Of a stretch of DNA of 63,098 bases, positions 1-63,098 are shown one piece after another (positions within the stretch are counted from its first letter, which is position 1; the number at the start of each line of letters is the position of its first letter). A program made the position numbers and the translations under genes. This DNA is from Folioceros fuciformis (taxonomy: Eukaryota): the NCBI GenBank assembly GCA_049999805.1, contig JBNGIO010005370.1, positions 1 through 63,098 of the forward strand, written 5' to 3'. Under the pieces are notes generated by a model. That model had not been told where the DNA came from. It saw only the letters and a list, made by a program, of their open reading frames with translations, and made no database searches.

Positions 1-181
1 TGGGAATGGGTTCTTATCAACCTTGTTAAGGACCGGAACTAGTTAAAAAAATGCTAAGTATTTTCGGACTCTTGTGGATAGAAATGTGATAACAAATGTT
101 TCGTATATTCTGTATGTGGTGTTTTGTGATTTTTGGAGATTTAAATATGTGATATAATATTTTATTGTAATCTATGGATCC

Positions 182-479
182 TTTAGGGTTTAGGGATAGG
201 GTTTAGGTGTCAGCTCTCCGACAGGCCGAGATCGCGAAGATGGCGACCATGGCCAGACTTCCGGAGCTCCAGCCTATCGCGTCCACTGGAGGAAGAGCAG
301 GAGTTATGTATTAGATGGTTTCCGGGTTCTTCGTTCTCACCAATCAGGGACTAGGGTTTGCCTTGCTGACCATATACAGTACGTGGAAATGTTGCCAAAG
401 AAAGGTTAGATACAGACATATCCGGGGAGGCAAGCCCTAGCCAGTGATTGATGGTTAGGGAAAAAGGCGTAAACCCTAT
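182..479. promoter_or_regulatory. Telo-box-like motifs upstream of RPL39
   Basis: TTTAGGG/TAGGGTTT at ~182-207 and ~352-359, AAACCCTA at ~471-478. Telo-boxes are known in plant ribosomal protein promoters. Confidence 0.6.
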
Positions 480-581
480 CAGCTGATATTGGAGAGGACT
501 CTGCACTGAGGGTTCTTTCGCACGCTCGTTTCCCTGCGATCTCGTTGTTGCGTTCCTGGCGAGCAGGCGTAGTGAGCCACC

Positions 582-1260
582 ATGGTATGCTCGCGCACTT
601 CGGCGTGTGTTTGTGGTTTCTGATGGTTGTTCTGCTGTCGTTTGCTGTAGCACGCCTGTTGTTTGACGGCAGGTGCTGAGCGTGATGGGGTGGGCGTTTG
701 ATGGTGCTTTGTGTGGTTGGAGTCCTGACGCACGTCCTTGCTGTGCAGCCTTCCCAAAAGACGTTCCGCATCAAGAAGAAGCTGGCCAAGAAGATGAAAC
801 AGAACAGGCCTATACCTCACTGGATCCGCATGAGGACGGATAATACGATTAGGTAGTGTGTCTACTCCTGCTTCCCTTGTCATGGCGTAGAGGAGGCGGT
901 AGCCCATCCTGTTCTGCTTGTCACTTATTCTAGGGCGTGTGCTCGTGGATGCTGTTGTGACAGTCGTAGGCACAAGTCTGGGGTTTGTGTGTTGTGTGCA
1001 CCAGAGGGCTTTGCGCAGGCGCTGATTGTTAGGGTTTCTCGTGTCTTGGCCTATGTGGAAATTGGTAGGGTTGTTCGAGTCATTTGTTTTCCTCGTGAGC
1101 CTGGTTCCTGTTGTCTTCTCTACGTGTGTCGCGCAGCTGCCCCTCTTGGGTTTTGATCACGACTTTGGCGTCTGATCTCTCGTAAGTTGAAACTTGGACT
1201 TGTGGCTACAGGTACAATGCCAAGAGGAGGCACTGGAGGAGAACCAAGCTTGGTCTGTAG
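582..1260 (+). CDS. RPL39: 60S ribosomal protein L39, 51 aa, 3 exons
   Basis: Exons 582-584, 749-852 and 1212-1260 with GT-AG introns give [51 protein letters not shown]. Confidence 0.98.
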
Positions 1261-2374
1261 GCCAAGAGCCATGTAATAGGAACATGGCGCCCGAGAGTCG
1301 TATTCCAGCAGGGATGTCCCTGCAAAGCGGAATAGTTTTGTCCTGTGTGATTTAACGAGTGGTCTCCGACACTGAAACATTGTTTATCGTCTGGAAGGAT
1401 ACTTCCATGCCTAGCTCAATTGTTGCTTCATGAATGATACAATCTGACGGCTTCTTTTCATGTAGAGTCAATTGGTTCGAAGCTGAGCGAACCTGCGGAG
1501 GTTGCCTGTGCGTGTTGGTAACATCGTCTTACACTTACGTCACGCTTTCAGTCTGCCGGTGTGGCCCTTGTCCCTCATCAAACGACACTCCTTTTGATTT
1601 GCAAGCGTTATTAGCCGGACGTTGCAAACGTACGCTTCAGTGCGGCGTGGCAGAGAGCGTGGGGATGCGTCAGTGCACTGCTCCCTACGCGGATGAAGCG
1701 TACAGTCGGGTTGCTCCAGTGCACGGCACGCAGTACTGCATATTATCGCTTGGTGGATGCGTTTCACGTGGGACGTGACCCCGCGCTTACGTGACGATGA
1801 ACCTGCCCTTTAGGCCTCGATGCGATGCATGCAGCGTGCTCAGAAGAGAAAGGGGCCCGGCTTCAGGGCTGGTGGCGATGGCGGCTTCCAGAGGTGATGA
1901 ATCCGCAGCAGCTCGTACGGGCGGTGCCGACATGCGCAGTTATGTTGAAGGTGCGGGTTGGTGGAGTATGGTGGCGGGCACCACTCGCCACTTACTGCAC
2001 GGGCCTTGGCCATCACGCGCGCCTGCTAGCTGCACTACTGTCCACGAGCGGGAGCACGCCGGGCGGCAGCGGCGACAGCCAGGACTGGAAGAGAAAATGG
2101 TGCAGCCGGAAGGATTGCTGGCCAGTTTGTGATTTGCTGACCAGTTGTGACTTACAGGTAACCTTTTCGGACAATCTTCTAGTTCATACATGCTGTTTCA
2201 AAGTCCAGTCGGACTGCGTGTTGTGTGCGTCAGTTGGAAGAGCAGTCTGCGTCAAGTTGCAAGAACTTCAAGATATAGCCACGAGGGGAATTGAAATCGG
2301 AGACTTCTGTCATTTCTGACTGTGATCGATGCAGGGAAGGAAGGCAAATCCCTGTTTGAGGAGGAAGAGACCGG

Positions 2375-3712
2375 ATGGAAGAACAGATCCAGGAGTGGCC
2401 ACCTTACCTGCTGCTGCACACGCTGGTTGGAGGCTTCGAAGGGAGGCTATGCTCCGGGAGCCTCCGCATGGACGCCGCGCTGTGGAGGAAGCTGCCGGAA
2501 GGAGTGTTGGATCGGGTGTTGCTCCTGCTGCCGCCTCTTAGCAAGTTCCGGTTCCGGTGCGTGTCCAAGAGATGGCGAACTCTTCTCTCCTCTCCGGACG
2601 TCCTGCTTGCCAAGACTGGGAGTAGGTTGGGGGGCTCTTTTCCACACATATGCGCGGTGGAGGTGCGGTGGCCGATCCACCATCCGCAGCATCCTCTGCT
2701 GCAGCGGGAGCAGCAGGTGGTAGAAATGGCGAGCTCCTCCGGCAGGAATGTGGTGCATCATATGGATCTCTCCTTCCTGCCGACCAAGTTCGGCAGCAGT
2801 TCCGGGAGGCGGCCGTACGTGAAGTCGCATGACGGGCTCGTGTGCGTCGTGGCCGGCTCTCCGAACGAGGCCTTCCTGCACGAAGTGGCCATCTGCGTGC
2901 TTAATCCAATGAACAGGACGTGGAGGGAGTTGCCACAGATCACACTGGCGGATGGCATGTTACCGCAAGGCCGGGGCTGGTTGCTGCATCTTGTGGCAGG
3001 GCGAGCGGGTGCAGGGGACAAGGCCACCTTCAAGGTGGTGTTCGTCTCCGACTGGGACTCCGTCCACAGGGTGTCCACTGCCGGGGTCTTCTCCTCTGAT
3101 CACAACTCGTGGAGTGTGACGACCATTGCGTGGGTGCACCGGCGCCCCGGCGACATCCCCAACATCTCCTTCTGCGACGAGGTCCTGTACAGCTTGGGGG
3201 CCGGGGAGAGGCTGACGCTGTACAGCATCGACGGGAACAGGGTCACGCTGCAGTCCGCGTCCCACCCGTCTGCTACTGCACCGCTGCAGAACCTTCGCCT
3301 GGTGAAGCACGGGCAGGACCTGTATGCTGTCGTGCTTTCCTTCTGTGTGTGGGAGTTCTCGCAGATGTCATGTGCGATCTGGAAGCTGGAGCAGCAAGGG
3401 ATGGGCTGGGACAAGGTTGCAATTCTGCTCAACGAGGGGGAAAGGCTCTACGAAATAGAGATATCCGTAGGTGCTCGCGGCCACGATACTTGTGCGGTGC
3501 TCAACAGTGTTAGTGTGGTGGATGACCACATTTGCGTCTTCTTCATAATTAGGAGGACTCTCTCAGACGATCTCAGGGAACCTCCGAAGCTTATTTGTTT
3601 CCGCATCCTGGACCCCCTGCAGGTTGCTCTCGACATCGATGAGGCTGTAGTTGCCTCACTTCGAGATGTCCCCATCCAGTTGTTCACACCCAGATGTGAT
3701 CTCTTTGTATGA
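2375..3712 (+). CDS. Intronless F-box protein with a beta-propeller-like C-terminus
   Basis: 445-aa ORF with F-box motif LWRKLPEGVLDRVLLLLP...FRCVSKRWRTL and later HDGLVCV...VLNPMNRTWRELP. True start may be the later MDAALW. Confidence 0.85.
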   Translation: MEEQIQEWPPYLLLHTLVGGFEGRLCSGSLRMDAALWRKLPEGVLDRVLLLLPPLSKFRFRCVSKRWRTLLSSPDVLLAKTGSRLGGSFPHICAVEVRWPIHHPQHPLLQREQQVVEMASSSGRNVVHHMDLSFLPTKFGSSSGRRPYVKSHDGLVCVVAGSPNEAFLHEVAICVLNPMNRTWRELPQITLADGMLPQGRGWLLHLVAGRAGAGDKATFKVVFVSDWDSVHRVSTAGVFSSDHNSWSVTTIAWVHRRPGDIPNISFCDEVLYSLGAGERLTLYSIDGNRVTLQSASHPSATAPLQNLRLVKHGQDLYAVVLSFCVWEFSQMSCAIWKLEQQGMGWDKVAILLNEGERLYEIEISVGARGHDTCAVLNSVSVVDDHICVFFIIRRTLSDDLREPPKLICFRILDPLQVALDIDEAVVASLRDVPIQLFTPRCDLFV

Positions 3713-4346
3713 GGGGCCCGAGCCCTCCGTGAAGAAAGGAGCAGCCACAGCTAGTCCAGACTCGGGCATGCGGGTTCTGCTGTGCTGATCACTGCCAGTC
3801 CCAGACGCTAATTATAAAGTGAGCAGCTCGCATACAGTATATGACACATGTCGTTCTGACAAGCAAAGACTGGGCACCATCTTGGTGTGTCATTTATGCA
3901 ATCCTGTCCAGACTCCGGCAAACGCACGCGCCGTTCTACTTGCGTGCCGCTTGCTTTATCAGACGTCATCCAGGTACAGGAGACAGCCTGACAGGAACCG
4001 AAATTCGAGGAAGCATTTTGAAACGCATGCGTTTTTGCAACTACGACAGCCGGTAGCCAATCGACTTATGCCGATGAACACTACAAGCTTGTACGATATT
4101 CCATTTGCAATTCAATGTGCATGTGTCCGCATCCAATTTCGATTCTGTTCGAGAATGAAGAAAATGGCAGCCACCAATGCCCTATCGAAGCAGGGCACTT
4201 CGTGGCAATTCCTGCATCTAACTGGGACATAGAAAATTGTTTTCCCAGCAGCTGAAGACGAAGCCTTTGCTTGCTGGGTGCAACTGCCACCACTATTATA
4301 TGCTCCTATGACGTAGTGTATGCGGAAGAACGAATGGGCATCCTCC

Positions 4347-5839
4347 CTAGATGGATGAGTCTAGTCCAGGTTCCACGAACAGGCCCCTGATCGAGAACCG
4401 TTGCGAGTAGAAGCTGAGAGGACAGCAAGGAAGCCATCGCCAGGCAGCAGGGGTCCTGGAGAGGTCACAGACCACCACCTGGCACACATTTGAATCAAGA
4501 ATGAGGAACCTGTTCCAACAGGCCGTGGGTCCACCATCCCACCTGCATCTCGATTGGGTAAGAATAGAATTTAGGACTTGTAGCAAAACCTCACCTGGGT
4601 GTGCGAGTCTATGAAGAAGTAGACCAGCCCTTTCTTTCCAGCACACTTCACATCTGCGGGGGCCTTCTCCTTGAAGAACTTTTTGAAGAAGCTGTCTGGC
4701 ATGCAGGTTATCTCTACCCACTGACTGCCCCTGCACAGCTCCCACAGCACAATCTTGTTGCACGTCCGGAGACTGCCCAGCCCTCCAGCCAGCACCAGCC
4801 GGCCCTCGCGCTGGAGGAGGAAGGATGCGGACATGTGATCCGGCTGCGGCAGCTGGAGCTCCGACCATTCACCCAGCTGCAGAGAGTAGGCCATGATGTT
4901 GCAGGGACGGGAGGAAGTGAGGCAGTACAGGGTGCTGCCGCAGGACACCGTCTTGGAGGTCCATACTGTGACCTTGATAGTGTAGTCCCGAGGCAGGTTC
5001 CCCGTGATGCTCCAAGAATCTGTGCTCGAGTCGTAGACTTCGGTGGTGCACTCGTAGTCTGTGTATGTGTTGCTGCCCGCTGCTGCCGATGCCCCTCCTG
5101 CTACCACTATCTTGAAGCTCCCGGAGGCGGCATCCTGGACTGCACCCACCATGCAGTTGAACCGCTTCCGGATCATGCAGGGCAATTCCCGCCATGTCCC
5201 GGTGAAGGGGTTGCAGATGCACAGGATGCCCACCTTCCTCTGCCCTCCCCGAATTAGCAGGCACCCTCCCACTGCGGTGACAGGGAATCGCATATAGGGA
5301 GGCAGGAAGTTGAGAGGGACGGAGTACCACCTGTTGCGGGTGGGGTTGTATGCGCACGAGTTCTCCGGGCAGTTGAAGGCGGAGCAGAGGAAGAGCCAGG
5401 GGAGCTCCCGGGACGGCACACAGGAAAAGCTTTCCAGAAAGCTGGAGGACTGGATTACAGATCTCCAACCCTTGCACACAGTCCGGAAGCGGAGCAGGCT
5501 TGAAACTGGAAGGTGTATCAGGATCTTGGCCACCAGCTCCGGTGGAAGATGGCTCCAAATTCCCGCCTCCATCTCCACCTGTTCTTGGAAAATTTCTGGG
5601 CTCTTCATGATGCTGCCAACCTGCAAGCTGAACGTGAGCTTCACCAAATGGCTAGAGGGAGCCGTGTCCAGTGCAGTGGTCATGTCCGCTTGGGTCGCTG
5701 ATGACCTCCTCGCCGAGCTGCTCCTGCTCTTGCAGGATGTTGGTGAGGAAACGCTTTTGCAGAGCTGATGCTGCTTCCTGTACAGCATCACCCGCATCTT
5801 TTCCACCGGCGAAACATTTCTCCGGTGCTGGCTGCTCAT
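4347..5839 (-). CDS. F-box/kelch-repeat protein, 2 exons
   Basis: F-box IWSHLPPELVAKILIHLP...FRTVCKGW; kelch-like CNPFTGTWRELP and EVYDSSTDSW. GT-AG intron 4594-4479 joins last exon 4478-4347 (VVVCDLS...EPGLDSSI*). Confidence 0.9.
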
Positions 5840-6551
5840 CGTTCTGCGCTACTCCCAGCACCGCCTGCATCTCTTCTGTCAAGCCAACATCTCAAACCCG
5901 TCAACAAAGCTCTAACACAGAGGTCAGCTCCTAGAGGACGCAAGCCACTAACCAGCACCTTCAACAAATTCCACAGCCTGCTCGGAGATTGATGCATTCC
6001 TGCCACGCAAAATCTTCAGCTCCAGCGCTCACGGTCACCTCCAACCAATTAAAACCGGCTTCAGCTCGAAACGAGAATTTTTGGGGGCACCGCCGGGCCA
6101 GCCAACGGGATCAACGCCGCAGCCAGTTGAAATTCTACAGGCTCCAGGAAAAAGGGGAGTGTGGCTGGCAGCTATGGGAAAAAGGATCGCTATTTGCTCA
6201 TTTACTTACAGAAGTCTAAACGCTTGAAAACAGTTGCTGCCAGAGCTGGGAGAGTGTACCGGCCGCCACCTGGCTCTCGGGGGTCGAAAAACGGAGCGCC
6301 AGGACAGTCAGGCCTGTAGCCCAGCCAATACCTACGCGTCGTGGATCCCAGCCATTTCAAGAAGCGCCTACTGGGACAGACAGACGTTGTGGAGCTTCCA
6401 GGCCCAAGAGATCTCCATCATCGTGGGCGGCAACAGCATGATGCGCGGCCACATGCAGTTTTTAACTCATAAACCACATGCTTCACGGCCATCATTTTGT
6501 CATGGCCTGCTGACGCGTGAGAACATGAGTGCCAGCCAGCATCTCCACAAC

Positions 6552-6898
6552 ACGACTTCAAGTTTCCGTTTAAGACGTGCCTGCTCCTTAAAAAGGTTGA
6601 GACATGAGTGTGAAGCGAGACACCACGACCGGAGGGACACACTCTTATTATGCAAGGTAAGATTTGTTTCACCCATCTTCCTAAACAATGCAGTCATGTC
6701 ACAGAAACAGCTACACCCGAGGTAACGACGACAGGCGTCCACGACTTCAAGTTCCGTTGGAGAAGTGGTTGTTCCTCACACAGATTGAGACGCATGTGTG
6801 AGACGATACACAATCACCACAGGGACACGCTCTTGGTACGCGGGGGTAAGATTTGTTTCACCCATCTTTGTAAGCCATTATTACATCCCGAGGTAACG
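6552..6898. repeat. Diverged direct duplication, ~188-bp period
   Basis: CACGACTTCAAG...GGTAAGATTTGTTTCACCCATCTT...CCCGAGGTAACG at ~6552-6727 and ~6740-6898. Confidence 0.8.
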
Positions 6899-6968
6899 TT
6901 CACGAGCCAACAACCGGGTAGACATTGTGATGGGCAGCAAATGACATTTATGCGAGCCTTTCAGGGAT

Positions 6969-8653
6969 TTAGATGGTGACGAGTTCAGGAGTGTCGGCGT
7001 GCTGGTAGGTTCTGGTCAGGAGTTCCCCTGAGTATCTTGTGCCCTTGACCTCGCTGGGGGGTACTGCTGCTGCAATCTCTTCCAGCTCGGCGTCAGTAAG
7101 CTTCACACTTAATGAACCGATGTTTTCCACCAGATTCGGAAGCCTTGAGGTTCCTGCAGCAGGAAGGTTTTTTGCTGGTAATGCTCTTTGGAAGCCATTT
7201 TGGAATACTATCGCTTCACGTCTGCTGCACCGGAGAAAGAGCAGCATAGACCAGAAAGCACATGTGTGGAACGGGCAGTGGACAGGCTTACCTGGGATGG
7301 GGACAACATCCAGTCCTTGATGAGACACCCAGGCCAGTGCAAGCTGCCCAGGGCTGCAAGCGTGTTTCTGAGCCAGAGCTGTTATGCGGGTGAAGATAGT
7401 CTTGTGGTGGTCCAGATTGTCTGGGGTAAACCTGGGGCTGCCCACCTGCGTTTCACCAGTCAGTGGGGTAAGGTTAGGGATACAGTGATCTGAACAAACC
7501 TGCTTGATTTTAGAAATCATGGGGAGTAGGTACCAGTCGTGTTTCCAGTTCCTTGAACACTTTTCCCGAGAAAAAACCTCGTCCCAATGGGCTGTATGCT
7601 ACTATCCCAATCCCCAGTTCTCTGTAGGAAGAACCAAGTGCTGGTGATGTTATCCTATGCGGAAGCAGACGAGTAAACACAACAGTAATCTGCTGGAAAG
7701 TCTCCTACCTGCAGGTGGGAATGATCTCTTCCTCAACGTCCCTGGACCACAGAGAGAGTTCAAGCTGGACAGCAGTGATAGGATGCACAGCATGCGCTCT
7801 TCTTATCGTCTTCGCACTTGCTTCAGACAGGCCAAGGTACTTCACTTTGCTTTCCTCCACAAGCTTCTTCATCTCGCCAACCTGAAGCACGACAGCTGAG
7901 TGAGTAACAAAAATCCTGCACACCCATGGATCTCTTCCAATGACCCCATTTGGCTGCGAAGAGAAGATGCCACACGGTGTGGGATGTGTTACTACCGTTA
8001 TCTCAATGGGAACACTTGTATCCACACGGTGCTGATAGTACAGATCTATGTAATCCACTCCCAGCCTCTGCAGGCTCCCTTCACATGATTTTCGAACATA
8101 CTCTGGAGAGCCTTGGACAGACATCTTGCCATCCTCCCAGGATAAGGCGAACTTTGTTGCGATCTGAAGTGTTTCCCGAGGGAAGTCCTTCAACCCCTGA
8201 ACACACATTGTCCTTCCTTTAGCAGCACGTCCAGCTTCCGACACTTGAACGGCCCCGTCCCCTACAAGTAAACACCTGCTCACCTAACCTTACCTTACCT
8301 TACCCACAAGCACCTCATTCTGGTGCTTGCCGTAGACGTCAGCCGTGTCGAAGAAGGTAATGCCTCTCTTATATGCAGCATGCAGCACAGCAATGCCCTC
8401 GTCTTCTGTCATCGGTCCTCTGTACGCTGCACACAAACTCATGCATCCAAGTCCTAATGCTGATACCTGCAGACCCAGTTGGAGAAAACAAAGACCAGAT
8501 TGTGACATTCCATATTTCGATTTCAACAGCTCCTCCGGAAGACAATGCCAAAAACCTGGACAACCAAGAGCATGCCAAGAACCCACCAACCTCGAGACCT
8601 TGTGATCCGAGGGTGCGTCGGGGAAGAGGAGGAGGTGGGGCAGAGGCAGCCAT
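6969..8653 (-). CDS. Aldo-keto reductase (AKR13/perakine reductase-like), ~7 exons
   Basis: Exon pieces [11 protein letters not shown] / [11 protein letters not shown]...FFDTADVYG / IATKF...[10 protein letters not shown] / KYLGLSEAS...[13 protein letters not shown] / [15 protein letters not shown] / PGQLALAWV...VVPIPG / TSRLPNL. Confidence 0.95.
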
Positions 8654-10064
8654 GTCGTTGCGAAAAACACTATTTCACAGCTCGCAATGGGGATCAAGAC
8701 CAGCAACAACGCCGTGCAGATCCCAGCACCCGGTCGTGGAGAGAGTCCGTTCTCATGAATATTCCTGTCCAATTTCTGACAATGTGAAAGGAGAACCGGG
8801 CAACCGACAAATTATGTACATATGCACCTTTATCACGTCTGGAAAAAATAGCCAGAACAAATCCTTTTGTTTTAAAATCCTCTTAGAACGTGAGAACGTT
8901 GAGATGGAAGTCCTGTCTACCCGGGCCATGGGGAACAACCCAACAAGGGTTCTTGTTAGCCCTCATTGTCTAAGCTAAATCCATCCATGTTTTTGAAGAC
9001 ATCGCCCTTCAAGATAAGGAAGAGTACACTTTCCTTAAGCTCGTTTTAAGCATTTCTAGATATTATATTTGCCAATACATGAAGGTGTACTCGTGTTGTA
9101 TTTGCCAATATGGGTTGCATTGACATGGATATTCATTTGTAGAAGAGATTCCTTATATGGTAAGGAGATCAAAGTACCTCATTTTTGAGAACATGGTTTG
9201 CATATGGCTTAGGTTTTGCTCAATAACTTTGACTGGCTCATCTTGCTCTTGAGATCCACTTTGGACTAACCATCTTGTAGAGCTCAAAACACCCTTTAGT
9301 AGAGCTTAAAGAGTTTTATAAGAAGGTGTGAAAGAGTGGCTAATGGGCAGAACAGGACTAAGTGCCTTTGGAAGCTTGTCAACAATTTTCAAAAATAGAC
9401 TTGTGATCCAAACTTTGGCACTCCATGGCATTTGATACAAGCAGTTTTTAGCAAAGGCAAAAGGAAAATCCTTGTAGAACTTGAAGTGCGTACTTGAACT
9501 TGAAGTCCTTCAATGTGCGTAGTTGGGAAATGCAATGGTTGAAGCATAGCTAAATCCTAAAGTTAACAAGAAACAAATAATAAATCATGCACCATTAATG
9601 GTTCGGTTCACATCCTATTACACCTTAGTCTAGTGCACGTCTCGTTATGCCTTAGTACAGTGCCCACTATACATTGAACTTTTGGGGAAGGGGGCGAATG
9701 TGATGAGACTAATTGATTTAAATAGTTGAGTCAGCTAGTATTTGTGAGGTTCCATCATGCACGAAAATTGTGCTTTATTTTTAATATATTTTTATAATAT
9801 GAATTCTTATCATATATGATATTAAGAAACATATTTTATGATTTTTTAGAATGCAAAAATTATTTTAATAAATATTTTTTAACCTTTTTAGAAATATAGC
9901 TGTTCATGGGCATAAAGGGGAGTTGAAAACCATGCTACGCCTAAACTTCAGCTTGTTCATCCTCACGACCCAGCACAGCGCTTGGAGCAGCGCTTAGACG
10001 TTGAGCACGCTTCCTCACGCTCAGGAGGACAAGGACCAGCTCTACGCCAACACCAGGCACAGCC

Positions 10065-10217
10065 GCAGTCCATGCCAGGACAGAGATTTTCAGCCCATTC
10101 GCAGTCCATGCCAGGACAGAGATTTTCAGCCCATTCGCAGTCCATGCCAGAACAGAGATTGCCAGCCCATTGTCGCCAAGCTTTCACATTGTCGCCAAGC
10201 TTTCACATTGTCGCCAA
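10065..10217. repeat. Tandem repeats: 36-bp unit x3, then 19-bp unit x~2.5
   Basis: GCAGTCCATGCCAGGACAGAGATTTTCAGCCCATTC repeated, then CATTGTCGCCAAGCTTTCA repeated. Confidence 0.9.
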
Positions 10218-10941
10218 TCTGTGAAAGCTGCTGACCCATCTTAAGTTCAACGCGGGTATTAGTTGTCTTTCCTTGTATAACTGAAATTAGACGACCGGTT
10301 GCTGCCCACTCTTTAGAAGAAATTAGAAGCTGCCCATTGTTTCCCATTCCTTTCAACGTTGTTGTTGTTTAAACCTTGTGTTGGACGAAAAGTTTGGGAA
10401 AGGAATGGACGGAAAGTTTCCCACTATCTCTGCAAATGCTTCCTCGGTTTCAATCAAGACACGGGAGCTCCCTTCAGAGACAATGGAGCATTGAAGAGAC
10501 ACAAGAGCATGCTGTGGATGCAGCTCCTCCGGACTCTGCAACATGCAAACATCATTAAGAAACCACTGCAGTAGGAGAGATATGCCTTCAAGTCTTTTCA
10601 AGGCTCGGCGTCTCCCCAATCTGGCTGTTGGAGAGTGGTTGAACACCTCATTAACCTTTCCGGTCTAATGGCTCCACCTCTCAACAACTAGGTGTATTAC
10701 CGAATCAAGAACACACAAAAAAAACTACAGACTAAGTTATCACTGTTGTCCATGCTTCCTTGAGCAGACACGCGAGACATCCTAGATATTTACAAGGTCT
10801 GCAGACTTCTGTTGATGTGCTGTTCTTTCGGACTGTTAATCGTTTTGGCATTTTGCTTGTTGACCACCGGGACGCTTTTGCTGCAGAAGCATGCTACCTA
10901 CCTTCTTGCCACATTTCTTGTGAACGAAGGTAAGGAATCCA

Positions 10942-11661
10942 TCAGAGGTCTTCTGTGAAGGACCCAAGATGCTCGTCATCACTGGCCGCCGGAGCACGTG
11001 AGCTTCCATGCTTGACGCTCTTCCTGGCCGGACTTCCGTAGATATCACTGAACCAACACCTCAGGCCTACGAGGACCAGCTCCAGAAAGATCATGACCAC
11101 GAAGCACACCTTCCCAATGTCGAGTACAAAATCGGCAGAGTCGTAGGTGCTGGTCCGTTCCTTCACTCTTAGCTCGGTCAGGAGGGCGTCCGGGTAGACC
11201 ACCATAATGCAGAGACCCCACACCAGGGCAAAGATTGAGCCTAATATCGACAAAATGTCGAGGGTGTTGGTCCAATTTGAGTCCAAGTTGGAGATCCAGC
11301 CCTCGCCACCGAAGTTGCCTGCTACCAGAGGCCACAAAGCCCCTGCTGCGACAATCCAGACCAGCTTCAGTCTGCTGTGGACGGCTGTCCTGCCTTGAAA
11401 TTCTGCGATGAGACGGATAGTCGCTGCACAGAACAGGCTGGAGGCAATTAGAAGTCCCAGCACACACAGAGTCAAGTGACAGAAGCTGCATATGGCTCGG
11501 GCACGCTCGAGAAGAAGAAATTGCAAGGCCTTTCGAGGTCCTGACTGGATAGGGCGTCGTCTCCCTTGTTCCTTCTCTTCAACGCCCACTTCTCGCTCCG
11601 TGGGAATCCTGCAGTTTGCCATAGCTGAGTGTCGGACAGGGACGCGTGTGTGTCTCTGCAC
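10942..11661 (-). CDS. Hypothetical membrane protein with ~4 hydrophobic segments
   Basis: 239-aa ORF (track start is a non-ATG codon; first ATG MANCR at ~11622). No recognised motif. Confidence 0.45.
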   Translation of the reverse strand: MQRHTRVPVRHSAMANCRIPTEREVGVEEKEQGRRRPIQSGPRKALQFLLLERARAICSFCHLTLCVLGLLIASSLFCAATIRLIAEFQGRTAVHSRLKLVWIVAAGALWPLVAGNFGGEGWISNLDSNWTNTLDILSILGSIFALVWGLCIMVVYPDALLTELRVKERTSTYDSADFVLDIGKVCFVVMIFLELVLVGLRCWFSDIYGSPARKSVKHGSSRAPAASDDEHLGSFTEDL

Positions 11662-14078
11662 TAGTCCTTTCCTTCAATGTCTGTCTACGATAGGAGCTGC
11701 GCTCAGAAAGACACTTCAACGCCATCTCCATCCTTAGGCTCCGAACCGCTGTTACCTGACTTCTGGGGAAGGGGGAAGGGGAAGCAAATAGAATGTCTGC
11801 AGCCGCAGCCAATCTTGAGCACAGCTCTTGAAACGGTCGGCCATGGGACATATGCTACCCGAGGGAGGCAACCAGAATGCCAGATCTTCGTCATACCACT
11901 TGAATGCCAGAAGTTCTTCATACCGCTTGAATCCAATACAATATTCCTGTACGTACATTATCCGAAAACGGAAAAAGATTGGTGGGTACTGCCACTCAAC
12001 TAGTGGCGAGCCTATTCCATGAGTTGTTCGGTACATTACCCAGGTGGACAACGTTTGCTTACGGTCCTGAGTTTGCTTCAATTTCAAGAGCGGCAAGTCT
12101 TGCCAAGCTCGTGGTCGTTAGCCGTATGTCTGCACACACGGACGAACAAACTCGCCATTGGACGCCCGCCGTAAACTGGGCGCTCAGTCAGATGTCCAGG
12201 CCAGGGCAACCTTCGCTGGTGCAGTCTACTACTCCTTCCGGCCCGTTGTCCTGTACAGATGAACACGAAATTTCCTTGCTACACATGTACGTGTATATCT
12301 ATGTGGGAAAGTGTGCAAATGGGGAAGTGCGCACCGGTTAGGTTGTAGAGACCAGTCCGTGGTGGGACAGACGCTCATGGGAAGCTCAGGCCCGGACGCC
12401 ATCCGATCTCCAAGGTCTTCAGCCAAGAAGAATTGTTTCACAATGTTCTGCGTTGAAATGCTTTTTCAAGTACGGGGGATATGACGTAATGTCCTACAGA
12501 AAAGTTCTGCAAACATGATGCTTTACAGCGGCAAGGAGAAAGCAGGTGCAGAATAAGCGACCAAACAGCAACAACCAGATTCTAGACGTCAGAAATCAAC
12601 GAAGCGCACCAAAGTGATCTGCACCAGGCTGGAGCCACTAGGCAGGGTAGCTCCAAAGTTGCACGAGAACAAAGCAAATCATTTAGCAGCGAGCTCGGTT
12701 CATTCGAAGAGCGTTCAGAACACAACACGGAAAATTCGCGAAAACTATGGGAAAGCCGCCTGAGAATAACAGGTTCCGTGATGAGCCGTTACCAGCTAAA
12801 TCTAAAAGCAATCAGATGACCAGCTGGACGTCTCCTGCAGAACAGAACCGACACTTGCACAGCGATCCAGCAACCGGAAATGCGTGTTACGATAAGTTGT
12901 CAAATGGAGAACTGAATCTTGCGGAAACAGCGTATGTCGTTCAACCAGTCCAGAACACAGCACAGAACGGCTGCCAGCATCACATACAGCGACTCGCCGT
13001 CACCTTCCAAATCGAGCCGCGGCATCTATAGCTGGCAGGCTTTCAAATCACCTGCTGGAGAAGCAGGCAAACAACGCCAGACAAATGCGCTGAGGCGAAG
13101 AACACCGAACAGGTCCAAATAGATTGCGCAACGGTTGCTGGAGAAGCCAAATCTTGCGGGACGGCTCCTCTCCTCCTACGACAGTCCACAAATCTGCACA
13201 ACGCAGTCCCGCAAACCAAGGCGAGAAGGAAAATCCGCCGGGAAGCTCCTGATTGCGCGCTCTCGCAGACTAGAACACTGCCACGTCACTAGGGCAGAGC
13301 ATGCACGTGGCACAGGGATTCCACGAGCCGAAACTACTCAACCAGGCCCTTCCCACACGCTCCCACGGGCCCCCACACTTAACCCGAGCTGCGTCGTAGG
13401 CTCGGTGCCTGCAACACACGCCACGTCGGCCAAAGGGCTCCAATCGGACACCCGACACCCGGTACCCGGGATCAGATTTTTCAACTGGCGCTACGGTTCT
13501 GCCCGCGGGTGGCTCTATCCAGCCCAAGTCCACCCCGCCCAAGTCGGCCGTGTCGGGCATAGCAGGCGCTCTTCCCGGTTAAGCTACCCGCTCCGGGGAC
13601 GTAAATTGCGGCGCAGGCCCCGTTGCGCCCGCCAATATATAGCTGGGTCCAAAAACCAGGAAATCGTTGCACACTCGCAGCCTCTAGCTGCCGGAGATCA
13701 GCCGATCGGTGTATTCCTTCCCCCGGCTGCGAAGTCCTCTCCGTCCCGGAATTGAAGGGCATTGGACGGAGTGCAAGCTGCCCGGTCAAGCTTGAGGAGG
13801 GTGCGCGCCTGTACGGCTGCGTAGGAGCGTAATAAGGTCGGTTCAATTCCGATGCGGCCAGCGGAGCGTGAAGGACATTGTGTTGTATGCGTTGCGGAAT
13901 GCCTTGCATTGCATTGCTGTAGCTGGAGCCTGCCGCTCATCGGAGTTGTCATGGATTGGTGCAGGTTTTCTAGTGGATTTGAGTCTGTTACGGCGGGGCC
14001 TTGACAGAGATTTTCTGGTAGTAGGGGAGTGGCCAACCGGAAGCTTCGTGTTGAAGTTCTGGTGTGGAGAGCGTAGCT

Positions 14079-15829
14079 ATGGCGGTCTCCGTGAAGGGCC
14101 TGCTACTGTTTCTCCTCGTCTTGTGCACTTGTGTGAGCTGGATTTCTGCACAGACCCCAGCACCGGCGCCTAGAACTCCGGCTCCTCCGGTCGATGACGA
14201 TGAAGACGAGGCACCTGAGCCTGGAGTGGAGCCAGAGGATGAGAGTAAGCAAGGATTTGCGCTCTTTGTAACGTTGATCAATTTATGGTGATTTTTACCA
14301 GCATTTGGCGTGGGAAGACGCCGCGCGAGACGCTCTCATTGTGCTTTTTTGCTGTGATGTGTTCAGTCTGGACTTGGTGTGTGACGGATGCCAGCGACAA
14401 GCCGACGTGTGATTCCATGGTTCAGATCCTCGCAGGCCTTGATCCGGAGAAGGAGCACACTCACAACTGGTTAATCGCCGCGATTCACCTCTGTGTACTT
14501 GTGGCCAAAAGCTGTGAGTGGGAAAGTGTTATCTTAACTTTTTGCGTATCGTGCTGTATCGTGCTGCAGTATTATCGGAAATGGAGATGAAGACTGCATG
14601 AAAAAGGTTCAAAGCGGCGAGGCTAAGTTTGTCATCTTGGACGGTGGAGAGATTTGGGAAGCTAATAATGAGTATGGCCTGAAGCCCATCCGCACAGAGG
14701 TTTCCGCATTGGAAGGTAGCTACTACGGCGTGGGGATTGTGAAGGCAGGAAAGTGCCCCGGAAGCCTGAGTGACTTGAAGGGAAAGCGGTCGTGCCACAC
14801 CGGCTACAACAGAGCTACCGGATGGGTGTTTCCCGTGACCTATCTCGTTGATAACAAGATCATGCCTGTTGTCACCACGTAAGTGTAATGTCTGCCGTGA
14901 ATTTTGTTGTCACCACGTAAGTTTAATGTCTGCCGTGAATCTTGCAGTGTAAATGCGTATGAATCTTGCAGTGTAAATGCGTATGGCTGGCTTCTTGGTG
15001 TTACAGCTTGTTTTTTGACATGGACAGGGGCCCTCAATCCAACGACATCGAGTCTGTGAAAGCCTTTTTCAAAGCATCTTGCGCTGCGAACTCAGATCCC
15101 AATAAGGAAATATGTACTGCCTGCAAGATTAAGAACGCCTGCACCAAGTCCGATCCTTACTATGATTACGAGGGAGCTTTCAGGGGTTTGGTCGAGGATG
15201 CTTGTGATGTTGCCTTCACCAAGCACACCATAGTGGGCCAGTATGCGGTTGGTGGCCGATCCGCAGCGTCTGATTGGACAGGCCTGCAGGATGCATCGAA
15301 TTATGAGATTCTGTGCCCTAACAAGTACAATGGGAAAGTGTGTACCGATCCCGCCAACTATAAGGCTTGCAACTTCGGACAAGCCCCTGGACACGCCATC
15401 ATGGTGGCCAAAGACTATCCAGACTATGAGATCAACGAGTTCAACAACGTCATGAACGCAGCCAACTCGGACCCTGCCTTCATCAATTTGTTCTTTTCTG
15501 GTAAGATAGCGAGTCGCATAGGAAATTCCACGCAAAGTCTGACCATTTTTCCTTACTCGTGGCGAGGACATTGGCATCACTCTAATTTGGTTCGCCCAAC
15601 TGCTTCCTCAGGAAACAACAAAGAGGGACATATTTTTGCCCCAGATGCAACAAGGACGGTCATTTACACAGGAACCACCCAAGCTTTACTCGGCAACTTC
15701 TACAAAAACATCCAGGACTTGGAGAGTATCAATGCGCAGAAGACCTCGCCTAATAACGGTGACATAGCGAACACCGTATCTGCTTCGCTTTCTCTGATAG
15801 CCGGTCTCCTGTACCTCGTCTTTCAGTAG
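14079..15829 (+). CDS. Single-lobe transferrin-family protein 1, 422 aa, 5 exons; signal peptide and GPI-like C-terminus
   Basis: Exons 14079-14244, 14367-14469, 14570-14878, 15028-15500, 15612-15829 in consistent phase. Motifs LDGGE, SYYGVGIVK, KRSCHTGYNRATGW, YYDYEGAFRGL, DVAFTKH, APGHAI; ends SLIAGLLYLVFQ*. Confidence 0.92.
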
Positions 15830-17389
15830 CTAGAACGCTCTTGTGGACTTGAAATTATTAGAGTTTGCGGTGTCCAGTTCCTAGATAATGAGGCTTTCCT
15901 CCTCCTTCCAGCCCAAAACGGAGTGTGTAAACGTAGCCACGTCCACATTCCACCCCCTTTGTTTGGGCAAGTTGCCACCAGCTGTGCGAAGAAATTTCCA
16001 TTGCTGATTAGGAGAGCTGGCTTCGTTGTAACGATGTGTGCATATTGAGTGCAAACAAAAAAAGTTTAAAGTTGCCAAGTTTCTTCTACTGAGAATTTTT
16101 TTTTCTTCAACAAAGAAAAGAGAACATATAGAAGTAACAGATACGCTTGTATAACATTATTTGTTCACCGTGTGCATGAAACACATTGTGGCTATCTTCT
16201 GCTAGTGATAGATTTTGCCAGGGCATATTCTCCCAGTGTACAGCGTAAGGATAACAAGACTGATACTCCACACGTGAAGTGCTGCCAGTGCGAGAGAGAA
16301 AGTGTATGGTAAGGCAAACATTTGACCTTAGGTGGAGAAGAGGAGAAAGGGAAGGCGGCCGAACAGCCGACAGGGAGACTAACGGTGTGGCAGACAGACA
16401 AGTCCACACATATTTGAAACAATATTTTTAATTTGTTGACTGGATAAATGGATAAAAGGAAGGCCGGCATACCCACTGGCGGCGCAGTTGGGCTGGGATT
16501 TTGTGGGGAACGTGGCATGCCGATGTCGCTACTACCCAAATGGACAGTGGCAGTGAGAGCGGGACACGAGGCGAGCTGGGTATCCCTCTCCGCCCCACAC
16601 GCCGGCACGGACCAGCACACGGTGCCCGAGGCTGTGGTCGCCACCTGGGCGCCAAGCAAGCCCTAACTTGCCACGTCGGGTCAAGTGTGGCTGCCCCTGC
16701 TGCAGCCTCCAGGGTGGTCAGGGGTTGTACCCGGGCCGGCTCACCCCGACCAGTCGGCTCGTGTCGCGGAACCCGGTACCGAGCGGTTAGTAACCGGGCG
16801 TGGACCGGGTAGGAGGGCCGCAATTGGCGGCGCAAGTGGCATGGCGGCAACCCGCCGGGGCAACGTACTTAAGCCAGCCTTGGCCATGGGAATGGCAGGA
16901 ATCAAGCACTCGCGCCTCGGCTGCAGTCCGGGTCTGGGAATCCAGCTGCGTGGGGGACCTGGGCCTGGATGCGCCTCTCGCGAATCTCTGCACCGTTCTG
17001 GAAGCGTCTGGAAGGGTCTGGAAGCGCGGTTTGGTTTCGGTGTCGTCTGCGACTTGCTGTGGTGCGTTTGGTCAGTCGTGTTTTTGCGAGACGCTGGCTG
17101 GCCTGATTGGAAATTTGGCAGTGCAGTGTGCGGATTGTGCTGCATTGTGGTGCGGTGGTGGAGGTGGTTTTCTTGATCAGCGTCTCTGTGTGTGGGAGGA
17201 GGATTTTTGGAGGAGGATTTGCAGTGCCGGTGATGGATTACTGCATTGCGACGTTCTGAATAGTTGGTTGTGGATGTGGCAGGGGTTTGTATTGCATTGG
17301 AGTCGTGGCCTAGGCTGGTGTTGAGGAGACTGAGGCAGAGGCAGAGTTTGAGGTTTTTTGTTTTCTTTGTGTGAGCGGGGATACGGATA

Positions 17390-19064
17390 ATGGCTCGGAG
17401 CGTGTGGAGCCAGCTGTTGGCGCTTTCGGTCCTGCTTCTGTTCGTGAGCTGGACAGGTGTGGTGAAGGCCCAGGAGGAGGCGGGTGAAGCTCCTGAGCCT
17501 GGAGTCGAGCCAGAGGATGAAAGTAAGTTTGTGCACGTCGATGCGGGGAGGACATTCGTAGAGCGACGTTTTGAAGAGCCAGGTTGAAGTTTTGGAATTG
17601 TCGGCTTGTTTTGGTGAGCAGAGTGGACTTGGTGTGTGACGGACACGAGCGACAAGCCGACGTGTGATGCGATGGTCAAGATCCTCCAAGCTCTGGATCC
17701 AGAGGACGAGCACGTTCACTCGTGGTGCGTTTTTCGGTCTTGGTGGTTTTGGTTTTCGTTGTTTGTAGCGTGGTGAGGGCAGATTGGAGGTGGAGGATTA
17801 CATTACGAATCGCTGGATTTGAATATGGTTGCGTGCAGTATCGTCGGGAACGGAGACGAAGACTGTATGAAGAGGGTCCAGAGCGGGGAAGCAAAGTTCG
17901 TGGTCCTGGACGGCGGTGAGATCTGGGAAGCCAGCAACGAGTACGGGTTGAAGCCTATCCGAACAGAGGTTTCGCAACTGGAGGGGAGCTACTACGGCGT
18001 GGGGATCGTGAAGAAAGGCAAGTGCCCGGGAAGCCTGGCTGACTTGAGGGGCAAGCGGTCCTGTCACACTGGCTACAACAGGGCCACCGGATGGGTGTTC
18101 CCCGTCACCTATCTTATAGACAACAAGATCATGCCCGTCGTCACCACGTAAGCTTCATTATTACGATTGTCCTCCAGATTCCGGAGCGGATGACTTCAGG
18201 TCCTGCAATTGCCAGAAATAAACATGTAGCGACTGGGATGGATTCGTCGAAGTCAGGTGATAATGCGGCTGACTGGGGGCTTTGTGGCAGGGGTCCTCAA
18301 TCCAACGACATCGAGTCTGTGAAGGCCTTCTTCAAGGCATCCTGTGCTGCCAACTCAGATCCCAACAAGGAGATCTGTTCTGCTTGCAAGATCAAGACCG
18401 CCTGCACCAAGTCTGACCCCTACTACGACTACGAGGGGTCTTTCAGGGGTTTGGTAGAGGATGCGTGCGACGTGGCCTTCACCAAGCACACAATAGTAGG
18501 CCAGTATGCCATGGGAGGAAGGTCTGCAGCGGCCGACTGGACCGGCCTGCAGGACGCAACCAATTATCAGATTCTGTGCCCTAACAAGTACAACGGGCAG
18601 GTGTGCACTGATCCCAGTAACTACAAGTCTTGCAACTTCGGCCAAGCCCCTGGCCACGCTATTCTGGTGGCCAAGGACTACCCGGACATCGAGATCAACG
18701 AGTTCAACAATGTCATGAATGCAGCCAACTCCGACGCTGCTTTCATCAACTTGTTTTTCTCTGGTCAGCTTCTTGCACCCTGCGCGCAACCATTCTTGCA
18801 TGCACGGTCTTTGTCTAACGCTACAATTTTCACTCCCTCGTATGTGCAGGAAACAACAAGGAGGGACACATTTTCGCACCAGACGCAACCAGGACTGTGG
18901 TATACACTGGAACCGCCCAGGCCCTTCTTGGAAATTTCTACAAGAACATCCAGGATTTGGAGAGTATCAACGCCCAGAAGGGCCCCACTGGCAGTGGAAC
19001 CAAGACTACCTCGTCAATTTTCTTGTCATTGGCTCTAGGTCTCCTGTACCTATTGTTTCAGTAG
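17390..19064 (+). CDS. Single-lobe transferrin-family protein 2 (tandem paralog), 410 aa, 5 exons
   Basis: Exons 17390-17522, 17622-17724, 17839-18147, 18291-18763, 18850-19064. Same intron positions and motifs as copy 1; ends SLALGLLYLLFQ*. Confidence 0.92.
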
Positions 19065-19812
19065 GCTTAGTGATAGAATCAGTCCCTCCCATCGGTCAGG
19101 TTGGTCTACGGCGTGGTGTGCAGCTTCGCAACGTGTACTGTCTATACACTGGGCGGGGGTGTTGTGTTGCTAGTAAGAGCGTGGGCAAAAAGGTGTGTAC
19201 TTTTAGAAAAATCTCATTAAAAATTTAATGAAAAAATGATTTCAGAAAGAAGTGTAGCCAAATCGATGAGAGGACATTTCCTTCTCGTACGAAATAGAAG
19301 GAACAATTTCCTAAACTATACTCACGTGAACGAAATGCCCACGCGAACAGGACCCTTCGTTCAAAGGGAGGCACCGGCATATCTGTGGCATTACCACTTC
19401 TGTGGGTGGTAAATCCTGGAAAATTCGTTGCAGCTGGTGAAGGAATTACCCGTCTTGAAGGGAAATGTGAAGGAATTGCCCGTCGTCACGGCACAATCCT
19501 TGTTACGATGCCTGACCTCATTCCACCATGTCACAATTCTAGTTAAGTCTCCTCCTCCTTCGCAGTATACCAAAGCTAGGTCGTAGAAAGGAGCCCTGGT
19601 TCGTTCCCCCTGGACCAATCAGGGGTCTGTTCTGAGGCCTTTCTGGGACTGTTCACTCAACTTCGTGAAAAGATGGATAACGGTTCACTCGGTTCTCATC
19701 AACTAGTCGGAGTCTAGCCGTGTAAACATGATAGCTAACACTCACTAAAACTCGCGGGACAATTTCCATTGCCTCTTCATCGAAAGGAATTGGCCCACCA
19801 GTAAAGTGAAAA

Positions 19813-21282
19813 CTAGTACCTGAGACTCTTAGCCACCTCAAAAAAGTGAGCGACGTTCTCCTCTGGCGTGCCCAACAGCACCCCATGTCCAAGGTTGAGG
19901 ATGTGTTTCCGAGTCCCCGCCTGACCCACGGTTTCATGGATCCGCTGAGAGATGAAGTCCTTTGTTCCGAACAGGACCCCTGGATCTATATTGCCCTGCA
20001 CTGCGCGATCCGTTCCTACCCTCTGCCTGGCTTCCGCCATGTCTACTGTCCAGTCCAGGCTAATGACATCTACGTCCGCCGTAGCCATTCGCTCCAGTAA
20101 CCCCCCGCTGCCACTGGCGTACAGGATGAGAGGGAGGTGAGGATGCGTGGCTTTCACTTCTCTCACTATCTGGTTGATGTATGGAAGGCTGAAAACCTCA
20201 AAATCCTTGGGGCTAAGATGAGTTGCCCACGAGTCAAAAATCTGCACAGCCTGTGCGCCTTTATCTGCTTGATACCTCGTGTAAATTATCACCGACTCTG
20301 CTAGCTTCCGCAAGAGCGAATGCAGAATCTGCACACAACGACTATTAAATAAACGCAAAATACTCTGCAAATAAGATAAACAAGGTCCATACGAAAACGT
20401 GAGTAGCTACCTCTGGCGTCTCAAATGCCAGTCTTTTTATGACTGTAAAGTGCTTCGATGATCCGCCCTCCACAATGTAAGAAGCCAGAGTGAAAGGAGC
20501 ACCAACGAAGCCCAATACCGTGGACGCATTTCCAACCTGAACAGAAGGAAACTGTCAACACTCATCAAAAGGGAAATAACAATACTCACCACCGCAGCAC
20601 CATCGCCGGGTTACCCTAAGCTCCCCTCGAAGAACCGATGTGGTACAGGACATACCTCTGAGCGTAAGGCCGCCAGTGCCTCCCCGACATAAGGCACGGC
20701 TTCTTCCGGGACGAGCTCTCGAACTTCAGCAACGTCTGCTGCCGTCCGAATCGGCTTGTGGATAACTGGTCCTTTGCTCTTCAAGATATCGAATGGTATA
20801 TTCATCCCTGTCAAAGGAGTCAAGATGTCCGAGAAGAGAATGACCTGCGCACCACAATCAAGAAAGCATCGCATTGTGAACCTCATGCCACGTGCCACAT
20901 GAAACAACGGCAAAGCACACTCACTCCATCTGGCTTGAACGCCCTCCACGGTTGCAGGGACACTTCCACAGCAACATCCACATTCTCTGATCTCTCCCTA
21001 AAGGTTGGATACTTTTCACATAGCTGCTGATAAACCTGCAGACCAAGGCGCTTTTAGAACTCGGTGCTCTTGGAAAAGAGCCAACCCACACTCGGCTAAA
21101 AGGCCAGCTAGCAGGATCTGGCCCCTCAACCGAAACTGTGCTCTTGGAACATACCTTCATATATCTACCAGCCTGCCTCATCAACCAGACGGGAGGCCTA
21201 TCTACGGTTTCTCCACGGACTGCTCGCAACAAGAGAGGATCTGATGTATTTGCATGAAGAGACTCAGGAGCGACTGCTACTG
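19813..21282 (-). CDS. HEME: Uroporphyrinogen decarboxylase, apparently the C-terminal half of a PPa-UROD fusion
   Basis: Exons 21282-21155, 21035-20925, 20844-20656, 20536-20411, 20328-19813. Motifs [47 protein letters not shown]. No transit-peptide exon of its own. Confidence 0.96.
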
Positions 21283-21403
21283 CTGTAAACAAGAGAAAGG
21301 GCATACATGTCATGAATCTACTAACTGCACCTTCAGAATCAGATTGTCAGACAGAGACGTGACAACAAGAATTTCAAAGGTTTTGGCTGAAGGCCATCTG
21401 CAC

Positions 21404-23024
21404 CTGCTGATTTCTTCGCGAGTTTTGCCCAAGCCTGGTTCGTCTCTGCAATCACATTTAATGCGTAGTCCTGGAACAAGGGGAAACTCAACCTCCGTTA
21501 GTGGAAAGTGTTACGTGCGCCCACAGCGCCAGACCTTGTCCCAGATTTATGTCATGCCGATGGACATACTTTATCGGCCGGCTTGTTTTCGAGTCCGAAT
21601 TTATTGGCAGGTTTTCCATCAGGGATCTTGTAGTCCCTGAACCAGTCTCGAATGGCAGTCAACGTTCCCTGATGACAAGGGCACATCAAGTAACAAATCA
21701 GGCTGAGAAACTCCTCAATATCCTACTCCCAGCGCACTCTGCATTCAAGGCATGACTTGATAAATACCGGAAAGTGTTTCTCCATGCTCTCCACATCGTT
21801 GACAAGAGAAGCCTTGGGGTCATCCACAGAGATGGCCACGACCTTCCAGTCCAGCTCGCCTTCATCGATCATGGCTAAAACTGCTAGTGGTTTGACCTGT
21901 AACACATCCCCGATCTTTGCTTGTCTCTCCCCGATTTCCACAACATCCACTGCACCAGAACACGGACACTTGAATTTAAGCACCTGCTGTCGTAAGAAAC
22001 AACGACTCACCCCAATTTTTGAAAAAGTCTTCAGGAAGCAGGTCCTTCACCTTGCCAGACTGTCTATGACGACTGGTAAACGCGTGCGAACGAACCTGGA
22101 TCATTGTCCCCAAATGCTCCTTCGACCTCCTTATTTGAGTGTTCCGGATCCTCCCAAGTTTGAGGCAGCAATCCATAATTCCAGTTTATGTTGTACCTGA
22201 CATTTCCACCAAAGAGTCATTTCCTCCCCCAGACTAGGACGTTATAAACGAATCAACCTGTCACACCACCAAGACATCGAATGAGGAGTACCGTAGACAG
22301 CACATACGGATAGTAGCGCAGCTTGCCCTTCTTGGTATCCTGTTTGATTGGATTGTGAGTCTCATCAGTTGCCACCTCCATTTTAGCCTTGGTTTCCTTC
22401 GGAATCTCCACAACGAAGTTAAACAGGCCATTTCCAGCATGGAGCGGGATGTCATGCCAAGGGGAAATCTGAGAGAGAGGAAAAAAACCGTCAACAACCA
22501 CCGATTCATAGTCTTCGAACCTCCATCACTCAACTCCAATCCAGAACGAACAAACACACTCCCTCACGCTTCACCATTGCTAACAAAAATCGTTCTACGG
22601 AACACCGCCATTGATTCCAAATTCTTCACACACAATCTCCTCATAGCACCGCGAAAAAAATGCACTCTTCGCCCGCCTCACTCAGCTCGGAAACTAATGC
22701 AGGCCAGATAGGCACGCTTCCAGCATTACTCACAGTCTTCCCCGACTCGTCAGAGAAGAAGACTCGGTAGTCGAGAGTCTCCGCCTTCCCTTCCTCCCGC
22801 ACCGCATAGTCCGGCCGCTGCAGCGCTCGCAACAAATGTAGGCCCCGCCTGGAACCGCTGGAAGCAGCAGGCCTGCGCCGCTGCCGGACCGCCTGGCCCG
22901 TCCATGCCCCGAGGCAGGCGCGCAGACCCGCAGGAACAGCGCACACCTCGATCTGCCGGGACAGGACCCGCGCAGAGGCCGGCGCACAGTAGGGCACGGC
23001 AGTCCGCACCCCAGCCACCGCCAT
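21404..23024 (-). CDS. Plastid-type soluble inorganic pyrophosphatase (PPa6-like), apparently the N-terminal half of the fusion
   Basis: Exons 23024-22734, 22468-22308, 22196-22096, 21949-21768, 21668-21570, 21470-21404. Ala/Arg-rich transit-peptide-like N-terminus; [53 protein letters not shown]. Confidence 0.95.
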
Positions 23025-23132
23025 CGCTGCGCCTCGCCAAGCTCGTCTCAGAATTCCACTGAGTCACCTCCTCCTCTTCGCCTTCAGGCAGACGAGCTCC
23101 AGACCCAAGCTCTGCTCCAATGAACGACTGTT

Positions 23133-23255
23133 ATCAGGTCTGTTATCTGTTTGCAGATTACCATGAATCGCGTTTCATTTCTCTGCTGTTGCATGTTGCT
23201 GTCAGGTCTGTTATCTTTTTGCTGATTGCCGACAGAATCGCGTTTCATTCCTCTG
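23133..23255. repeat. Direct duplication (~69-bp period) in the divergent PPa/FPPS intergenic region
   Basis: TCAGGTCTGTTATCT...GAATCGCGTTTCATT(T/C)CTCTG occurs twice. Confidence 0.75.
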
Positions 23256-23698
23256 ATGCTGTTTATTGAACTTGGCGGCTCTTGAGGAGAGAACAGAAGG
23301 AATAAGGCAAAAAAGCCCTTGTCGGGACTCTGAAGAGCCAGGCCAAAGGAGAAAAAGGCCCCTCGGTGCTGAAGCCTCGGTTACCAGAAAAGCCGGGTGG
23401 ACAGATCCATGCCCCTACCTGCATTGATTCTGGAGGCCCGGCTTCGCTGACCGTCGGACGGAGCGCGAAGGGTTTTTTCGAAGGCCTCGTCTGTTTCCGG
23501 TGGTGCTGTCCCGTTCTCGGATCTGAATTCTTGATACCAAGTATTGCTGGATTGAGATGTTTTCATGCCAGTCTGGTATCAAGACTGGAGGATTGGGATC
23601 GGGGGTTTGTGTTGTACTTTCTCGGCATGCAGCTATGGAGATTGCATGTTGTGAGTCGTGTTCGTTTTCTCAGGCCGTCTTGCCTTGCGTCGAGGACG

Positions 23699-25997
23699 AT
23701 GCCGTCGAGTGCTGCCGGCCCCGTCGCTGGGGAGGTTGTGAGTAATGGTAAATCCGAGGGCAAAGATGCTGTCAAGAGCCAGGGCTCTGGAGACAGATCT
23801 ACTTTTTTGGCTGTTTATGACACCTTGAAGAGCCTGTTGTTAGCGGATTCCAAGGCTTTCTCTTACACGGCCGAGTCACGAGCTTGGGTTGAAGAGGTGA
23901 TGCCAATGCCTGAGCTCTGTGATTCCCGCTCCAGTCCGGATGTGGGATTGTGCACTGACATTTTGTTTCTTTCCCGGGCAGATGCTCGACTACAACGTGC
24001 CTGGAGGTAGGCTTGCGACCTTGTGGTTGATGGCTTATGCATATTGCTGGTTCAAAGAGTCTTGGTCTCTCTGCGAAGGTTTTGTGTCGTTACGGTCTTC
24101 ATATCACGTCTGTGACTGCAGGGAAGCTGAACAGGGGACTGTCCGTGATCGACAGTTTGAGGCAATTGAAAAGCGAAGAGCTGTCGGAGCAAGAGGTTTT
24201 TCTGGCATGCGCTCTTGGATGGTGCATTGAGTGGGTAAGATAGTCATTTATGTCACCTGTGCAAGCGCTCAGAGGTGTAGCGTGTTATGGTCTGGTTCTT
24301 ACAGCAGGCTGGACCATGTTTGTTGATCATGCAGCTTCAGGCGTATTTTTTAGTGCTTGACGATATCATGGATAGCTCAGTGACCCGTCGAGGACAGCCT
24401 TGCTGGTTCCGTGTCCCGAAGGTCAGAATGCAGATGGGTACATCACCGTCTCAGTAGTCTTTGCAAGCACCTTGTTCCTCAGTCTGTGTTCGTTTCTTTC
24501 ACCAGAGCTGAACTGGGGTTTTGATGTTCTGTAGGTGGGGTCGATAGCCATAAACGATGGGGTCCTTTTGCGGAACCACATTTTTATAATTTTAACCACA
24601 TACTTTCGGGATCATCCCGTCTATGTTGACCTCCTGGAGCTCTTCAATGAAGTATGTGATCCAAGGACCAGCCCATCTCCTTTACATTGTCTATGGCATT
24701 GACATAGGAATTTTGCGTGACGGAATGGTTCGTTTTCCAGGTGGAGTATCAAACGTCTTCAGGTCAAATGCTTGATTTGATCACCACCCCTGCTGGGGAG
24801 GTTGACTTGTCCAAATATATTCTCCCAACGTAATATTCTTTCAAAATGACTGATAATGTGCAGATTCACTCTCGGTCTTGGTGATGGGACCAATCTGGGG
24901 CTTTAACTTGTAACTGCCTTTTGCAGATACATCCGAATTGTGCAGTTCAAAACTGCTTATTATTCATTCTACCTTCCTGTAAGCCCCGAATGACTTCATT
25001 TGGATCTGGGCTGGTTGTACGTTCGTGAGTCCAACAGCCCTGTGGGTTTCGTAGGTTGCATGTGCTCTGCTGCTGGCTGGAGAAAGCTTGGCTAAGCATG
25101 AATCAGTGAAGGATATTCTTGTACAGATGGGCACCTATTTTCAAGTGCAGGTAACCCTACATTTCCATCACAGGGCATAACAGCTCAGACTCTTGGCATG
25201 GTTGGGTAAGACTCTGTCTTTACCTCTCGTGCAGGTGCTCCTGACTGATGGGTGAGTATGGTGGCAGGATGATTTCCTGGACTGCTATGGCGATCCTCAA
25301 TTCATTGGAAAGGTTGGTATTGAGGTTATTTTAAGCAGTCCTCTGTGCGGAGTGTAATTAGTTCCTGTACCTGTCCGGATTGTCATTGGAGGATCTTCTT
25401 ATTGGTCTATTGAGCAGGTTGGTACGGACATAGAAGACACAAAATGTTCCTGGTTGGTAGTTCAAGCCTTGCAGCGAGCAGATGACGAACAGAAGGAGAG
25501 GATTAAGGTACTCTATACCGCTTGCTATTGATCTTGAGGACTTCATTTGTAACTTGATTTTTATAGTCATTCTATCCGATCTCAGAGAAACTACGGGAAA
25601 CATGATGCTGCTAAGGTCGCAGAAGTCAAGAAAGTCTACAACGAGCTAAATTTGCAGGTAGTTTTATGTTTGCCTGTACTGTGGAGCCGTTGTCTAGGGC
25701 CTTCGTCCTGATAATCACAACCTTCCTGGAACTCTCCTGTGAGCACGCGTTTCACCTTTATTAATTCCACAACTATTCTTACCCAGAAAGTGTACGCGGA
25801 CTACGAGCAAGAGAGCTACGAGAAGCTGACCGCTGCTATAGGGCAGCAGGAAAGTGCGAATATTCAAGTAAGCCCGTGTTGACCAGTAGGCTTTTCTTAT
25901 AGCTTGCTTGAGAGCGTGCTTTACGGCACAGTGACTGTGCTTCGTGCAGGGTGTGCTCAATAAATTTCTCGGGAAGATCTACAAGAGGTCGAAGTAG
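23699..25997 (+). CDS. FPS: Farnesyl diphosphate synthase, multi-exon
   Basis: [85 protein letters not shown]; ends KIYKRSK*. Start may be 23627 or 23699. Confidence 0.96.
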
Positions 25998-26322
25998 GAA
26001 ATGTACTGCTGTACTCCCTCAGGGACATCGACGCGGATTCATTCTTTCTCTGCCGTTGGCAGCCAGCAAGATGCTCCTATTTGCCCATGGAAAATCAGGG
26101 TTCTGATCAACTCAAAATTTGTATGACGACAGGCAAACAACAAGCCTGATATGTGATTCGAATTTGATTTGTCCTAGGAAGTGGAAACCACATATAAGAC
26201 CTTACACCTATGCCATAGCTGACGCCTCCTGCCTTGTTGCAGTGGCAAACTCACATGTTGGATTTCGATACTTGACGTCTGATACCATAGATCAGGGGTG
26301 CCGCATAGGCCTTTCTTGGTTG

Positions 26323-27053
26323 CTATTCTACAACCTTTACTAAGACTGCTTGCAAGTGTTTCTGCAATTCGCAAGTTGTTGTTGCCATATCCACACTGTA
26401 CTTCAATTCTCCACTGACAACCTCAAATGTCCTGGAAATTGCAGTGACCTGCACCGCCACGTCATTGTAACCCTCGAACAAACAGAAGGGTGAAACTCAC
26501 AGCATGGATACAGGGGAATTGTGCTACCTTGGACGCGTTCCCGACAACGGCACTCTGGAGCTGTAAGGTTTGTTTGGACGCATCGTAGGTACCTTTCTGC
26601 GCACGCATCCGAACATTCTGTCAAATCCGTTTGTCAAGTCTTCATGAGAACTCGGCCATGATAGACGAGTGCCTACCTGAACTTCCGCCAGTCCATTGCT
26701 CTGGGCAATCACCACCTCGATGGAGCCGTCAGGCTTGGGCCGCCAGTATCCACTCTCAGCATGCATAGGCTCTCCGGAGTCGAGTTTCCAGGTTTTCTGC
26801 GTGTATGCAATCACAGGCTGCATCCGAGAAAGGACAAATTCAGAAAGCAGGATGGGAGCAATCAGAAGAGCAGCACAGCAGATCAGCCCGGAAATGGAGT
26901 GACCTTGCCCGTGTGCCACAGCCGAATCTCCTCGCCATACTTGAAAGACTTGATAGTGGGATATCCCCCTTCTCCCTGCCCTCGCCAAGTACCCAGCAAG
27001 AAAGCAAGCGGCTGCAGAGCCGGATGCAGCGGGAAAGAACTTCCTTGTGCCAT
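26323..27053 (-). CDS. Nitrobindin (DUF1794/THAP4-like heme beta-barrel), 4 exons
   Basis: [48 protein letters not shown]. Last exon ...[22 protein letters not shown] has a His at the expected heme-ligand position. Confidence 0.92.
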
Positions 27054-27780
27054 CAATGCTGCCGCTGAATGCTTGTTTGAATTTTTTCTACGCGCTAGCA
27101 AAAATGGGGGTCACAAGCACCTCGCCCTCGGCCCATTTTGTCTATGTGCCCAACTAGACCTATATTCCCCGTTACTTCGGAGTAGGATTGATTCCTGCAG
27201 GATTCTCTCGAATCAAGTGCTTGGAAGTTGGAATGACCGCCAATGACCGGGCTCAGGCCTTACATTGATTTCATCTCCAACACATCCAACTGTCCTCCAT
27301 TCCTCACACCCTACAGTTGTGGTCGGCTTTCCGTTGAAGGTCGAGGCCAGAGGTGCTCATGGATATATGTACATACATTGGTAACTTATGATTTACATGA
27401 TATCGACATAAATATGTACTGCGTCTGGCATCGACTCCGGTTTGTCCACGCAGCTTGCCTGACGACGCTGTGGGGTAAAGGTGAGAGGCCTTTTAGTCCA
27501 AGAGAAACTGAGGAAAGGAGACCAGTCCCGGACGCAATTCAAGCAAAAGATGAAGACTCATGGTGGGAAACTCCAGGCACCAACCATTTATGGATTTGCT
27601 TCAGGTCTCAGATCACAGAGCTGGACGACCGGTCCACAGCTAAGTCTTATCTCTCTGAGCAGGACCAGAGTCCTACCGAGATAGATAGTTAGCCCGTACA
27701 GAGGAAAGTCCCATTGAAAGCCGTTCGAAGAGTTGTACAGTGTGTATGATGAGAATCACCTGTGGGCACACGTCCACTCG

Positions 27781-29011
27781 TCAGCCTTCGCGCTCCTTGA
27801 AGAATTTGATGTGATCTCAGCCGACACAAGTTCAGGGCGTTCCTGTTACATGAAGTGATTGGCACATTGGACGAGTACAGCCTCCTTCGGCTTTGGGACG
27901 AGCCACTTGAACCCTCCTTCGTGCAGATATTCGTTTACTACCAGGGAAATCGTACACCAGATCCTTCTTACCAATGATGAACAACGCAAGAATATCTGGG
28001 ATACCGGTCTCACTCCAGGCAGCTTTTAGCTCCCATGACCTGTGCATGCAGAAACAAGTGTGATGGCAACCACAGGCATGTGGCTATGATATTTGAAGAT
28101 GCAACCCTTACTGCAACGCACTGGTCGTGACGAAGAAACAACCGTACCTGTCCAGCGAACGATAATGGTTCAGGGGAGTGGTACGAAGTGAGCTAAATCC
28201 TGCTCTGTAAACCACGGCGGAAGTTCTTCAGGTGCATCAGCTGTGAAGTCGTCTTCCTCAGGTTTGTCCTCGTTCTGGAAAGGTCTCTCGGCGAGTAACA
28301 GTGCCTTGAGAACGTCTTCATACCCGGTCTTCTCGTACAAAGCCTCCGCCACTCCCTTCTTCGGTCAGTGCACCATCTCACGACCCGTCCACCACGGACG
28401 GTGGCATCCGAGCTGCCGTTCTGTCATCATCGTTACCGTCCCTGATAGCGCGCCACCCTAAACCCTGAACCCTAAGGCGACAAGCCCCGACGCAATTGTG
28501 TCACGATACTCCCGACAGGAAGGCGAGGGGAGGCAGGAAAAGTACACTCAGTATCACAGCCGCTTTCACACGATCCGGCCACAGCAAGCACAAATCCCTG
28601 GCAAGGATAGCTCCGAAGTCGTGTCCCGTCAGGAATGCGTGCCACAAACAGAGATCCCTCAGCACGCACACAGAGCTCTCCAACCCTTGCAAACCAGCTA
28701 AGCTACAGCGCAGGAGACTCCGGACCCTTGTTGACACCGTAGCCTCGGAGGTCAGGAGCCACACCGTGGAGACCCGCCGCTGCCAGAGCTGGCAGCTGAT
28801 GTCGCCAAGAATACCAGCTCTCAGGATATCAATGCAGCAGCATCACAACAGGCCCTGCAATCCATTGAACTCAGAAATCGAGGCTCCAGACATGCATGCA
28901 GCCACAAACATCATCCGGTATCTTCTAGGCTTCAAACTGACCGGATCCCTGATCCACGATGCAAATTTTCAGGCCGTTGGCATCCACAAATCGATGCGTC
29001 ACTTCTCCCAT
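27781..29011 (-). pseudogene. Epoxide hydrolase pseudogene, inverted
   Basis: Homologous pieces (MGEVTHRFV, GHDFGA, KPEEDDFTADAPEELPPWFTEQDL, SWELKAAW) with frameshifts, stops and deletions. Confidence 0.85.
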
Positions 29012-29968
29012 CCTGCTGGGCTCGGCGCTCTCTGGACTCCACAACATACAGCTCCGATTCCCCACCCCGGTGACAACGGCAGCTGTCCATCCCCGCGATC
29101 CACCGTCTATGGTGTGCTTTCGACAAGGGGACTCTCTTGCTCCTGCACGGCGTGCACCTCATCTAGGTACAGCAGGATGCTTAGTGCTTCCACCCACGGC
29201 TTACTCTGCAATCGAGGGATTTATTAGAATAATTCGTGGCCAGCTGCAGATCTCGCTCTCAGAAAGTAGCTTCGTCATGAAGTACTTACGTTCTACAACC
29301 TGTTCGAGAAGAAACGAAGAGTTTTATTCGTTGTGGATGACAACGATCCCACAACCAAAAGTTGTTGGTCTGTTGAGAACGCCCGTTGTAACAATGCGAA
29401 ATGCACTTGAAAGGGCTTGAGAGACACGCAACCGTGAAACGACTTGACAAGATTCTTTTCACTGTCGACCCCAAGGACTGAATTCATGGCCACCGTCCTC
29501 CTCGGATCATTTGCTGATCTCGGCTGAAGAAAAAGTTTTGGAGGCTGCAGCTCCGTCCCTTGACGCGCTCCTTGCGCCTATACTCTCCTCGAGCAATTTG
29601 TGAAGCGCGTTATATACTGCATATTTCTGAGAAAACAAGCTTCACATGAAGCCACACCAGCCATCGCACTCTCTTGTCGCACAGTTCACCAAGAGCGTAT
29701 ATCGGTGGTCATCGAGGTCGGTTTCTCTAAACTTCCATACACTTGCAGATGTGACAAGAGCAAAGTCCACTGACAGGAGCTAGGCTTCTGCTTTCTAAAA
29801 AAAGAACGAGGAACAATCCTCCACTCAGAAACGGTGCCTCCTCGGATTACGCGCCTGGTTGATGCCATCAGATAGTAAGGGTTGGGCCTGGCAGCTACAT
29901 TCATGCACCATCCTGAGGCCGGGAGGTAGCGGAAGGTAGCCAAGCTTGTGGAGCTCGGAGCTGATCGG

Positions 29969-31312
29969 ATGGGGGAAGTAACGCATCGCTTTGTGGAGGC
30001 CAATGGTCTGAAAATTCACATTGCGGAACAGGGATCCGGTGAGTCGGGATATGGAGGATGCATGCAGGTTTGGAAAGGTGTCTGCATAATCTTGTGCTGG
30101 TTAGCATTTGGCGGATGAGGCTGCGGATGTTTGTTGTAGGACCGATTGTGCTGCTGCTTCACGGATTTCCTGAGAGCTGGTACTCTTGGCGGCACCAGCT
30201 GCCAGCTTTGGCAGCCGCGGGGTTCCATGCTGTTGCTCCTGACATCCGAGGGTACGGCGAGACCAAGGGGCCGGAATCTCCTGAGGAGTACACCGCGCTG
30301 CACCAAGTGGGAGACATTATTGGCCTGCTTGATGCTCTCGGGGAGAAGAAGGTAGGCGGACATGCACAGGCTCCTTGTCTAGATTTCGGTGCGTTTCAAT
30401 GCTTAGGCCGGGTGGAGGTGAGCCTAAGCAGACTGGTTTTGCAGGCATTTGTGGTGGCACACGATTGGGGAGCAGCGCACGCATGGGATCTTTGCTTGAT
30501 GCGGCCAGACCGTGTGAGAGCCCTTGTGTCATTGAGTGTGCCATTCCTGCCTCGCAGTTCCAGCGGAAGCCTCTTGAAGCAGTTTAGTGCTGTTGAAGGA
30601 GAAGGTTTCTACATGGTCCGGTACCAGGTATGGCAGCGCCCTGTAAGCCTGAGGTTTACCGTGCATGTGCGTGACTTGTTCATGGTTGACGCTGTTGAGG
30701 TGCTGGTGGCGGGTTGGCAGAAAAAGGGACAGACTGAGGCATTGTACGAGAAGAAGGGGTATGACTTTGTTCTGAAAGGACTTCTCGTTGGAGAGAAAGG
30801 TTTTAAGCATGTGGACAAACCTGAGGAAGAAGACTTCACAGCTGATCCACCTGAAGAACTTCCGCCTTGGTTCACCGAGGAGGATTTGGCTCACTACGTA
30901 AACACGTTCAAGAAGATAGGGTTCACCACACCTCTGAACGTCTATCGTGCCATCGAGAGGTCAGTGGTTCTGGATCCATCCCCTAATTTCCAATTCGTTG
31001 GGCTCCGGTGTCACGCCCGCCGGGGCCTTGCATCATACTCGTCTATGCATACACAGGTCTTGGGAATTGAAGGCTCCTTGGAACGAGTGTGGCATCCCCG
31101 ACACTCCTGCCTTGGTCATCGTAGGAGACAAGGATCTGGTATACCACTTCCCTGGAATAAAGGAGTATATACACGGAGGGGCCTTCAAGGCGGATGTGCC
31201 AAAGCTGAAGGAGACCATAGTCGTCGAAGGTGCACATCATTTCATACAGCAGGAGCGTCCAGACCTTATCTCAACCAACATCATTAAGTTTTTCAAGGAG
31301 CACAGTGACTGA
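29969..31312 (+). CDS. Soluble epoxide hydrolase (alpha/beta fold), apparently intact, 5 exons
   Basis: [13 protein letters not shown], nucleophile AHDWGA, lid Tyr FYMVRY and LNVYRA, GDKDL, GAHHFIQQE. Confidence 0.93.
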
Positions 31313-31419
31313 CGAATCCTTGGCCACAGGATCATATTGTTTGGTACATTGCGTTAACTTCTATATATAGCCAACAGAAAACGAATCTTTCTTGTTATGT
31401 ATCTCCCAAAATTGCGATT

Positions 31420-31765
31420 CATACTAAGCAATGCATGTCCAACAAAAATGTGTGTCCCAACATCTCTGTGAATCTCCACAACATGAAACTCCAAGTTCCC
31501 CTTCTTTAATGACTGGATCTTGACAGTGCTACCATGCATGCGTATTTTTATCCCGTTTTCTGCAAATATTGCACATACTCAAATGGCCAAACAACAAGGA
31601 TTCAGCCTGGTCCATGCTTCTTGCTTCACTCGCTGCGTCAAGACCTGTTGTGCATCCACATCCACAAGGCTCCCACACCTTGCATAGCCACACATGGAAG
31701 ACACACTGCTGCCAACAACGAGATCTGAAGCAAGTCCTTTGACAGCCGCTGCAGCATGCAGAACC
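31420..31765 (-). pseudogene. Degenerate PPR fragment similar to ~37150-37570 of the downstream PPR gene
   Basis: GSTVKIQSLKKGNLEFH...VGTHIFVGHALLSM matches GSIVKIQSLRKGKEIH...VGTDFFVGNALLSM. Confidence 0.8.
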
Positions 31766-32223
31766 ACTCCATGCCCACTCATTGTTTGTCTGCCTTGTAG
31801 AATGGAACATGGCTGCACACCTGGAACAATCACGGTTCCTCCTTCCTCTCCAATGTCCGTGTGCATATACACCAGGCAACCAACGTCACCAGATCAAATT
31901 CGAACTGAACCTGCACATCCAAGCGTCGACAGAAACTGCAGCATGAGCTGTGGAAAGAGCTTGCTAGGCCCGCTCATGGCTGGCGACACCGCGTGGATGT
32001 GACCAGCTGAAAATTTGTTCGAGGCACGTCAGTCGACCTCAACCTGACTATTGTATCTGTTTCGCGAGACGCCGCTTTGAGTCCTTCGATTTTGCACATG
32101 TTCAATGCCTCTGTAGGGTAGGGTTGAGCTGGCAACGTGGAGGTGGAATCCTTATGCATGCAGCATCCTGACACGGGGAGGGAAGCGGAGTTGGCCAAGG
32201 TTTGGGATCGCTGAGCTCACAGC

Positions 32224-33539
32224 ATGGGAGAAATAACGCATCGCTTTGTGGAGGCCAACGGTTTGAAAATTCACATTGCGGAACAGGGATCCGGTAGGTC
32301 CCCAGGAATGCGAGAGGATCCATGAATGTTTGGAAAAATGTTGCAGTTCTTGTGCTGGTTAGCATGTGATGGATGAGGCTGCGGATGTTGTTGCAGGACC
32401 GATTGTGCTGCTGCTTCACGGATTTCCTGAGAGCTGGTACTCTTGGCGTCACCAGCTGCCAGCTTTGGCAGCCGTGGGTTTCCATGCTGTTGCTCCTGAC
32501 ATCCGGGGGTACGGCGAGACCAAGGGGCCGGAGTCTCCTGAGGAGTGTACCTCGCTGCACCAAGTGGGAGACATTATTGGCTTGCTTGATGCTCTCGGGG
32601 AGAAAAAGGTAGAAGATGGTACCTTTTGTGGATTTTCGTTGCTTTGTTATGGCGAAACTCCGGTACAGCTGGGGCTGACCAGACTGGTTTTGCAGGCATT
32701 TGTGGTTGCACATGATTGGGGAGCAGCGCACGCATGGGATCTGTGCTTGATGCGGCCAGATCGTGTGAGAGCTCTTGTGACACTGTGTGTGCCATTCTTC
32801 CCTCGCAGTCCTGGCGGCAGCTTGTTGAAGCAGTTTCGTGCCCTCGAAGGAGAGGGCTTCTATATGGTCCGGTATCAGGTATGGCAGCGTCTTGCAAGCT
32901 TGAGGTTCACTGTGTGTGTTCCATTTGTTCACGGTACACGCCGCTGAGGCACTGGTGGCGGGATGACAGAAAGAGGGAGTTGCGGAGGCTTTGTATGAGA
33001 AGTCCGGGTATGACCGTGTGCTGAAAGGAATCCTTCTTGGCGAGACGCCCTTCAAGAATCTGGACAAGCCTGAAGAAGAAGACTTCACAGCTGATCCTCC
33101 TGAAGAATTTCCGCCCTGGTTCACTGAGCGGGATTTGGCTCATTATGTGGACACGTTCAAGAAGATCGGATTCACCACCGCTCTGAACGTCTATCGTGCC
33201 ATCGAGAGGTCAGTGTTTTCCTTCCATCCCACTGTCATGCGTCAGGTAAGCTCCAGTATTAAGACAGCAATCGCGATTTGCGTGCACAGGTCCTGGGAGC
33301 TGAAGGCTCCTTGAAACGAGTGCGGCATCCCGGACACTCCAGCTTTGGTCATCATCGGAGACAAGGATATGGGGTACCCTGAAATGAAGCATTATGTCCA
33401 CAAAGGAGCTTTCAAGGCGCTTGTCCCAAAGCTCAAGGAGACTGTAATTGTTGAAGGTGCGCATCACTTCATACAGCAGGAGCGTCCCGAACTTGTGTCT
33501 GCCGAGATCATCAAGTTCTTAGAGGAGCACAATGACTGA
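32224..33539 (+). pseudogene. Epoxide hydrolase copy with a premature stop
   Basis: Full exon structure, but TGA at 33312-33314 where the intact copy has TGG. This lies upstream of the catalytic Asp and His. Confidence 0.8.
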
Positions 33540-34010
33540 GGAATGCTCCCTTACAAAGGATCTCGCTTTGTACCTTGTCCACACTTCTATGCACAAACAA
33601 CTTATCGCACAATAGTGATGTACATACATATCACAGAATAGGAATGTACATACCCTGAGTGGATTGGGTGATCCACTTGAGGGAGAAAAACTTCTGACAA
33701 ATTTGTAAACTAGCACTCTCACTGCCGATTAAATAGCAGATTCCTACTGCGACATGGGATACTCCGTTCGAGCCTGAAAATCTAGTATCCTTTCGTAGTC
33801 GCTCTGAAGTGAAGTCGGAGCAATCGAGCAAATCGGATTTTGTTTGCAAGCCTGCAAACATTAGAATGTGTCGTGTGGCCAGGGTGAAGCTTTCGAAGAA
33901 GGCGAATCTGCGGCAACGGTGGATCAAGGGAATGGCCCGAGGCAATTGTAATCGCGGCAGGGAATTGGAGTTGGATTTGGCGTAGTTTAGGGAACGCCGG
34001 GCTTGGCAGG

Positions 34011-35299
34011 ATGGGGGAAGTGACATATCGATTTGTGGTTGCCAACGGCCTAAAAATTCACATCGCGGAGCAAGGATCCGGTCAGTTTGGGATGCAGGAG
34101 AGTGACTGCAGATTTTGTGCTTGGATTTCAATTTTGAGACTTCATTCTTTGGCTTCAAGGCCTGTTGTCCTGCTGCTTCACGGATTTCCTGAGAGCTGGT
34201 ACTCTTGGCGGTACCAGCTGCCGGCTTTGGCAGCCGCGGGTTTTCATGCTGTGGCGCCTGACCTCCGAGGATTCGGTGACACCGAGGGGCCAGAGTCTCC
34301 AGAGGAATACACTGCGCTGCACCTAGCGGCAGACTTCCTTGGTCTGCTCGATGCACTCGGAGCAAAGCAGGTCTCTTCTGAGTCCGCTCCTTGCTGAGGA
34401 AATTTGCAAAAGTTTGAGAGCTGTGTAGGCTGAAAGAGCTGTGTGTGGCAGGCGTTCGTTGTGGGACACGACTTCGGCGCTATCCATGCCTGAGATCTGT
34501 GCTTGTTTCGGCCGGATCGAGTGAAAGCCGCTGCGATGCTGAGTGTGCCTTTCCTGCCTCGCTACCCCAGTGGGAGCATCGTGACACACTTGCGCCAGGC
34601 TTTAGGAGAGGGATTTTACATGGCGCGGTATCAGGTACGGCGAAGATGATGGCTGCAGCTCGGATGCGCCTGTCCGTGGTTGACGCTGCTTGAGGTGGTG
34701 CACTGGCAGGAGAAGGGAGTGGTGGAGGCTTTGTATGAGAAGGCCGGATACGAGCGTGTCCTCAAGGGCCTGTATCTCAGCAGAAGAGCTTTCACGAACC
34801 AGGGTAAGCCAGAGGAGCAGGACTTCATAGCCGGCCCACCGGAAGAATTTCCGACGTGGTTCACAGAGCAAGATTTGGCTCACTTTGTAGACACATTTAA
34901 GAAGTCAGGATTCTCTACTCCCCTGAACCATTATCGTGCGCTTGACAGGTGCGACTGCTTTTGTTCCTTTTGCTCACATCCAGTTTGTGTCTTCGAAACA
35001 TCATTTCCACTTAGGCGGCATCCCAATTGTTGATAAATGCACAGGTCATGGGAGCTGCAAGGTTCTTGGAATGAGAGGGGAATTCCAGACACTCTGCTCT
35101 GTTCATCATTGGGAAGAAGGATCTGGTGCTGCATCTGCCTGGAATGAAGGAATATCTGCTCGGAGGAGGTTTCAAGGCTTTCGTCCCTAAGCTGAAGGAG
35201 TCTATCTTCGTTGAAGGCGCCAGTCACTTCATACAACAGGAACGGCCTGAACTTGTGTCGGCCGAGATCATCAAGTTCTTCAAGGACCGCTGTAGCTGA
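34011..35299 (+). pseudogene. Epoxide hydrolase copy with a premature stop
   Basis: Full exon structure, but TGA at 34491-34493 (GHDFGAIHA*DL) where paralogs have TGG. Confidence 0.8.
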
Positions 35300-35355
35300 T
35301 GACGGGACTTGGTCCCATGTGTACCCCCCCGGGCGTTTGTTAAGCTTTAAGCTGC

Positions 35356-38300
35356 TTAAACTGAAACTTCCTTTGCTAGGACCTGGCTTCCGTCGCGCCT
35401 GCTACCCTTGGGCCCGGCTCTTGAATCATGATACAACGAGCTTTCGAGCTCGGATCTGATACCCTGAAGCAATCTATAAATCCTTGATTCTTGTTGGTGC
35501 CTGAAATCTCCGACCAGAAAATTGTGCACTTTCTGCTTGTGTTGCATCCAGGACTGGCCTGGATCTTTGCTTGCCCCTGCGGCCAGTTTCAAATTCTGTA
35601 TCTCTTCCACACAGTCCCGCATACCCGCATTGGCGTAGATATTGGTCATCATCGCATACGCCGCGCCATGTCTTGGTTCTAAGCACACAGCATTGTCGAA
35701 GGCTCGCCGCCCTAATGCCAAGTTGCCGTATTTTTGGCACGCCCCCAACAAGGACAGCCAGACAGGCAAGTCTGGTTCCACCGACATTTCTGAAAGCAAC
35801 TCTTCCGCCTTGATAAAAAGCCCGGCACGGCCAACAAGATCCACCACACAGGCGTAGTGCGCGAGTTGTGGATGGATTCCATACTCTCTGGTCATGGTTT
35901 CGAAGTAGTCCAACCCCTCAGCCACTGATCCAGCATGACTGCAAGCAGTGAGGAGTGCTAGAAACGTGACACTGTCTGGCTTCTCTCCTGAAAGGCACAT
36001 GGCATCAAAGCATCGTATGCTCATCTGACAATCTCCTTCTCGGGCATAGCCAGCTATAAGAGCAGTCCACGAGACAGTATCAGGCTGATGTAATGAATCA
36101 AAGACGACCTGCGCATCTGCCATGCTTCCACATTTACCATAGGCGTGGATGAGGCTGTTCGCAAGGGTGAGGCTACGCATCCCGGTACTGTCGACAATTT
36201 TTTGGTGGACTTGCCAACAGTTGTCCAGGGCTCCTGTGTTGCCACAGGCCTCCAGGACAGCGATATAAGTGGGCTCATGAGGGATAATGCCTTCTGCTTG
36301 CATCTGTGCGTACAGTTGCAGAGCTTTGTCTCCTTGGTCCTGCTGGGCATATCCTGCAATCATCGCAGTCCATGACACAACATCACGCTGCGGAGATTGG
36401 GCAAACATGTGTTCCGCATCTCTGATACTCCCACACTTTGCATACGTGCTAACCAATGCACTCCCAAGGAACAACGTCAGTGGAAACCCCCGTCTAGAAG
36501 CTCCAGCATGCAGTTCTTTCACTAGTTTCAGAGACTCAACCTTCACTATTTGCCCCTCCACATTTGTGCTCTTCTCCTCTGCTGCAATGCTGCCACATGC
36601 TTGGAGAGCACTGACAAAGGTTTGACCATCTGGAGGCACACCTTCCTGTTGCATTTCCTCATACATTTGCAACGCCATGTGGCCTCGCTCATGCTGGGCA
36701 TAGGACGCGATTATTGCTGTCCATGACACAACATCACGCTGGGACAAACCATGGAAGACCTTTTGTGCATCTGTGAGGCTCCCACACTTCGCATAAACGC
36801 TAACTAAAGTGCTCGCAATGAACACATCTGCACCTAGTCCCCAGAAAGTAGCTCTGGCATGTATTTCCTTTCCCTTTTGGAGGGACTGCAGTTTGATGTG
36901 TTGTCCATTCACGAGTGCAGGATCCTCCTCCTCTGCAAGCGTGCCACATGCTTGAAGGGTAGCAACACAGGTCCGTCCATCTGGTGTCATACCCTCCATT
37001 CCCATTTGCCGCAGCATCTGCAAGGCTTTTGTCCCTTCCCCTTGTTGAGCATAGAATGCGAGTACAGTGTTCCATGATACAATATCGCGCTGAGACAACC
37101 CATCAAAAACTTGCTGCATGTCTATACTGCTCCCACACCTGCCATACATGCTAAGCAATGCGTTCCCAACAAAAAAGTCTGTCCCAACACCTCTCTGAGT
37201 AGCCGCGGCATGAATCTCCTTCCCCTTCCTTAATGACTGAATCTTGACAATACTCCCATCCATGGATACACCTATCTCCTTTTCTGCAAGCATTCCACAT
37301 GCCTGAAGAGCACTAACGAAAACTCGCTGATTCGGTCTGATCCCTGCTTCCTGCATCTGCTCATACATCTGTAAAGCCATCACTCCTTGGTTTTGCTGTG
37401 CATATGCTGCGGCCATGGCAGCCCACAACACTGCATCTCGCTGTGTCAATCCATTGAAGACCTGTTGTGCATCCACAAGGCTCCCACTCTTTGCGTACAT
37501 GCTAACCAGACTGCTACCAACAAAGAGATCTGAATCAAATCTTCTCACAGCGGCTGCAGCATGCAATGCCTTTCCCTGTTGCAACAACCGCATTTTAACC
37601 TTCTGCCCGTTGACAACTGCGAGGTCATCATCCTCAGAAATTGCACCACAAGCTTGAAGAACACTGACAAAGGTCCGTGCATCTGGACTTACTCCCTCAT
37701 GTTGCATTCGACAATAGATTTGCAAAGCATTATCTCCTTGGCCCTGTTGAGCATACGCTGCAAGAATTGCGTTCCATGAGACTACATTACGCTCGGACAA
37801 TCTGTCGAAAGTCAGTTGTGCATCCGCAATGCTCCCACACTTGGCATACATACTAACTAGGGAGCTTCCCACAAAAACGTCTGTTTCTAGCCCATATTCC
37901 ACAGCCTCTGAATGAATGCGCTTGCCCGCTTGCAGATCTTGTAATCTGCCGCATGCCTTGAGTAGGGCAACAAAGGTATGATTGTCAGGGCGGATACCTT
38001 CCTGAAGCATCTGCTCATACCCTACAAGTGCCTCCCGGCATTTACCAGCTTTGACATGCCCTGCTAGGACGGCTGTCCACGAGAAAACAGTCCGCTGTGA
38101 CAACCTCTGGAACACTTCCAGCCCATCCTCTAGGCCTCCACAATTCACCAACGTTATCACCACAAGATCCAAAAGTCTGTTAGATTCCAGCCCACAATTT
38201 TCCAGATGAGAATGTACCACTTTGGCCTCTGCAAGGGCCCTCTTCCTTGCGCAGGCCTGCAACAGGTGTCTGTAAACGTGCACCGAAGCCACACTACCCT

Positions 38301-38445
38301 GTTCATCCATGCGCTGCAAGGCAAGCAGTGCCCTTTCCAGTTTCCCTTCCTTGCATAAACTTTCGATGTGCCATGATGGGTCAATTTCTCCAGAGGTAAC
38401 CCGCCACCTGGAAAACCCAAGATGCCAGGTTACAAACAGACTCAC
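35356..38445 (-). CDS. PLS-class PPR protein with E/E+ region and no DYW; probable organellar RNA-editing specificity factor
   Basis: Repeated P-L-S motifs (LVSMYAKCGS...DVVSWTAMIAGYAQ), then HYACVVDLVGRAG and KDPGQSW. 5' end uncertain (acceptor-like TTTTCCAG near 38408). Confidence 0.95.
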   Translation of the reverse strand: MSLFVTWHLGFSRWRVTSGEIDPSWHIESLCKEGKLERALLALQRMDEQGSVASVHVYRHLLQACARKRALAEAKVVHSHLENCGLESNRLLDLVVITLVNCGGLEDGLEVFQRLSQRTVFSWTAVLAGHVKAGKCREALVGYEQMLQEGIRPDNHTFVALLKACGRLQDLQAGKRIHSEAVEYGLETDVFVGSSLVSMYAKCGSIADAQLTFDRLSERNVVSWNAILAAYAQQGQGDNALQIYCRMQHEGVSPDARTFVSVLQACGAISEDDDLAVVNGQKVKMRLLQQGKALHAAAAVRRFDSDLFVGSSLVSMYAKSGSLVDAQQVFNGLTQRDAVLWAAMAAAYAQQNQGVMALQMYEQMQEAGIRPNQRVFVSALQACGMLAEKEIGVSMDGSIVKIQSLRKGKEIHAAATQRGVGTDFFVGNALLSMYGRCGSSIDMQQVFDGLSQRDIVSWNTVLAFYAQQGEGTKALQMLRQMGMEGMTPDGRTCVATLQACGTLAEEEDPALVNGQHIKLQSLQKGKEIHARATFWGLGADVFIASTLVSVYAKCGSLTDAQKVFHGLSQRDVVSWTAIIASYAQHERGHMALQMYEEMQQEGVPPDGQTFVSALQACGSIAAEEKSTNVEGQIVKVESLKLVKELHAGASRRGFPLTLFLGSALVSTYAKCGSIRDAEHMFAQSPQRDVVSWTAMIAGYAQQDQGDKALQLYAQMQAEGIIPHEPTYIAVLEACGNTGALDNCWQVHQKIVDSTGMRSLTLANSLIHAYGKCGSMADAQVVFDSLHQPDTVSWTALIAGYAREGDCQMSIRCFDAMCLSGEKPDSVTFLALLTACSHAGSVAEGLDYFETMTREYGIHPQLAHYACVVDLVGRAGLFIKAEELLSEMSVEPDLPVWLSLLGACQKYGNLALGRRAFDNAVCLEPRHGAAYAMMTNIYANAGMRDCVEEIQNLKLAAGASKDPGQSWMQHKQKVHNFLVGDFRHQQESRIYRLLQGIRSELESSLYHDSRAGPKGSRRDGSQVLAKEVSV

Positions 38446-38985
38446 ATTTTTACTACCATTTCCTATGATCTGTCAGATACTAAGATGAATTAAGCAGAGA
38501 ACGCCCACCTTCCTCCATAGATCCGCAGGGACAGTGATACACACGGCATCGTCAACCCAAAGCCCCACCCCTGCAGCTGCCCGTGTCCAGCATGGTCACC
38601 TCACACTCCGTGCCCACTCATCGCTCGTCTGCCTTGCAGAAGGCAGCATTCCAGGCTTGGCCAACCAGGGCCCCCACTTCTCTTCTGCACGTGTGGATAC
38701 CATGACAACGGTAGTCACTGGAAAACGTGCGGGCAGCACCTGTCCTTTCAAGCGGAGACATGGGCTGCGGCATGTCTTGTGGAAAGATCTCGCAAGGCCA
38801 GCTCATGGCTGGGGACAACGCTACAGAAATGGCATTTGGACAAACGAGCCTAGCAAATGCACGCTTCAATGAAATACTGATCATACATCACCTGGTCCGC
38901 AAAGCCTAAGTACAATCAGTCGGCGCATCCGACTGCGAAGTCCACAAAGTGATAGGCTATACACGCCATCCACAAGGCTATTATC

Positions 38986-41900
38986 TTACAAAGGACAAGC
39001 GACTTGGGGCCGCAGACTGTCTGCTAAACTTGAAAACCTCTTCGCTAGCTGAATTTCATCCACGCTGATGTAGTGCTTTCCCGTGCCCGCATCTGCCATC
39101 TTCTGCAAAGTTGCCACGTACTTTTGCTTACCGAAGAGGATGGTGTGGAAGATGAGACTGGGGTTGCTGTCCTTCATTTTCTTCACCATGGGGATCGGAT
39201 CTGTGCCCTTTTCATTCTTACCGTCACTAAGGAAGATGACAACAGGGGGCTTGTCTTTCATGTCGGCTCGCTGTGAAGCTCGCTGCAGAATCTTCTCAAC
39301 CTTTTCCAGGCAGAGCGAGTAGTTGGTTCCCCAAGGCAAGGTGTATTGACAGAGACCGGCCGCCAACGCGCGCACGTCTGATATGGGCTGCCCCTCGAGT
39401 ACGATGTCGGCCTTGCCGGAGAAGACGACAACGGACAAGAAATCTGATTGACCTGCCGCAACGCGGGTACGGATGAAGCGGATAACGGCTTCGTAGACGC
39501 ATCCCAGCCGATTGTCGAGGGACCTTGTCTGCCAATTTAGCGTTGGTCTCATGTCCCTCTCGAACATAGAGCCTGACTTGTCGATGGCGAACACCACGTG
39601 GCTTGGAGTATCTTTCACGTGAGTGCAACGGAAGACATGGCCGTCCTTCGTCACATGCGCTGCTGTTGCACTCGATTGTGTCGTGCTGACAGGTTGGTGC
39701 CACAACCTCTCAATGCAGTAGGATCGATTTTGCGGTGTGTGTTCTTCCGAAGGGCAGTAGTGTCCGCACATCTCGAACTGCTTCTGATCTTCTTCTTGGC
39801 AGGGGTCCTTGAACTTGAAGTACTTCCAATAAGCTGCGTGTGTCATTTCATCTTTGGGGACGGTCGTGTCAGGCCCATATTCTCTGGTCTGATGCCTTGC
39901 TCCTTCACAAATTCCTTCCTTGCATGCCTTGGACAGATCCGTTCGGTACTCCATCTCTCTCTCATCCGAGTCAGATCGCGAGAGCTCCTTCCTGCCATGG
40001 GCAATCCCAGGACATGTGACGAGGTGGATGTGGCCGCGGCCTCGGTTTCTGCAATGCATCATGCACATCTCGGCCACGCAAGATTCTCCCCACGCATATT
40101 TCCTGTCCCCTAAGTCGATTTCTTCTGAGTCTGCCACAAAACGTACGTCTCTCATGTTTCCATGTGTGGTCTCATGTAAGCCTGGATGCCCAAGGGGAAG
40201 ATGGCAGATGTATGCACAAACTGGACATCTTGTGGGGCAAAGGTGTACTGCTGCGGGATTGAGGGTGTGGCAGTGCTTGCCATCGTGTTTGTCCTTCCAG
40301 GGTGGAATCGGGATACAGCATGGTTTCCTGATCCCACCCTGCTCAGAAACATGGTCGTAGACAAATTGAGATCGCTTTCCCCAAAAGACCTGGGGCTTCT
40401 TGACCACCTCTGTCACGATCTCGCAGATTCCATCAGCCTCACAGTTCATCGGGCAAGTGTGTTGGTCACCGCAAAAATGGCTCGCATAGTAAAGAGAATG
40501 AAAGTGATCCTCGATTCCACACTTTCTGTTGCATCCGTCCATGATGCACGTCATGGGACACATCTTTTCGTGACATTCATGGTCATGGTGTTCTCCACAG
40601 TCAACAGCGATAGTACAGGGGTTGCTACACTCCGGTAGAGAACACTTCTTTGCACACACGTGCTGCCTGGTATTGCACCTGTGGTCTCCTTCATGTCCAG
40701 GCCTCTTTGCACAATGCTGGTTGCAGTTGGATGAGTTCAGAAGAGCACACATGTTCGAACATGTGTGGTTCCTCAGCTTACAGTCATGTGGACCGTCATG
40801 TCCCGAGCGATCGCTACACTCATGACACTGCAAGCCCTTTGATTGCTCTTCAAGGCAAAACGTACAAACCGCCGAGCAGTTATGCGTCCCCCTGCAAGTA
40901 TGCTTGTCTGAATGATTTTTTTCAATACTGCATCTCAGGAAACAGGTCTCGCACTTGCTTATACAGAGGGACAGGCTCTGCTTCACTTCCGCCAGGGTGG
41001 CAATGGCTTCCAAACGAAGCTTCTGAACATCAACATATGCATCCAGCTCCTGGAACTCTTCTGTGTTGCACCTGAGCCACTCCAGAATTCTGTTCCTCCG
41101 CCTATCAGCCAATGCCATGAGAAATTTCTCGAAGGAAGTGTGCCAACGCTCATCATCCATACCAGTCCGCTTCTCCACACATTGAAAACGGTCATTTAGG
41201 GCTTCAACAATGTCACTTATCACTTGTGTCTCCTCCGAAGGGTACAGTTCCAAGCCAGTATCAACGACATGGAACATAACACCATCAACCTCTACAGGCA
41301 TATCAGCAACTTCCTTCTGAGTTGCGAAGTCTGTCAGGACATGGCTGGCTCCCTGGCCCATAAGCTTTCCCAAGGAGATGGCCGATCGCATGTGTCGCTT
41401 CAGGAGCTCCACTTTTAGAGTCAAGCGCTTGGAGTCAATTGGAGACCAATCCTTGGTAGCTATCTGAGCCATCACCAGCTTCAGGTCTACTGCAAAGCTG
41501 CTGCCATTGCAGTGGACCGCTTTCAGTTCCTCCTTGACGAGTGTAGCTATAGAGGCAACACTTTCGTAATACTCCAACTTTTGGAAAGGTGACATCGTTG
41601 CTATCACAACATTCCCGCCGTACATCTTTGTAAGAAAATTGTCCACAGATTCTTTACAAATGCCGGATACCTTGTCTGTGAACGCTAATGTCAACGCATC
41701 GACATCTACACCATTCACGTCTTTGATAGCCAGGTAAAAGAGGCCTTTGAAGAGCCGGCTGTCCTCCTTCACCAAGCTTACGCCATTCTGAAAGCGCTTG
41801 AAGACAACTTCTGTGTCTTTGTCCAGAGAAAAGTCCTGCCCAGATCATGTAGTTAGCCTCACCCATATAATGCCTGTTGTACCACTCATGACCCAAATGC

Positions 41901-44900
41901 ACAAGGTAGGATTGGAGGTCGTACCTTTTTATTGAATATAGTGATGTTGCTCACGGCCGCATTTAGAAGAGAGAGGAGCATATCCTCCTGCTCGCTTCTC
42001 TCAAAGCTTCCCAATCCCTCAAAGTCCAGAAGAACATACAAGCAGCTCTTGGATTCACGTATAGTCATCCACGCTCCGTCTGTGCATCTGCCTCCAGACA
42101 CGTCGAGTAGCGAACCAGCCAAGTGGTTAAGCAGGTACGACTTCCCACTGCTCTGCTTACCCATGGACGATATCACTTTGAGATTCCCAGACCAGTGGGC
42201 TAACACGGACTCGTAAAAACCAAATCGCAGGGCCTCAGCTAGCTCCACTGCATTTCCATACATGAGATTGGGATTTTGCAGCCCGTCTACTAAAGGCCGC
42301 AAGCTGTTGTTCTCGGCTCGCGCTAGTTGAATGGGAACAAGGCAAACAAGGCGTCGAGTCCAATCCCCTAGTTTGGCTCTGTTTCTACCTCCTGTGCTCT
42401 CCAGAAGAGCATTATCGACGATGTAGCTGTCCACATTGCCCGATGAAAGATGTACCGTCAGATGCGAGAGATCTTTCCCATTTTCCGCTGCCAGCCTGCG
42501 TATGGAATCGTTGACGTACTTCACAGACTCACGCTTCAAAGCCTCCAGTTTCTCCCTGGATTCTCCAGCGAAAAGCAGATGAAGATGGAGTTCTTTTATC
42601 TCTTCGATCAGAGGGGGGTTCGTAGCATACTTCTCATATATGTGATAAATATATTCCAAAGCCGGACAGCCATGGCCAACCGTGTCGTTGCGTGCAGAGG
42701 AAATGCGAGCGCTGTCCATAAGTTGCAGCTGGCAGGCTTCAGAAGCGGATGTGATGTCCAAAACCTTGGAGCATATTCCTCTCTCCGGCCTTGAAACATC
42801 CAGAAGTACGAGATGGACCTGACTTCCGAAGGCCACTACTGTTGCATCAATGCTCACTACGTCTGCTACTGCGTAGTCAAGGCTGAGTGTCTTCAGATGC
42901 CTTATTGACTCGCCAAGTAGGTAGACCTCAACCTTCAAAATACCTTCAGCATACTTTTCCATCTCAAGCTGGGTACCAGTCTGGCCCCTATCTCGCGCCA
43001 ACCCGTCTAGATCTGTTGCTGGGTCAGGTCCGCCTGGAAGAAACTTGTAGAAGGCCATCAAACAAGATCCATCTGTGGAAACACAAATCTTATGGGCAGG
43101 ACCAGGTAACTGCATGTCCCCTGCTTTCTGCATGGCAGTGCTCATTTCGAACACCCGAACTCTGAATTCTTCGTCAACTAGCACCATTTCTCTCCTCCCA
43201 GGGATGAACGACAATGACTTCAGGACACCGATTCCACAGTGCTCGCGGAGCTCCAAGGTAACTCCAGAACACTCCAACACGCGGAAGGATTCGTCCTGAA
43301 AGATGAGGATCTCGATTTTGGCCAATTCCCTATCATACAAGCCAACGAGTTTTGCAGTTTCATCCACTGCCACAAGGTCGTAACCCCTCTTGAAGGTCTT
43401 GACGGGAGGCACGGCTCGCATATCTACACCCAATGAAGAGAGCACAAAAAGATGAAGAGCTACCCCTTCACGGTCCTCCATGAACACTAAAAGCGGACCT
43501 GATTTTACGGCAACTACCTGAGACAGCATCTCCGATTCCATATCCACCTCAATCAACCCAAGGTTCTCTGAACACCTGGGATTGATGACGAGTCCGGAGT
43601 CAGACATGAGATGTTGCAAATCCTCTTGCATTGGTGTAAACTCCGCGACCTCCCACGAGATCCGCTGACTCTCTGTCTTCTCAAACTCGTACTGAAGAAC
43701 CAGCTGTTTGGCACGGTTTTCAGCTTGTGAGGTGACGCCTAGAATGAAGTTTCGTGCTTGGTTATACTTGCCTTGTTCCTTCCAAAAGCACCTTGAAACG
43801 GACAGACGATGTTCTTGATGTGTCCCACTGGACAGCTGCTTTTGCACAAACTGCCGTACTTCCCTTTCCTGGCGGCGCTCCAAGATCTTCGTGACATGTT
43901 TACGTCTTACTTCAAACTCAATCTTCTTCTTCAACAAGGGGGCCACCTCTTCGCTAACCATTTTCTTGAGTCGGCTGGAAAATTCTTCAAGGGCTTGTTT
44001 ATAAGCCTCTCGCACCAGATCCAGCATCCATTTCCTTTCCTCAGGAGCAATCTTGTCCAAGGGGAGATCTCCGCTGGAAAACTCTGACCTTACGCTGTTG
44101 GTCACTCCCTTTGTCTTCAGCAACTCCTGAAGAGCTCGTTTTGAAAATTGATCCTGGAATTGGCTCTTCTTGTCACCCCGAGACACCGCAATCTTGTATG
44201 CAACTTCTAAAATTCGAGAACGGATGCCACATGCATCTGATTCATTGAAGACCTCAGGAGTTGCAAGTGCCCAGGCCAGAGCATCGATCGAGGCCTGGAA
44301 AGGGCGCACAATAGGCCTGCCATATTGCTCCATCCATGTCAGCATTCCGTTCACTGATGTTTCGTCTGTAACAAGCTGACCTTTCCAGTCCTGTGGATTT
44401 TGAGTGGAGGCATTGCCGTACTGGATGGTGACGCCAATAAGTCGACACGTTAGAATTGGGCCTTCGCAGAAATCCTCGCTGGGAGCCTTGCATATCAGCC
44501 TAATATGACTTTTGGGCGTGGCCAGAAACCCTTCTCCATCACCTTTGGGCGTGGCCACAAATTCTTCCCCATAAAGAATAGGGCCTGCCGATAATCCTTC
44601 AGACCGCAGTGGTGAGGAAATCCTATCCACGATGAACTTTGCAGTGCCACTGTACGGTTTCCACGCGCTGTTCGTGTCTTTCTCTATCATTTGGAATTCT
44701 GTACCAACAAAAATGAAAGATCCACATTTCTTTCTTGCTTGAAGCTGGCCAACATCGCCTGTCCAGATATCAACCAGGGCAGCTTCTGCCTGAAGCAGAT
44801 CATTCGGTTGGAACACACTGTGCACGGGTGACGACGCAACACCGGAAGGGGAAACCCCAGAAGTTGTTAACAGCCCCTGGAGCCATGGATGGTACCGATC

Positions 44901-46094
44901 TAAGTACGCCTTTGAGGCATCTCCGCTTAAAATTCTCAGAACGGTCTGTTGTTCGCCTTGCATGAGATCTTCTATTGCGGAAGACTTTCCCCTTTGAACA
45001 CAATGATTCTTCCTGTCTTCCTGGGACTTCCTCAGCGAGCGAAACCCTGTGCTCCATTCAAAACCAGCATGCTCCAAAAACAGACAAAGTTCTTGGTAAG
45101 GTAGCTGCGTGAAGTCAAGATGAAAGGAGCCACACCAGCCCTGCACAAGATTGGCTAAGAGTTGACTGTCCACTGTCTCCTTGTCCTGTGTCAGAGTTGT
45201 CTTAGCAGGGACCACTGACGAAGAAAGCAAAACGCAACGGTGAAGACCGCCAGCCAGTCTGCAACTAGTCTCCAAGCGGGAAGATGTGCCCACATTGCCT
45301 AGCGTCTTCGAATCCCTTGAGACTCTTGAGAGGAATGTAGGACACTCGCGAAAACCCTCCCGCAGCTTCACATCGTTCTCTGCCTGCTTGATCTTAGATA
45401 TCTGGAGCCTCTGCGTACGCTGCTTTCTGGGAGCGGCACTGGTAGAGCGTGCCGAGGTCATGAGAGACAAATCCACATCATTTTCATCGTCCAGGCAGAT
45501 GTAGACAGTGGCACACAAGTCCGCCACATACCGAATGAAGTTGCAAGACACATGCTTCCGGGAGGCCTTCACCATTCGCGCGCCCTCATGCCAATACACA
45601 ATGAACAACACTCCCTGATGAAGAAAGGCATAGATCCCTACATCACGAGAGTTCGACATCGAGGACACAACACCATGAAGCCCAAGCTTCGCGAAAATTT
45701 GAGCGATGACCTTCTTGCTTCCATACAGTCCCACAACGTGGGCAGACTCACTGTTCAACGCGTTGAAGTCCAGCAGCGTCGTCCCATCGCGACATGCCGC
45801 TGACTTGAGCCTGACCTCATTGCAAAATCTTTCAATCTCATCAGGAGGTATGATAACCTTCTCCACGAAGCCGTATCCCTGCTTGTCCAGCCTCAGGTGC
45901 ATGAGCGTGTGCAAAGTTGGCCCCTCGATCGAATCTCTTGCACTTGCATTACTTCTGGCATATGCATCAGGAGACACCTCTGGAACCTCGTGCGCGACAT
46001 GGATCCGACGGACGGAAATAAGGCCGTCTTGTGCGATTGGAGGGAATGCGACTGCCGTGTCGCAGTCCTCTTTTTCCGGATTCTTAGATCCCAT
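38986..46094 (-). CDS. Giant protein (~2,339 aa): long N-terminal region, GBP/atlastin-like GTPase, Cys/His-rich repeats, C-terminal VWA
   Basis: Exon 1 46094-41925 and exon 2 41835-38986, joined by an 89-nt phase-0 GT-AG intron. G1 MGKQSSGKSYLLN, G2 RCTDG, G3 LLDFEGL; many C/H motifs; MIDAS DKSGS and VIFLSDG. Confidence 0.9.
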
Positions 46095-47856
46095 GATGGT
46101 TTCCAGCTAAACCTGCGCTCTCCTGCAACCAAGTTGCCTCCTATTAGTTACCTGGAGAGTGACTGACATTCATGAAATACACTTCAAATTTGCATTTGCA
46201 CGTCGCACAACTGAGCTACCGTCATCTCCAACCCGCACCAAGCGTTCAATCGACAGCTACCTTACAAGCTTGAAGACTACCGCCTCTCCACCCGCTACTT
46301 GCAACTCGAGAAATGCCTATCACTACAACAAGGATACGCCGGTGTCTTGGGACTGGCACGAAATTGTTACAGCACGCACAAGCTGGTATTTTCGGACACG
46401 CACAACATAAGAGCACGAAGCAATGTTCTCAATCATAAGACAACTGTGTGGACTCTCACAAGACAGCAGGTGAGTTCCTCTCGAGGAGGAACTCTCCGCT
46501 GCTCTCCCCGGCAGGCGAAGACCTCGACGAAGATGCTCTATCCGGCCAGAGCGCGCGGTATAATATAGGAACTTGGGAGAAGGATTTGTGAAATTCCTAG
46601 CTCGGGATCACACACCACGCTTCTTCTTACACAACTAAGGGTCGGGTGGAGGCACAGGCACACAATCAAGGAGCGTGTGCTTGCCTTTTGTTCCACCAAG
46701 CACATATGTTCCTAAGGTAACTTGGCAACTTAGAACACTCCTTACTCCATGGGCTCGTTGGGTCCGTCATGAACTCTGTGCTCCCTTTTTCGTTCTTTAG
46801 AACAAACAGCCTAAATCCGATGAAACAATCGCTGTGGTCCGCCTGTCAATCAGTGGGTGCAATCACATACTTGACGTGCGACGGGGCATTAGATTTATTT
46901 AATCCGTTGTTGACTGGGCCGTGCACCTGCCTAGGCCATGCCTTGCACAACTTGGCAAAGCAAATTGCTAGCTGGAAGGAAGCGTCAAGTCTACGAACCC
47001 ACCTGCGAGCTCCTCGCTTCAAGAACAAGATTCTGGACTGCTGCAGGCTTGTGCAGTCATTATAAACAAGACAGATGCATGTACCTTCCTCCCAGCACGC
47101 GTGCACGACTTGCGTTTGGCTAGGGATCCATTGGCTGTAGCACTGAAGTCAGATCACCAGTTGTGGATTGGATTGGATTGGATGGGATTGAGGCAAGCCA
47201 GGGGTAAGCCCCGTGGGATGTCAAAAGCTAAATGAGAAGAGCTGGAAGAGGGCTGGAAGAAAATCACGGTTGATTGGAGAATCGCCGACCGGCCCCAGCA
47301 AGTGAAGAGAGTGAAGAACTTCTCCCTCACGAGCGGCGCACAGTGCGGTCCGGGTACCCCATGTGTGGCACGTATCCTGGACATACAAGGGAGTTGACTC
47401 TGTCACTTGGCCAGCCATTGACTTGGAAGGATTCCTCCCAATTGTTTTCTCAAAGTTTTTGAATTCGGTATTATCTGGTCAATGAGTAAAGTCCGGTACT
47501 CTCGGACTCGATTGCCAAGTGGGGTCAGGACTGGAGCCAAACGCTAGCGGAAGCACGATTTTACAGAGTCCGTCTACCACGGCTCTTTCATCTTACATCG
47601 TGACCAAGTTGATCGAGATGAAGATTCACTCACTTTGTGCTTCATTTTGCGTGCTCCTGCTCCTGTGCTAGTACATGTGCACCGAATTGGAAGCCATACC
47701 GGCATACAGGTGCTGGATGCTTTGATATTCATCTTGCTCGACATGAGCACCTCTGTGGCTTCGGTGCACATTTAGGAGGACGTGTTTCTTTACAAGAGCT
47801 ACCTCGGTCTTCTCGCATCCTTCAATGCTTTGGCCAAAAGGCGAGAGGGTCCACAC

Positions 47857-50117
47857 TCATGGTGCAAGAATCTTGCCTTTTGAGTCAATTGGAGACCAAT
47901 CCTTGGCCGTGATCTGAGATATAACCAGCTTCAGGTCTACTGCAAAGCTGTTTCCATGATGATGGACCGATTCCAATTCCTCCACAGTTGCAGCTAACTC
48001 AGCAACGCTGTTGTGGTATTCCGACCTTTGGAAGGGCGGCATTGCTGCGATCTCAACCGCCCCGCCGTACATCTTTGTGAGGAAGTTGTCTTGCGACTTG
48101 TGACATATTTGCTGGATCTTCGCTGAGAACTCGTCTTTCAAGTCATCCACGTCCGATGCATCCACGTCTTTGATGGCCATATAGAAGAGGCCCTTGAAGA
48201 GCCGACTATCCAGCTTTACCAAGCTCACGCCATTTTGAAACCGCTCAAAGATAGCTTCTGTTTCCTTATCGAGGTGAAAATCCTGTCCACATCATGCATG
48301 TAGACGAATCCTGTCATCATCATGCATCATCACGTCCGTGAGTTAAGGTACCACTCATGATCAATACCGGCCGAACACACACGGTCAAATTAGACGTCTT
48401 ACCTTTTTGCTGAATAAGCTGATGTTGCTCACGGCTGCATTCAGAATGGAGAGGAGCATGTCCTCCTGCTCGCTTCTCTCGAAGCTTCCCAGGCCCTCGA
48501 AGTCCAGAAGAGTGTACAGACAGATTTCGGATGGACACATTGTCATCCACACCCCGTCTGTGCATCTTCCTCCAGCGTCATCGAACAACGAACTAGCCAA
48601 ATGGTTAGCAGATAGGAATTGCCACAGCTCTGCTTGCCCATGGACGATATCATCTTGATATCCCGGGGCTAATGAGATAACGCGGAGTCGTAGAATCCAA
48701 ATTGTAGCCCCTCAGCAAGCCCCACTGCATAATTCAGGTTCGGATTTTGCAGACCGTCCTCCAAAGGCCGCAAGGTATTGTTTCCAGCGCCCGCTATTTG
48801 AATGGGCACAAGGCAAACCAGTTGCCGCACCCAATCCCCAAGGTTGGCACGGTTCCTGTCTTCGGTGCTCTGCATAAGAAAGTTATGGAGTACGTCGCTG
48901 TCGACTGTGCCTGCGGAAACAGCTAACCTTAGCTGCGAGAAATCTTTTCCTTTATCTCGTACCAGCTTGTCCATGGAAGCTTTCACGTAACTCGCAGAGC
49001 TGTCCTTCAAAGCCTCCACTTTTCCCTTGCATTTGCCAGCGAAAGCTAGATGAAGATGGAGATACCTGGTGTTTTGGATCAGAAGAGGACTCGTAGCATT
49101 TTTCTCAAACATCCGGTAAACATAGTCCGACGCCGGACGGCCATGGCCACTTTTTCCAGTGTTTGCGGGAGACATACCACTCTGCTGACCTCTGTACATG
49201 TGTTGCAACTGGCACACCTCGGAGGCCGAAGTGATCTCAATGACGTTTGACCATCTTCCTCTGTCCGGCCTGGAAGAATCCAGAAGCACGAGATGGACCT
49301 GTGATCCGAAGGCCACCACTTTCGCATCAACGCTGCTTACATCAGCTACTGCATAGTCAAGGAGGAGCGTCTTGAGATGACAAAGATTCGCCAAGCAAGT
49401 AGACCTCAACCTTTAGAGAACCTTCAGCACACTCCTCCACTTCAGGCTCTGCATCTTCCGTGTGGCCACTGTTTTCCATGATCACTTCTGCTGGCTCCGT
49501 AGGTTCGTCGGGAAGTACCTTGTAGAAAACCATCAGACAAGAACCATCTGTAGAGACACAAATCTTATGCGCAGGACCAGGTAACTGGATATACCCTGGT
49601 CTCAGCATCCCAGGTTGGCGGATCTCGAAGACCCGGACTTTGAACTCTTCATCGACTAAAACCATTTCTTTCCTGCCAGGGACAATGCACATTGAAGTCA
49701 AGGGTCTAATTCCGCAGTATTCGGACAGATGCAGGGTAACCCCAGACCACTCCAACTGGCGGAAGGATTCATCAAAGCGGAGAATTTCAATTTTGTTCAT
49801 TTTCCTGTCATACAAGCCAACAAATTTCGAAACTTCGTCCACAGCCACAAGGTCGTGACCCCTTTTGAATGTCTTTGCCGGATTCATGCCTTGTATCTCG
49901 ACACCCAACCTCAACAGCGCGTAGAGGTGAACTGCTGGACGTTCAAGATCCTCCACAAACACTGAAACTTCACCCCATTTCACAGCAACTACTAGAAACA
50001 GCCTCTCCGCGTTCGGGTCGACCTCAATCAACTTGTGCTTTTCAGAGCACTTTGGATGATGAGGTGCCCGGAGTCGCACATGCAAGCGTCCAAGTCCTTC
50101 TTCATCGGTGCAAGCTC
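47857..50117 (-). pseudogene. Frameshifted paralog of the giant GTPase gene (central part)
   Basis: Collinear with ~41430-43650 and has the same intron after FSKK. Degraded P-loop, frameshifts near 49380 and 48670. Confidence 0.9.
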
Positions 50118-51516
50118 ACTATATATGGGAATAAGATGATGGCTAGGAAAACAAAAGGAGAAGAAGTGATAAAAAAGGATTCATCAGAAAAGTGATAAAA
50201 AAGGAATCATCAAAGTGTGAGTTCAAGTGTGCTTATAAAGATGTCACGGTGAAGGCGTGCGTCCCTTCCCCTATCTACTCCTTAATAACTAAGATGATAA
50301 TTATGTATATTCTAATACTCCCCCTCATACTAGATATGTGGGATAGATACAGCATCCGGTCTTGGGGAAGGGTCTTGGGAAAGGACAAAGTCCTAGTAGG
50401 GAAACACAAGCTAAATGCTTATCACCTGGTAGGCTCTTAGTAAGAATGTCGGCAGCCATCTCCTTCATTGGACAATACTCCAGTCTTATCTCCCCTACTG
50501 CAGACTTCTTGCGCATGTAGTGGTATTGGAGATCCATGTGCTTGGGCCTGGAGTTGAACTTGGGGTTGCTTGTAAGAGCCAGAGCATATTGGTTCTCGAT
50601 CTTGATGACGTTCGGCTTTTGCCACTTAATCCCTAATTCATCAAGAAGCCGAACATTGTCTGCAACACGCTTGGTGGCGAGAGTAGCAGCCATGTACTCC
50701 GACTCAGTTGAGGAGAGGGCAACAGCTTCTACCTCTTGGATCCCAATCAATAGCCATGCCACAGAGCATTAAAGCAAAGCCTAATGTTGATTTCTTTGAG
50801 TCTATGTCTCCCCCACTCAACATCAATGTAAGCGAAGAGCTGAGGAGGGGAATAATAACCCTGGAACAGAAGTCCATGGTATGCTTAAGAGCCAACCAAT
50901 GTGCGGGACTTGGGTTGGCCATCTGTTGTGCAAGCACGCGGATAGAGTTGCCAAGGTCTGGTCGCAAGGTAGTACATATCCAATTGATCTGTCCAGTGGC
51001 TTCTTGGTAAGGCATAGTCACCATGTACTTGCACTCTTCGTCGGTTGTGCAAGCCTAGTTAGAAGACAAAGAAGAGCCCATGGCGAGCGGAGTGGATGCA
51101 AGCTTGCAGTCTTGCATACTAAAACGAACTAGGGTATTCTTAATATACTGGGTTTGGGTAAGATGTAACCATGTATGTGCATAATCATGGCCTTCATCTC
51201 AATAGAATAATGAATATCCCCTAAATCGGCCATCTTAAACTTGGACTTGAGGACAAAGATGGTCTTGGCAAGGAAACCTGCCTTGTGGTTGCTAGCAAGA
51301 ATGCAATCATCCACGTATAAGGCAAGAGTAACAAGTGCTGGCCTGGACCGAAGGATATAAACGTTACTATCGGAGGGACACTTGGTGAAGCCGAGCTGAA
51401 GGAGGGTCTCATCCATAAGAGAATTGCAGTTCTTGGCTGATTGCTTAAGTCTGTAGATGTTGCCTAAGAGCATGCAGACCTAATGCTCATGGCCTTTTTC
51501 TTCGTAGCCTTCAGAC

Positions 51517-54500
51517 TGTGTAGAGGAAAAAAACTTTCGACACTCCCATTTTGAGTGACAGAATGAGCAGGCTGCGATTTTTTTGTGTGAAGGAACGAGC
51601 AAATCGGCTTAGTATGTGAATAAGATGGGGGTATTCATACCAAAAAATGGCCTTGGTCTTTGGGTGTTTGGGATACCGAAGACCACGATTTGGAAGTGAG
51701 TGAGTGAGTGAGGGTGTCCTTGGGCCTTGGTGGTTCGGGGGCATTTAGGAGGTTGTATATACCCCCCCCTTTTTTGCAAATAAGGAATAGAAATGAGTAG
51801 GGAAGGGGGCTAGCTAGTTGTGGATTTAGGAAAAAGAATGGGTTGAGGTGACTAGGCGATGGTGGCCAGTGGGGCAACCGTCGCAAAAAGGACGACTGGT
51901 GGTAGTCTAACTGGCAGTAGTGAGAGAAGAAAATGGCCAGTATAAAAACCCTAAAGGGAAGTCTAGAGGGGAATTAAGTTAGTCTTCGAAACGTGAAGGG
52001 CAGTCACCCGGGAGCGTAAAAGCAACTGGAAGGGAAGCAGACGCTGAGGCAACAGGACGGGCCGAGGCAAGTAGTGAGTGCTCAGCGAGAGCGAGGAGGG
52101 ACCGCAGAAGCCGGAGCACGAGGAGGAGATTAGCAGGACGAGGTCACGTCCTGAACTGCTACCTGGAATACCCGAGCAGGAGGGGGAACCTCCTGTTCCC
52201 TGGATCGACCTACTCTTGTGGCCCAACATGGAGCACTGGAGGGTTAGAGCAAGAGGGCTGGTGGATGAATTGGGTCTGGGTTTCATGACCCAGAAGTGGA
52301 ACCACGCAGCGCCACAGTTGGTCAGGGAGTGCACCCTGAGGTTGAGGGAACCTGTCCATGAGAAGGGGATCAGAGGCAGACCGCAAGGGTGGAACCTGGA
52401 GCTAGTGAGGAGGGTGTATGGCCGTGACCAGCGAGAAGAGGGAGGATTGGTGCTGGAGTCCCTCAGGAAATGGGGGGGGGTACTGGAGACGCTGAAGTAT
52501 TGCTCAAACCAGGCACGAAGGAGGAGGCTAACGGATGGTTGGTTCACGACATGGCGAGCCCGCAGCTGATGGGTTTGGCCAGGTGGTTTCTTAGTTTTCT
52601 CCAGGTTCGCAAACAGGATTATTTGTCTGACCATATGCCCTTGTTTGTGCATGAGGTAGTGAAGAGGACTAGGATTGATTGAGGAAAAATTTTGTATGCT
52701 AGGATGGACGAGGAGAGGCAGAATTTGACCCTGCCCTCTCCTCAGCCTTTGATGATTTCCCCGTTTCTAGTGCATATTTATAGTTATGCTAACCTGGTGT
52801 CGGAACTGGAGGTGTTGGCTTCACTGCATAAGTGGAGGCCAATCAGGGATGTAAAATGGAAGCCTGCTGAGCCAGTGAAGGCTGACTCCAACAGTTGGGT
52901 GTTGGGGAGTGGGGACAGCTCGAAGGGGGAGGTTCTCGTCAGGCCTAAGAAGAGGACAGCAGCTCAGGGAAAGACCCTTGCCAAGAGGAGATGGGTTAGC
53001 GGGCAGTGCACAAGAGGAGGGAGTAGGCCGGAGACACCGGAGATAGCCCTGGAGCGAACCGAAGGTCAGACAGAGGAGCAGGCTGTACAAGAACAAGAGG
53101 TAGAACATGGCTCGCTAATCAGGGGGTTATGGATCAAGGACTGGAAGAGCAGGGGCAGGATGAAGCAGGGCTGGGGGGGTCTCAGGAGCAGACGTTAGCC
53201 GCCGAGTTAATTCCTCCCAGGCATGAGAGCGAATTAGGGCACGTTTTGGCGCAAGGAATTTTTTTCAAGTTGGGAGGAAATCTTCAGGAGGAGACGTTCA
53301 GGAGATAGGCTGTAGGTGGGAGACCTGGAGAAGCTGAGGGAGTTTCTGGGCAAGCAGATTACGGCGAGGGGAATGACTGCTGGAAAAACGTAGGAGGTGG
53401 ATCTGCCAGGGCTGACTACCGCAATGGTACATGCCCAAGCAGATCTCCTGGACCAGGCTGCTAGGGAAATGACTTGGCTGAGTGTGCAGGCAGAATGGGA
53501 AGCCGAGGCCCGAGGGAAGGAAGCAGAGGCATGCCAGAAGGAGGCTGAAGCCCGGAGGCTATTGGCAGAATTGAAGGCGGCGCGGCAACAGCTGGAGGAG
53601 AGACAGCGAGTCCTGGATAAAGAGAGGGCACAGGCTGAGGAAGAGGTACGCCAGGCGAAGGCCGAGGTCCAAGCGGTGAGGGAGCAACAGGGGATCCTAC
53701 TAGCTCAGGTGAGGGAGGCCTATGAGACTAACCTGGAGATAAAGCAGGAGATGGCCAAGGCGCAAGAGCTAGAAATAACAGCCGTGGAATAGGCCCAGAA
53801 GCTGGCTGATAGGTACAAGCGGAAGCGAGACGAAGTCAGAGAGAGTGAAGGGGAAGGGTAAGGTTGGGCGCCCAAGTCAAACGGCGACCTCGGTAGCTGA
53901 AGAGGCTACCGGTAGTCGAGCAGGGGAACCAGTAATCGAGCGAACTACCGGTAGCCGAGTAGTCGCCAAGGCTACCGGTAGCCCAGTTGAGCCCAGAGTA
54001 GCCGAGGGACCAGCCCTGGGAACCAAGGAAGAAACAGCGAAGGCGCCTGAGCTTAGGCCCTCCAGGAGATTAATCCACACCAGAAGGATAGAGCTGGAGG
54101 AAGCAACAGCTGGACGGGTGACGGACCTTCAGGTACTCCAGAAAGATGGGGAACAGACAGCCCACGGTAGCCCAAGGGAGGAAGGGGTAAGCACCTCCTT
54201 TATGACAGAAGGTCGGGTTGTGCTGCAGTATGAGGAGGAGGCTTCCTATGTGCCAGGTCTTTATGTGGAAGGGGCCAGAGTTCTTAAACTGTTTCTGTAT
54301 GTACGTATGGGCACAGGAGGGACGCGGGGCTACGGCCTGCATCTGAGGACCCGCAAGGGACTCTACCGCTACAGCTAGTGGATGACAGGCTTGCCCCATT
54401 GCTACGCGAAGGCAGTTCTGGAGGAGTTGACGGAAGAAGAGGCCCAACGATGGGTAGAACGGGAGCCTATTGCCATCCTCAATAACCAGAGGAGGAGGGG

Positions 54501-56414
54501 AAACAGTGGTTCTCAGCGGCGGGGCCCACCTATGCCACTGCCGGAAAGGTCCAACAGTAGTAGTGATGTAGAGATCCTGTGGGAAGATCTACCCGATCAG
54601 CGGAGGGGTAGGAGAGCACGAGGGGAACCAGTAAGAGGAGACGCGCGCAGACTGGGGGGAAGGCACCAGCAGCGTGGAGAGTGGCGATAGTAATTGTAGG
54701 CTAGGATAGCGTTTTTTTTGGAATGCTTTTACTTGGATTGGAGCCGCTTGGAATTTAAGAGAGCCGACTGACCCCTGACAAACTTTATAGCGGAAAGACC
54801 GCCACCACCGTGTATAAGAGGCCAGTTTGAGGCCTGGGAAATTAGCAAAAATCAGCCCAACCACCCAACCCTGCAGGAGTCTAGCGATGGCCGTTGCCGG
54901 ACAGGAGGTCCAAGCAAGCGTGCGCACGTAGCAACCTAGGGGTGTGGGTGCCGGTGGTGGATGCTCAGCGATCGAGCCAAGAGACGAATGGGGAGGTGGA
55001 ACCTCGCCGAGTGGGAGACGAGCTCCCCAGCTATCCTAGGGGCGATCACGTGGAGTGGTGAGGACGTCGGGGCCGAATCCGCGAGTTCGGAGTGAAAGTG
55101 GGTATCCCTTCCCTTAGCCCCGGTGTTTCAGCATTCCTTAATTCCATAAGAGAAGGCCCGGAGAGGTAGGACTGAGTATGGAGTCGAGAAAATGTGAACA
55201 AGCGATGAAGCAGGATCAAGAGAGGCAGTGAGTGTGAGTGCGAGACGTTGAACGGTCGTCAAGACAGGACCACGTGACTGGAGTGTGTATGTGAGAGGTG
55301 AAGAGTGGCGGCAGAAACACGAGATGGCTGCATGGTGGAAGCTGCCGAGATCCCTGTGGGGTGAAAGAGACTGGAGACTATAATAAAAAAAAAGGAAATG
55401 TTGGGGGGNNNNNNNNNNNNNNNNNNNNNNNNNNNNNNNNNNNNNNNNNNNNNNNNNNNNNNNNNNNNNNNNNNNNNNNNNNNNNNNNNNNNNNNNNNNN
55501 NNNNNNNNGGAAATGTTGGGGGCGTCGTGGGGAGGCGCTGCGAACCAAGGGCGTGTGCCGGAAGTGTGAGAGAAAGAGGAACCATGAAAGAGGAGTAGCC
55601 GAGTTGGAAAGATCGAACGCCGACAAGACCCTGGCGCGTGTGTAGCTGAAAGGCAATCAAGAGCAAAATGACCTGAGGTCGGGCTTGGGAGTTACGTGAA
55701 TAGATTGGGAACTGTACTGCTAGAAGGCCCTCGCGACTGTTTGAGGACCGATGTGTGTGTGACGGACACTGGTGCGTTTCAGTCGAGGCGCTGGAGGGTT
55801 GACGAGTAAGGGCGGAAATATGTGAGTACGTAGGTGAGCGCGACTGGAGGTAAGTTGCTAGCGGTTTGAAAGGCAAGGACTGGTAAAGTAAGTATTAGAG
55901 GGTAACCCCGAGGTAGAGGAGAGAGAAGGAGCGAATTAGAGAGAGAAAGAGAAGGAGAGAGAAAGTGGGACCCACCACGGAGGTAGCCGAAGCTACTGGT
56001 AGTTGAGCCCCTACCTCGGTAGTTGAAGGTTCGGTAGTTGTAGAGACCCCCACCCTAGTAGCCGAGTAGGTCTGTCAGGTAGTCCAGGGACGGAGGTAGG
56101 GGTAGTTGAACCTGTAGGTAGTGGAGCTAGGGTAGTTGAAGTCCAACCTAGGTAGTAACTGACTTTAGAAGAAACCTATGTTATTTGACACAAATCATTC
56201 CCTTGGGATCGAATCCCAATGCTATAACGACAAAGAGGGTTTGTGTGGACCTGGCAGCACCCCCGGGTGCAATATTTTCCCCCACAGGTTGACACATGTA
56301 AATCTCCTCCTCGAGACATCCATATAGGAAAGTAATCTTGACATCCAGTTGCACGACTTCCCAGTCGTAAGGATAGTATGGAGTGAGCTAATCTGGACAA
56401 CAAGAATGGATTAT
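51517..56414. mobile_element. Unclassified ~4.9-kb insert interrupting the Copia RT, with decayed plus-strand ORFs
   Basis: Copia RT stops at ~56415 and resumes at ~51516. ORF remnants 52078-54690 include an E/A/Q-rich coiled coil (53397-53792). Confidence 0.5.
55409..55508. other. Assembly gap of 100 N
   Basis: Run of N; GGAAATGTTGGGGG is present on both flanks. Confidence 0.99.
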
Positions 56415-58939
56415 CTGCGTCGTAGTCGGCAGCAGGTCACTGGGTGTAGCCTTGAGCAACAAGTTGGGCCTTGTAGCGGTCAATGCTGTCATCGGCTATG
56501 TACTTGATCTTAAAAGTCCACTTGCTGCCTATTGCAAATCGCTCTGGGGGGCAGCTCACATAGCCGCTACGTGTTGTTGGCCTTGAGAGAATTGAATTCA
56601 TCATCTACAACCTTATTCCATTCCGCAGATTGCGGCCCGGACACGGTTGCCTTGATGGATGTGGGCTCAACTATGTCTGTGGTGGGCATGAGAGCCTGGG
56701 CGTAGGCGAGAGCAACGAAACTAACATCGTGCTCAAGATTCTCTAAGGCCTTCCGGCTAAGAGTGCGCACCCTAGTCGAACGACGTGGGGGTGGGAACTC
56801 GTTAGCGGGTGGAGGTAAATTAGGGGGGTGAGTTACCTATTCCTCAGGTAAGGAGAAAAGACCTCTGAGGTCCAGATCCAAGTCATTGTCAATGGATGGA
56901 GCTGGAACTGGGGCAGGAGATATCCGAGGGGTTAGAGGGAGAATGCCCCAGAGGGGTGGAGTAGGTGGGGCTAGTAGACCGGCAACTGGGCCAAGAGGCA
57001 GAGCTGCGGGTGTGGCAGCCTACTCCCATTCATCCTCCCCCATGGTGTCGAATGCTGAGGAGGGTACATCTGCAAAAACCACGTCAAAGGGAGAAGAGTC
57101 CCCCCCCCCCCACTTCGCACGGGAGGTGAAGGGGTTGCTCGTTGAAAATAACATCATGAGCAAAAACCAGATGGCAGATATCCATCAGATATACACGATA
57201 GGCCTTGACTATCTCACCATAACCCAAGAGAATACCTTCTTGGGACCTGGATTCGAGCTTCTTATGCAAAGCCTTGGGAATGTGGACGTAAGCAGGGCAA
57301 CCGAAGATCCGAAGATGGTTTATGTCGGGCTTCCTGCAAGTCCACGCTTCATAAGGAGTCTTCCCGGTTACCTCCTTGGTGGGTAGCTGATTAAGAAGGT
57401 AGTTAGCTGTATTCAAAGCTTCAGCCCAAAATCGGTTAGGGAGAGAAGCATCTTTGAGCATAGAACGACCCATCTCCACTTAGGTGCGATGTCGATGCTC
57501 AGTGACCTCATTTTACTCAGGAGTGTGAGAAACAGTAGTCTGCCTAATTATACCATGTTGCCGATAGTGAGCGTTGAAGGCAATGGAGTCAAACTCCCCC
57601 CCGTCACTCCTGAGAATCTTAAGCTTGTGGCTAAGTTGGGTCTCTACCTCAGATTGCCATGTAAGGAAGGTAGAGAAAGTATCTGACTTAGCGGCTAAGA
57701 AGTAGACCCAACCATAACGTGTGTGGTCATAGATGATGCTAACCTTGTAAAGGGAGCCCTGGAGAGAAGGGGTCTGCATAGGGCCAAGGAGGTATGAATA
57801 GAACAAGGCAAGGATAAACCCGAAATTAGAAAATCGGGTTTACGGGTTGGGGAAACACCTCCCCCCCCCACGATGCGCGCCCATTGGGGGACGGGCGCAC
57901 ACCTGGCTACAAGAGCAGCGGTTCGGCGCTTCTCACACGCCTAGGCGTGTGCTGCTATTTTTTAAAATAGTAGGATAGGAAGATATGTTTATGTCCTCCC
58001 CTACCTCATAGTTAGATCAAGTAAAAGTTAGAAAAATAGATTGTTGGCGACCACCCATTTGAGTCCTTATGGGACCCTAGGGTGCTTAACCAAGGAGTTC
58101 CCATCCTTTGACACCTACACCCCTTGCTTGAGGACCTTACAAATCTTATACAGCTTTAGATATGTAGAGTTGTTAGCCTCCCTTCAAAGATGCAAATCCA
58201 CCATGGGAGAGGCATTTTGCCCCTCCCTCCTTCCTCCTATGGCCAAAACACATCATGACGGGCGCGCTCATCGGAGGACACGCCACAGGTGTACAAATTC
58301 TTACCATCTTCGTTCCATTGCCCGCGATTTTTGAGCTGACGTATTGCGTCTGCTCCTTGGATCTCTGGCACTTCCCACCAACCAGGAGCTCTCTGAGGAT
58401 TACTCTGTGCCCAAGGATTCTAGATACTCACCACTACTTTCGGATGACCCTCTACCAAGTGACTACCTCAGCAATTGCACAAGTTACCAAGGAATTTCCA
58501 CATTCGGCCTGAATTGTGGCAGAATCTCACTGAGGGAAACACCTACGTTCCAACCCTCACATTTGCGTCTAATTCCCTCAAGAATTCTTGGAGCAAATGC
58601 TTTGGAATGGGGCGCCCATGGGTCCGGCTACTTTTTCTCCTCTGCACAGGTGATTGAGGCCCTAGTGGAGCGCGCGGCTCCATCTTCCCCCCCACCCCTT
58701 GCAACGCGTTGTTCATGACCTGCCCCAGCGAAGATCGTCTAACCTATCTAGATCAAAACGAAGGCTCGGATATGTGCATGGGCATAATCTAAGGCGTCTT
58801 ACGTTGTATATACTGTCGTAGCTGCCGTTCTCGGTTCATGGGAACAAGGTGAGCCACCATAGGTTATCAATGGTTTCAATCGATGGGCGAACGAGAAGTT
58901 CGTCTTTTGTCAAACGTTATTGATTGTAGTAGAAAAATC

Positions 58940-59292
58940 AAGTCCTAGCCATGCAGATCGAAGAGCTGAAGCTATACCATATTGGAATAGGATGATGGCT
59001 AGGAAAAATCTGGTCCGAGCCATCCAATCGAAGAGCCAAAACTCTGATACCTTATTGGAATAGGATGATGGCTAGGAAAAATCTTGTCCGAGCCATCCAG
59101 ATCGAAGAGCCAAAACTCTGATACCTTATTGGAATTGGATGATGGCTAGGAAAAATCTGGTCCGAGCCATCCAGATCGAAGAGCCAAAACTCTGATACCT
59201 TATCGGAATAGGATGATGGCTCTGGTCCTAGCCATGCAAATCAAAAGAGCCGAAACTCTGGTACCATATTGGAATAAGACGATGGCTAGGAA
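58940..59292. repeat. Tandem ~74-bp repeats (~4-5 units) of the LTR end/PBS junction
   Basis: Unit GATCGAAGAGCCAAAACTCTGATACCTTATTGGAATAGGATGATGGCTAGGAAAAATCTGGTCCGAGCCATCCA. Confidence 0.92.
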
Positions 59293-59422
59293 AACAAAAA
59301 GGAGAAGGGAGAAGAAGTGATAAAAGGAATCATCAAAGTGTGAGCTCAAGTGTGGGGTGTGTCCTTTGGCCTATCTACTCCCTAATAACTAGGATGATAA
59401 TTATGTATATTTTAATACTATA

Positions 59423-61957
59423 TACTAAGCTATCCGCTCACTAGCTATCTCCTCTGACATATAATGAAGCTCCAACTTGTCACGGCTTCTATCTTCTGAG
59501 CTGCCTAACAAGCTCAAAGTTTCAGCCAAGAAGGTGAAAGAAACAGCTCAGACACAACACAACCTGGGCAACGCACAGGATTAACACAGTTAGCAGACAC
59601 AAGTAGAGGCTATGGATGACATACGCAATAGCACCATTGGTTTAGATGGACTCAACAGTACAAAGCAATATGGTGCATAGGGTGCTACGTATATAGCCTT
59701 TACTGGACAACTATCGAGAAGGTAAGCCCTAGACGCAAGAGTGCAATATCCTAATATACTAGAGTAAGTAGCAGATGATTGAATTTTAACACTCCCCCTT
59801 CAAGCTAAAGCTACTTACCGACGCCAAGATCCGAATGAAAACGTGCAAACTTTGTGCCACTGAGCGCCTTGGTAATTGACATATTTTGTAACTGTACCGC
59901 CGCTGCCGCTGCATCTACCCAAAAACATTTTGGCATCTTGCTTTCCGCTAGCATACTCCTAGCACCATTGCAGATGGTACGATTCTTCCGCTCGACAATC
60001 CCTGCCTGTTGTGGCGTGTACCTTGTTGTCAACTGCCTCTCAATTCCAGCCGCTATGCATGCATCCTTGAAGAGTTTGCTCTAATACTCTCCTCCCCCAT
60101 CGGTTCGAAGTTTCTTCAACTTCTTTCTAGTTTGTTTCTCCGCAGTCACCCTGAACATCTGAAATGCTTGGAGAGCGTCACTCTTCTTCTACAGGAAGTA
60201 CACCGCTGTTCTCCTACTGTAGTCGTCGATAAACAAAATATAGTATCTCATCTGTATCATACTTGCTTTCACTTGCATTGGTCCGCAAAGATCAGAGTGG
60301 ACAAGTTCCAAGACTTATTTTGCTCTCTTCGTGATTGAAACATACGATCTTCGGGGATGCTTGCCTTTCATGCAAGCATCACACAAACCAAGTTTTGCCT
60401 TCTGGAGCTCCATTCCTATCACAAGCTTCTTCTGCTTCATCTCCAGGAGAAACTTCAAGTTGGTATGCCCAAACTGTCTATGCCACAGTGAGGCATTTCC
60501 ACCTTTCTTCGACACTGTCAAAACCTTTTGGTCGTTAGGAACCTCCATCTGGTACAAGTTCCCTTTTGCCACCACATCGCTGTGCATTTGTTCATTCTTC
60601 AGAAACAAAACTTCCTTCTTCGTAAAAAGGACCTGCAGACCTCCATCTGTCAATGATGCCGCGGACATGAGATTTCTACGTAGGTGCGGTACAAACAACG
60701 CTCCCTCCATTGCCTTGACCTCGTCGTCGAGCAATCTGAGCCTGTACTCCCCCACACCCTCGATGCCTATCTCGCTATCGCTCCCTAGGTGCACCACTGT
60801 CTTCTCCCTCCTATAGTCTTGAAGGAGCTCCTTATCCTTCACTATAAAGGATGTACATGCAGAATCTATTGTCAGCTATCGTTTCGCTTGTGTACTATAG
60901 CACGCGTGCGATACTTCTTCTGTGAGCATTGCCTCCGCATTACTCTCACCCTCCATGAGATGTGCAGTCTTCCGATCCTTGCAATCCTTCTCATAATGAC
61001 CATACTTGAAGCATTTTCGGTATTGTCCCCTCTTCACTATTCTCTTGTCCTTCTGTCCCCGCAAGGACTCCCCCTGCTTGTCCTTATTCCGGTTGTTCCG
61101 TCCCTTCCCCTTATAGACATCGCATGCTCCGAACCAATTGAAGATCCCACCGTTGCGTCCGATTGGCGAGTCTCCTTTGCCAACATCTTAGAGGTTGCCT
61201 CCTCCCATGTGAGTGTGTCTTGGGCTACTAGGAAATCTATGAACGCTGACCAAGCTTTGGGCATAGAACGATATAGAAACATCTTCTGTATGTCCTCTTG
61301 GATAGTAAAGCCCTCATTAGCTGATGCTAGCGCTGTAAACAGTTCATGAAAGGTGTCGATGTGCTTTCGCAAATCGTCTCCGTCTCAATACTTCAATGTT
61401 GTCACACAACAAAACAAGTGAAATACTTTTTACCTGCTCCTTTCTGGCCATATTTCTCATTGAGAAGATTCCAAATGTACTCCGTGCCCTTGTCTGGTTC
61501 TCCGACCTTCAGCAAGACTGCCATAGAGAGATTCATATATAGGAGAGCTGTACCCGTGTGGTCTCTCTGCATCCATTCTCTCTACCCTCTCCCCTCATCT
61601 TTTGGTTTTGGCTCTTTGCCCTTGTAAATGCCATACGAGTCCTCTGCCATCAGCAGAACCTTCATCGACCATTTCCATACATGGAACTCCGTTCCATCAA
61701 ACACCTGCGTCCTCAAGTCCGCAGTGGTTACTGAGCCCATCCCCATCACAACTCCGTCCTCTCTTATCAAGTCTCGTGATTAGTGTTCCTGCAAAGAAAT
61801 AACTCAGACATAGCACAGCCTAGGCAACACACAGATCAACACGGTTACCAGACACAAGCGGAGGCTATGGATGGCACACGCAATAGCACCACTAGCTTAG
61901 ATGGACTCAACAACAGTACAAAGCAATATGATACGCAGGGTGCTACATATATAGTCT
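59423..61957 (-). mobile_element. Second, internally deleted Ty1/Copia element (gag, protease, integrase; no RT or RNase H)
   Basis: Related LTR-like segments ~59538-59700 and ~61791-61957; PPT near 59791. gag FDGTEFHVWK, knuckle CFKYGHYEKDC, GAG-pre LWHRQFGH...CDACMKGK, integrase YTPQQAGIVERKNRT. Confidence 0.85.
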
Positions 61958-61959
61958 AT

Positions 61960-62660
61960 AACTCCCATCGGCCTTTAACATACGAAAATGTTTGCCAACA
62001 AAAATAAAGGAGCAGATCATTCCGTTCGATTGCAATCTGGACGTGTGAGGAGGCTTCTCCAGAAGGGTCAACCTCAGAGGTCGAAACAAGAGTCTCAGCC
62101 CATGGGTAGTGCAGCTTCAAGTACGCCTTCTGAGCTGCGCTCAAAATGCTCAGAATCTTCTGCTCTCCCTCCTGCACGAGCTCTTTCACATTGTCAAACC
62201 GTTCCTTCTGAGGCTTCCTTCGTACTTCGAAGGTCTCCTTGAGCGCGCGATCCCTTCAAGACCAGCATGCTCTAGAAACAGGCAGAACTCATGGTCAGGG
62301 AGTTCAGTGAAGTCAAGATCAGCGCAGGTAGACCATTCCTCAACCTGCTTTGCCAAGTTTTCAATGTCCAGAGTCTTTTGCAGCCGATCAACACCTTCTT
62401 GGGAGGGACAACTGAGGAAGTTAGAACAACGCAACGGTGAACTCCGCCTGCAAGTCTGACACTACACCCCAAGCAGGAAGATGCCTCAACATTGCCTGGC
62501 TCCATCTCTGTGACTACCGTAGAAATGTGAAAGCCTTTCCGCACCCGCACCCGCACCCGCCACATTGTTCTCCGACTGCCTTACCTTGGCTATCTGGAGC
62601 CTCCGTGTAAGAGTGCAGTAGTAGAGTGCTCCGTAGTCGTGATAGACAAATCCATACCGG
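61960..62660 (-). pseudogene. 5' fragment of the decayed giant-GTPase paralog
   Basis: RLAGGVHRCVVLTSSVVP, LDFTELPDHEFCLFLEHAG and AYLKLHYPW match ~44830-45500 of the intact gene. Confidence 0.85.
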
Positions 62661-62699
62661 ATGGCGGAGAATGGCGGAGAATCCCTTTGGATTTGCATA

Positions 62700-63098
62700 A
62701 GTCCTGGAAAGCATGACTTGTGTACTCTCCTCTCTTGTCATTGCGGAGTGTGCTGACCTGGAAACCAGTTTGCCTTTCTACTGCTAGGACAAATTCTTGG
62801 AAACATGTGAGTGCTTCGTCCTTGTGCCTAAGGAAAAAGATATGGCAGTACCTGCTCTACTCATCCAAGAATGTCAAGAAGTAGCTATGGCCACCGAAAC
62901 TGGAGGTGCTCATTGGTCCGCAAATATCTGAGTGTACGACCTCAAGGAGACATTGGGCTCAAGTAGGTGAGGGGTCGTTGAATGGGAGTTGATAGAACTT
63001 TGAGTACTTGCATATCTCGCAGAAGAAGTCCTTGGGTACCTTAATGCTAACAAGATCCTTATACATGTTCGGGTTGACAAATGTGCTGAGGTACGAGG
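62700..63098 (-). mobile_element. Copia integrase fragment running off the window
   Basis: Minus strand [42 protein letters not shown]. Confidence 0.8.

Follow-up and report, generated by a model that had tools for sequence, protein, structure and literature searches.

The question raised by this locus of Folioceros fuciformis is whether a plastid soluble pyrophosphatase of the PPa6 type and a uroporphyrinogen decarboxylase (UROD), which are normally separate enzymes, are encoded here as one protein. An in-frame fusion had been proposed from the letters alone (the original prediction), and we followed it up within a 63,098-nt window, that is, the whole stretch of contig JBNGIO010005370.1 that was analysed. 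Transcripts were taken from the assembled contigs of four runs (X1, X2, X3 and X7) carrying four organism labels; the RNA origin of these runs follows only from their intron-free contigs, and RNA stands in the run labels as a guess.

Structure of the fused gene and its transcripts

The fused gene lies on the minus strand of the window (23024-19813) and consists of 11 exons, with GT..AG borders in all 10 introns. The exons sum to 1,971 nt in a single frame, as had been predicted, and translate into 656 residues followed by a TAG, with no internal stop. They belong to one pre-mRNA, the promoter region of which is upstream of ~23104. The features, with the evidence for each, are as follows.

23129..23268, no strand given: two direct-repeat copies of ~69 nt, 82-85% alike (repeat families D2 and D3)
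23025..23104, minus strand: 5' untranslated region (the X1 transcript contig reaches 23104; ATG at 23024)
22734..23024, minus strand: exon 1, with the start codon, the presequence and the beginning of the mature pyrophosphatase (alignment with chloroplastic PPa6 N-termini)
22468-22308, 22196-22096, 21949-21768, 21668-21570 and 21470-21404, minus strand: exons 2-6, family I soluble pyrophosphatase domain (PF00719, alignment, splice joints)
21283..21403, minus strand: fusion intron, 121 nt, GT..AG (skipped in contigs of X1, X2, X3 and X7)
21339..21341, minus strand: read-through TGA inside the fusion intron (translation)
21302..21313, minus strand: two ATGs in the UROD frame within the fusion intron, at 21313-21311 and 21304-21302 (open reading frame 20921..21313 and translation)
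21282-21155, 21035-20925, 20844-20656, 20536-20411 and 20328-19813, minus strand: exons 7-11, mature HEME2-type UROD (PF01208, alignment)
19815-19813, minus strand: UROD stop TAG (translation)
19568..19812, minus strand: 3' untranslated region (the X1 contig begins at 19568)

The ~69-nt direct repeat is found just upstream of the transcript 5' end and may be a promoter element. An 18-nt stretch of the acceptor region (21279-21296) resembles one in exon 7 (21219-21236; family D6); this was set aside, being at the level of the other short two-copy chance families.

The junction itself was reproduced on the sequence as predicted. The last pyrophosphatase exon has no stop and ends ...KKSA at a phase-1 donor, AG/GTGCAG (21404/21403), and the acceptor TTTACAG, 121 nt downstream, restores the frame for exon 7, the first exon of UROD. 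The 5' end of the fusion intron sits where the lost C-terminal codons of the pyrophosphatase would be. If the intron is retained, translation gives a stand-alone pyrophosphatase of 321 residues, closed by the TGA at 21341-21339 after 21 extra codons, again as predicted. The gap had also been judged too small for a UROD promoter or transit-peptide exon, and this view holds: it measures 121 nt, and the UROD part starts at the mature N-terminus. Both in-frame ATGs of the intron are spliced out in the observed transcripts. Only on a transcript that is unspliced or internal could they serve as start codons, for a UROD devoid of a transit peptide, and no transcript supporting their use was seen among the contigs of the four runs.

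In X1, a single contig of 2,296 nt matches the window from 19568 to 23104 with 0 mismatches and contains 10 of 10 splice joints, including 21404^21282. Contigs of 2,188, 2,245 and 2,394 nt cross the same junction in X2, X3 and X7, which carry three other organism labels. The joint 21282^21404 (skipping 121 nt, CT..AC on the plus strand) is present in one contig each from X1, X2 and X3, and in X7 the joint 21279^21404 skips 124 nt, a shift of exactly one codon (3 nt) that keeps the frame. The predicted in-frame fusion is thereby found within a single full-length contig in each of the four runs, at the expected position in three and 3 nt away in X7. The join thus recurs in independent spliced contigs, which excludes both chance and an assembly error.

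The listed pieces of X2, X3 and X7 differ from the window by 1 to 10 letters in 100. Of 215 rows of contig-versus-window differences, 40 were listed; of 20 indels against the window, 12 were listed and all 12 fall in untranslated regions. Between the window and X2, 18 of the 22 differing codons in UROD exon 11 are synonymous. No contig in the four runs covers the 121-nt intron or any other intron of the gene, contigs being prone to drop rare variants. Equally, no separate UROD contig or pyrophosphatase-only contig from the fused locus was found in these runs, although rare forms escape contigs. More generally, assembled contigs do not resolve rare isoforms, transcript starts or polyadenylation sites, so that the lack of intron coverage does not speak against retention, and a pyrophosphatase-only mRNA that keeps the intron, or a UROD transcript begun internally, may have gone unseen.

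Separate unfused copies had been named as a point to settle, and one was found for the pyrophosphatase: a PPa6-like paralogue is expressed in all four runs (contigs of 701-1,357 nt, ~78-80% alike on exon 4). The depths in X1 are 61 for the fused contig and 167 for the paralogue, values that are not an expression ranking. The same run contains a contig of depth 3.9 with several mismatches, which lies on parts of UROD exon 11 and has an odd skip of 202 nt; it could be a paralogue or carry-over from another sample and did not enter the interpretation.

Conservation and distribution of the two halves

Exon 4 alone matches the family I pyrophosphatase profile (PF00719, E 1.5e-15, 57.8 bits against a gathering cutoff of 23.5), and exons 2, 5 and the read-through form of exon 6, scanned singly as stretches of 33-53 residues, gave no Pfam match. 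The pyrophosphatase half aligns collinearly with nine plant and algal PPa6 proteins, with 64-72% identity over 284-296 columns and 90% identity to a Ceratodon protein in the exon 4 segment. It retains 124 of the 128 columns that are invariant in these nine relatives, each of which, left out in turn, changes 0-11 columns. The four changed columns (D110N, T136N, D239S and K283N) are all outside the aspartate-rich motif DNDPVDV, itself intact.

The presequence and the whole domain of the pyrophosphatase are kept. The first 70 residues contain 14 Ala, 12 Arg and 1 acidic residue, and the presequence of ~70 residues aligns with those of proteins named chloroplastic PPa6 at source; the presequence in exon 1 is likely a chloroplast transit peptide. 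At the other end the usual last eight residues are missing, a C-terminal motif found in eight of the nine aligned relatives. The native C-terminus (...PAGELSL-x, then stop) is absent and the UROD half follows directly after ...KKSA.

The UROD profile (PF01208) was found on exons 7, 9, 10 and 11, which cover profile positions 2-30, 68-132, 135-174 and 176-345 of 346, respectively, with E 1.4e-58 on exon 11. The Pfam scan covered these four exons, and exon 8 aligns gap-free with plant URODs. Against ten plant and algal URODs the UROD half is 73-82% identical over 355 aligned columns, gap-free from its DPLLLRA start through the C-terminal RY, and 178 of the 181 columns invariant in these ten are retained, three being changed; leaving out each relative in turn changes 1-11 columns. 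As judged by these alignments, neither half shows relaxed constraint, and the conservation of each is equal to that of its unfused relatives. Moss, lycophyte and liverwort URODs are the nearest named proteins among the matches listed, and in the UROD tree the query falls, without further resolution, among mosses, liverworts and zygnematophyte algae in a group of 14 rows.

The UROD part opens with AVAVAP... at the place where the first mature residues of stand-alone URODs (AVAA...) stand, and the 55-75-residue presequences of the nine UROD relatives listed with one have no counterpart in it. Since its start coincides with the transit-peptide end of stand-alone URODs, the UROD half has no targeting signal of its own. 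Its first Met in the spliced mRNA is inside the conserved N-terminal core motif, and UROD is therefore not translatable alone from that mRNA.

In line with the usual separation of the two enzymes, protein database searches for the combined PF00719 and PF01208 architecture gave no protein with both domains among the 120, 120 and 120 matches listed. PF00719 is the sole Pfam domain in all 120 exon 4 relatives among the matches listed, and those that are named and full-length have ~280-345 residues. Long pyrophosphatase-containing proteins numbered 177, and PF01208 is absent from all 120 of them that were listed. Most of the listed ones have ATP sulfurylase-type architectures, and one (P0409) joins a UDP-glucose-pyrophosphorylase-type domain to the pyrophosphatase. 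Ten long UROD matches were checked and included three HemD-HemE proteins and one HemE-radical SAM/HemN protein; a pyrophosphatase domain was not found in this search either. No description of a pyrophosphatase-UROD pairing was found in the literature, and the pairing appears to be undescribed so far.

Proposed origin of the fusion and competing readings

We consider it highly probable that the locus is an obligate gene fusion giving rise to a plastid-imported two-enzyme precursor. The precursor of 656 residues would enter the plastid by means of the N-terminal presequence of the pyrophosphatase and would form a two-enzyme polypeptide in the stroma, in which pyrophosphate would be hydrolysed by the first domain and uroporphyrinogen III turned into coproporphyrinogen III by the second. 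The two domains are predicted to be linked by a variable stretch of ~15 residues before the conserved UROD core. What is observed of this bifunctional polypeptide is its in-frame spliced mRNA; the protein is inferred from it.

As to origin, PPa6 may have been duplicated, with one copy standing immediately 5' of a copy of UROD. The stop and terminator of the pyrophosphatase would then have been lost by deletion, together with the promoter and transit-peptide coding region of UROD, and a donor eight codons before the old pyrophosphatase end would have been spliced to an acceptor at the mature UROD start. In this way the UROD copy probably took over its neighbour's promoter and transit peptide, and the two chemistries need not be linked. 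The deletion scenario draws its support mainly from position and little from sequence: translation of the intron's 5' end was considered as a recognisable relic of the old PPa6 C-terminus and rejected, with two of eight residues identical, which leaves the positional argument only.

A different fate of the same product, which we regard as unlikely, is that of a polyprotein: after import by the pyrophosphatase presequence, the linker would be cut to release two separate stromal enzymes. The linker would stem from the residues that once followed the cleavage site of the UROD transit peptide, and the fusion would serve expression and targeting only. Internal processing of stromal precursors is not known to be the rule in land plants, which speaks against such a cut. 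The junction does fall exactly at the transit-peptide/mature boundary of stand-alone URODs, and the UROD without its own targeting signal would fit this fate. The sdh2-rps14 gene of grasses offers a precedent for a targeting peptide borrowed by splicing, although only the targeting part is shared there (PMC1543663), whereas the present gene carries a complete, well-conserved pyrophosphatase domain.

It is also doubtful that selection favoured the covalent link for a cooperation between pyrophosphate hydrolysis in the stroma and the synthesis of tetrapyrroles, for example with the pyrophosphatase tethered to an assembly that includes glutamyl-tRNA synthetase or chlorophyll synthase, which release pyrophosphate. 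UROD itself releases CO2, and pyrophosphate is neither made nor used in its reaction. The fusion is in frame under four organism labels with both domains constrained, as selection for coupling would have it, but such conservation among close relatives is expected of any fusion that is not harmful. Other pyrophosphatase fusions are functional pairings, those with ATP sulfurylase (PMC2275785) and P0409 among them. The present pairing was seen nowhere else in the searches, which include the 120 listed long pyrophosphatase proteins. A link between pyrophosphate removal and tetrapyrrole flux, as raised in the original prediction, is speculation; the pyrophosphatase fusions among the long proteins listed have partners that do release pyrophosphate.

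Regulated retention of the 121-nt intron, the splice switch that had also been suggested, would make the pyrophosphatase alone, and splicing would make the fusion, with the ratio setting UROD output; we think this improbable and found no support for it. The retained intron does keep the frame open up to a stop after the 21 extra codons, but past its first few residues this tail matches nothing in the relatives when aligned with plant PPa6. Moreover, each of the four runs joins across the intron, even if minor isoforms escape contigs, and the unfused PPa6-like paralogue expressed in all of them could supply free pyrophosphatase, so that a splice switch is needless for the free enzyme.

An artefact, either an assembly misjoin or two adjacent genes with UROD started at the in-frame ATG at 21313 or 21304, is scarcely credible and largely refuted by the transcripts, as de novo contigs from four runs stay collinear with the window through the junction and lack precisely the intron, no N runs are found near the fused gene (the sole N run of the window is at 55409-55508) and a UROD begun at these intronic ATGs would have no transit peptide.

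Significance and comparison with known systems

A conserved, expressed, in-frame fusion is a new domain architecture for two textbook stromal proteins that are separate elsewhere in the searches. It further provides a clean case from nature in which a nuclear gene has come by a promoter and plastid targeting through merger with the gene upstream of it. Should the two activities remain on one polypeptide, biochemistry gains a natural two-activity protein; if a targeting signal was captured neutrally and nothing more, the event is an evolutionary curiosity and not new physiology. The fusion also gives a directly testable hypothesis on a tie between the hydrolysis of pyrophosphate and the synthesis of tetrapyrroles. 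It is a long shot that the gene acts as a 'Rosetta stone', revealing that a stromal pyrophosphatase is built into the tetrapyrrole machinery of this plant lineage; were this true, the coupling of pyrophosphate removal to chlorophyll and haem synthesis would be expected in other plants too, in non-covalent form.

The first half resembles the plastid PPa6 of land plants (family I, eukaryote type, ~300 residues) in its presequence, in DNDPVDV and in the other invariant columns, but differs in lacking the family's last eight residues and in running on into a second enzyme. The second half is like chloroplast UROD of the HEME2 type (~390-410 residues), to which it is 73-82% identical; unlike the stand-alone enzyme, it has neither a transit peptide nor a start codon of its own and forms the C-terminal half of a fusion. 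Two known classes were considered and rejected. A conjoined (read-through) gene pair does not fit, as 121 nt leaves no room for a promoter or first exon and the four runs contain no separate contig of either half from this locus, rare forms aside; nor does a pyrophosphatase joined to a pyrophosphate-releasing partner of the ATP sulfurylase type, as the partner here is UROD, which releases CO2.

Stramenopiles and haptophytes have ATP sulfurylase-pyrophosphatase and APS kinase-ATP sulfurylase-pyrophosphatase fusions, in which pyrophosphate is set free by the ATP sulfurylase partner and the fusion serves to draw an unfavourable reaction forward (PMC2275785). The present gene likewise joins a family I pyrophosphatase covalently to a metabolic enzyme, but its UROD partner has no pyrophosphate chemistry and its pyrophosphatase is N-terminal. 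In sdh2-rps14 of grasses, a mitochondrial targeting peptide is shared by alternative splicing between two products (PMC1543663). There as here, a downstream protein without a presequence receives one from spliced upstream exons; but the grass products have no more than the targeting part in common, whereas in the present gene the upstream enzyme is kept entire, one isoform is seen and the destination is presumably the plastid. Finally, the bacterial HemD-HemE and HemE-HemN fusions also join UROD to another enzyme, but they unite neighbouring steps of one pathway, whereas the pyrophosphatase stands outside the tetrapyrrole pathway.

Structure and transcription of the fused gene

We read the minus strand of the locus with three-frame translation and set the exon borders from splice-site context. 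Pfam domains are given where an exon matched.

Exons of the fused pyrophosphatase-uroporphyrinogen decarboxylase (UROD) gene, all from translation and splice-site context
23024-22734 (-), exon 1
22468-22308 (-), exon 2
22196-22096 (-), exon 3
21949-21768 (-), exon 4, PF00719
21668-21570 (-), exon 5
21470-21404 (-), exon 6, last pyrophosphatase exon
21282-21155 (-), exon 7, first UROD exon, PF01208
21035-20925 (-), exon 8
20844-20656 (-), exon 9, PF01208
20536-20411 (-), exon 10, PF01208
20328-19813 (-), exon 11, PF01208

These exons total 1,971 nt and translate into 656 residues followed by TAG, with no internal stop, and all ten introns (80-265 nt) have GT..AG borders. Exon 6 closes at a phase-1 donor (AG/GTGCAG, 21404/21403), and an acceptor (TTTACAG) 121 nt downstream restores the frame. 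The original prediction of eleven exons in a single frame, with this donor and acceptor, was borne out, and all of its factual statements were correct. The UROD exons cover positions 2-30 and 68-345 of the 346 in the PF01208 profile. The sole run of N in the window is an assembly gap of 100 N at 55409-55508.

Contigs from four sequencing runs with different organism labels (X1, X2, X3 and X7, the last three being small-share runs) were then placed on the locus at a likeness of at least 80%. The 'RNA?' label of these runs is a guess, and RNA origin was judged from missing introns. Of the words sampled from 19700-23100, X1 (organism label A) contained 0.55, approximately the exonic fraction of this interval. 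A single 2,296-nt X1 contig spans 19568-23104 with 0 mismatches and omits exactly the ten predicted introns; their precise absence shows that the contigs come from spliced RNA. The junction on which the original prediction turned, 21282^21404 (121 nt, CT..AC on the plus strand, 66 letters on the shorter side in X1), was also present in X2 (2,188-nt contig) and X3 (2,245-nt contig). In X7 (2,394-nt contig) the joint is 21279^21404, the three extra bases adding one codon and leaving the frame intact. All 12 of the indels listed, from 20 in total, fall within untranslated regions.

A de Bruijn contig over two genes is alone no proof of a single molecule; the exon 6/exon 7 joint arises only through cis-splicing, and the pre-mRNA therefore contains both genes. 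Exon 6 has no in-frame Met and the first Met of the UROD half aligns within the conserved N-terminal core, so the spliced mRNA gives UROD no start codon of its own. The fused gene is thus one transcription unit with an in-frame splice, and the join is kept in four organism labels. An artefact of assembly or chance is practically excluded by the splicing of ten introns, the exon 6/7 joint in spliced contigs from four runs and the missing UROD start.

Conservation of the two halves

Protein searches used single exons, exon 4 for the pyrophosphatase and exon 11 for UROD. Among the matches listed, the nearest to exon 4 include plant proteins named at source as chloroplastic soluble pyrophosphatase 6 (PPa6), and named full-length relatives have about 280-345 residues; identity was 90% in Ceratodon and 87% in Marchantia. 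Aligned with nine PPa6 proteins, the fused protein retains the presequence and the entire domain and is without the final 8 residues after ...KKSA, where 8/9 relatives carry the C-terminal motif PAGELSL-x. It alters 4 of the 128 columns invariant in the nine relatives (0-11 for the relatives themselves, counted by leaving one out). The original prediction had also raised the matter of separate unfused copies. On the pyrophosphatase side, all four runs contained an unfused PPa6-like contig of 701-1,357 nt, with about 78-80% likeness on exon 4, which covers only pyrophosphatase exons 2-4 (21767-22468) and has its exon 2/exon 3 border at the same place. There are therefore at least two paralogues, and the fused pyrophosphatase is a duplicate.

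The nearest relatives of exon 11 among the matches listed are plant URODs, about 390-410 residues long (Ceratodon 81%, Sphagnum 80%, Selaginella 79%, liverworts 78% identity). In an alignment with ten URODs, the fused UROD begins (AVAVAP...) where the mature residues of the stand-alone enzymes begin (AVAA...) and runs gap-free to the C-terminal RY, with no counterpart to the 55-75-residue transit peptides of the nine relatives listed with one. The fused UROD hence lacks its own start and presequence. It alters 3 of the 181 columns invariant in relatives (1-11 for the relatives, leave-one-out), and of the 22 exon 11 codons in which X2 differs from the window, 18 are synonymous. By the leave-one-out counts neither domain shows relaxed constraint, and both are well conserved. 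In the UROD tree the query belongs neither to the liverwort clade (100/98) nor to the moss group (89/91), and it is separate from the vascular-plant groups; it falls among bryophytes and zygnematophyte algae in a set whose branching is unresolved. The likely source is a land plant whose lineage the protein databases lack, probably a hornwort. A further X1 contig of depth 3.9, with several mismatches and an unexplained 202-nt skip (19908^20111), lies on parts of exon 11 (19838-20250) and may be a paralogue, an allele or carry-over from another sample.

Genomic neighbourhood

The window has about 50% G+C and short introns, and the neighbours include F-box/kelch genes. A direct repeat of roughly 69 nt occurs twice at 23129-23268 (copies 82-85% alike), directly upstream of the fused transcript contig's 5' end, and may be a promoter element. 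A separate 3,976-nt X1 contig, beginning at 23316, about 210 nt from that 5' end, indicates another gene a short way upstream; in this region, the ORF at 23366-24007 (+) had no Pfam match. Just downstream of the fused gene, two long ORFs on one strand and separated by 3 kb, 14966-15826 (+) and 18091-19035 (+), both match PF00405 (transferrin family; E 4.7e-18 and 1.5e-17) and resemble a tandem pair; to our knowledge transferrin-family genes are unusual in land plants. An intronless PPR gene (35359-38445, minus strand) encodes 1,029 residues of PLS type with an E motif, an arrangement characteristic of RNA-editing factors in land-plant organelles. Beyond it lie two very long ORFs without interruption, 38989-41775 (-) of 929 residues and 41889-46094 (-) of 1,402 residues; of the two, one carries a VWA domain at its C terminus and the other weak, below-cutoff GBP/URGCP-like GTPase matches at its C-terminal end, and the remainder of both had no Pfam match.

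Apparent novelty, proposed origin and comparison with known fusions

PF00719 was found in 0/120 listed relatives of UROD exon 11 (5,012 matches at E 1e-20 or better) and PF01208 in 0/120 listed relatives of exon 4 (529 matches). Among the 150 listed matches from a search of 1.84 billion cluster representatives, ten had at least 469 residues; domain scanning of all ten gave three HemD-HemE, one HemE-radical SAM/HemN, one with a PNGase fragment and five UROD only, with a pyrophosphatase domain in none. With Ceratodon PPa6 as query against targets of 535-2,000 residues, PF01208 was absent from the best 120 of 177 matches, among which pyrophosphatase recurred with ATP sulfurylase (with or without APS kinase) or EF-hand/PH domains and once with a UDP-glucose-pyrophosphorylase-type domain. 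As annotated, the fusion appears absent from mosses, liverworts, lycophytes, ferns and seed plants; identity was 90% or less in every match on either exon. The databases evidently lack this lineage, and the negative results are uninformative on how widely the fusion occurs in close relatives. Consistent with the original prediction, which knew of no earlier description, we found none in literature searches, nor the architecture among the protein matches listed. Passages of one fusion survey (PMC4921024) list HemD- and HemC-type fusions and no pyrophosphatase-UROD pair; its supplementary tables could contain more. The fusion is real, expressed and conserved, and apparently not described before; what is new is the domain architecture, its components being two ordinary enzymes.

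On the simplest view, a deletion between two neighbouring genes would have taken the stop and terminator of the pyrophosphatase and, with them, the promoter and transit-peptide region of UROD, after which a donor within the former last pyrophosphatase exon could join an acceptor where mature UROD begins. With the donor 8 codons short of the usual pyrophosphatase end, the positional argument for a deletion is sound; the first codons of the intron weakly resemble the old C-terminus (2/8 residues identical). The pyrophosphatase presequence would import the 656-residue precursor into the plastid, and both domains would be active in the stroma, with the variable segment of some 15 residues before the UROD core as their linker. 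We consider it very probable that the fused precursor exists, and at best probable that it also persists as a bifunctional protein; its cleavage after import is unlikely. Reading through the 121-nt intron does give, as predicted, a pyrophosphatase with its stop at 21341-21339; this form has 321 residues, and a splice switch to it is unlikely.

Metabolic coupling under selection is likewise unlikely. According to PMC2275785, the ATP sulfurylase-pyrophosphatase fusion serves to pull a reaction that releases pyrophosphate; the partner here is UROD, to which that rationale does not apply. Capture of a promoter and transit peptide is the most economical reading, over a new metabolic link. The nearest precedent for capture of a targeting signal is sdh2/rps14, in which, according to PMC1543663, rps14 uses the sdh2 targeting peptide via splicing.

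Follow-up and report, generated by a model that had tools for sequence, protein, structure and literature searches.

What kind of gene is the long, nearly intron-free coding region on the minus strand of this window (the whole stretch of 63,098 nucleotides that was analysed), and what might its product do? Two long minus-strand open reading frames, 41886..46106 and 38986..41844, are linked by a coding intron and together give a coding sequence of 2,339 amino acids (46094..41925 + 41835..38986) with no internal stops. All features given below by their window coordinates lie on this strand. Coding exon 1 (41925..46094, from ORF and sequence) carries residues 1-1390 and starts with the ATG at 46094, upstream of which an in-frame TAG (46109-46107) is found within the same exon; coding exon 2 (38986..41835, from sequence and transcript) carries residues 1391-2339 and the stop. 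The coding intron between them (41836..41924) is 89 nt long, has GT..AG ends, is in phase 0 and is the only one in about 7 kb of gene. It is visible in the sequence and is exactly the segment omitted by a 3,326-nt transcript contig, and the transcript extends past the stop to 38822 as 3'UTR. A second contig joint, from 46260/46261 to 46122 with a short side of 45 letters, delimits a 5'UTR intron of 138 nt (46123..46260; GT at 46260-46259, AG at 46124-46123) and the portion of a non-coding 5' exon that the contig covers (46261..46304). The sequencing run concerned (run X1) was labelled 'RNA?' only by guess, and is taken to be spliced RNA because of these two GT-AG joints. Its contigs match without a single mismatch and cover 27 of 30 bins; the bins that lack a contig (38400-38676, 44217-44493 and 46433-46700) are gaps that carry no meaning. 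The locus is a real, expressed plant gene with two coding exons and at least one non-coding 5' exon. The original prediction of a two-exon gene of about 2,339 residues holds for the coding part, as the ORFs and spliced contigs agree, and its caveat that the gene might be silent is answered by the same contigs.

Among the neighbours, which the original prediction called intron-rich, the adjoining PPR gene is one ORF of 1,038 amino acids, and two F-box genes in the window are single ORFs of 425-450 amino acids. The window also contains two decayed relatives of the large gene. A tandem partial paralogue (47878..50120), identified by tblastn and ORF translations, corresponds to residues 817-1526 at about 60% identity; its matches fall in several frames, the P-loop is lost, and a frame break occurs at the position of the 89-nt intron, so that it is classed as a pseudogene. 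A further paralogous fragment (61967..62703) matches residues 192-473 in three frames at 34-46% identity.

The N-terminal half of the protein is dominated by a predicted beta-propeller. It is preceded by an alpha/beta domain at residues 57-215 (45450..45926; pLDDT about 80-89) that is conserved across eukaryotes, with 15-42% identity to 19 homologues, and whose only near-invariant columns, in alignments of 36-54 rows, are G125, G153 and Y155. This domain had no credible Pfam match at E<=10, S1CSD-TOTE-2 at E 0.17 being noise, as was CTLH (E 0.052), another weak match in the N-terminal half; structure searches over the region gave match lists filled by the propeller. Bacterial 2OG-oxygenase-like clusters found in the ESM Atlas for residues 55-335 (0.84-0.86, 69-82 features in common) were weak leads and were dropped because the near-invariant columns are only Gly and Tyr, with no conserved His or Asp. 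The first part of the propeller occupies residues 225-330 (45105..45422), with strands at 230-309 in the model, and the main part residues 796-1130 (42705..43709); VIA-align propeller matches span model residues ~240-1120. Between the two parts is a variable insert at residues 331-795 (43710..45104), modelled as helices, a small beta region and long helices at 578-755. According to the model, the fold is a propeller interrupted by this helical insert, and the helical or coiled segment and the beta-rich region that had been read from the sequence can both be seen in the AlphaFold model. The insert is the least conserved part of the protein, with 10-25% identity to homologues and 20-73% of it alignable; in eight Cryptomeria paralogues its mean identity is 0.41, as against 0.74 for the G domain and 0.67 for the Cys/His array. 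Such variability may reflect weak constraint, which would speak against a recognition role for the insert. Helical regions delimited by model and alignment lie on either side of the G domain, at residues 1131-1295 (42210..42704) and, as a middle domain with pLDDT mostly >90, at 1531-1680 (40966..41415). No 19-residue stretch exceeds a Kyte-Doolittle value of 1.62, the maximum lying within a propeller strand; there is therefore no predicted transmembrane segment, and the protein is, by its sequence, a soluble multidomain predicted GTPase.

The G domain, placed by Pfam, profile and motifs at residues 1296-1530 (41416..42209, a range that includes the 89-nt intron), has all of its motifs intact: G1 GKQSSGKS (1312-1319), G2 T1338, G3 DFEG (1357-1360) and G4 IKDV (1427-1430). 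The first three had been recognized previously as being of the GBP/atlastin type; the G4 element is an addition. An alignment of 20 sequences from 19 taxa shows G1 to G3 conserved, except in one Riccia model, which is without two P-loop residues, and in Stylonychia, which has DCEG. G4 is an adjacent basic-Asp pair, K-D or R-D, wherever the aligned sequences have residues at this position; the Selaginella model is gapped here. The URGCP_GTPase model (PF25683) was the top G-domain match in all four family proteins scanned, with 37.5 bits for the window exon-1 product, 31.5 for P0176, 43.1 for P0020 and 39.7 for P0043, yet all of these fall below the 55-bit cut-off and the match covers only profile positions ~187-296 of 396. 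RHD3_GTPase (PF05879) scored 24.4-29.0 bits in the same four proteins (26 in the window product), below its cut-off of 42.4 in each case, with a match that begins at profile position 1. The Pfam GBP N-terminal domain was borderline, at 21.2-24.9 bits (21.3 in the window product) against a cut-off of 21.1, and the GBP C-terminal helical domain was absent from the Pfam results for the four proteins. A family profile searched against the PDB matched GBP2 (7e58_A, E 4e-9), GBP5 (2.4e-8), GBP1/5 (~1e-6 to 2e-8) and Sey1 (5ca8_A, 1.7e-6). By these matches, the domain belongs to the GBP/RHD3/VLIG class. It would not be a typical GBPL or RHD3 protein, as the original prediction had also held, because RHD3 and URGCP remain below their cut-offs and neither a GBP helical domain nor a transmembrane segment was found.

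The Cys/His-rich array at residues 1681-2130 (39616..40965) contains 48 Cys and 40 His, 19.6% of its residues, and has the repeat unit C-x3-C-x5-H-x3-H-x-C-x3/4-H-x-C-x3-C, whose H-x-C-x3-C core occurs five times. The motifs first quoted for it, CAKRPGHEGDHRC and CHLPLGHPGLH, are present in the protein. In 54 sequences, 69 of the 88 Cys/His positions stay Cys or His in at least 90%, and 31 of the 35 invariant columns are Cys or His. The array is modelled with pLDDT mostly >90 and sparse regular secondary structure. The window array had no match to any Pfam family at E<=10, and no zinc-finger family, zf-NF-X1 included, matched nine further family fragments at that threshold; with the single sequence no PDB relative was found at E<=10; an array profile searched against the PDB gave only noise (eS21, E 0.07; viral PA, E 1.6). 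From the 69 conserved columns and the confident but irregular model we infer that the array binds zinc. The protein ends in a VWA domain (residues 2131-2339, 38989..39615) with no RING or AAA+ after it. The MIDAS described earlier is complete (D2142-x-S2144-x-S2146, T2227, D2261), the Pfam VWA model scores above its cut-off, the modelled fold is the canonical, Rossmann-like one, and whole-model structure searches were filled by VWA matches. For exon 2, the ESM Atlas led to nothing beyond fungal VWA/GBP clusters named 'hypothetical protein', with values of 0.79-0.87.

Full-length homologues were found in bryophytes, a lycophyte, ferns, gymnosperms, streptophyte and red algae, fungi, oomycetes and amoebae, as well as in a malawimonad, a dinoflagellate, a ciliate, a sponge and an acoel. 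The suspected relatives in fungi and protists thus exist. The notion of a module of seed-free plants survives only in part: such plants carry the family, but it is not confined to them, being present in Ginkgo, Taxus and Cryptomeria. In word-indexed searches, none of the 60 matches listed (23+23+14) came from an angiosperm, and no characterised angiosperm orthologue emerged; the family appears to have been lost in angiosperms. The whole architecture, in the order N-terminal domain, interrupted beta-propeller, G domain, helical middle domain, Cys/His array and MIDAS-VWA, is conserved over a range that takes in red algae, amoebae, fungi and land plants. Additions occur at the C-terminus: the P. 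infestans homologue has a zf-RING_2 match after the VWA (29.1 bits, cut-off 27.3) and the Mesostigma homologue has AAA matches there (123.6 bits, three stretches). Homologues are 28-69% identical to the window protein over the G domain and 32-57% over the array. It should be noted that such strong conservation of the core, with fungi, amoebae or ciliates compared with plants, fits a conserved cellular partner and a housekeeping-like role at least as well as it fits the recognition of pathogens, and perhaps better. Copy number varies widely. Among the matches listed, Cryptomeria has at least 15 distinct clusters at 90% identity, of which 13 lie on a single chromosome-scale record, and Mesostigma has at least three distinct cluster representatives. 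For prokaryotic relatives, a single-protein scan of 185,579 species genomes, a weak test, matched 17 patterns and confirmed none. No description of the family was found in the full texts searched, nor in passages of PMC7159879 and PMC3417536; supplementary tables may list these genes. The locus tags of six homologues were found in no indexed paper. The family is old, widely scattered and uncharacterised across eukaryotes.

Trees were quick LG+G4 searches with SH-aLRT as the only support measure. In both, the 15 land-plant rows (15 of 15) formed one clade with SH-aLRT 100. Within it, the bryophyte and lycophyte rows branch at the base and the ferns are sister to the gymnosperms; the fungi form a separate clade of their own, and so do the oomycetes. 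The sampled streptophyte-algal copies fell in another clade that is not sister to land plants, and an AU test rejected a single streptophyte clade (p = 0.017), for a group picked after the tree had been seen. The single land-plant clade supports the view that the gene is ancient within land plants, having descended vertically from the embryophyte ancestor without recent transfer. Of the two origins initially offered, ancient or horizontally acquired, the former stands for land plants and a recent horizontal gain does not.

These features suggest a working model, to which we assign a probability of roughly 0.55: the protein would be a GTP-gated assembly scaffold acting in a surveillance or conflict setting, vertically inherited in land plants and apparently lost in angiosperms. 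The G domain would bind and hydrolyse GTP, and its GTP state would drive pairing or oligomerisation, by analogy with solved relatives. The beta-propeller and its fast-evolving insert may bind a target or ligand. The array could fold round many zinc ions, at up to ~17 four-ligand sites, as a rigid interaction platform. The MIDAS metal of the C-terminal VWA would capture an acidic residue of a partner and so recruit an output machine, whose nature may be hinted at by the fusions seen elsewhere: ubiquitylation for the oomycete RING, and remodelling for the three AAA+ modules of Mesostigma. Hints toward a conflict role are the Cryptomeria expansion among the matches listed, the tandem pseudogene of the window and the patchy taxon range. 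Surveillance or cell-autonomous defence is most likely the setting, rather than a core housekeeping task; an immune role is plausible in view of the VLIG-like G domain, the Cryptomeria copies, the tandem pseudogene and the variable N-terminal half.

Several other explanations must be weighed against the scaffold model. One is that the protein serves a conserved housekeeping or regulatory function, such as proteostasis or the dynamics of ribonucleoproteins or organelles, together with a conserved cellular partner and with no part in defence. This is possible but on balance improbable: it would fit the retention of the whole architecture and of the 69 Cys/His columns across eukaryotic supergroups, and is opposed by the apparent loss from angiosperms (0/60 among the matches listed), the patchy range elsewhere, the large swings in copy number in Cryptomeria and Mesostigma, and the decayed tandem copy. 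A bolder reading, which we regard as doubtful, makes the family the ancestral form of VLIG-type immune GTPases, dating from the last eukaryotic common ancestor. It would be a soluble, GTP-gated machine of innate surveillance, whose variable propeller senses non-self or damage and whose multi-zinc array, of a new kind, and MIDAS-VWA recruit ubiquitin or AAA+ effectors, inherited by land plants and lost in angiosperms.

A membrane-remodelling or membrane-fusing GTPase like RHD3, Sey1 or atlastin seems quite unlikely. The absence of any transmembrane-like stretch, the RHD3 scores below cut-off in all four proteins, and the three quarters of the protein made up of domains absent from those fusogens outweigh the Sey1 profile match, the RHD3_GTPase match and a P-loop that resembles that of RHD3/Sey1. 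More improbable still is a recent horizontal acquisition with a fungus, an oomycete or a protist as donor, an event that might explain the near-intronless structure with its one coding intron in 7 kb and the position of the sampled streptophyte-algal copies away from land plants. It is opposed by the well-supported land-plant clade with fungi and oomycetes outside it, by the higher identity of the array to other land plants (44-57%) than to non-plant sequences (32-45%), and by ordinary spliceosomal introns that are present in the genomic sequence of the window and spliced out of transcripts.

The scaffold model concerns a relative of known GTPases, 2,300 residues long, whose fixed architecture extends over most eukaryotic supergroups and which is yet apparently missing from flowering-plant models; the family presents a case of a deep eukaryotic gene apparently lost on the angiosperm stem. 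Its uncatalogued array of ~450 residues could define a new zinc-binding domain. Since mosses, liverworts, oomycetes and basidiomycetes carry the family, it offers a tractable entry to the function of very large GTPases. If the ancestral VLIG reading were true, an immune arm invisible in flowering-plant models would persist in bryophytes, ferns and conifers.

Cell-autonomous immunity relies centrally on large GBP-class GTPases in animals and, by way of the GBPLs, in Arabidopsis. The window protein shares the G-domain class of GBPs, plant GBPLs included, as seen in the GBP2 match. The G4 of GBPs and atlastins is of the RD type rather than NKxD, and the K/R-D dipeptide of the window protein is of this kind; a Ser in its P-loop takes the place of the P-loop arginine of GBP1. 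However, it is about four times longer than GBPs, has a propeller, a putative zinc array and a VWA in addition, and is without the GBP C-terminal helical domain. Its resemblance to VLIG/URGCP proteins (vertebrate GVINP1/URGCP) lies in the top G-domain model (4/4, 31.5-43.1 bits) and in being very large and apparently soluble, and a Riccia fluitans homologue is named 'VLIG-type G domain-containing protein' in one source; the profile match, however, is partial and below cut-off. VLIG/URGCP proteins are not known to have a Cys/His array or a VWA, and no mechanism is known for the VLIG branch. RHD3, Sey1 and atlastin are similar in the Sey1 match and in an RHD3_GTPase match that starts at the first profile position, but the window protein scores below cut-off and has neither a transmembrane segment nor the RHD3 stalk.

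For the array, the closest parallel is with NF-X1-type proteins (NFX1, ZNFX1), in that both have Cys/His knuckles in tandem, built round a repeated H-x-C-x3-C; the spacing after the core differs, and zf-NF-X1 was unmatched at E<=10. ZNFX1 has a zinc-finger array beside a P-loop NTPase, an arrangement that the window protein, with its array adjoining a P-loop NTPase, shares. Intracellular MIDAS-VWA domains serve as partner-binding modules in VWA-RING ligases and in AAA+-VWA pairs such as MoxR, midasin and Mg-chelatase. Although the upstream GTPase and putative zinc array of the family are without counterpart there, the window protein has the complete MIDAS and predicted VWA fold of these modules, and its family includes both combinations, VWA-RING in oomycetes and VWA followed by three AAA+ modules in Mesostigma.

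Two prominent long ORFs were identified on the minus strand of the window, at 41886..46106 and 38986..41844. Comparison of their translations placed a phase 0 GT..AG intron of 89 nt at 41924..41836, between ...IFNKK and DFSLDK..., and the spliced product of the two exons (46094..41925 and 41835..38986) was found by script to have 2,339 residues and no internal stops. The ATG lies at 46094, with an in-frame TAG upstream of it in the same exon. Transcription was checked by aligning the contigs of one public sequencing run (X1, labelled as RNA only as a guess) to positions 38400-46700. Nine pieces, all at least 99% alike and with 0 mismatches, covered 27 of 30 bins. One contig of 3,326 nt spans 38822 to 42236 and omits exactly the 89-nt intron, and another skips a 138-nt GT..AG intron (46260..46123) located 5' to the ATG. 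Because both spliceosomal joints are precise, the X1 contigs derive from spliced transcripts. The GTPase gene is therefore real and expressed, with at least one non-coding exon 5' to its two coding exons. The giant GTPase gene with a Cys/His array and a VWA domain that had been proposed is confirmed.

The neighbors of this gene had been described as intron-rich, a description not borne out by those checked. Directly downstream, at 35356-38472 (-), a single ORF encodes a PPR protein of 1,038 aa with a C-terminal E motif; the presence of this gene identifies the window as land-plant nuclear DNA. Two F-box genes, at 2360-3712 (+) and 4571-5848 (-), are likewise single long ORFs, one with hints of a KIB1-4-like propeller and the other with Kelch hints. 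Two neighboring ORFs are transferrin-like (14963-15829 and 18043-19038, both on the plus strand; Pfam Transferrin 65.9 and 64.1 bits), a tandem pair that would be unusual in a land plant. An alpha/beta-hydrolase ORF was found at 30043-31287 (+).

Pfam models matched the window protein only at the two ends of its C-terminal half. Within the G domain, the half that holds the P-loop was matched weakly (URGCP_GTPase 37.5, RHD3_GTPase 26 and GBP 21.3 bits), and the C-terminus matched VWA_2 and VWA above the cut-off; even with the threshold at E<=10, neither the initial 1,300 residues nor the Cys/His region gave a credible match. Modeling of the exon-2 product in AlphaFold from an alignment of 54 sequences (mean pLDDT 87.9) predicts the remainder of the G domain, then a middle domain of helices, the Cys/His array and a terminal classical VWA domain. 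For residues 1-1196 (36 sequences, mean pLDDT 72.0), the model has an alpha/beta domain at about 57-215 followed by a beta-propeller. The first strands of this propeller are predicted at about 230-310 and the remainder at about 797-1125; the 460-residue insert between them is modeled as helices, the long ones lying at 578-755, plus a small beta region. The protein has neither a transmembrane-like stretch nor a membrane anchor.

The Cys/His array (residues 1681-2130) contains 48 Cys and 40 His residues (19.6%). It is placed with confidence in the exon-2 model, with little secondary structure. In the 54-sequence alignment, 69 of these 88 positions keep a C or H in 90% or more of the sequences, and C or H accounts for 31 of the 35 invariant columns of that alignment. 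The repeat unit, C-x3-C-x5-H-x3-H-x-C-x3/4-H-x-C-x3-C, occurs three times in tandem and then as variants; given four ligands per metal, there would be room for up to about 17 zinc sites. The H-x-C-x3-C core, present in 5 copies in the window protein, resembles that of NF-X1-type fingers. Membership in that class was rejected, since at E<=10 neither the window protein nor any of 9 other fragments from the family was matched by a Pfam zinc-finger model. Among PDB chains none matched the Cys/His region by sequence, and a profile search against them gave only noise.

The MIDAS of the VWA domain is complete (D2142-x-S2144-x-S2146, T2227, D2261), every column being at least 90% conserved. Some lineages have additions of their own after the VWA domain. 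A RING finger is found in the Phytophthora infestans homolog (29.1 bits, cut-off 27.3) and in the precomputed Pfam lists of three further oomycete matches, and in one Mesostigma viride protein (3,438 aa) the VWA domain is followed by three AAA+ modules and AAA-lid domains (AAA 123.6 bits over three stretches). MIDAS-VWA modules are classically paired with RING finger and AAA+ domains.

When the exon-2 product served as query in an exhaustive HMMER search, 1,131 cluster representatives were matched at E<=1e-3, and 297 of them reached E<=1e-30; among the 150 top-ranking representatives, many have lengths of 2,000-2,700 aa and align across the entire query. No recorded protein is identical, and the top match, from Ceratodon, reaches 51-54%. 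Three word-indexed searches listed 23, 23 and 14 named matches, with no angiosperm among them. The first comprised Cryptomeria (8), oomycetes (7), one each from Ginkgo, Selaginella, Ceratodon, Riccia and Taxus, and 3 unnamed; the second, Cryptomeria (11), Mycena (3), one each from Ceratodon, Calypogeia, Ginkgo, Selaginella, Riccia, Ceratopteris, Paxillus and Stylonychia, and 1 unnamed; the third, Taxus (3), one each from Ceratopteris, Adiantum, Riccia, Cryptomeria, Selaginella and Collybiopsis, and 5 unnamed. A look-up of 30 cluster representatives (10 without a taxon name, 2 with only a transcriptome-project identifier) added the red alga Galdieria, the amoebozoans Dracoamoeba, Soliformovum and Pelomyxa, the malawimonad Gefionella, the oomycete Lagenidium, the dinoflagellate Oxyrrhis, the streptophyte algae Mesostigma (3 proteins) and Coleochaete, the fungi Diversispora and Basidiobolus, and the animals Oscarella (a sponge) and Convolutriloba (an acoel, 2 proteins). 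By pairwise BLAST, the Calypogeia and Galdieria proteins are homologous from the N-terminal domain through the C-terminus, and Mesostigma homology was seen across the N-terminal 1,390 residues. The likeness to GTPase-VWA giants of fungi and protists noted in the original prediction is real; its suggestion of a module of seed-free plants is too narrow for a family far older and wider, present in gymnosperms, algae, fungi, protists and animals. Against 19 full-length homologs from 19 taxa, identity was 28-69% in the G domain, 32-57% in the Cys/His array, 17-50% in the VWA domain, 15-42% in the N-terminal domain and 10-25% in the propeller insert, of which 20-73% was alignable. No description of the family was found in full-text literature searches or in the retrieved passages of PMC7159879 and PMC3417536. 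The G-domain class and the VWA domain are already known; the architecture, the N-terminal domain and the predicted multi-zinc array are uncatalogued.

The exon-2 region was used for two quick maximum-likelihood tree searches under LG+G4 (38 and 37 rows, each about 905 columns), with SH-aLRT as the sole support measure. All 15 land-plant rows, among them that of the window, grouped as a single clade in both trees (support 100). The second tree joined ferns and gymnosperms as sisters (80), with the rows for the window and for moss, liverwort and lycophyte at the land-plant base in an unsettled branching order. Such a topology is what vertical inheritance from the embryophyte ancestor and a subsequent loss along the angiosperm stem would leave. 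Fungi and oomycetes formed separate clades (100 each), and recent horizontal transfer is disfavored by these groupings; of the two proposed origins, ancient or horizontally acquired, antiquity within land plants is the one retained. The Mesostigma and Coleochaete copies grouped with Soliformovum and Convolutriloba (96), and the land-plant clade lay nearer Galdieria and Dracoamoeba (88). Constraining all streptophytes to one group changed the log-likelihood by -71 units (AU p = 0.017, a generous value, the group having been picked after tree inspection). Two old paralogous lineages would fit this split, as would an old transfer predating land plants. A gap of 18 residues in the VWA domain (window residues about 2150-2170) is common to Mesostigma, Soliformovum and three oomycete sequences; the others read ...NRLG.V..A... 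there. The shared gap fits the two deep clades of the trees, leaving aside the oomycetes, whose deep placement is not resolved.

A tandem partial paralog lies just upstream of the GTPase gene at 50120..47878 (-), about 60% identical to residues 817-1526, with the match switching back and forth between frames. The P-loop of this copy is destroyed and replaced by unrelated residues, its frame breaks at the same spot as the GTPase-gene intron, and the match stops abruptly after ...DWSPIDSK with no Cys/His or VWA part beyond; from its sequence this copy is probably a pseudogene. A second fragment at 62703..61967 (-) matches residues 192-473 (34-46% identity, three frames) and may be what is left of the N-terminal part of that decayed copy, split off by inserted DNA. 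Between the two there seems to be a degraded copia-type element: retroelement remnants were found on the minus strand at 57084-57479 and 60315-60875 (Pfam SH3_retrovirus 87.5, Pol_BBD 55.5 and gag_pre-integrs 42.7 bits), and an RNase H/pol-like tail on that strand at 50325-51054 was recognized by eye, with no Pfam match. Inside this presumed retroelement region, positions 52001-56000 show strong strand asymmetry (GC skew 0.28-0.30, AT skew about 0.22, 2-kb windows).

Cryptomeria matches fell into 15 distinct 90%-identity clusters among those listed, 13 of which carry consecutive locus tags on a single chromosome-scale record. Among 8 Cryptomeria paralogs, divergence was greatest in the first part of the propeller and in the insert (mean identity 0.45 and 0.41) and smallest in the G domain and the Cys/His array (0.74 and 0.67). 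A variable N-terminal half on a constant half of GTPase, zinc array and VWA domain would be expected of a sensor-plus-effector protein, as would local duplication with decay and repeated lineage losses. The same features would also result from weak constraint and a dispensable cellular role. An immune role is a reasonable candidate function for the family.

In the alignment of the spliced window protein with the 19 homologs, G1 (GKQSSGKS, residues 1312-1319), G2 (RCTDG, T1338), G3 (DFEG, residues 1357-1360) and G4 (I-K-D-V, residues 1427-1430) are all conserved. The G4 motif of GBP/atlastin proteins is an adjacent basic-Asp pair, and that of the window protein is of this style rather than NKxD. 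Against solved structures, the family profile matched GBP2 (E 4e-9), GBP5, GBP1 and Sey1 (E 1.7e-6). On intact homologs the URGCP model was again the best of three G-domain models, with scores of 31.5-43.1 bits that lie under its cut-off of 55; RHD3 scores (24-29 bits) were under 42.4, and GBP scores (21.2-24.9 bits) were at the cut-off of 21.1. These motifs, profile matches and scores below or at cut-off place the G domain in the GB1/RHD3/VLIG class, on a separate branch of its own outside all three curated families.
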